Positions 1 through 32,000 of a stretch of DNA of 32,000 bases are shown here, one piece after another. Source of the stretch: Halobacteriovoraceae bacterium (GTDB lineage: Bacteria > Bdellovibrionota > Bacteriovoracia > Bacteriovoracales > Bacteriovoracaceae); contig PAMZ01000005.1 in NCBI GenBank assembly GCA_002707495.1, forward strand, positions 246,971-278,970, given 5' to 3'. A program made the position numbers and the translations under genes. The notes beneath the pieces are model-generated. The model was not told the origin of the DNA, did not search any database, and saw only the letters and a program-made list of their open reading frames with translations. Each line of letters starts with the position of its first letter. The stretch's first letter is position 1.

Positions 1-436
1 CCATAAGTGCAAAAGACTTTACGTCCTTATTGACGACAGCTCCGGCGGCAATAAAACAATTTTCATTCAAAGTAACACCACAAACGATCGTCGCATTTGC
101 ACCAATTGTAGCGCCTTTTTTGATATGAGTATCCATATACTCATCTTTTCGAACTACCGCAGATCTTGGATTATAGACATTTGTAAAAACCATACTCGGA
201 CCACAAAAGACATCGTCTTCGATAAATACATTGTCATAGACTGAAACGTTATTTTGAATCTTTACATTGTTTCCAATCGTGACTCTGTTACCTACGAAAA
301 CATTTTGGCCAAATGAGCATTTCTCACCAATTCTAGCTCCACTACAAATATGTACCCAATGCCAAACTCTTGATCCGGCACCGATCTCTGCTCCTTCGTC
401 CACAATTGCTGTTTCATGCTTAAAAAAATCACTCAT
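1..436 (-). CDS. wbpD: UDP-2-acetamido-3-amino-2,3-dideoxy-glucuronate N-acetyltransferase (WbpD-like hexapeptide transferase); 3' end lies beyond the window
   Basis: This ORF is not in the supplied track. Hand translation of the minus strand from ATG at 436 gives [95 protein letters not shown]...[20 protein letters not shown], which stays open to base 1. It shows left-handed beta-helix hexapeptide periodicity and is collinear with WbpD/WlbB as I remember them. It starts 9 nt downstream of the wbpB stop. Confidence 0.8.
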
Positions 437-445
437 ATATTACCT

Positions 446-1384
446 TTACAGCCCTTTCAACATGGGATGAGAGTTATTTTTCACACCTGACGGTTGTTGC
501 CCACGAAGATCTTCTACGATTCTAATAGCTGTTCTGGCATCTTCTAAACCATAGCCTTTACCATCAATAACTTCTTTGTAAACTTTAGTATGAAGGTCTG
601 TAAAACCTCCAGAAAATTCAATTTCATCTCCATCGACAGTAATTGATCTGTAAGTAGTCATACCTTTATCTGTTGCTTCTTTAGGTAGATATTTTCTATC
701 AACACTTAAAATCCATTTTACTTTTGCTTTTTCAAGCTCCATATAACCGCTAGTCATCAACTCATTACTAAAGTGTAGTTCGTTTGATTTTATTGATCCG
801 AATATCCAAGTGAGCATATCAAAAAAATGAATCCCTATATTAGAAGTGAGGCCTCCGGATTTTTGAAAATTTCCTTTCCAAGATTCATGATACCAAGGCC
901 CTCTACTTGTTAAATAAGTCAGCTCTATTTCATGATCTGATCTCTTCTTTTGATCTATCTTCTTTTTCAGCTCAATTATAGATTCATGAACTCTCAACTG
1001 AAGAACAGTGTTAATTTTTTTACCATATTTTTTCTCGTAAGTTTTCAATTCATCTATTTCAGATTCATTTAAAACGAGTGGTTTTTCACAAATAACATCG
1101 CAACCTGAGCGTAGTCCAAACTTCATATGGGCACTATGAAGATGATTAGGTGAACAGATCGAAACATAATCTACCTTCTTATCAGTTCCTTTAAGAGAAT
1201 CTACATAAGCTTCAAACCTCTCAAAATCTTTAAAGAAAGCTACATCTTGGGTATAGCGGTCAAGAACACCAACCGAATCGTTAACATCCATAGCTGTTAC
1301 AGTGATATTTCCAGTATCATTTATTGCCTGGATATGTCTTGGGGCGATATATCCGCCCACTCCGATGATTGCGAAATTCTTCAT
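446..1384 (-). CDS. wbpB: UDP-N-acetyl-2-amino-2-deoxy-glucuronate 3-dehydrogenase (Gfo/Idh/MocA oxidoreductase, WbpB-like)
   Basis: The N-terminal Rossmann segment is MKNFAIIGVGGYIAPRH. The segments DYVSICSPNHLH, CDVICEKPL and YRSITVDGDEIEFSGGFTDLHT match my recollection of P. aeruginosa WbpB. The context is wbpA/E/D. Confidence 0.85.
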   Translation of the reverse strand: MKNFAIIGVGGYIAPRHIQAINDTGNITVTAMDVNDSVGVLDRYTQDVAFFKDFERFEAYVDSLKGTDKKVDYVSICSPNHLHSAHMKFGLRSGCDVICEKPLVLNESEIDELKTYEKKYGKKINTVLQLRVHESIIELKKKIDQKKRSDHEIELTYLTSRGPWYHESWKGNFQKSGGLTSNIGIHFFDMLTWIFGSIKSNELHFSNELMTSGYMELEKAKVKWILSVDRKYLPKEATDKGMTTYRSITVDGDEIEFSGGFTDLHTKVYKEVIDGKGYGLEDARTAIRIVEDLRGQQPSGVKNNSHPMLKGL

Positions 1385-1387
1385 TAG

Positions 1388-2692
1388 TTAGGCCCTAATA
1401 ATCTTATCTGATTTTTCTTTAAACTTACCACGGGTATCTACAAGAAACTTTGAATGTTTAAGAATCAGTCCATAATCAAACTTTGAGTGATCCGTCGTTA
1501 AAACAACACAATCAAAACTAGCGATATTTTCTGGAGTAAGTTCTACACTTGAAAGGTCAAAACTATGCTCTCGCATTTTCGGGAAGACAGGAACATGTGG
1601 ATCAGAGTATGAAATAACAGCTCCGTGGTCCCTAAGTTTTTCCATTAGAAAAACCGAAGGTGACTCTCTCATATCATCAACATTCTTTTTATATGCAATA
1701 CCTAGAACTAAAATTTTTGAGCCTTTAATGGTCACTTGACGCTCATTCAACCCTTTACCAATTTTTTTCATCACATAACTTGGCATTCCTGAATTAATTT
1801 CTCCTGCCAATTCAATAAAGCGCGTGTGGACTCCATACTCTCGTGCTTTCCAAGTCAGGTAAAATGGATCGATAGGAATACAATGTCCCCCAATTCCAGG
1901 GCCCGGTTTATAGGCAACAAAACCAAATGGCTTCGTTGCGGCTGCATCGATTACTTCGTGAATATCGATATCCATTTTATCCGCTACAATTTTTAACTCA
2001 TTAACTAGACCAATGTTCACCGCTCTGTGAATATTCTCTAAAAGCTTTGTCATTTCTGCAGCTCTAGTCGAGCTAACCGGCACTACCTTATCGATAACAC
2101 CTTCGTACAATTTCACTCCAGCCTCTAAACAATTTTCAGTATGACCGCCACAAACTTTAGGAATAGTTCTTGTCGTGAAGTTTTGGTTGCCCGGATCTTC
2201 TCTCTCAGGGGAATAAACGAGAAAAATATCTTTTCCAACTTTAAGTCCATTTTTCTCAACTCGAGGAAGTAGCTCCTCCTCAGTGGTTCCTGGATAAGTT
2301 GTGCTCTCCAATGAAATAACCTGCCCTTTGCGCATATAGGGCACACAAGCTTCCGTTGTTTCTAAAACATAGCTCAAATCTGGCTCGCGATATTTATTCA
2401 GAGGAGTTGGGACACATAGAATGATTGAATCAACCTCTGCTATTCTTGAGAAATCGGTCGTAGCCTCAAATCCCCTCTCCTTAGACTTTCCAATATCATT
2501 GGAGGAAATATGCTCAATATAGCTCTCTCCCTTATTGAGTTTATCTATTTTCGACTGATCAATATCAAAACCTAAAACCTTATAGCCAACTTCTGAGTAT
2601 CTGATCATTAGCGGCAAACCTACATATCCGAGTCCTACGATTCCAATCACAGCAGATTTATCTTCGAGTTTTTTCAATAATTCGTTTTTCAT
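1388..2692 (-). CDS. wbpA: UDP-N-acetyl-D-glucosamine 6-dehydrogenase (nucleotide-sugar dehydrogenase, WbpA-like)
   Basis: It has the GxGxxG motif ([13 protein letters not shown]), the catalytic Cys region GGHCIPIDP, and the length of the UDP-glucose/GDP-mannose dehydrogenase family (434 aa). The substrate assignment rests on the wbpB/E/D context. Confidence 0.8.
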
Positions 2693-2701
2693 ATTTTTTT
2701 C

Positions 2702-3790
2702 CTAGATATTCTTTAAAACGGCTTTAATTACCTTGTCCTGATCTGCATTTTCCATATAAGGATGCATTGGCAAGCTGACCACTTTTTGAGAAGCAATATC
2801 AGCTAGAGGCATGTCTATTTTTCCATACCCAAGTTTTTGAAAGATTGGCTGATGATGGATCGGAACTGGATAGTGTACTGCTGTTGGAATACCATCTTGT
2901 TTCATCTTTTCGATGAAAGAATCTCTGTTTTCAACCTCAATTGTATATTGAGCAAAGACTGACTTGTATCCTTCTTTAATCCTAGTCGTCTTGATCTTCC
3001 CTTTAAAATGCTCTTCATATCTCATAGCGACTGTTTGTCTCAATTCAACTTCTTTAGGAAAAACGGAAAGCTTCTCCAACAAAATAGCTGCTTGAAGTGT
3101 ATCTAGTCTACTATTGTAGCCAAGACTCGTATGAGTATATCTTTTCGACTGACCGTGATTTCTAATTTCTGCGATCGACTTTGCGAGATCATCATTATTT
3201 GTGAAAATCGCTCCTCCATCACCATAGCAACCTAATGGCTTGGCAGGAAAAAAGCTTGTGGTAGAAATATCTGCAATAGAGCATGACTTACGTCCTTGGA
3301 TCTCAGCACCGAAACTTTGAGCCGCGTCTTCAATCACATATAGATTATGCTTTTTTGCGATCTCCATAATCTTGTCCATATCAGACATCTGACCATACAA
3401 AGAGACAGGGATAATAGCTTTAGTCTTTGCTGTTATCTTCTCTTCAATCAACTCAGCGTTGATATTGTAAGTGTTCGGATCTATATCAGCGAAGACTAGT
3501 TTCGCACCAGCCATTGCGATTGTCTCCCCTGTAGCAAAAAACGTAAATGGCGTGGAGATGACTTCATCTCCCTCTCCAATATTTAAAGCCTTGAGTGCAA
3601 TTGAAAGAGCATCCGTTCCATTAGCACAGCCGATGGAATGCTTAACTCCAACATACTCCGATAGTTCAGACTCTAACTCACTGACCTCAGGTCCCATGAT
3701 GTATTGGCCATGATTCAGGACACCATTAATACGCTTTAGAATCTTACTTTCTATGGACTTATATTGCGCTTGTAAGTCAATAAATTGCAT
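2702..3790 (-). CDS. wbpE: UDP-2-acetamido-2-deoxy-3-oxo-glucuronate aminotransferase (DegT/DnrJ/EryC1 family, WbpE-like)
   Basis: The segments HGQYIMGPEV, CANGTDAL, IEDAAQSFGA, TSFFPAKPLGCYGDGGA and NSRLDTLQAAILL are typical of the sugar PLP aminotransferase family. The protein is collinear with WbpE as I recall it. Confidence 0.85.
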   Translation of the reverse strand: MQFIDLQAQYKSIESKILKRINGVLNHGQYIMGPEVSELESELSEYVGVKHSIGCANGTDALSIALKALNIGEGDEVISTPFTFFATGETIAMAGAKLVFADIDPNTYNINAELIEEKITAKTKAIIPVSLYGQMSDMDKIMEIAKKHNLYVIEDAAQSFGAEIQGRKSCSIADISTTSFFPAKPLGCYGDGGAIFTNNDDLAKSIAEIRNHGQSKRYTHTSLGYNSRLDTLQAAILLEKLSVFPKEVELRQTVAMRYEEHFKGKIKTTRIKEGYKSVFAQYTIEVENRDSFIEKMKQDGIPTAVHYPVPIHHQPIFQKLGYGKIDMPLADIASQKVVSLPMHPYMENADQDKVIKAVLKNI

Positions 3791-3859
3791 AACTTGACCT
3801 TTCTAAATTAATGTTTATTTAAGCTGCTAGATTAAAGAATATGTAAGGCATTATGTCTA

Positions 3860-4837
3860 TCAGAAATGCGCCCTAAGGGCGTTTAAAAGCTGTTTTCTGC
3901 GCTGCTCATAACCATAGGTACTCAGTGTTTTTTCTCGAATAGACTGGTGGTTGATCTCGCTCTGCATGATGTCTTTTAGAAACTCAGAGACTGTCTCTAC
4001 CTTTTCAAACTCAAAACTCTTTCCAATCGGTTTTACTATCTCTCCTAGTGCACCATCATCAGAGCTGACGGGAAAGCACCCCTGAAGGGCCCCTTCTACA
4101 ATTGACATACAAAAACTCTCATAGCGAGAGAACTGAACAATAACTTTGTGGGATGCATAGACCTCTTGAAGCTGCTTCGCACTAATATTTCCCAAAAGTG
4201 TCAAGTTAGAGCGTTTGGAAATTTTGCTCAAAACTTCATAAGAAATTGCTCCAACATGAGTGAACTGAGTCTGTGGAAGCATATCCACGACTTCTAAAAA
4301 TCGATCAAAACCCTTTATCCTGCATCGCAAGAGGTCAATACTTGAAACCATTAAAATCTTGGGCTTTCGAAGGACTTCTAACTGCGGAAATATTGCAACA
4401 CAATTGTGTACAACTTCGATTTTTTCAGTGGGGACCCTAGCATTTTTTTTAGCCTCTTCTGCAGTGAATTGTGATACGGGCAATACTAAGTCTGCCAATT
4501 TAAATAGCATAATCCTTAAAAACTTAGAAAGCTTACTAAATGTGAACGCTCCATATTTCTCTTCTTTATAACTCGCTACATCGTATCCGCCAGCCACTAT
4601 ACATACTTTTTTAAGCATGCACTTAGCCAAAATTGTCGCTGGAAAAAAAATTAAACTTCCAAACCAAAAATAGACGATTTCAGACAGATAGATTTTCTGA
4701 AGTAAATGAAAGGAGTAATCACTTATAGAGTTGATAAAATAACTTTCAACAATGTAGTCATTACTAAGAATTTTAATATCGTTATCTATCCACTGAGCTT
4801 TAGTATTGTGAATAAGAATTATTTTTTTCTTTTTCAT
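3860..4837 (-). CDS. GT-B fold glycosyltransferase (GT4-like)
   Basis: The C-terminal segment ESFCMSIVEGALQGCFPVSSDDGALGEIV resembles the E-X7-E donor-binding region of GT4 enzymes. The ORF is 325 aa and sits in a glycan locus. Confidence 0.65.
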   Translation of the reverse strand: MKKKKIILIHNTKAQWIDNDIKILSNDYIVESYFINSISDYSFHLLQKIYLSEIVYFWFGSLIFFPATILAKCMLKKVCIVAGGYDVASYKEEKYGAFTFSKLSKFLRIMLFKLADLVLPVSQFTAEEAKKNARVPTEKIEVVHNCVAIFPQLEVLRKPKILMVSSIDLLRCRIKGFDRFLEVVDMLPQTQFTHVGAISYEVLSKISKRSNLTLLGNISAKQLQEVYASHKVIVQFSRYESFCMSIVEGALQGCFPVSSDDGALGEIVKPIGKSFEFEKVETVSEFLKDIMQSEINHQSIREKTLSTYGYEQRRKQLLNALRAHF

Positions 4838-5001
4838 TTCTAAGCCTTACAACTTAAACTTCCAAGAGACCACACTAAACCATTTAGCCATTCTTGAATA
4901 GGAATGCTTTTTCTCTGCACCGCTCCATCAAGACAACAGTATCGTCGACTTAAGTTAAAAAATAAGGTTCAATAGAATCAAAAAATAAACGGACACAATT
5001 T

Positions 5002-6279
5002 TTGAGACTTGAGCTTCCAGGAAAAATTAGATGTATCATATCCTTTTGCTTGCTTTTCAGTTTGTCATTAATTCTATTTCGAGCAATTAATATCTCAATG
5101 ACAGAGCGAAAAACGCTATTTGGCGACGGTTACTCAGATAGAAATACTTATTCCGCCATCCTCTTTTTTAAAGATCATGGATTTTTGAAATCTAATTTTT
5201 TACCGATGCATAATTATACTGAAACCAGAGATCTAAGAGATGCAACCGCCTATACCCATTACCCGGCACTTCCGGATATTCTCTCAGCCAGCTATGCTTT
5301 TTTATTCGCTACTGAGCAAGAATGGCAAATTAGGATCATTCCGATATTTCTTTCTATTTTTATGCTGTTCGTTGCTTGGCATACATTAAAGATATACTTA
5401 CGAGAATCTAAATCTCTTTATTTAAGTTTTATTTCTCTAGTTCTCTCAAATTATTATATTTCTTTTGCTGATAATCTGCATAAGCATATTTATGAAGAGT
5501 TTTTTAAATGGATTATAGTTTGGGCATTAATAGTTTTCTATAAGTTCCCTGAGCGTTACTCTAAAGCCGGTCTGATAAGTCTCCTTGCAATTTGTTTCTT
5601 TCTCGTATCGAACGCATCATTTGAACCGATAGTCTTTATCGCTGTTTTTGTAGTAGGGATGAGCTGGACATTTAAGAGAAGAATCTTCACTCCGCTAAAT
5701 TTCTTTTTGGGTTTTATAACGATATCAGCTTTCGTGGTCCATTTCTATCAGGTAATTTTATATTACGGAGACTTCAATGAAGCACTCGCAGACTTTTCAG
5801 GCTCACTCTCACACCGTACTTTAGGAAAGGACAACGCGAAAAACTATTTTACTTGGATTGATTTTTTACAAAATCCATTCAGACCGATAAACCGAATGGA
5901 ACGAATGTTTATTATTCCAGGTTGGGCCTATATTATCATGTTATGGTTTGGACTTAAGAAGATCTTTCGTGAAAATAAAGAGTTCTTTGGTGTTATCATG
6001 AGTCTACTCGCTGCTTCTTATGCCTGGTATCTTGTTATGCCTCAACATGCGTTCATTCATCCTTTTACTGTAAGACAATTTGGAATTTTTATTATTTTTA
6101 CGACTGGTATTAGTGTCATCGAATATTTGAAAATCGCAAAGGAACACTTTAATTCAGATCAATTTTTACTTAAATTTGCTCATAGCTTTCTCGCACTCTA
6201 TGTTATCGCCATGTTTCTCACTCAGCACGTGCTACAAGCTTACCTAAGATTCGGATTTCTACATGGATCAAAATTATGA
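5002..6279 (+). CDS. Polytopic inner-membrane protein, possibly a GT-C-type (ArnT/PMT-like) glycosyltransferase or a polymerase/ligase
   Basis: About 10-12 hydrophobic helices are visible. The first extracytoplasmic loop, GDGYSDRNTYSAILFFKDHGF...YTHYPALP, resembles the D-x-x-x-Y...G...Y-x-x-PPL pattern of GT39/GT83. The stop overlaps the GT9 start (ATGA at 6276-6279). The start is uncertain: TTG at 5002 keeps the first TM helix, while the first in-frame ATG is at 5098. Confidence 0.55.
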   Translation: MRLELPGKIRCIISFCLLFSLSLILFRAINISMTERKTLFGDGYSDRNTYSAILFFKDHGFLKSNFLPMHNYTETRDLRDATAYTHYPALPDILSASYAFLFATEQEWQIRIIPIFLSIFMLFVAWHTLKIYLRESKSLYLSFISLVLSNYYISFADNLHKHIYEEFFKWIIVWALIVFYKFPERYSKAGLISLLAICFFLVSNASFEPIVFIAVFVVGMSWTFKRRIFTPLNFFLGFITISAFVVHFYQVILYYGDFNEALADFSGSLSHRTLGKDNAKNYFTWIDFLQNPFRPINRMERMFIIPGWAYIIMLWFGLKKIFRENKEFFGVIMSLLAASYAWYLVMPQHAFIHPFTVRQFGIFIIFTTGISVIEYLKIAKEHFNSDQFLLKFAHSFLALYVIAMFLTQHVLQAYLRFGFLHGSKL

Positions 6280-7409
6280 AATTAAGGGTGAAGAGAAATA
6301 TTGATCTTCTGGTAGGTCAGCCTTTAATTTGGTTTTTCATTCCATTTGCCAGGCTTCTAGGACTAATTTTAAAGCGAGATCACAAATTAGAAGTTAAAGG
6401 AAAAATTCTAGTCTTAAAGATGGCAGGGGGGGGAAGTCTCTATATTGCTTATCCAGCATTAAAAGCTCTAAAAAATGAAAGCGATCATCCCATAGATCTT
6501 CTTTGCACTCAAGCCGTTGCTCCTTTTGCAAAGACCCTTGGAATTTTTGATAATATAATTGTTCTCGATGGATCTGGCATATTTGGTTTTATAAAAACCT
6601 ACATTGGTTTTTGGATGAAAAATTTTAAAGCCTACGATACTGTCTTAAATTACGAAGTACATTCAAGACTTGCAACTGTGATTTCTCTATTTAGTATGGC
6701 GAGAAACAGAATCGGATACCATCGACATAATTTTAACCCTTTTACCAATCTAAACACTCACTCTTTTCATTTTGATCTAAGACACTCTATACCAAGATCC
6801 TATGAAGAAGCAGCCATCGCTCTCTGTGCAAAAATACCTCCGTCAAGTGAACTTCATAGAGATTTTACAAGTCATTTAACGAATTCAAATCCTGAAATAA
6901 AAGTAGAAAAGGATCTCACCTATAAGATTGGTATTGGTGCAATTTGTTCGGACCTAGCCCCTGAGAGGATGATGTCGAACGAAAACTGGAAGGCATTTGC
7001 TAAAAAGCGACTAAGTGAACTTGAAGGGCCGGTACGAATTTATCTTTTGGGAGCACCAAATGATAAAGTTGTTTATGATAGAATGATTGATGAAGTTTTT
7101 GAAGACTTAGATGTTGAGGTCGTCAACGCTGCAGGTTTTATGCCCCTCGGACAAACGATAGCATACATGTATCAAAATCTTAATGAGTACTGGGGAATAG
7201 ATACCTCGCTTCTTCATATCTCTAGACTTTTAGGAATTAAGTCTTATCTCTTCTGGGGTCCCACAGACCCAGAGGTTTATTTAAAAGAATTTGATTTTCT
7301 CGACAGTCAGATTTATTTCAAAAAGATTGCATGCTCGCCCTGCGTTCATATTACGCGCTACCCACCATGCCTAGGGAATAATGTTTGCATGAATTTTGAT
7401 TTTCTTTAA
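6276..7409 (+). CDS. Glycosyltransferase family 9 (heptosyltransferase-like)
   Basis: ILVLKMAGGGSLYIAYPALKALK corresponds to the N-terminal GT9 loop. IDTSLLHISRLLGIKSYLFWGPTDP corresponds to nDSGxmHlAaAlgxPxvxlfGpT. The C-terminal C-x-P-C...C...C-M motif is present. Confidence 0.7.
   Translation: MKLRVKRNIDLLVGQPLIWFFIPFARLLGLILKRDHKLEVKGKILVLKMAGGGSLYIAYPALKALKNESDHPIDLLCTQAVAPFAKTLGIFDNIIVLDGSGIFGFIKTYIGFWMKNFKAYDTVLNYEVHSRLATVISLFSMARNRIGYHRHNFNPFTNLNTHSFHFDLRHSIPRSYEEAAIALCAKIPPSSELHRDFTSHLTNSNPEIKVEKDLTYKIGIGAICSDLAPERMMSNENWKAFAKKRLSELEGPVRIYLLGAPNDKVVYDRMIDEVFEDLDVEVVNAAGFMPLGQTIAYMYQNLNEYWGIDTSLLHISRLLGIKSYLFWGPTDPEVYLKEFDFLDSQIYFKKIACSPCVHITRYPPCLGNNVCMNFDFL
6426..6433 (+). repeat. 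G8 homopolymeric tract inside the GT9 coding sequence (codons 51-53, GGG GGG GGA)
   Basis: Counted directly: ...atggcaGGGGGGGGaagtctc. It is the longest G/C run I could find in the window; other G/C runs are 6 nt or shorter. Confidence 0.9.
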
Positions 7410-8113
7410 GCTCAAAAAGAACATCATCTACAAGACAATCAATAGGATCTATCAACTTAAATTCTTTTTCAAGTTCCGTTTTACATAGAGACAGCTCAGT
7501 ACATCCTAAGATAATAGGTATACCCTTTAATTTTGATAGCCCATCTTTAATAAGGTTTAATGATTGCTCAGTTACTCCCTGACTCTTAATTCCAAACTCT
7601 TTTGAATAAAATTGAATTATGAATATATTTTTCATTTTCACTAGGCGAAAGTTTTTTTACTTTTATACCACTCACCTTTAAACTTTCTTCATAAATCTTT
7701 GTTTTAAAAGAACCATTAGTTCCTACAAAACCGACTTTAGATAAGTTTGATTTAACTACCGAACCCAATGTTGCCTTTATAATACTTACGACCCCGTCAG
7801 TGTTATAAATTTTGAAAATTTCTGGCGAGTGAGCAGTATTACAAATTACTACAAATATTTCGGCACCGGATTCTTTCAAAATTTTAATTTGATTTTTTAT
7901 AGCGAAACCCGGATTAAAATCTTCTTCACCTAATAGAAAACTTGTTCTATCAGGAACCTCTCGACTTTTAGAGAGATGTATAATTTCAGGATATTCGTGA
8001 TCTGCATCTGCACTGAATTTCTGAATTAAGCGTCTGTGAAATTCAACTCCCGCAAGAGGTCCCATTCCCCCAACAATTCCAATGGTTTTAAGTTTTAAAT
8101 TATCATTAGCCAT
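7351..8113 (-). pseudogene. Aspartate/glutamate racemase family gene (RacD/YgeA-like) split by a +1 frameshift
   Basis: ORF 7586..8113 carries the N-terminal half (TIGIVGGMGPLAGVEF and the first catalytic Cys in VVICNTAHS). ORF 7351..7641, in the +1 frame, carries the C-terminal half (IPIILGCTELSL, second catalytic Cys). The frames overlap over 7586..7641. Confidence 0.7.
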
Positions 8114-8128
8114 GTTAGTCTTTATTAT

Positions 8129-9061
8129 ATGTATTTAAGATACAAAATGAAAAATTTCTCTCATTGGCTAAAGAATCGATTAATCAGTGATGAGGAATAC
8201 TCAAGTAAAAGGTTTCAAAAAAGATTCGGATTCAAACCCAATTTTAAAAACCCTCAGACATTTAATGAAAAAATAAATTCTTTAAAGCTTAGTAATGATT
8301 GTTACAAACTTGCACTCTTTGTAGATAAACTCTTAGTTCAGAGCTATATAAGAGATTTGCTAGGAAAAGACTATCTAGTTCCATGTCTTGGAGCTTACGA
8401 AAAATTTGATAGAAAGCTTTTTGATAGTTTGCCTGAAAAATTTGTTATAAAAGGTTCACACGGTTCAGCGATGAACTATCTTGTTCATCAAAAAAAGGAA
8501 GTGGATTATCATTATTTAAAGAAGTTAACTTCAAAATGGTTAGCTAAAAATTTTTATCTACATGGAAGAGAAAAAGCTTATAGATATTTAAAGCCAAGAC
8601 TCATTATTGAAGAATTAATGGAAGATGAGAAAGGACAACCTCCACCCGACTACAAATTTTATTGTTTTAATGGAAATCCTAAGTTTATTCATGTGGATTT
8701 TGATCGTTTCAATGGTCATAGAAGAAACCTATATGATATGAATGGCAAACTTCTCCCTGTAAAGTATAAAAAGGATATTGATTTTTCAAAGAAGACTCTT
8801 AGTTTAGATTTATCAATTTTTAAAGAAACAGTTGAAAAGCTAGCATCCCCTTTTAAGTTTGTTAGAGTTGATCTATATCTTTACAAAGAACAAATCAAAT
8901 TCGGAGAATTCACATTTACTCCTATTAATGGATTTGGAAAGATTGAGCCTGAAATTTACGATAAGAAATTCGGAGATTTACTCGAAATAGGGGATGATTA
9001 TTCGTTCTTTCGCCAAATCACCCAAGAAAAACATGCTCTACTAAAAACTGATGTTAGATAA
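8129..9061 (+). CDS. TupA-like ATP-grasp amidoligase family protein
   Basis: The segments FGFKPNFKNPQTFNEKINSLKL, FVIKGSHGSAMNYLV, PPDYKFYCFNGNPKFIHVDFDRF and KFGEFTFTP match the TupA-like ATP-grasp family pattern. An alternative start is ATG at 8144. Confidence 0.7.
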   Translation: MYLRYKMKNFSHWLKNRLISDEEYSSKRFQKRFGFKPNFKNPQTFNEKINSLKLSNDCYKLALFVDKLLVQSYIRDLLGKDYLVPCLGAYEKFDRKLFDSLPEKFVIKGSHGSAMNYLVHQKKEVDYHYLKKLTSKWLAKNFYLHGREKAYRYLKPRLIIEELMEDEKGQPPPDYKFYCFNGNPKFIHVDFDRFNGHRRNLYDMNGKLLPVKYKKDIDFSKKTLSLDLSIFKETVEKLASPFKFVRVDLYLYKEQIKFGEFTFTPINGFGKIEPEIYDKKFGDLLEIGDDYSFFRQITQEKHALLKTDVR

Positions 9062-10151
9062 TCGAAGATACTAACTCTTCAAACTTAGCGTTCTGAGAAG
9101 TATGTGAATAATATTGAGCTTGTTTGAAATTTTCCTGGCCAAGTTTTTTTCTAAGGTCCTCGTTACGAATAAGGTCCAAAAGTTTTGATTTAAACTCTTC
9201 AACAGTGAGTTTCTGAAGTATATACTCTCGGGATTTACCTTTAAGAAGCTCTGATGCCCCAACGTAAGAGCCTACGATAACCGGCTTTGATAACGCCATT
9301 GCCTCAAGCACACTTCTCCCAAATTCTTCAATATGTGCTGGAAGAACAAATATATCAATCGCATGATAATAATTTTCCACATCTGGAATGGAAGGTGCAA
9401 ATAGAAATCGCTCATTTATATTAAGATCTTCTACTTTCGTAAAAAAGTTTGAATCTTTGTTCTTTCCCGCAACTACGAATTTAGCATTGGGGATTTCAAC
9501 AGCCACGTCAATAAGTAGATCTACATTTCGCTTTTTGAAGTTACCTGAAGTTATAAGTCCAACTAACACATCTTCCTCTTGAACTTTCCATTTAGAGCGC
9601 TGTTCGATACGTTTTTTTTCACCTCCCAGTAGATTGAATTTTTCTAAGTTAAATTCAGGATGAATAACAACAACTTTATCAGGTGGGATATTAAATCTTC
9701 TCATAAGGTCTTCTTTCATCATCTCGGAATTACAGACAAGTCTTTTGAACTTTTGGGCTCTTAGAATTTTTTCATGCATTAAACCTACAGTATTCTCTGG
9801 AGATAGTGGCTTTCCGAAAACTCTTTCGTGCGCGAGATGAACACAATTATGAATATAGCAAAGATCTTGATTAACAATATCTCCATGACCTATGACTATA
9901 TCGAATTCGTTTTTTTCAATGTACTTTTGAACTCTCTCAGCATGAAACAGACGTTTATTTTTTACGAAAGGCCACTTTAAAGTTTTGACAGGAATCGCAT
10001 TGCAATCACTTATCATTTTTCGGTTAATTGTCTCGGCAATCACATGTACTTCAAAGCCTTTACCCACCAGAAAATTGACCTCCTCCATCACCTTCCTTTG
10101 AACACCAGAAGATAAGTCCTTTAGGTCCTTTTGAGATATCAGTACTTTCAC
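9054..10151 (-). CDS. Glycosyltransferase family 4 (GT-B, RfaG-like)
   Basis: EEFGRSVLEAMALSKPVIVGSYVGASELL is the E-X7-E region. The N-terminus MKVLISQ...VNFLVGKGFEVHVIA is typical of GT4. The GTG start overlaps the asnB-like stop (GTGA). Confidence 0.8.
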   Translation of the reverse strand: MKVLISQKDLKDLSSGVQRKVMEEVNFLVGKGFEVHVIAETINRKMISDCNAIPVKTLKWPFVKNKRLFHAERVQKYIEKNEFDIVIGHGDIVNQDLCYIHNCVHLAHERVFGKPLSPENTVGLMHEKILRAQKFKRLVCNSEMMKEDLMRRFNIPPDKVVVIHPEFNLEKFNLLGGEKKRIEQRSKWKVQEEDVLVGLITSGNFKKRNVDLLIDVAVEIPNAKFVVAGKNKDSNFFTKVEDLNINERFLFAPSIPDVENYYHAIDIFVLPAHIEEFGRSVLEAMALSKPVIVGSYVGASELLKGKSREYILQKLTVEEFKSKLLDLIRNEDLRKKLGQENFKQAQYYSHTSQNAKFEELVSSII

Positions 10152-11908
10152 GTTTTAATCCCTTTCTTTTTCTCCCATATCGCCACGATAAATAAGCGCC
10201 AGTAGAACATTCGGTAATTTTCATAAGATATTTCTTTTTTAAATAGAAATAATTCATTCAAGAGATTGGAGGATTTAATGAGTTGATTCATTGTAGATTC
10301 ATTCTCATTAATCCAAGTCTTTTCTGGTGAAGCGAAACCTATCTTATCTGTTCTTAAGTTTATTCCTGTTTTGGTGTATTTACCAAGTATCTCTCGAAGG
10401 GGACTTTTTGTGAACGCGCCGTTAATCTTTTGATTAACGTCTAAGCTCAATCCTTTTTCGACTAGCTCAAAATCAAGAAAAGGTAGTCTCGTTTCAATTG
10501 AAAAATACATCGAGTTCCTATCTTCATATCGGAGCAGACTAGCTAAACTCCCCGTAAGGATGTCGTAGTTCGAGAATTTCTTTGTTTTCCAAAAAAACAT
10601 CTTTTTTTGTTCAGACTTAAATGTTTTTTTAACTTTTAAAGTCTCAAACATTTTTAATATTAGGATGATTTTCCTAAAGTGAGCTGAGGCTAATAGCTTC
10701 GCAAATGAGTAAAAGGAATTATTCTTCAAATACCCGCGAACCAGCTTGTATGTTGAAATCCACCTAAACTTAAGCGAGCTTTCCCAAATAGCGCTGATCA
10801 GATATCGAGTATACCCCAAAAAAATCTCATCTGCCCCTTGACCGTCAAGAAGTACTTTTAACCTATTCTCACTTGCCTCTTTCATAACATTAAACTGCAT
10901 TAAGATAGAACTACTCAAAAAGGGCTCATCTTGAGTTTCAATTGCAAGTTCAATATCCTCTAAAAAATCTTCTGAAATTGGCTCGATTATTTTTAGGTCT
11001 ATATTATTCTCAAAAGAAATTATTTTTGCGTACTCACTCTCATCACTAGCCTTTTCTGTCGATTTACCATGAATACCAATAAATTTGTCTCCAGAAGGAA
11101 TTTTTTCTCTTGCGAGAATTGCAATCAAAGAGCTATCTATTCCTCCACTTAAGCAGGTTCCTATCGGAACGTCAGAGCGCAACCTGAGAGTAATTGATTT
11201 TTGTAATAACTCTTCAACGCTTTTTGTAGAACTCCTTTCACTCATCAGTTTATAATAATACTTAGACGTAAAGTCTTTCTTTTCAGCATCTAGGATAAGA
11301 AAGCTTCCTGGTGATAAGCTATTAATATTTTTGTAGAAGGTTTCTGAGTCGTAATCGACAAGACTGTTTACGATGAAATTGTAAACTTTATCATAATTTA
11401 CATCTTGAGTTTGGGAAAATATTTCAAATTGTTTTAATTCCGATCCAGCTAAGAATAAATCTTCATCTTGATAAAAGAACAACGGTTTGATTCCATAGCG
11501 ATCTCTAGAGAGTAAAACCTCATGTGATTCCTTATTAAAAATAACTAGAGCCCACATTCCATTAAACTTAGAAAAACATTCGCTCTTCCAATGCTGATAG
11601 GCACGAAGAACGACTTCTGTATCAGAGCTTGTTTTAAAAGTATAACCACAGTCCTCAAGCTCTTTCCTCAGCTCCCTATAATTATATATCTCACCATTAT
11701 AAGACATGACATATTCATCAAGTACAAAAGGTTGGTTTGATCGCTCATCCAAGTCAATTATAGAAAGTCTAGTATGCCCTAGAGCTAAAATATCATTCTG
11801 AAAAACCCCCTGTGCGTCTGGTCCCCGGTGGATGACTTTAGCATTCATTTGCCCAATCTTATCCAAGGAGTTTTTATCATTACTAACTATTAGTGATATT
11901 CCACACAT
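10148..11908 (-). CDS. Asparagine synthase (glutamine-hydrolysing) family amidotransferase
   Basis: The MCGI N-terminus supplies the Cys2 nucleophile of class-II glutamine amidotransferases. The PP-loop CLSGGIDSS is present. The ORF is 586 aa and sits inside a glycan locus. Confidence 0.85.
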   Translation of the reverse strand: MCGISLIVSNDKNSLDKIGQMNAKVIHRGPDAQGVFQNDILALGHTRLSIIDLDERSNQPFVLDEYVMSYNGEIYNYRELRKELEDCGYTFKTSSDTEVVLRAYQHWKSECFSKFNGMWALVIFNKESHEVLLSRDRYGIKPLFFYQDEDLFLAGSELKQFEIFSQTQDVNYDKVYNFIVNSLVDYDSETFYKNINSLSPGSFLILDAEKKDFTSKYYYKLMSERSSTKSVEELLQKSITLRLRSDVPIGTCLSGGIDSSLIAILAREKIPSGDKFIGIHGKSTEKASDESEYAKIISFENNIDLKIIEPISEDFLEDIELAIETQDEPFLSSSILMQFNVMKEASENRLKVLLDGQGADEIFLGYTRYLISAIWESSLKFRWISTYKLVRGYLKNNSFYSFAKLLASAHFRKIILILKMFETLKVKKTFKSEQKKMFFWKTKKFSNYDILTGSLASLLRYEDRNSMYFSIETRLPFLDFELVEKGLSLDVNQKINGAFTKSPLREILGKYTKTGINLRTDKIGFASPEKTWINENESTMNQLIKSSNLLNELFLFKKEISYENYRMFYWRLFIVAIWEKKKGIKT

Positions 11909-11973
11909 TTCAATTTATTCCTATTTAAATTCAAAGTAGACAGTCTCAATCTCTTTTTGGGACATACGGGTTC

Positions 11974-11987
11974 TTTTCATATGAAAA
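11974..11987. promoter_or_regulatory. Perfect 14-bp palindrome TTTTCATATGAAAA in the 148-nt gap upstream of the asnB-like gene; possible operator
   Basis: Read directly; the sequence is self-complementary. On the minus strand it abuts a TTGAGG-N17-TAAAGT promoter-like element. Confidence 0.3.
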
Positions 11988-12015
11988 CTTTATGACAGTT
12001 AATTTAAAACCTCAA
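11987..12015 (-). promoter_or_regulatory. Candidate sigma70-type promoter (TTGAGG at 12015..12010, 17-nt spacer, TAAAGT at 11992..11987)
   Basis: This is a hand match to the -35/-10 consensus in the only sizeable intergenic gap upstream of the asnB-like/GT4 operon. AT-rich DNA yields many such matches. Confidence 0.25.
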
Positions 12016-12056
12016 ATTTTTCAAAGCTTTATCAGTTTCAATTTTTCGAATCTTAT

Positions 12057-12803
12057 TTATCTCGAGGCAAAGAAATGAGGATTTAAAACATTTTCTTTAT
12101 TATATTCTAAAGCCTCTTTAGTTCCCCACTTTAATATCTTAGCGCCGCTAGCTTCCAAGATTGCCTGCGCGGCGGCAGTATCCCACTCAGAAGTAGGTCC
12201 AAGTCTTGGGTAGTAATCAGCTGAACCGTCAGCAATCATGCACATCTTAAGAGAGCTTCCAACGCGCTTAATCTCCACTGTCCCATATTTTGATTTTAAC
12301 GACTCCAGGTGATCAAGGGTAGCCTCATTTAAATGTGAGTTACTGGCAACCATCGTAAAGGTTTCAGTTTCTTCACAAGGAAGCTTAGTTTCAACTCCCT
12401 CTTTTACTCTAAAAGAGGACCCTTTATCTGTGAAATACAAAAGATCTTTGGCGGGAGCATAGATAATCCCCTCAACCATTCTTCCAGCCTTCCATAAACC
12501 TATATTGACCGTAAACTCTCCATTGCGTTTGATAAATTCTTTAGTTCCATCAATGGGGTCGACGATAAAACACTGATCCCATTTTTTCCTCTCATCATAA
12601 GGCAGAATTTTTGACTCCTCTGAAAGAATCGGAATTTCAGAATAAAGGATTTTTAACTCTTCAATAATAACTTTGTTGGCAGCTTTATCAGCTAAAGTGA
12701 TGGGACTTTGATCGGCCTTGAGCTCTACTCCAAAATCCTCTTTAGCATAGATCTTCAAGATCTCAACGCCGGCTTTTCTTACTGTAGTTATTAGCTCTCT
12801 CAT
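12057..12803 (-). CDS. cysQ: 3'(2'),5'-bisphosphate nucleotidase (CysQ, inositol monophosphatase superfamily)
   Basis: The segments LSEES, WDQCFIVDPIDGTKEFI and SEWDTAAAQAILEASG are present. The ORF is 248 aa. Confidence 0.8.
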   Translation of the reverse strand: MRELITTVRKAGVEILKIYAKEDFGVELKADQSPITLADKAANKVIIEELKILYSEIPILSEESKILPYDERKKWDQCFIVDPIDGTKEFIKRNGEFTVNIGLWKAGRMVEGIIYAPAKDLLYFTDKGSSFRVKEGVETKLPCEETETFTMVASNSHLNEATLDHLESLKSKYGTVEIKRVGSSLKMCMIADGSADYYPRLGPTSEWDTAAAQAILEASGAKILKWGTKEALEYNKENVLNPHFFASR

Positions 12804-12806
12804 AAC

Positions 12807-13778
12807 CTAGAGTTGAATTCCTTTATAAAAGTCTAAATTGTCTTGGTAATGCTTAAGACAAGTGTCAATTCCGTGCTCGAAGTTTATTTGAGGCTGCCAA
12901 GCAAGTAGCCTTTTAGCTTTTTCAATATTTGCCCAAGTCTCTTTCATATCGGCAAGACTCATCGGATGGTTTTTGACCTTGGCTTTCTTTCCAAAGCCAG
13001 AGCTTAAAAGTTCAATCATTTGGTTAATAGGGATAGGATTGTTTCCTCCACCTAGATTTATAATTTCATAACCAAGAGGCTTCATTGCGGCTATTGTTCC
13101 TCTGGCGATATCATCCACATGGGTAAAATCTCTCGCCTGAGTGCCATCACCGTTAAGTTGAATGACAGAACCTTCATCAATCCACTTCATAAACCTAAGT
13201 TGCGCCATGTCAGGTCTTGAAGTCGGTCCATACACTGTAAAGTAACGCACAATACTCACATCAATTCCATAGAGGTGATGATAAGTGTAGCACATAGTTT
13301 CAGCCGATTTTTTTGTTGAAGCATAGGGAGAGATAGGCTCACTCACATCTAAATCTTCCGTAAAGGGCATCGGCTTTCCTGCATAAAGAGAACTCGTAGA
13401 TGCCAATAGAAATTTTGATACTTTATAATCTCTTGCAAGGTTTAAGAGATTTAAATTTCCAAGTGAGTTAGTCGTAACATACACCTCGGGGTGTTCTTGA
13501 CTATAACGGACTCCAGCTCTCGCAGCCAGATTTAAAATGACATCAAAAGAATGTGCTTTAAAAACCGTCTCTAAGTCTTCTTTATTTTCGATGTCCATTT
13601 TATAAAAATGAAAGCCAGATCGATCTTCAAGGTTTTTGAGACGAAAATTTTTTAGATTGACGTCATAATAATCATTAATATTATCGATCCCAACGACTTC
13701 ATGCCCTTGATCCAATAACATCTCGCAAGTTCGATTCGCAATGAAACCGGCCACACCAGTTAAAAGGATTTTACTCAT
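12807..13778 (-). CDS. NAD-dependent nucleotide-sugar epimerase (extended SDR; UDP-glucuronate 4-epimerase-like)
   Basis: It has TGVAGFIA, the YASTK (YxxxK) motif, and RYFTVYGPTSRPDMA and RDFTHVDDI, which resemble the UDP-GlcA 4-epimerase subgroup. The exact substrate is inferred. Confidence 0.75.
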   Translation of the reverse strand: MSKILLTGVAGFIANRTCEMLLDQGHEVVGIDNINDYYDVNLKNFRLKNLEDRSGFHFYKMDIENKEDLETVFKAHSFDVILNLAARAGVRYSQEHPEVYVTTNSLGNLNLLNLARDYKVSKFLLASTSSLYAGKPMPFTEDLDVSEPISPYASTKKSAETMCYTYHHLYGIDVSIVRYFTVYGPTSRPDMAQLRFMKWIDEGSVIQLNGDGTQARDFTHVDDIARGTIAAMKPLGYEIINLGGGNNPIPINQMIELLSSGFGKKAKVKNHPMSLADMKETWANIEKAKRLLAWQPQINFEHGIDTCLKHYQDNLDFYKGIQL

Positions 13779-15028
13779 AACTCAAATCTCCCCGTGACTT
13801 TTGAATAGGTATAGCGCTCTAGAATATATTCAAAGTCTTCCATCTTTTTGATGGGTATAAAAAAACTCTCCCGCTCCTTAGAATCCAAATTCAATAGTCT
13901 TATCAAAGGTTGATTCAATTTCTCGCGAAAATACTTATCTAAATTCAACATGACTGAAGCAATGGCCCCTTCTAATTGAATAAATTTTTTACCATCTTGA
14001 ATCTTTTCATTTTTTATCAAATCTGGGGCAATAATCATCCCAAACTCTTCCAGTGAACAGTCTAGACGTGAAATTAAATCACTCAATACTTTGGTATTAA
14101 GAAGAACGATATTAGTATTAAAAAGACTAAAATCATCTTCATCTCGAAGCCCTATTTCCGCAAAATAATCCAACTGTCCTGCCCGTTCTGCCTGGGCTTT
14201 TTCAATAATAGTTAAATAAGGTGTTGCGTCCTTCACCACTGCAAGTTGTCCACCTTTTTTATCCATGGCCGTTTTGTTAGTCGTTATCATACAAATAGGA
14301 GTTTTAGTCTCTTCCATCCAGCTAAGCATCTTTAAATCAGGAGTGGAGTTTAAATCTTCTCCGTTTCCAATAGCGATAATCTCTGGCTCAATAATAGGCT
14401 CTTGGAAAAGCTTCATGAGTATTTGAAAACCGAGGAACCCATGACCTCCTGGTGCAAGCCGTTCAAAACTTGTTTTTCCTGTCTCATCTATCGTTGGCAT
14501 TTTATACTGAATTATTGAAGGGCGAATAAAATCTAGTCCTAAGTTAAGCTTTTCAACTACCTCTTTAGTTTGCCTATTCACCAAATTTTGAAGAGTGACT
14601 TTTTTGAGCTTTGGGTTTTGATTGAGTATTTTGACTTGCTCTATCTGAAGCTCGGCCAATGATTTTCCTTTAACAAAAAGGTCTGTACCTTTAGCTCCTA
14701 ATTTTTTTCTGCCAGTATGTTTTTCAAGATGCTCCGCTCGTTCAACACTACTACCAATTCCTGCATGCATCTTAATTAAAACAAGTTCAGAACTGAGTTC
14801 CTTTTCTTCAGACAAATCTGCACATTGCTTAACTGGCATAAGTTCTTTTTCAGCTAAGATGGCATAAGGAAAAACTTTGGAGTTTGGATTATTCTTGGGG
14901 TGGAAAATTGAAATCTCGGATTGCGCCTCTGATTGCCTTTGAAATTGCTTAAGCAGAGCTTCGAAATAAATTCTATTTACCTCATCAGCTTCGGCTTCAA
15001 AGTATTGTTTTAATTGATCAATAGACAT
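13775..15028 (-). CDS. UDPGP-family (eukaryotic-type UTP--sugar-1-phosphate uridylyltransferase-like) nucleotidyltransferase
   Basis: LIKMHAGIGSSVE aligns with the KLNGGLGTSMG loop, and APGGHGF with PPGHGD. The ORF is 417 aa and overlaps the downstream epimerase by 4 nt. Confidence 0.55.
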   Translation of the reverse strand: MSIDQLKQYFEAEADEVNRIYFEALLKQFQRQSEAQSEISIFHPKNNPNSKVFPYAILAEKELMPVKQCADLSEEKELSSELVLIKMHAGIGSSVERAEHLEKHTGRKKLGAKGTDLFVKGKSLAELQIEQVKILNQNPKLKKVTLQNLVNRQTKEVVEKLNLGLDFIRPSIIQYKMPTIDETGKTSFERLAPGGHGFLGFQILMKLFQEPIIEPEIIAIGNGEDLNSTPDLKMLSWMEETKTPICMITTNKTAMDKKGGQLAVVKDATPYLTIIEKAQAERAGQLDYFAEIGLRDEDDFSLFNTNIVLLNTKVLSDLISRLDCSLEEFGMIIAPDLIKNEKIQDGKKFIQLEGAIASVMLNLDKYFREKLNQPLIRLLNLDSKERESFFIPIKKMEDFEYILERYTYSKVTGRFEL

Positions 15029-15126
15029 AGCGGCAGTCTAGCGATTCCTAACGAGCTAATAAAGCTGCGTTGCAGAACTTACCTGAGTTATTTACTTACA
15101 AGGCTTCATCGGCTAGGCTCTTGCCC

Positions 15127-15585
15127 ATGAAAACAACCTTATTTTTATCGATCCTTTTAGTTTCTTTTTCTTCCTTTGCACTGACCTTTGAAGTCACAGA
15201 GATTTGTGAAGACAAACCCCTTGTGAGTGCAGAGATACCAGTTCTCACTTTGACTAATGTCCTAGAATTTTCAAAATACCATTTAAAAAACTTGGCGATT
15301 CCACACACTATTAATGAAAACGGAATCAGCTCGATATTAGATACTCCAGTGGGATATGACGCTTATGAATTCGTAAACTATAACCACATGAGAGTCTATG
15401 GTTGGTGCTATGAGGTCAATGGAGTCCAGCCAAACTTAGTTGCTTCTGAATATATTTTAGATCCAGAGACTCAAGATCATATTAGATGGTTTTATGGATA
15501 TGCTGAAGTCGTAGAAGGGACTTGGATTTACTATTGCAAGCCTGTCTATGAAACCAGACAAGCTTTTGCGTGTTCAATGAACTAA
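15127..15585 (+). CDS. Small secreted protein, DUF4430-like (transcobalamin beta-domain-like fold?)
   Basis: A signal peptide MKTTLFLSILLVSFSSFALT begins at the in-frame ATG at 15127; the track ORF begins at TTG 15070. YGWCYEVNGVQPNLVASEYIL...DHIRWFYGY resembles the GWxYxVNG...DxIxWxY pattern of DUF4430. Confidence 0.45.
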   Translation: MKTTLFLSILLVSFSSFALTFEVTEICEDKPLVSAEIPVLTLTNVLEFSKYHLKNLAIPHTINENGISSILDTPVGYDAYEFVNYNHMRVYGWCYEVNGVQPNLVASEYILDPETQDHIRWFYGYAEVVEGTWIYYCKPVYETRQAFACSMN

Positions 15586-15592
15586 AAAAAAC

Positions 15593-16531
15593 TTAGATAT
15601 CATAACGGTGGATAATACCCACTAACTGGTCATTTTCGACGACCAAAATTGCCGTCACCTTTTTCTCTTGCATCATTGCTTCAGCTTTAACCAACATTTC
15701 ACTGGACCCAATCGTAAGTGGCGACTTAGATCCAAACTGTGAAGCCCTAAATTGCAAGGCTTTTTCTTTTTCAGTTTTTAATAATCTTCTAATATCACCA
15801 TCAGTAATGACTGACTTAATCTTTTCATTTTCAATGACAACTCCAAGACCAAGTCTTCCATTTGAGATCACCGAGATGATCTCATCAAACGGCATATCGG
15901 AACTAAGTATGGGAAGAGACTCTTTTTTCATCACGTCAGACACTTTGGTCAAAAGCTTTCGTCCCAAGCTTCCACCTGGATGAAAACGAGCAAAATTTTC
16001 TGCTTTAAAGTCTCTTGCCTTCATGAGTGCCACCGCCAATGCATCACCCAAAGCCAAGGTCGCAGTGGTTGAAGTTGTAGGCGCTAGCTCAAGCGGACAA
16101 GCTTCTTTACTAATTCCTGCATCAATAAAAAAATCACTATGTTTTGCAAGTGTAGAATTTTCTTTTCCCACCATCGCAATGATCTTATTTCCGTTATCCT
16201 TCAAAAAAGGAAGTAGTTTTATAATCTCCTCTGTCTCACCTGAATTTGAAATAGCTAGGACAGTGTCGCCCGAGTGAATCATTCCAAGATCACCATGATA
16301 AGCTTCGCCAGGATGCAAGAAAAATGAGCGTGTACCTGTCGAGGCAAGAGTTGCACTTATTTTTTTACCAATAAGGCCCGATTTTCCCATTCCAGTTACA
16401 ACACAGCGACCTGAGGCATTCAAAATACATTGGATAACTTCATTAAATGAAGGAGTTATTTTATCTGATACTTCTTTAAGTCCGCCAATTTCAATTTGAA
16501 GGACATTTTTTGCTATTTCTTGATAGTTCAT
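15593..16531 (-). CDS. kdsD: Arabinose-5-phosphate isomerase (KdsD/KpsF; SIS plus tandem CBS domains)
   Basis: VVTGMGKSGLIGKKISATLASTG and ISNSGETEE mark the SIS domain. C-terminal CBS repeats are present. The ORF is 312 aa. Confidence 0.85.
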   Translation of the reverse strand: MNYQEIAKNVLQIEIGGLKEVSDKITPSFNEVIQCILNASGRCVVTGMGKSGLIGKKISATLASTGTRSFFLHPGEAYHGDLGMIHSGDTVLAISNSGETEEIIKLLPFLKDNGNKIIAMVGKENSTLAKHSDFFIDAGISKEACPLELAPTTSTTATLALGDALAVALMKARDFKAENFARFHPGGSLGRKLLTKVSDVMKKESLPILSSDMPFDEIISVISNGRLGLGVVIENEKIKSVITDGDIRRLLKTEKEKALQFRASQFGSKSPLTIGSSEMLVKAEAMMQEKKVTAILVVENDQLVGIIHRYDI

Positions 16532-16537
16532 AGACCC

Positions 16538-16547
16538 ATGATATCAT
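16538..16547. promoter_or_regulatory. 10-bp perfect palindrome ATGATATCAT centred in the 22-nt divergent kdsD/pepM gap
   Basis: Read directly. The whole gap between the two start codons is 16532..16553. Confidence 0.25.
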
Positions 16548-16553
16548 AAGATT

Positions 16554-17411
16554 ATGCAACTGCCAGAGAACCGTAGACCTTTGTTGAAGCAGGCCCTTCA
16601 ACGAGGGGACTTTATCCGTGCTATTGAGGCGCACAATGGTTTAAGTGCCGGCATCATTGAAAGTTTAAAAAATCAAGACTCCCATTTTAATGCTATCTGG
16701 ATAAGCTCTCTGACAGAGTCAGTAAGTCGCGGGTTTTGCGATAATGAATATTTAAATCTTCCCAGTCGATTTCAAACTATAAATGAAGTCATGGGTAATA
16801 CTAGCCTTCCGCTGATCTATGATGCTGATTCTGGCTCCTATGCTGAACATCTAACTCGAACAGTGATCGATCTTGAGCGTCTAGGAGTTTCCGCCATTGT
16901 CATCGAAGATAAACAAGGTTTTAAGGTGAATTCTTTGACAGAAAAAGATGACCTTCAAAAGCAACTAGACCCCCATGAGTTTAGTGAAAAAATAAAAATT
17001 GCTCAAAAAGCGAAATCTACTTCTGACTTTCTCGTTATAGCTCGCATAGAAACATTTCCATTAGGTGGAAAACTTGAAGACGCACTTTTAAGAGCAAAAA
17101 TGTATGCTAAAGCTGGAGCCGACATCATAATGATTCACTCCAAAGAATCTGAATTCACACAGGTTAGAGAATTTGCAACTCAATACAAAGAAAGTAAACC
17201 TTTAATGATTGTTCCCTCTACCTATTTCAACTATACCGAAGAAATGGCAAAAGAAGATGGAGTTCAAATGGTGATCTATGCGAATCAACTTCTGCGCTCT
17301 GCCTATCAAGCAATGTCTGGATGTGCCCAAGAAATTTTATCCGAGGGACATGCAAAATCAATTCAATCAAAATTAGCTTCTGTAAAAGATATTCTTAATC
17401 TTAAGGCTTAA
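16554..17411 (+). CDS. pepM: Phosphoenolpyruvate mutase (PEP phosphomutase)
   Basis: The protein belongs to the ICL/PEP-mutase superfamily. It carries the PepM-diagnostic EDK-X5-NS motif as EDKQGFKVNS (nt 16905..16934), together with IEAHNGLSA and IYDADSGS. It is followed directly by ppd. Confidence 0.85.
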   Translation: MQLPENRRPLLKQALQRGDFIRAIEAHNGLSAGIIESLKNQDSHFNAIWISSLTESVSRGFCDNEYLNLPSRFQTINEVMGNTSLPLIYDADSGSYAEHLTRTVIDLERLGVSAIVIEDKQGFKVNSLTEKDDLQKQLDPHEFSEKIKIAQKAKSTSDFLVIARIETFPLGGKLEDALLRAKMYAKAGADIIMIHSKESEFTQVREFATQYKESKPLMIVPSTYFNYTEEMAKEDGVQMVIYANQLLRSAYQAMSGCAQEILSEGHAKSIQSKLASVKDILNLKA

Positions 17412-17412
17412 A

Positions 17413-18468
17413 ATGATTGATCCTAAAGATTTTGTTACTTACCTCAAAACACAGGGACTGGAATATTTTACAGGAGTACCAGACTCTATCTTAAAAAATT
17501 TTATTAACGAACTTCCAGAGACTCACCTTAAGGCCAATGAAGGTTCTGCTATTGCAGCTGCTATAGGTTATCATTTAGCGACAAAAAATATCGCAACCGT
17601 CTACATGCAAAACTCAGGCTTAGGAAATGCCATCAATCCTCTAGCGACAATGGCCTTAGTTTATAAAATTCCTGTTCTTCTTTTTATCGGATGGAGAGGT
17701 GAAGATAAAGATGAGCCTCAACATGAAGTCATGGGAAAAGCCAGTGCAAAAATGCTTGAAGCTATCGGAATAGAACATGAGGTACTCTCAATTGAAGAAA
17801 ATAAGTCAAAGTCTCAAATAGTGAATGCTTATAATCGAATGCACAATCAACAGTCTCCTTATGCTTTTTTGGTTCGAAAAAATACCTTTAAATCCACACA
17901 GCAAATATCAAATATTCAAGGTACACATCAAAGATCTAGTGTGATCAAAGAGCTGATTTCAAATCTTAAGCCGGGAGATAAAATTTTTGCCACTGCTGGC
18001 TATACTGGAAGAGAATTGTATGCGCTAGCCAAGAAAATGCAAAAACTCGAGCATATTTTTTTAGGCACGGGGGCCATGGGACATATCAGTCAATTGGCCC
18101 TGGAGTTTGCACTGAACTCAGGAAAAAATACTTATTGCCTAGATGGAGATGGAAGCGCGATTATGCACTTAGGAAACCTGCAGGAGATGAGCCAAAAAGC
18201 GCCAAAAAACTTAAAATATATCGTTTTCAATAATAGCTCCCATCAGTCAGTGGGACTAAATGAAAGTCTTTGGAAGCCGGGTGAAATATCGAGAGCCCTC
18301 AAAAGTTTTGGGGCTGAGCCTGTTGACGCTTTGGATAAACTTATTCAGTCTAAGAGTTTTTCAGTTTGGGAAGCTATTTGTGGCCAGGAAGTCATGGACA
18401 GTTTACCAAGACCAGAAGAAAATCCTATTGATCTAAAAAAGCTATTTTTAAATGATAAAATTAAATGA
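17413..18468 (+). CDS. ppd: Phosphonopyruvate decarboxylase (TPP-dependent)
   Basis: YFTGVPDSILK is at the N-terminus. The TPP motif is LDGDGSAIMHLGNL...IVFNNSSHQS. The gene starts 1 nt after the pepM stop. Confidence 0.8.
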   Translation: MIDPKDFVTYLKTQGLEYFTGVPDSILKNFINELPETHLKANEGSAIAAAIGYHLATKNIATVYMQNSGLGNAINPLATMALVYKIPVLLFIGWRGEDKDEPQHEVMGKASAKMLEAIGIEHEVLSIEENKSKSQIVNAYNRMHNQQSPYAFLVRKNTFKSTQQISNIQGTHQRSSVIKELISNLKPGDKIFATAGYTGRELYALAKKMQKLEHIFLGTGAMGHISQLALEFALNSGKNTYCLDGDGSAIMHLGNLQEMSQKAPKNLKYIVFNNSSHQSVGLNESLWKPGEISRALKSFGAEPVDALDKLIQSKSFSVWEAICGQEVMDSLPRPEENPIDLKKLFLNDKIK

Positions 18469-19498
18469 ATTAAAACAAATTCTCAATCAAAAAAAAGTCT
18501 TAGTTTTTACGAATAAAAACTCCTTCTCATTGTATAAAAACTATTTTGAGTCAGAATTTAATGCTTCGATTACCTATTACAAAGACTTTCAACTCAACCC
18601 TAAACTTTCAGATGTCATTGAGTGTTTCAAAAAAATTAACATAAATGACTTTGATGCCATTATAGGTATCGGTGGAGGAAGTCCCATGGACTTTTCTAAG
18701 GCTGTCACTTATTTTTCTCATTTTGAAATTTCTGAATATAATGATTTTCTTAAACACCTTAAATCTCCCAAACAATTTGAATCAAATCTTCCTCTTTACC
18801 TAATTCCTACAACGAGTGGAAGTGGTAGCGAGGGGAATAGGTTCTCTGTTATCTATGACGAAGCAGAAAAGTATTCACTTGTATCTAGTGCCATTTATCC
18901 GAAAAATATTGTCTTAGACTCTAAGTTTGTGGAGTTTCTTCCTAAAAGGGTAACTGCTTATACCGCTATCGATGCTATCACACACGCACTTGAATCTTTC
19001 TGGGCCAATGGATCGACAATCGATTCTCAAAAAATTTCACTAAAAGCTCTCAATATCCTTGTCCCAAATATAAAAGAAGTTGTTCATAATCCGACTGCAG
19101 AACTTAGAGAAAAAATAATGTTTGGGGCGTATTTAGCTGGAAAAGCGATAGATACTGCTATGACAACGGCCCCCCATGCCTTTAGTTATTATTTAACCAC
19201 TGAACACGGTATTCCCCACGGACAAGCCGTTGCTATAAATCTTGGCTACTTTATTGAGATAAATGGAACAGCTAGAGACCTAACACCAATTCATGAAGTT
19301 TTCCAAGTAAAAACCGATAATGAGTTAAAACTAGCATGGTTTAAATTATTAAAAGACATAGAGATTTATGAAAATCCTCTAGATATTGTCGATGATACAC
19401 AAGCTTTTTTCGATGCCGTTAATTCCGAAAGACTTGGAAATAATCCCTACCCGCTTAAAAAATCAGAGTTTGAAAAATTATTTACCGGTGACAATTAA
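18452..19498 (+). CDS. Group III iron-containing alcohol dehydrogenase; candidate phosphonoacetaldehyde reductase (PhpC/FomC-like)
   Basis: IIGIGGGSPMDFSKAV is present. Metal-ligand regions are AIDAITHALESFW and APHAFSYYLTTEHGIPHGQAVA. The gene overlaps ppd by 17 nt. Function is assigned from context. Confidence 0.65.
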   Translation: MIKLNELKQILNQKKVLVFTNKNSFSLYKNYFESEFNASITYYKDFQLNPKLSDVIECFKKININDFDAIIGIGGGSPMDFSKAVTYFSHFEISEYNDFLKHLKSPKQFESNLPLYLIPTTSGSGSEGNRFSVIYDEAEKYSLVSSAIYPKNIVLDSKFVEFLPKRVTAYTAIDAITHALESFWANGSTIDSQKISLKALNILVPNIKEVVHNPTAELREKIMFGAYLAGKAIDTAMTTAPHAFSYYLTTEHGIPHGQAVAINLGYFIEINGTARDLTPIHEVFQVKTDNELKLAWFKLLKDIEIYENPLDIVDDTQAFFDAVNSERLGNNPYPLKKSEFEKLFTGDN

Positions 19499-20365
19499 AA
19501 AGCTGGAAGACTTTTTCACTTCAAGCAGATAAGTTCCACTCTCTACCGCTAAGGCACAATCCAAGGGGTTTAGATCTTCCATTTCTCCTTCTAAGAGAAC
19601 TATCGAATCCCCAGCATTTAGATTTATCTCTAATTCAGTTTTAGTAAAGTTATTGAATAACTCTGCTCTAAAGTCTCGGTGATTGATTAATGAGACTATA
19701 CCTGCAATATCGAATAAATCTCTCTTTTGAGAATGAAGTAACTGGTCATTCTTAATAGGATCAAAAACCAAAACATCCATCGCTTTTTCTAAATGAAGCT
19801 CACGAGGTTTTCCGTCAAAGCCCAATCGATTCCAATCCCATACTCTATAAGTTACACTACTATTTTGTTGAACCTCACAAAGTGTCACACCCTTCCCAAT
19901 AGCATGAACGGTTCCTGGGGGAAGTTTAAAAAAATCTCCTCTACTTACAGGGATAAAATTTAAAAATTGATCACACGAAAGTCCAGACTTAGCTGCGTTT
20001 AAAAACTCTTTTTTAGTAACACCTTTTTTAAAACCTAGATAAATTCCAGCTTCTGGCTCATGATCCAAAATAAGCCAACATTCAGTTTTGCCTAAACTAT
20101 TTTCAAACTCTTTTGCATAAGCGTCATCCGGGTGAACTTGAATAGATAAATTACTGGCGGTGTCGATGTACTTAACTATATAACTCAGATTTAAATTTAT
20201 AGGCTTATTCGTATCAGCATTAAGGCTTTTACCCTCGGCAAGTGAGCTTACCTCCCAGGTTTCCCCGATCGGATTTTTAGCTGATATATTTCGAAGTGAC
20301 TTAAGCTTATCACCACCCCAAATTTTTTCATTTATAAATGGTTTTAATTTACAAATTTTAGGCAT
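19478..20365 (-). CDS. manA: Type I mannose-6-phosphate isomerase (cupin)
   Basis: The segments EKIWGG, LSIQVHPDDAYA, GKTECWLIL, GTVHAIGKG and VTYRVWDWNR are present. The ORF is 295 aa. Confidence 0.8.
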   Translation of the reverse strand: MPKICKLKPFINEKIWGGDKLKSLRNISAKNPIGETWEVSSLAEGKSLNADTNKPINLNLSYIVKYIDTASNLSIQVHPDDAYAKEFENSLGKTECWLILDHEPEAGIYLGFKKGVTKKEFLNAAKSGLSCDQFLNFIPVSRGDFFKLPPGTVHAIGKGVTLCEVQQNSSVTYRVWDWNRLGFDGKPRELHLEKAMDVLVFDPIKNDQLLHSQKRDLFDIAGIVSLINHRDFRAELFNNFTKTELEINLNAGDSIVLLEGEMEDLNPLDCALAVESGTYLLEVKKSSSFLIVTGK

Positions 20366-20453
20366 TTAAAAATCTTAGCAAAAGCCAGATCAAAGTAAAG
20401 ATTCATTGCTAAAAAACTAAATAAATAATACACTAACTCCCTTAGGAGTAACT

Positions 20454-23400
20454 ATGTCTAAAGTTTTAGTTCTCGATGGTGCCATGGGTACTATGATTCA
20501 ACAATATAAATTAACTGAAGAAGATTATAGGGGAGAGAGATTTAAAGATTATCCTTCTTCCCTTCAAGGAAATAACGATCTTCTCACTCTTACAAAGCCC
20601 GAAGTGATTTTAGAAATTCATCGCAAATATCTTGAAGCCGGTGCGGATATATTAGAAACGAATACGTTCTCTTGTACTTCAGTTGCGATGGCAGATTATA
20701 ATATGGAAGAGCTTGTCTACGAGCTTAACTTTGAAGCCGCCAAACTTGCAAGAGCTGCCTGCGATGAATTCAGTACACCTGAAAAACCGCGCTTTGTTGC
20801 CGGCTCCATTGGGCCAACCAATAAAACAGCAAGTATCTCTCCCGATGTTAACGATCCAGGTTTTAGGGCCATTAGCTTTGATGAATTAGTCGAGGCTTAT
20901 ATCGAACAAGTTAAGGCCCTCGTAGAAGGTGGCGTGGATTTTCTTTTAGTTGAAACTGTCTTTGATACTTTAAATGCGAAAGCTGCACTTTTTGCCATAA
21001 GTAGCTATTTTGAAAGTGTAAAAAAAGAACCCTTACCGGTTATGATGTCTGGCACGATTACCGATGCCTCAGGAAGAACTTTATCCGGCCAAACCATTGA
21101 AGCTTTTCTCTACTCCGTTTCTCACTACCCGTTAATGAGTATCGGAGTCAATTGTGCATTAGGTGCAGACATGATGAGACCCTACTTAAAGGTTCTCTCT
21201 GAAAAAGCTCCTTTTAAAGTTTCTCTTTATCCCAATGCGGGACTTCCCAATGAATTTGGTGAATATGATCAAACACCAAAGGAGATGGCTGATATTTTGG
21301 AGGAATACCTAAAAGAAGGTCATATAAATATTGTGGGTGGCTGTTGTGGAACCACCGATAAACATATTGCCGAAATAGCCAAGCGAGTTGATAAATACCA
21401 GGCAAGAAAGACTCCTGAAAAGGATCATATGCCTCACTACTCTGGGTTGGAACCACTTACGATTTTTGAGGGAAGCAATTTCATTAACGTAGGTGAGCGG
21501 ACAAATATTGCGGGCTCACTTAAATTCAAACGCCTTATTCAAGAAGAGAATTATGAAGCAGCTCTTGATGTCGCCAAGGACCAAGTAGAAAACGGCGCAC
21601 AAATTATTGATGTTAATATGGATGATGGGATGATTGACGGAAAAGCCGCCATGGTGAGATTTTTAAATCTTATCGCAGCGGAACCTGATATAGCACGAAT
21701 CCCTATTATGATTGATTCTTCCAAGTGGGAAATTATTGAAGCTGGTCTTAAATGCGTCCAAGGAAAGGCAGTCGTCAACTCTATCTCTCTAAAAGAAGGA
21801 GAAGAGGAATTTTTAAGACAAGCTGAGCTTATTAGAAAATATGGAGCTTCTGTCGTTGTCATGGCCTTTGATGAAGTCGGACAAGCCGACACATATGAAA
21901 GGCGAATTGCGATATGTGAGAGGGCCTACAAGCTCTTAACTGAGAAGATTCATTTCCCTCCTGAAGATATTATTTTTGATCCTAATATCTTGGCCATTGC
22001 AACGGGAATTGAAGAGCATAATAATTATGGTGTTGATTTTATCAATGCCACAAAATGGATTAAAGAAAACCTCCCTTATGCTAAGGTCAGTGGAGGTGTT
22101 TCCAATTTATCTTTTTCCTTTCGAGGAAATAATCCGGTCAGAGAGGCCATCCACTCAGTTTTTCTCTACCATGCCATCAAAGCAGGAATGGACATGGGAA
22201 TTGTCAATCCTGGACTTTTAGAAGTTTACGATGAGATCCCTTTGGATCTTCGAGAAAGAGTTGAAGCCGTTGTCTTGAATAAAAACGATGGCGCTACAGA
22301 CGAACTTTTGGAGTTTGCTCAAACCGTTGAGGGGACAAAAAAAGTTAAAACCGTTGATCTTAGCTGGCGAGAGGTAGATGTAGAAAAAAGACTTTCTCAT
22401 GCGCTCATAAAAGGAATTACTGACTTCATTGAAGAAGATGTAGAGGAAGCTCGTCAAAAGCTATCTAAACCTTTGGAGGTCATCGAGGGTCCACTCATGG
22501 CTGGAATGAATGTCGTCGGAGAGCTTTTTGGAGAAGGAAAGATGTTTCTTCCTCAGGTCGTAAAATCAGCCAGAGTTATGAAAAAAGCTGTCGGTTATCT
22601 ACAGCCATTTCTAGAGGCTGAAAAAGAATCTGGACTTGGACATAATGGGAAGATCCTCATGGCAACTGTTAAAGGCGATGTTCACGATATTGGTAAAAAT
22701 ATTGTTTCCGTTGTTCTTCGTTGTAATAATTTTGAGGTCATCGATATGGGAGTTATGATTCCCTGTGAAGATATACTAAAGAGGGCCCAAGAGGAAGAAG
22801 TCGATATCATAGGACTTTCAGGTCTGATCACCCCAAGTCTAGATGAAATGGTCAATGTGGCTAAAGAAATGGAAAGATTAAATATCAATAAACCTCTTCT
22901 TATTGGTGGAGCAACTACGAGTAGAATTCACACCGCGGTCAAAATTTCTCCACAAACGGAAAGTCCTGTTGTTCACGTGGCGGACGCATCAAAATCGGTT
23001 CCTGTGGCCCAAATGTTACTGACAAAAAGAGAAACTATTGAGAGTGAAATTAAAGCTCAATACCAAAGGCTTAGAGAAAACCATCAAAATAGAAGGCAAA
23101 ATCCTTTAGTAAGCTTTAACAGTGCCATAGAAAATAAAGCAATATTGGATTTTTCTCAGATTAAAAAACCAAGCTCGCTTGGTATAAAAGACTTCGACAG
23201 TATTACAGTTGGTGACTTAATACCCTATATCGACTGGACTCCCTTTTTTAGTGCCTGGAGACTCAAAGGAGCTTATCCAAAGATTCTAAAAGATGAAAAA
23301 TTCGGAGAAGAGGCGACGAAGCTCTTTCATGAAGCGCAAGAGTATTTAGAACAAATGAAAAAAGAAGGGCTTGCCATTAGAGCTAGAATTGGAATCTTTC

Positions 23401-24056
23401 CTGCTAGAAGTTTAGGGGAAGATATTGAAGTGTATCACCCTCAAACCAATGAATCGATAGAAACTCTATGCATGCTTCGAAACCAAAGAAAAATGGAGGA
23501 AAATCCTAATCGAAGTTTGGCCGATTTCATCTCTCCAAATGCTGGGGAAGATTTTATTGGTGCCTTTATTGTCACCTCAGGGGAAAATCTTGATAAAGTT
23601 CTCAAATTATACCCGGACGATGATTATGCAGAAATCATGCTCAAAGTTCTAGCAGATAGACTGGCTGAAGCCAGTGCTGAGTTTATGCATCAAAAGATTC
23701 GTACTGAGATTTGGGGTTATTCACCAGCTGAAGATTTAAGCAATGAGGAATTAATTCAGGAAAAATATAAAGGAATCAGACCTGCTCCCGGATATTCAGC
23801 CTGCCCGGATCATTCTGAGAAGAAAAAGCTGTTTAAGCTTTTAAAGGCTGACGATCAATTTCCCGTAAGTCTTACGGAATCCTGCGCTATGACCCCAGTC
23901 TCAAGTGTAAGTGGATGGTATTTTGCCCATCCAGAGGCCAGATATTTCAATGTAGGAAATGTGACAAAAGACCAAGTTATGTCTTATTCTAAAAGAAAAG
24001 GATTATCATTATCTGAAACTGAAAAATGGCTTCGCTCCATTCTAGATTATGAATAA
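20454..24056 (+). CDS. metH: Cobalamin-dependent methionine synthase
   Basis: The ORF is 1200 aa. The Hcy domain has VGGCCGTT (Zn site). The B12 domain has GDVHDIGKN (DxHxxG). A C-terminal AdoMet reactivation domain is present. A strong SD (AGGAGT) lies 5 nt upstream of the ATG. Confidence 0.95.
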
Positions 24057-24072
24057 TCAAATTAGGTAATAT

Positions 24073-25029
24073 ATGAAAGTAATTGACCATATTAATTCAA
24101 GTAAAGGTGAGACCTTATTTTCTTTTGAAATTCTTCCTCCCATGAAAGGCCAGGGTATCTCGGGTCTATTCAATCAGGTTGAACCCTTAATGGAATTTAA
24201 ACCTAAATTTATTAATGTTACCTATCATAGAGAAGAGTACATATATAAAAAGAGGGAGCATGGACTCTTAGAAAAAGTCTCCACGCGAAAAAGACCTGGA
24301 ACCGTCGGTATTTGTGCCGCTCTTATGAATAAGTTTCATGTTGATACAGTACCTCATATTATTTGTGGAGGATTTACTAAGGAAGAAACAGAAAATGCAC
24401 TTATAGATCTCGACTTTCTTGGAATAGATAATGTTCTTGCCCTTCGCGGAGATGCTATTAAATCAGAAGCTCGCTTTGTTCCAACCCCAGGAGGTCATGA
24501 ATACGCAAGTGATCTCATCGAGCAGATTCAAACGATGAATTCGGGAAAGTATCTTAACTCTGAAGTGGAAAATGCTTTTCCCACTCAATTTTGTATCGGG
24601 GTATCAGGATATCCAGAAAAGCATTTTGAAGCTCCTAATTTTGAAACGGATCTAAAGTATCTAAAGAAAAAAGTGGAGTTAGGTGCTGAATATATCGTCA
24701 CTCAAATGTTTTTTGATAATAAAAAATTTTTTAATTTCGTAGAAAAGTGCCGAGAAGCAGAAATAAATGTTCCCATCATCCCGGGACTAAAACCTGTCTC
24801 AACCATGAGGCAAACAACCGTTCTTCCCAGTATTTTTCATATAGACCTTCCAGTGGATCTTATGAATGAAATAGAAAGTGCCAAAGACAATCAAGCTGTT
24901 AGAGAGATTGGGGTTGAGTGGGCGATTGCACAGTGTAAAGAATTAAAAGCAGCTGGAGTTCCTTGCATGCATTTTTACTCTATGGGGAAGTCGGATAATA
25001 TTCAAAAAATAGCAAGGGAGATCTTTTGA
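24073..25029 (+). CDS. metF: 5,10-methylenetetrahydrofolate reductase
   Basis: The length (318 aa) and overall pattern fit the MTHFR family (FSFEILPP, VTYH, ALRGD, ITQMFFD). It starts 16 nt after metH. Confidence 0.9.
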   Translation: MKVIDHINSSKGETLFSFEILPPMKGQGISGLFNQVEPLMEFKPKFINVTYHREEYIYKKREHGLLEKVSTRKRPGTVGICAALMNKFHVDTVPHIICGGFTKEETENALIDLDFLGIDNVLALRGDAIKSEARFVPTPGGHEYASDLIEQIQTMNSGKYLNSEVENAFPTQFCIGVSGYPEKHFEAPNFETDLKYLKKKVELGAEYIVTQMFFDNKKFFNFVEKCREAEINVPIIPGLKPVSTMRQTTVLPSIFHIDLPVDLMNEIESAKDNQAVREIGVEWAIAQCKELKAAGVPCMHFYSMGKSDNIQKIAREIF

Positions 25030-25757
25030 AACTTCCCTATTCTAAATCTCTTTTGATCATTCCCACATATAATGAAATTGATAATATCGAAAAGATGCTT
25101 TCGACTCTTGAGTCTCTTTATCAGGAGTTAAATATTCTTATCATCGATGATGGATCTCCAGATGGAACTGCTGATATTGTCAAAAAGCATCAAGAGACAA
25201 ACCAAAGACTTCATCTTATTCAAAGAACAGGGAAACTAGGTCTAGGCACTGCTTATATCACCGGTTTTAAGTGGGCCTTGGATAGAGATTTTGAGTTTGT
25301 CTTTGAAATGGATTGTGATTTCTCTCATGACCCAAAAGATATACCTATCTTATTAGAAGCCGCTCAATCAAATGATCTCATCATAGGCTCTCGTTATATA
25401 AATGGAATTCGAATTATAAACTGGCCTTTTAGAAGATTACTTTTATCCTATTGTGCTAGTTTGTATACAAGGATAATAACTGGAATAAAAATACTTGATG
25501 TCACTGGGGGCTTTAAGTGTTTCAATCGATCTGCATTAGAAAGCTTAAATCTTGATCGAGTCTTTTCTAACGGCTACTCTTTTCAGGTGGAGCTCAATTA
25601 CAAAATTTGGTCTAAAGGATTAAGAGTCAAAGAAGTTCCCATTATTTTTACTGAGCGTAGAGATGGACAATCGAAAATGTCCGGCGGAATTGTAAGAGAG
25701 GCTATCTTTGCTGTGATAATGTTAAGAATTCGACGTATATTTGGAACACTTCATTAA
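25026..25757 (+). CDS. GT2 polyprenyl-phosphate glycosyltransferase (Dpm1/Ppm1/ArnC-like)
   Basis: The segments LIIPTYNE, IIDDGSPDGT and EMDCDFSHDP are present. The ORF is 243 aa. The TTG start overlaps the metF stop by 4 nt. Confidence 0.8.
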   Translation: MKLPYSKSLLIIPTYNEIDNIEKMLSTLESLYQELNILIIDDGSPDGTADIVKKHQETNQRLHLIQRTGKLGLGTAYITGFKWALDRDFEFVFEMDCDFSHDPKDIPILLEAAQSNDLIIGSRYINGIRIINWPFRRLLLSYCASLYTRIITGIKILDVTGGFKCFNRSALESLNLDRVFSNGYSFQVELNYKIWSKGLRVKEVPIIFTERRDGQSKMSGGIVREAIFAVIMLRIRRIFGTLH

Positions 25758-26338
25758 TGATTTTAGAAAGTTTAAACTCTCTCGATACTCAGTTATTTTT
25801 ATTTCTTAATAGTTTTCATAACCCTATTTTTGATAAAATCATGCTTTTTCTTTCCTATAACAAAGTCCTCATGGGAATCCTTGTACTATTTCTCTTCACC
25901 CAAACAATTTTGAAATTTAGAAAATATTCCCTTGCCGCTATTATTCTAGCGATTATAGCTTTTGGACTGAGCGATAGTATTTCAAGTCGAATTCTAAAAC
26001 CTGGCTTTGAAAGACTCAGACCCTGTCATCAGGAAGCTCTAAAAGATAAAGTTCATTTAGCCGGAAAAAATTGTTGGGGTGGAAAGTATGGCTTTGTCAG
26101 CTCACACGCTTCAAATTCATTCGCACTGGCGAGTTTTTTCTTCTTCTTATTAGGTGGAAACTGGTACGGACTCTTATTTATTCACGCAGGCTTAGTCTCT
26201 TATTCGAGAATTTATTTAGCCAAGCATTTTCCCGGCGATATAATCGCCGGAGCAATACTGGGTATATTATTAGGATATCTTTGCTTTAAAATATGGAGCT
26301 TTTTAAAAACTAAATACTTTCTCTCTGATTTAAAATAA
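25757..26338 (+). CDS. PAP2-family membrane phosphatase (lipid phosphate / undecaprenyl-PP / lipid A phosphatase type)
   Basis: All three PAP2 motifs are present: KPGFERLRP (KX6RP), SSH, and SRIYLAKHFPGD (SRX5HX3D). Four to five TM helices are visible. The start overlaps the GT2 stop (TAATG). Confidence 0.8.
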   Translation: MILESLNSLDTQLFLFLNSFHNPIFDKIMLFLSYNKVLMGILVLFLFTQTILKFRKYSLAAIILAIIAFGLSDSISSRILKPGFERLRPCHQEALKDKVHLAGKNCWGGKYGFVSSHASNSFALASFFFFLLGGNWYGLLFIHAGLVSYSRIYLAKHFPGDIIAGAILGILLGYLCFKIWSFLKTKYFLSDLK

Positions 26339-27200
26339 CCGTATCCAGATTAATCGTAATGGTGTTTTTATTAACGGTGACTCCTTCAAGGTTAAGCCTT
26401 CGAACTCTTTTAAGAAGTGTACCTCTAATAGAAAAAATTCCAAGTTTAGCTCTATCAAGTCTTATCGTAATTTCAGTATTATTTTTATTGGTGGCCATCT
26501 CTCCGTTAACTCGAAGCCATAAATTGATCCAGGAGTCCATCAAAGCTTTTCCGTTGAATACACCCTCTTGAACAACATAACTGATATTTCTAACAACAAG
26601 TGGAATCATCTTTGAGCTGTCTTTTTGTTTTTCGAGCTGGTTGATTTCAGCAATATGCTCTGGATTTTCAAATCGAAGATCATCGAAAAATTCACTTTTT
26701 GAAGCATCTGTGAATCTTAATGACTTCATTCTAAGAATAGCATTCAGAATCAAGCCGTCTATAACCGTAATATCCTCATCATCTTGAGTAGGAATATTTC
26801 TCACATCTGTTTCAACATAAACATCTTCTAGATCATAACTCGTCTGATTGATAAAGAGGTTAAGCATACTACTCTGTATGGTAAAAATCTTATCAGTAGA
26901 TTTAATTTCAACTCCAGAAAAATCAAACGATTTAAAGATATTCAAGAAGCTAAAATCAAAATCTAAAACTACTGAGGTTGAAGGATCGCTAATTCTTAAT
27001 TTTTTTTCAACCTTATCGAATATAACATCAATATCTTGGTGCTTGATTTCCACCTTTGGAAGTACATAGCGAGCCTGCATAGCATGAGCACTGCCCTTTT
27101 CATCCAGATAGGTACCATTTAGATCTTGGACATCTATCTCTGGAAACTTTGCCATACATAGTGTTGGAATTAAAAACGTAAATAAAATAAAATTTTTCAT
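26310..27200 (-). CDS. Secreted/periplasmic protein of unknown function
   Basis: A signal peptide MKNFILFTFLIPTLCMA is present. I recognise no motif. The start overlaps the stop of the upstream DCC gene (ATGA). Confidence 0.6.
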   Translation of the reverse strand: MKNFILFTFLIPTLCMAKFPEIDVQDLNGTYLDEKGSAHAMQARYVLPKVEIKHQDIDVIFDKVEKKLRISDPSTSVVLDFDFSFLNIFKSFDFSGVEIKSTDKIFTIQSSMLNLFINQTSYDLEDVYVETDVRNIPTQDDEDITVIDGLILNAILRMKSLRFTDASKSEFFDDLRFENPEHIAEINQLEKQKDSSKMIPLVVRNISYVVQEGVFNGKALMDSWINLWLRVNGEMATNKNNTEITIRLDRAKLGIFSIRGTLLKRVRRLNLEGVTVNKNTITINLDTVILNQRESI

Positions 27201-27586
27201 AGTTCACCCTCATGGTAATGTCTTTTTCTTTTTGATCCGCATCGAAAACATTTTTTCTTTTGCATCCCGCGCATATCATTGATCTGACCATAAAAAGCAT
27301 CTAAAGCACTTTTGCTCGAGTCTTTTTCAATCAGCCAGGCAAATTTCTTTACACCTGGAATTACCTTTAATAGCTCTTGAATGACTTCTCCACCTTTAAA
27401 AACCTTTCCCTCTGAAAGCATATGAATTTCTTGTTCACATTGCTCAAAGGTTAGCTGCGGGTACTCTAAATATACATTTTCATCATATATTGAGCGAAAA
27501 TTAATCTGTTTTTTCGAGTCAATCAATTGCAGAGCCTGTTTAAATCTCTTACATAGTATACAGTCCTCGTCATAAAATATAACCAT
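27197..27586 (-). CDS. DCC-family thiol-disulfide oxidoreductase-like protein (DUF393)
   Basis: The N-terminal VIFYDEDCILCKRF matches the YDGxCxxC signature. The ORF is 129 aa with a basic C-terminal tail containing a CxxC-like CFRC. Confidence 0.65.
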   Translation of the reverse strand: MVIFYDEDCILCKRFKQALQLIDSKKQINFRSIYDENVYLEYPQLTFEQCEQEIHMLSEGKVFKGGEVIQELLKVIPGVKKFAWLIEKDSSKSALDAFYGQINDMRGMQKKKCFRCGSKRKRHYHEGEL

Positions 27587-28924
27587 CTAAACTCCTTGAA
27601 ATAACTCTGCTTTCTCGAATGCTTTAAAAATCCTAGGAAATTTTCCTTGTGAATATTCAAACTTACTTATGATTTTTTTAACAGATTCCAAACTTATAAC
27701 TTCATCCATTTTTATCAGCTCATACATTGCATCGACAATATCGTGACTAAAGATGAAAATTGAGGCTAAAGGTGAAATTTGGTCTCCTGATATGGCCCGA
27801 GGGAATCCAGAGCCATCAGGCCTTTCATGATGATCCGAGATAATTTTAAAAACATCCTCGGGAATCTCTTTCATAGATTTCAACACGTCGATAGCTATTT
27901 TTGGATGATCTTTTATTTCTTCTAAATCGTTTTTTTCAGAAAATTTTGACTCTGTAAATTTACGTTTTTTCACTGAAATATCATGCATAAACGCTGACAT
28001 CACTAACTTATTTCTATTCTCTGGCGAATCCCAAGAGGTTTGCTTTAAAATTCCTACTGAAATATAAGAGATACCAACACTATGTCTGGTCAAGTAGCTT
28101 CTTTCGGGATCACCAAATATCATATGTCTTAAGTTTTTTGTTTCATCATTTTGATCGAAGTATTTCAAGGTAAAGTCTACGCTAGATTTTGCTGCGCGGG
28201 CCACGGACTCACTCATACCGAGTTCTCTGATCGTATCCATTATGACATCATGAACTGAAAGGACCTTCTCCCCTACTTTTAAACTGGTATCTTCTAAGAT
28301 TGAAATAACTTTTTCTACTACATATTGGACAAATTTCTTACTATCCTCACGTTTCACTAAAAAGTTTTCGACATTCTTTGATTCAAATTTTTCCTTGTCC
28401 TCACTCGAGAATTCATCTCCGGCCTTAAATGTTTTTAGGTATTTCCCACTCACTAAAAGATAAATATCGCAAGGAAGTTGTTTACAATGAGCCACCAGAT
28501 CCAAGCTCGCCGTACAATAATCTTCCTCATTTACAGGTGTCGATTCTTGATTATTTCTAAGGTTGTAAACCTTAAGCGCTTCAACCATCGTTTCAATCCC
28601 CTCAAATATTCGAGGCTTCGTTATCTCGCAAAGCATTCTAGATTTATCATTAAATTCTGGGTGATCCTGAGAGAAATCTGAAGAACAAAAAACATAAGGT
28701 ATATCTATATTATTATCTATCAGATAGTTATAAACCTCTCCCCCATTTCCATCTGGCATATTGTAATCACAGACAATCAAATCATAGTTCGGATTCAATT
28801 TTATCTCTTCAATCGCCGCATTTCCGCAGTCAATTTCATTGATCTCACAACTAAGTTGACTCTCAATGGTAAAAGCAATTATTTCTCTGACATCGGCGTC
28901 ATCATCAACTAAAAGTACTTTCAT
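27587..28924 (-). CDS. Response regulator with C-terminal HD-GYP-type phosphohydrolase domain (putative c-di-GMP phosphodiesterase)
   Basis: The REC domain has LLVDDD, the phospho-acceptor in LIVCDYNMPDGNG, and ITKP. The HD region is FMHDIS, and DHHERPDGSGFP is a Y-to-F variant of HHExxDGxGYP. Confidence 0.8.
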   Translation of the reverse strand: MKVLLVDDDADVREIIAFTIESQLSCEINEIDCGNAAIEEIKLNPNYDLIVCDYNMPDGNGGEVYNYLIDNNIDIPYVFCSSDFSQDHPEFNDKSRMLCEITKPRIFEGIETMVEALKVYNLRNNQESTPVNEEDYCTASLDLVAHCKQLPCDIYLLVSGKYLKTFKAGDEFSSEDKEKFESKNVENFLVKREDSKKFVQYVVEKVISILEDTSLKVGEKVLSVHDVIMDTIRELGMSESVARAAKSSVDFTLKYFDQNDETKNLRHMIFGDPERSYLTRHSVGISYISVGILKQTSWDSPENRNKLVMSAFMHDISVKKRKFTESKFSEKNDLEEIKDHPKIAIDVLKSMKEIPEDVFKIISDHHERPDGSGFPRAISGDQISPLASIFIFSHDIVDAMYELIKMDEVISLESVKKIISKFEYSQGKFPRIFKAFEKAELFQGV

Positions 28925-28926
28925 CT

Positions 28927-30303
28927 CTATAGCTCGATTCTCTCCAATGAGTCTGAAACTGTTATACTTTTGATTGAAGTTATAGAATTATCCAAAACGA
29001 GATTCAAGTCATAACTTCCAGGCTTTAGTACAATATGATAGGTTCCGTCCGAGTGAACTCTATAACTGTGAACTTTTCTTCCATTCGATAGTATATCAAT
29101 GCGAGCCTCTTTAAAGTTACTATTAATCTTTCCACGAACTCCACTCGCATTCAGTCGATCTAATAAAAGCATCCATCCTGGTCTATTCCTTTTAACCGTA
29201 ATATCTCTCCATTGATTATAGTCTGGTTGAAACCCTTGTTTTCGACTATTAACTTCGATCACATAGGGAATAACTTCATAGGCATCATACATCCAATCAA
29301 TATCCCCACCATCAACAGAGTAAAGAAGCTCCCAAGCGGTACCCGCTTCATAATTCAAAACAGTTCCAATATCTTTACCAATACTTTCAACAATCTCTTT
29401 TCTTGCCACTCGCTCCCCATTACATCCATAGGGGTAAATAACTATCTCTGAATAGGCATGATAAGAGATATTAAATACTGGCTTGATTTGACCTACAAAT
29501 TTCATCATGGCCTGTGTTTCAGGTTCTGATCCTGCTGACTCACCTCGATAAGTCTGTGACCATCGACTTCCACTGGATCCACCACATTTTTTCCAATTTA
29601 ATGGATAGTTTCTATTGATATCAACACCGTATCCCCCGCGAGTATTTTTTCTCCACCAGCGATCAGAAGTCCACATCTTATTATTTCCATCAACATTAAG
29701 CATAGGAATAACCCAAATTTGATTTTTATCTACCCAATCTGTCACTTGTGCATCCTGGCCGTAATGAGAGAGAAGATAGTCAATAATATCTATCGCAACT
29801 TCTGGAGTCATAACTTCACGAGCGTGATGCATGGAATTGAAAAGTATCGTTGGCTCTTGAGTTTCGTCTAAATTTGGATTGTCCGAAATTTTTAAGGCCC
29901 AAATATCGCGCCCTTCGAGTGATTTTCCAATAGAGACTCTCTCTGTGAGTTGAGGATACCTCTGATAATAATCTAAGACGATCTGCTCGATCTCCTCTGG
30001 ATTTTTATACTCCTCATCCGGAGATTTCGTTACACCCTTAACTTCTAAAATTTCAATCGAGTATCCTAGAGTTGATAATTTCTTGTAGTCATTATCAGTA
30101 AGAAGGACATCGATAATATTATCTCTTACATCTACCCCTGCCACATCAATATCTAAATCGCTTAAATTCTTCATCATGAGGGCCATATTATTTGGCCTCA
30201 ATGAACCCATTATCTTCCAAGCCTTTGGTAAAAAGTTTGGAGAGCTGTGAGCAAAGACTTGAAGTGATAAAGCGAATAGAACTAGACTTAAAATAATCCT
30301 CAT
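28927..30303 (-). CDS. Secreted M14-family zinc carboxypeptidase with C-terminal carboxypeptidase-regulatory-like domain
   Basis: A signal peptide MRIILSLVLFALSLQVFA is present. The HxxE zinc motif is in SMHHAREVMTPE, with a later zinc His in ISYHAYSE. The C-terminal beta-sandwich pattern is VRGKI...DGTYHIVLKPGSYDL. Confidence 0.85.
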   Translation of the reverse strand: MRIILSLVLFALSLQVFAHSSPNFLPKAWKIMGSLRPNNMALMMKNLSDLDIDVAGVDVRDNIIDVLLTDNDYKKLSTLGYSIEILEVKGVTKSPDEEYKNPEEIEQIVLDYYQRYPQLTERVSIGKSLEGRDIWALKISDNPNLDETQEPTILFNSMHHAREVMTPEVAIDIIDYLLSHYGQDAQVTDWVDKNQIWVIPMLNVDGNNKMWTSDRWWRKNTRGGYGVDINRNYPLNWKKCGGSSGSRWSQTYRGESAGSEPETQAMMKFVGQIKPVFNISYHAYSEIVIYPYGCNGERVARKEIVESIGKDIGTVLNYEAGTAWELLYSVDGGDIDWMYDAYEVIPYVIEVNSRKQGFQPDYNQWRDITVKRNRPGWMLLLDRLNASGVRGKINSNFKEARIDILSNGRKVHSYRVHSDGTYHIVLKPGSYDLNLVLDNSITSIKSITVSDSLERIEL

Positions 30304-30411
30304 AAATAGAACTCCCTTCCTTAGGATAAATATCTAATAGGACATCAAAAAAAGAACAAACAGTAAAAACAAAAATGATAATATTGGGTTTTTGACTGAC
30401 TAAGTCGGTTG

Positions 30412-31728
30412 TTAAGCAGCTTGCTCTTCAGTTGAACTAGTGCTTTCAGGAGCGGAAAACTCATCCGGCCAAATATGATGTGCTTCTTCCAAGTATTCTT
30501 GAGCTTTTTTATCTGAGCCATCTTCTTTCAATGCCTGTATGAGAACTTTCATTGCATAAGGATCTTTAAATCCTTTGTTCCAAATATCTAGCCCGTTCGA
30601 AATTTTTTGAGCCAGATCCATTGAATCACTATTGGCGAGAAAGCTTGAAATTTCATAAGCCTCTTCATCATCACTATTCATTCTTTTAAGAAGTGCCAGT
30701 GAGTCATCGAAAAATTGATTTTGCACGAGGCTCGTTATCATTGCTTTTAGAAATTTGCTCTTGCCAGCACATGAAATACCTACTTTCGAAAAAAGTTCCC
30801 TTGCTTTTTCTGCCTGTCCCTCTTTCATATAGTATTTGCCCGTCACATACATTCCAGAGCAGATATAATTAATAACATCTTCAGTTCTTTCTTCCAGTTG
30901 AGTGAAAAGCTCGTAGTACAATTCCATATCTTCAAAATTTTTCGTCCTAACTGCAAGGTGAACGACTTCCTTGAGCCTATCCGGATTGGCTGGAAAATAC
31001 TTAGCTATATTCCTAACGACGGAATAAGCCTCATCATACTTCTCATCTTTTTTAAATAATTCATAGAGACCCACCTGACATTTGAAGTGAATATTATTAA
31101 TTTCTAAACCTTCTTTATAGTCCGTCTCTGCCTCATTCATCGAGTCCATCATATATTCTGTCTGTCCATGATAGAAGAGTGCTAAAGAAGGCTTTTTATT
31201 CAGCTTCTTAGCTTCATCAAAAAATTGTAATGCAGCTTCGTAATTGCCTTCGAAAAGTGCTTCTTTTCCTTTCTCAATTGTTTTTACGTACTCACTTGGA
31301 TGAAGCTTACTAACCACAGTACCAATAAGAGACTTCTCTAAACTTGATACGGTATAGGGCTTAATGATGAAAGAATCCACATCTTCTTCTGCAGCTTTAG
31401 CAACGGCTGATTGAGAAATATTAGAAGTAACCAATATCAGAACAGATTTTTTTTCTTCAGGATATTTTTCTCGATAATGTTTAAACAGATCAAATCCAGA
31501 CCCACCATTAACTTCATAATCAGAGAGAATAAGCTTAGGCTTTTTAGAGTCAATTATTTCTATCGCCTCAGAGAAATGGGCCACCGAGTGTACCTGATTT
31601 CTCTTTCCGCCCATATCGACAATTGTTTTTGTCAATCGACGCCTAGACGCAGAACTTTTATCGACGATCAAAATATCGCCCGTCGCTAAAAAATCTTTGA
31701 ATAGTTGCTCTTTCTTGTCTTTACTCAA
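30412..31728 (-). CDS. Response regulator (REC) fused to TPR repeats
   Basis: The REC domain has ILIVDKS, LILSDYEVNGGSG, LVTSN and IIKPY. The C-terminal ~300 aa shows repeated A-x-x-x-Y/F...A helical-repeat periodicity typical of TPR. Confidence 0.8.
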   Translation of the reverse strand: MSKDKKEQLFKDFLATGDILIVDKSSASRRRLTKTIVDMGGKRNQVHSVAHFSEAIEIIDSKKPKLILSDYEVNGGSGFDLFKHYREKYPEEKKSVLILVTSNISQSAVAKAAEEDVDSFIIKPYTVSSLEKSLIGTVVSKLHPSEYVKTIEKGKEALFEGNYEAALQFFDEAKKLNKKPSLALFYHGQTEYMMDSMNEAETDYKEGLEINNIHFKCQVGLYELFKKDEKYDEAYSVVRNIAKYFPANPDRLKEVVHLAVRTKNFEDMELYYELFTQLEERTEDVINYICSGMYVTGKYYMKEGQAEKARELFSKVGISCAGKSKFLKAMITSLVQNQFFDDSLALLKRMNSDDEEAYEISSFLANSDSMDLAQKISNGLDIWNKGFKDPYAMKVLIQALKEDGSDKKAQEYLEEAHHIWPDEFSAPESTSSTEEQAA

Positions 31729-31731
31729 GCC

Positions 31732-32000
31732 CTAGTATCCCTTTGCCAATTTCATAAAATCTAAAATCGATTCCTGTCTTTCCTCATAAAGAGTCATAAA
31801 AGTCTCGTATTTCTCTTTTTCAATATTTTTCAAGCTAATGATTAGAGTTTCTTGTTGCTTATTTAAAGATTCAATCTCGATGACGACACCTTCTCCATTC
31901 ACATTGATCTTTTTACCATTATAATTTAAAACAACAGCTGCTTTCACTTCTGTATCAACTCCAAAAGCAAAAGATCCCTTCGGAACTTTAACCACTAACT
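31732..32000 (-). CDS. Hypothetical protein, 5' end probably beyond the window
   Basis: The reading frame stays open past the GTG at 31995 to the window edge. The stop is 3 nt upstream of the REC-TPR start. I cannot assign a family confidently; a small beta-rich domain followed by a helix, possibly PilZ-like, is only a guess. Confidence 0.5.
   Translation of the reverse strand, partial: LVVKVPKGSFAFGVDTEVKAAVVLNYNGKKINVNGEGVVIEIESLNKQQETLIISLKNIEKEKYETFMTLYEERQESILDFMKLAKGY

Follow-up and report, generated by a model that had tools for sequence, protein, structure and literature searches.

Synthesis of 2-hydroxyethylphosphonate (2-HEP) from phosphoenolpyruvate (PEP) is a textbook pathway, and the gene class in which PEP mutase (PepM or Ppm), phosphonopyruvate decarboxylase (Ppd) and the reductase PhpC are encoded together (the Ppm-Ppd-PhpC or "HEP branch point" neighborhoods, which in marine genomes take the form pepM-aepY(ppd)-phpC(pdh)) has been catalogued thoroughly for marine microbes (Li & Horsman 2022, PMC8942020; Lockwood et al. 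2022, PMC9381506). This class accounts for 8.5% of the catalogued pepM neighborhoods, and its pathways are abundant in ocean metagenomes. PhpC-type enzymes reduce phosphonoacetaldehyde (PnAA) to HEP (PMC8942020). The Pnt pathway for cell-surface 2-aminoethylphosphonate (AEP) combines a PntC-Ppm fusion and Ppd with a transaminase (AEPT) and a LicD-like transferase (Rice et al. 2019, PMC6697681). HEP is also known from actinomycete phosphonoglycans (Glycomyces, Stackebrandtia), and marine high-molecular-weight dissolved organic phosphorus (DOP) contains phosphonates mainly as esters of HEP and methylphosphonate (cited in PMC13576164, PMC8931226), so that each added producer is of some ecological interest. 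Degradative members of the same Fe-dependent alcohol dehydrogenase (ADH) subfamily have also been described (Piazza et al. 2026, PMC13576164), namely PhpC acting as a HEP dehydrogenase and PsrA of Burkholderia cenocepacia. In fosfomycin biosynthesis of Streptomyces, the same route from PEP through phosphonopyruvate and PnAA to HEP is taken by Fom1 (a cytidylyltransferase (CyTase)-PepM fusion), Fom2 (Ppd) and FomC (Fe-ADH). PhpC itself belongs to phosphinothricin biosynthesis and DhpG to dehydrophos biosynthesis. The ADH described here presumably belongs to the same subfamily as FomC, DhpG and PhpC.

The DNA analyzed here (the window, 32,000 nucleotides) comes from a Tara Oceans metagenome-assembled genome (MAG) of Halobacteriovoraceae, a marine bacterium of the predatory type. 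It contains a tightly packed run of three genes on the plus strand, pepM, ppd and an Fe-type ADH (Table 1), whose boundaries agree to the nucleotide with the original prediction: ppd starts 1 nt past the pepM stop, and the start of the ADH gene overlaps the end of ppd by 17 nt. A search for terminator-like sites on the plus strand between 16554 and 19498 found none, and the three genes probably form a translationally coupled operon. The candidate promoter lies in the 5' end of kdsD and stops 7 nt before the pepM ATG; it is the top-scoring sigma-70-like site between 15000 and 20600, but the total of such sites in this interval is no greater than in shuffled sequence, so the promoter is a lead only. 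The kdsD gene is divergent from pepM, at a distance of 22 bp, and the phosphomannose isomerase (PMI) gene is convergent with the ADH gene, with a 21-nt overlap.

Table 1. Features of the predicted pepM-ppd-phpC locus (positions in the window)
Feature	Position	Strand	Details
pepM, predicted stand-alone PEP mutase	16554..17411	+	285 aa, GenBank MAZ47818.1
EDKQGFKVNS, EDK-X5-NS PepM signature	16905..16934	+	exact position confirmed, residues 118-127
ppd, predicted phosphonopyruvate decarboxylase	17413..18468	+	351 aa, GenBank MAZ47819.1
Predicted PhpC-type phosphonoacetaldehyde reductase, group III Fe/Zn alcohol dehydrogenase	18452..19498	+	348 aa, GenBank MAZ47820.1
Candidate operon promoter, TTGATA-16-TG-TATCAT	16520..16547	+	sigma-70-like, 10/12 matches
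kdsD, arabinose-5-phosphate isomerase (context only)	15593..16531	-	TIGR00393, 340 bits
Short type-I phosphomannose isomerase (PMI, manA-like; context only)	19478..20365	-	match to PDB 1qwr (mannose-6-phosphate isomerase), 121 bits

The first two genes are named phosphoenolpyruvate mutase and phosphonopyruvate decarboxylase in GenBank. All three proteins match their family models with scores well beyond chance. The PepM product has no fused extension and matches the isocitrate-lyase/PEP-mutase superfamily domain PF13714 (171 bits, residues 15-262). The top-scoring specific model is TIGR02320, PEP_mutase, with 297.5 bits, which narrowly misses the equivalog cutoff of 319.55 but is still 2.2 times the score of the next family (phosphonopyruvate hydrolase, 133 bits; methylisocitrate lyase, 97; carboxy-PEP mutase, 41). 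The EDK-X5-NS motif, which tells Ppm from other members of the superfamily (Rice 2019, PMC6697681), is found exactly where it had been predicted. All 47 aligned PepM-family sequences contain EDK..NS, whereas the same columns read EDK..TS in the phosphonopyruvate hydrolase 2dua and EDQ..CG in the carboxy-PEP mutase 4iqd. In a phmmer alignment with Mytilus PepM (1m1b), D58, D85, D87, E114, K120, N122, S123, R159 and H190, which we take to be the catalytic and Mg-site positions, are all conserved; G47 is replaced by Ser. An assignment to one of the three other families of the superfamily could draw on the slight shortfall in the TIGR02320 score, on the closeness of the pairwise scores to 1m1b and 2dua (141 and 120 bits, respectively) and on a neighbor-joining tree in which phosphonopyruvate hydrolase falls among the actinobacterial PepMs, so that the tree by itself does not separate the hydrolase from PepM. 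The tree does place the window PepM next to the large clade of CyTase-PepM fusions. Together with this position, the gap between the PepM and hydrolase model scores, the discriminating Asn of the NS pair (Thr in the hydrolase) and the translational coupling to Ppd, which consumes phosphonopyruvate, render such an assignment extremely improbable. These features of the protein support the prediction that the first gene encodes a true PEP mutase.

The second protein matches both TPP_enzyme_N (PF02776) and TPP_enzyme_C (PF02775) and shows the two predicted hallmarks of a thiamine-pyrophosphate-dependent Ppd, the GVPDS sequence (within YFTGVPDS) in the N-terminal region and, at residue 245, GDG-X25-NN, which fits the pattern GDG-X(24-27)-NN. 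The Ppd-specific model TIGR03297 gives 296.4 bits, under its cutoff of 312.5, compared to 80 and 57 bits for the alpha and beta subunit models of sulfopyruvate decarboxylase. Of the PDB entries, 9iz3, a split phosphonopyruvate decarboxylase, matches it best.

The third protein, labeled "hypothetical protein" in GenBank, matches PF00465 (107 bits) and PF25137 (77 bits). Its best NCBIfam match is TIGR03405, phosphonate-associated Fe-ADH (Phn_Fe-ADH/PsrA), a narrow model, with 153 bits, far under the cutoff of 423.7. The protein contains a GGGS NAD site at residue 74 and the metal ligands D174/H178/H242/H256, which by spacing map to D191/H195/H260/H274 of PhpC. The phosphonate-binding residues of PhpC are Lys157, Thr256, Tyr264 and Arg349, the Tyr264 position being occupied by Phe in sulfoacetaldehyde reductase (PMC13576164); by spacing to the metal ligands, these residues map to K140, T238, Y246 and R327. 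In the ADH tree, all 16 pepM-linked Fe-ADHs belong to one PhpC-like clade of 24 sequences (bootstrap 62%, moderate), in which the window ADH is nested, compared to none of the 58 sequences outside. The signatures of this clade are S142, W184, T238, T239, Y246, T249 and R327. Y246 and T238 are present in 24 of 24 clade members but in 15 and 14, respectively, of the 58 other sequences, and of the 18 clade sequences that can be aligned at R327, 17 contain this residue. Homologs with 32-39% identity are named phosphonoacetaldehyde reductase by NCBI. The identical pepM-ppd-adh order is seen in L009, L011 and L012, the loci of the closest ADH relatives that do not belong to the Halobacteriovoraceae group, and it is also found in distant phyla. 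Because the protein belongs to the sole pepM-linked Fe-ADH clade and possesses the metal ligands along with the residues published as phosphonate-binding, it is assigned as a predicted PhpC-type phosphonoacetaldehyde reductase (EC 1.1.1.309), in line with the proposed kinship to PhpC, FomC and DhpG, and one hypothetical protein thereby receives a specific annotation.

The three enzymes would form a complete route to 2-HEP. PepM would isomerize PEP to phosphonopyruvate, Ppd would decarboxylate the latter irreversibly to PnAA, pulling the unfavorable PepM equilibrium, and the PhpC-type metal-dependent ADH would reduce PnAA to 2-HEP with NAD(P)H. No class-V (PhnW/AEPT-type) aminotransferase was found among the 28 large ORFs of the window that were scanned, as had been predicted; the only aminotransferase, at 2702-3790, is a sugar aminotransferase of the DegT/PseC type. 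The presence of a PhpC-type ADH combined with the lack of an AEP-type aminotransferase makes synthesis of 2-HEP from PEP by these three proteins a well supported prediction, and the motif, the catalytic residues, the ranking of the models, the tree and the gene order in relatives all agree with the enzymology originally proposed. As a whole, the locus is likely to be a coupled pepM-ppd-phpC operon that makes 2-HEP. A literature search found no paper on phosphonate synthesis in Halobacteriovoraceae, and this lineage would thus join the likely marine HEP producers.

The locus shares with the marine Ppm-Ppd-PhpC neighborhoods the enzymes, their order, the lack of AEPT, the nearby polysaccharide genes and the marine planktonic setting, but it differs in its host, a member of Halobacteriovoraceae, in its stand-alone PepM and in the absence from its surroundings of any nucleotidyltransferase, LicD-type or arylsulfatase-type transferase. 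Compared to Fom1, the cytidylyltransferase domain is missing and kdsD starts 22 bp upstream of pepM; no tailoring gene, such as those for Fom3, Fom4 or PhpD, is present in the window. PepM and Ppd are shared with the Pnt pathway, as are the adjoining cell-wall glycan genes and the presumed surface destination, but a reductase replaces the transaminase, which points to HEP rather than AEP as the product, and the window encodes no PntC and no LicD-like transferase.

The destination of the phosphonate is more weakly inferred. Esterification of 2-HEP onto a cell-surface macromolecule has a somewhat less than even chance of being correct; by analogy, the Glycomyces and Stackebrandtia phosphonoglycans, like the marine DOP esters, may serve as a precedent for HEP as a polysaccharide substituent. 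The surface-glycan setting of the original prediction holds on one side of the operon, where nucleotide-sugar and glycosyltransferase genes occupy 446-15028 and kdsD adjoins pepM, but not on the other, where the manA-like PMI gene is followed by the housekeeping genes metH-metF. Decoration of LPS, capsule or exopolysaccharide had been proposed from proximity and is not well supported. Some two-thirds of ppm genes have a nucleotidyltransferase gene no more than five genes away (PMC6697681), whereas the approximately 42 kb that comprise the window and 10 kb to its left contain no cytidylyltransferase or phosphotransferase: in Pfam and NCBIfam searches, neither the window ORFs nor the leftward 10 kb gave a nucleotidyltransferase hit to PF01467 or PF12804, and there is no LicD-like, CDP-alcohol or sulfatase/EptA-type phosphotransferase in the window, and no LicD-like or sulfatase/EptA-type transferase in the 10 kb beyond its left end. 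The CyTase domain of L003, used as a query, has no homolog anywhere in the window, and the only nearby nucleotidyltransferase is a UDPGP-family protein that is also encoded in the pepM-less locus L001. The order of kdsD, PMI, metH, metF, GT2 and PAP2 is unchanged in relatives without pepM-ppd; these neighbors therefore do not constitute a locus dedicated to phosphonoglycans. The enzymes for activation of HEP (e.g., as CMP-HEP) and for its transfer would have to be encoded elsewhere, outside the window.

The local absence of activation and transfer genes is also compatible with 2-HEP or PnAA being an intermediate only, to be converted by products of distant genes to methylphosphonate (MpnS), hydroxymethylphosphonate (HepD) or a small secreted molecule. 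HEP is commonly an intermediate in several pathways (PMC8942020), and marine pepM-ppd-pdh clusters often run on to mpnS; in ocean metagenomes, however, phpC far outnumbers both mpnS and hepD (PMC9381506). No MpnS- or HepD-like protein is encoded in the approximately 42 kb, where the only nearby cupin is the type-I phosphomannose isomerase, which is retained in pepM-less relatives as well, so this fate of HEP seems unlikely. Membrane phosphonolipids as the destination, instead of a glycan, come to mind given that Bacteriovorax (formerly Bdellovibrio) stolpii, a related predator, has a phosphonosphingolipid with 1-hydroxy-AEP (PMC8942020, its ref. 40), and the lack of a glycan-directed phosphonate transferase in the window fits such a destination. 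B. stolpii, however, has a cluster of the AEPT class and 1-hydroxy-AEP as its documented head group (PMC8942020), whereas here ppd is coupled to a reductase, not a transaminase, and no genes for CDP-alcohol phosphatidyltransferase or serine palmitoyltransferase are seen in the window; this destination appears quite unlikely.

Comparison with related loci is a more useful by-product of the analysis than the pathway. The pepM-ppd-adh trio occupies the same slot in L004/L005, L006, L090, L003 and L007, whereas in L001/L002 and L008 the ADH is present at this slot without adjacent pepM-ppd. A Fom1-type fusion of PepM with PF01467 occurs in L003, L007 and the majority of the nearest PepM homologs, and the fused PepM found at this slot in relatives represents a lineage different from that of the window PepM. 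The ADHs of the pepM-less loci are intact, with all signature residues kept, and have diverged no more than those of pepM-bearing relatives. Given this retention, the role of the ADH need not depend on pepM-ppd, and the ADH could be a vertically inherited core gene, functionally untied to pepM-ppd, that acts on another substrate or in the other direction, as a HEP dehydrogenase in salvage or catabolism or in PsrA-like aldehyde detoxification; PepM and Ppd would then feed PnAA to an enzyme encoded elsewhere, e.g., a distant AEP transaminase. The ADH clade is monophyletic (80%), as opposed to the two pepM lineages at the slot, pepM is missing from 53% of phpC-bearing genomes (PMC9381506), and the degradative PhpC and PsrA (PMC13576164) are precedents for PhpC homologs away from pepM, as in L001 and L008. 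Such independence of the window ADH is nevertheless rather improbable: unlike its degradative relatives, it is coupled to pepM-ppd by the 17-nt overlap, with no terminator between the genes, the same gene order recurs in distant phyla, and no phnX, phnA/phnY or phnW is found near the ADH in any related locus, nor phnX or phnY-phnA near it in the window.

Returning to the coupled operon, it is possible, albeit doubtful, that in marine Halobacteriovoraceae the ADH is a vertically inherited fixture of a single slot (kdsD..adh, PMI, metH), whereas pepM-ppd before it varies among strains, being absent, of the stand-alone lineage (as in the window) or of the Fom1-like, cytidylyltransferase-fused lineage. 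HEP production would then be a swappable surface or defense trait in predatory bacteria, and the retained ADH might provide pepM-less strains with HEP from scavenged, possibly prey-derived, PnAA or AEP. The loci compared, in which the reductase is retained while pepM-ppd varies, offer a natural set of strains for study of the role of PhpC without PepM and of the way HEP is activated without a Fom1-type cytidylyltransferase domain. Relatives retain kdsD beside the slot, be pepM-ppd present or absent, and PMI adjoins the ADH gene in every related locus that reaches past it, the pepM-less ones included. Genes for EptA/EptB-like proteins adjoin kdsD in relatives, among them the pepM-less L001.

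Judging from its sequence, the forward-strand operon of pepM, ppd and adh (table) probably converts phosphoenolpyruvate (PEP), via phosphonopyruvate and phosphonoacetaldehyde, to 2-hydroxyethylphosphonate (HEP). This Ppm-Ppd-PhpC pathway is already known: 8.5% of the ppm neighbourhoods in the published catalogue are of this class (PMC8942020), with phpC present at 64-76% of pepM abundance in TARA metagenomes (PMC9381506); a literature search (Halobacteriovor* with phosphonate) found no papers on phosphonate biosynthesis in Halobacteriovoraceae. PepM and Ppd are already named in GenBank. The gains are modest, namely a better annotation of adh and a record of the strain-to-strain variation of the pepM-ppd module.

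Features of the cassette, its flanks and the corresponding loci of related contigs (L001, L003, L004, L007, L008, L089 and L090)
Contig	Feature	Coordinates	Strand	Description
window	pepM	16554-17411	+	285 aa; GenBank MAZ47818.1, phosphoenolpyruvate mutase
window	ppd	17413-18468	+	351 aa; begins 1 nt past the pepM stop; GenBank MAZ47819.1, phosphonopyruvate decarboxylase
window	adh	18452-19498	+	348 aa; 17-nt overlap with ppd; MAZ47820.1, CME65_04615, GenBank "hypothetical protein"
window	PMI (cupin)	19478-20365	-	type-I phosphomannose isomerase, convergent with adh; GenBank "hypothetical protein"
window	171-aa ORF	15070-15585	+	signal-peptide-like N-terminus; weak DUF4430 match, otherwise no family
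window	UDPGP-family protein	13775-15028	-	417 aa; PF01704, E 2e-16; plant/yeast UGPase structures, E ~1e-11; GenBank hypothetical
window	CysQ (PAP phosphatase)	12057-12803	-	within the glycan genes
window	Asp/Glu racemase, split	7586-8113 and 7351-7641	-	profile positions 1-137 and 165-209; two overlapping frames
window	DegT/PseC-type sugar aminotransferase	2702-3790		only aminotransferase among 28 large ORFs scanned
L089	APS kinase and second CysQ	1429-2759, 6419-7165		
L003	Fom1-like CyTase-PepM fusion	7581-8882		
L007	Fom1-like CyTase-PepM fusion	about 7900-9015		
L090	ISNCY transposase	8650-9777		immediately beside pepM
L001	PF00884 transferase	7387-9003		EptA/EptB/CptA-like, beside kdsD
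L003	PF00884 transferase	649-2262		as above
L004	PF00884 transferase	249-1829		as above
L007	PF00884 transferase	911-2548		as above
L090	PF00884 transferase	1941-5178		as above
L003	DAO-family FAD oxidoreductase	3210-4304		between kdsD and the pepM/adh slot
L008	DAO-family FAD oxidoreductase	8839-9921		as above

The positions, spacing and overlap of the three ORFs are exactly those of the original prediction. Within the cassette, there are no terminator-like sites on the forward strand and no GC anomaly (0.36-0.40, the same as in the remaining window). The start codons of pepM and the divergent kdsD are 22 bp apart (16532-16553). The region's top-scoring promoter-like site, TTGATA-16-TG-TATCAT (16520-16547), is located within the 5' end of kdsD and stops 7 nt short of the pepM ATG, so that a pepM mRNA started from it would have little or no leader; it is a consensus match only, and the number of promoter-like sites in the region is not above that in shuffles.

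The best NCBIfam model for PepM is PEP_mutase (TIGR02320), as the original prediction implied, with a score of 297.5 bits, 7% under the equivalog cutoff of 319.55; the competing models for phosphonopyruvate hydrolase, methylisocitrate lyase and carboxy-PEP mutase score 133, 97 and 41 bits, respectively. The predicted motif EDKQGFKVNS is found at residues 118-127 (nt 16905-16934), and alignment with the Mytilus PepM (1m1b) shows that D58, D85, D87, E114, K120, N122, S123, R159 and H190 are all kept. The EDK..NS pattern occurs in 47/47 aligned PepM-family sequences, and its last two positions are the discriminating ones: the hydrolase 2dua has EDKTFPKDTS, with Thr in place of Asn, and the carboxy-PEP mutase 4iqd has EDQ...CG. 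In the phylogenetic tree, the window PepM belongs to a small stand-alone clade (285-291 aa, bootstrap 91%) adjoining a very large clade whose members, ~433 aa long, are fused at the N-terminus to a PF01467 cytidylyltransferase (CyTase), the architecture of Fom1, from which the window protein differs in being stand-alone. The tree thus places the protein beside CyTase-PepM but does not separate PepM from phosphonopyruvate hydrolase, which nests among actinobacterial PepMs; the distinction is therefore made by the motif and the HMM scores.

The second gene product carries both TPP domains and the expected motifs, YFTGVPDS close to the N-terminus and GDG-X25-NN at residue 245. The Ppd-specific model TIGR03297 is its best match, although at 296.4 bits it falls under the cutoff of 312.5; two sulfopyruvate decarboxylase subunits score 80 and 57 bits. 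The best solved relative is 9iz3, a split phosphonopyruvate decarboxylase.

The dehydrogenase step decides whether the product is HEP or 2-aminoethylphosphonate (AEP). The best NCBIfam model for the adh product is the phosphonate-associated Fe-ADH, TIGR03405 (153 bits), a narrow model whose cutoff of 423.7 lies far above. A genome-contig scan with a single sequence gave no matches. For comparison, 80 Fe-ADH loci of species-representative genomes, drawn from the matches listed for generic Fe-ADH patterns, none of them from Halobacteriovoraceae, were scored together with the family's own loci for PepM and Ppd within 10-kb flanks. In a neighbour-joining tree of 82 Fe-ADHs from these loci, a single clade of 24 (bootstrap 62%) contains all 16 pepM-linked proteins and the window family, compared with 0/58 pepM-linked proteins outside it. 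The top-scoring relatives beyond Halobacteriovoraceae among the matches listed, from Actinomycetota, Elusimicrobia and Salinivirgaceae (the more distant loci L009, L011 and L012), have the same pepM-ppd-adh order. The window protein displays the clade signatures S142, W184, T238-T239, Y246, T249 and a C-terminal VNxxRLxNNP with R327. In PhpC, as described by Piazza et al. 2026 (PMC13576164), the metal ligands are Asp191, His195, His260 and His274, and HEP is contacted by Lys157, Thr256, Tyr264 (a Phe in sulfoacetaldehyde reductase) and Arg349; the equivalents matched by spacing are D174, H178, H242 and H256, and K140, T238, Y246 and R327. Homologues with 32-39% identity are named "phosphonoacetaldehyde reductase" by NCBI. 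On these grounds, the third gene is assigned as a PhpC-type enzyme, with a predicted activity to match. The adjacent kdsD raised the idea of a Kdo 8-oxidase, which was rejected given the 47-bit score of KdnB (5k8c) vs ~122 bits for other Fe-ADHs and the presence of the PhpC signatures. No AEP-type aminotransferase was detected among the 28 large ORFs scanned in the window, in agreement with the prediction that the cassette lacks an AEP transaminase, although one may be encoded elsewhere in the genome.

Contigs with an adh 39-73% identical to that of the window share the syntenic block kdsD ... adh, PMI, metH, metF, GT2, PAP2, and the content of the slot between kdsD and adh varies. A stand-alone pepM with ppd is present in the window, L004/L005, L006 and L090; L089 also encodes such a pair, with the contig ending just past ppd and kdsD located elsewhere on it. 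In L003 and L007, the slot is occupied by a Fom1-like CyTase-PepM fusion with ppd, and this PepM belongs to a different lineage, which implies that the module was swapped. A pseudogene reading of the L007 pepM and ppd was rejected, since their gene calls are broken up at scaffold gaps of 100 N. In L001/L002 and L008, nothing of the pepM-ppd type lies between kdsD and adh; the adhs of these contigs keep every signature residue, show no extra divergence when set against the adhs of pepM-bearing relatives whose MetH and KdsD are about as distant, and fall into two separate subclades (bootstrap 73% and 56%). The family's adhs are monophyletic (80%), unlike its PepMs, of which those of L003 and L007 nest inside the fused clade, apart from the stand-alone one. 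Taken together, these patterns suggest that adh is the fixed component and that pepM-ppd can be exchanged, which fits the reports that pepM is missing from 53% of the genomes with phpC (PMC9381506) and that degradative PhpC and PsrA exist (PMC13576164).

The adh and PMI genes overlap at their 3' ends, by 21 nt in the window (19478-19498), and this convergent pair is kept in 7/8 related contigs reaching past adh, with or without pepM-ppd (e.g., L001, L003, L004, L006, L007 and L090); in L008, a 220-aa ORF separates the two genes. A DAO-family oxidoreductase is present near the slot in L003 and L008 (table), as well as in L006, L007 and L090, and is missing from the window. Its proposed role as an aminophosphonate oxidase feeding adh was discarded, the top NCBIfam match of the L003 protein, "putative aminophosphonate oxidoreductase" (TIGR03329), being a weak, non-specific lead (74 bits vs a cutoff of 633, level with glycine oxidase).

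The intact adh in pepM-less loci of two subclades is also compatible with a role of this enzyme independent of PepM; the assignment to PhpC rests, in turn, on the pepM-linked clade and the signature residues. If HEP is made, its use as a decoration of a surface glycan is plausible, at somewhat below an even chance, because HEP substitutes polysaccharides in two actinomycetes and is among the major phosphonates in marine high-molecular-weight DOP (PMC13576164, PMC8931226), and a glycan locus is close by. Activating and transferring enzymes for HEP were not found in ~42 kb, and the product might be tailored further by enzymes encoded elsewhere or be destined for phosphonolipids, as in Bacteriovorax stolpii (PMC8942020). 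In these ~42 kb (the window and 10 kb to its left), there is no PF01467/PF12804 nucleotidyltransferase, LicD-like protein or sulfatase/EptA-type transferase, and a phmmer search of all window ORFs of at least 40 aa detected no homologues of CyTase, the sulfatase/EptA-type transferase or DAO. Rice et al. 2019 (PMC6697681) found such nucleotidyltransferases fused to ~60% of Ppm and, for about two-thirds of ppm genes, encoded no more than five genes away; thus, the cassette is one of the minority that have none nearby. Two candidates for phosphonate enzymes were considered: the convergent cupin was rejected as HepD or MpnS because it matches the Bacillus-type mannose-6-phosphate isomerase 1qwr (121 bits) and is kept in pepM-less loci, and the UDPGP-like protein found no support as the phosphonate nucleotidyltransferase, being a member of the eukaryote-type UDP-glucose pyrophosphorylase family that is also present in pepM-less L001.

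The predicted setting among glycan genes holds for the left flank: positions 446-15028, together with a further 10 kb in contig L091, form a locus resembling those for O-antigen or capsule, of the ABC-transporter type. To the right, PMI is followed by metH, metF, GT2 and a PAP2 phosphatase; given that the slot order is independent of pepM-ppd, the genes directly beside the cassette do not form a locus dedicated to phosphonoglycan. The left-flank genes encode an NDP-sugar dehydrogenase, GFO oxidoreductase, DegT aminotransferase, acetyltransferases, 2-epimerases, GT4 enzymes, two AsnB-type amidotransferases, a TupA-like ATP-grasp protein, an epimerase, the UDPGP-family pyrophosphorylase and CysQ; the part at 446-11908 and L091 10949-20939 also encodes a WbmS-like protein, and its acetyltransferases are of the hexapeptide kind. 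The dehydrogenase, oxidoreductase, aminotransferase, hexapeptide acetyltransferases and 2-epimerases suggest that the sugar may be a 2,3-diamino uronic acid, and the amidotransferases with the WbmS-like and TupA-like proteins suggest amidated or amino-acid-decorated uronic acids. CysQ, along with the APS kinase and second CysQ of L089, hints at possible PAPS-dependent sulfation of the glycan.

The UDPGP-family gene is kept upstream of the epimerase gene in L001 and L089. The racemase gene has an A7 run near 7650, and the gene calls of L091 show the same split; either the gene is a pseudogene with a frameshift or the sequence contains an error. Its N-terminal part also resembles the cysteate racemase CuyB (92 bits). 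The 171-aa ORF has a 156-aa counterpart (192 bits) directly upstream of pepM in L089 and takes the place of a ~540-aa EptA/EptB-like phosphoethanolamine-transferase homologue of the relatives; PF00884 transferases beside kdsD (table) include that of pepM-less L001, and the window has none. At 20454-26338, metH and metF are directly followed by genes for a PpgS/ArnC-like polyprenyl-phosphate GT2 and PAP2. This order is kept in 7/7 related contigs reaching so far, so that methionine and envelope genes are combined in an unusual but stable way.
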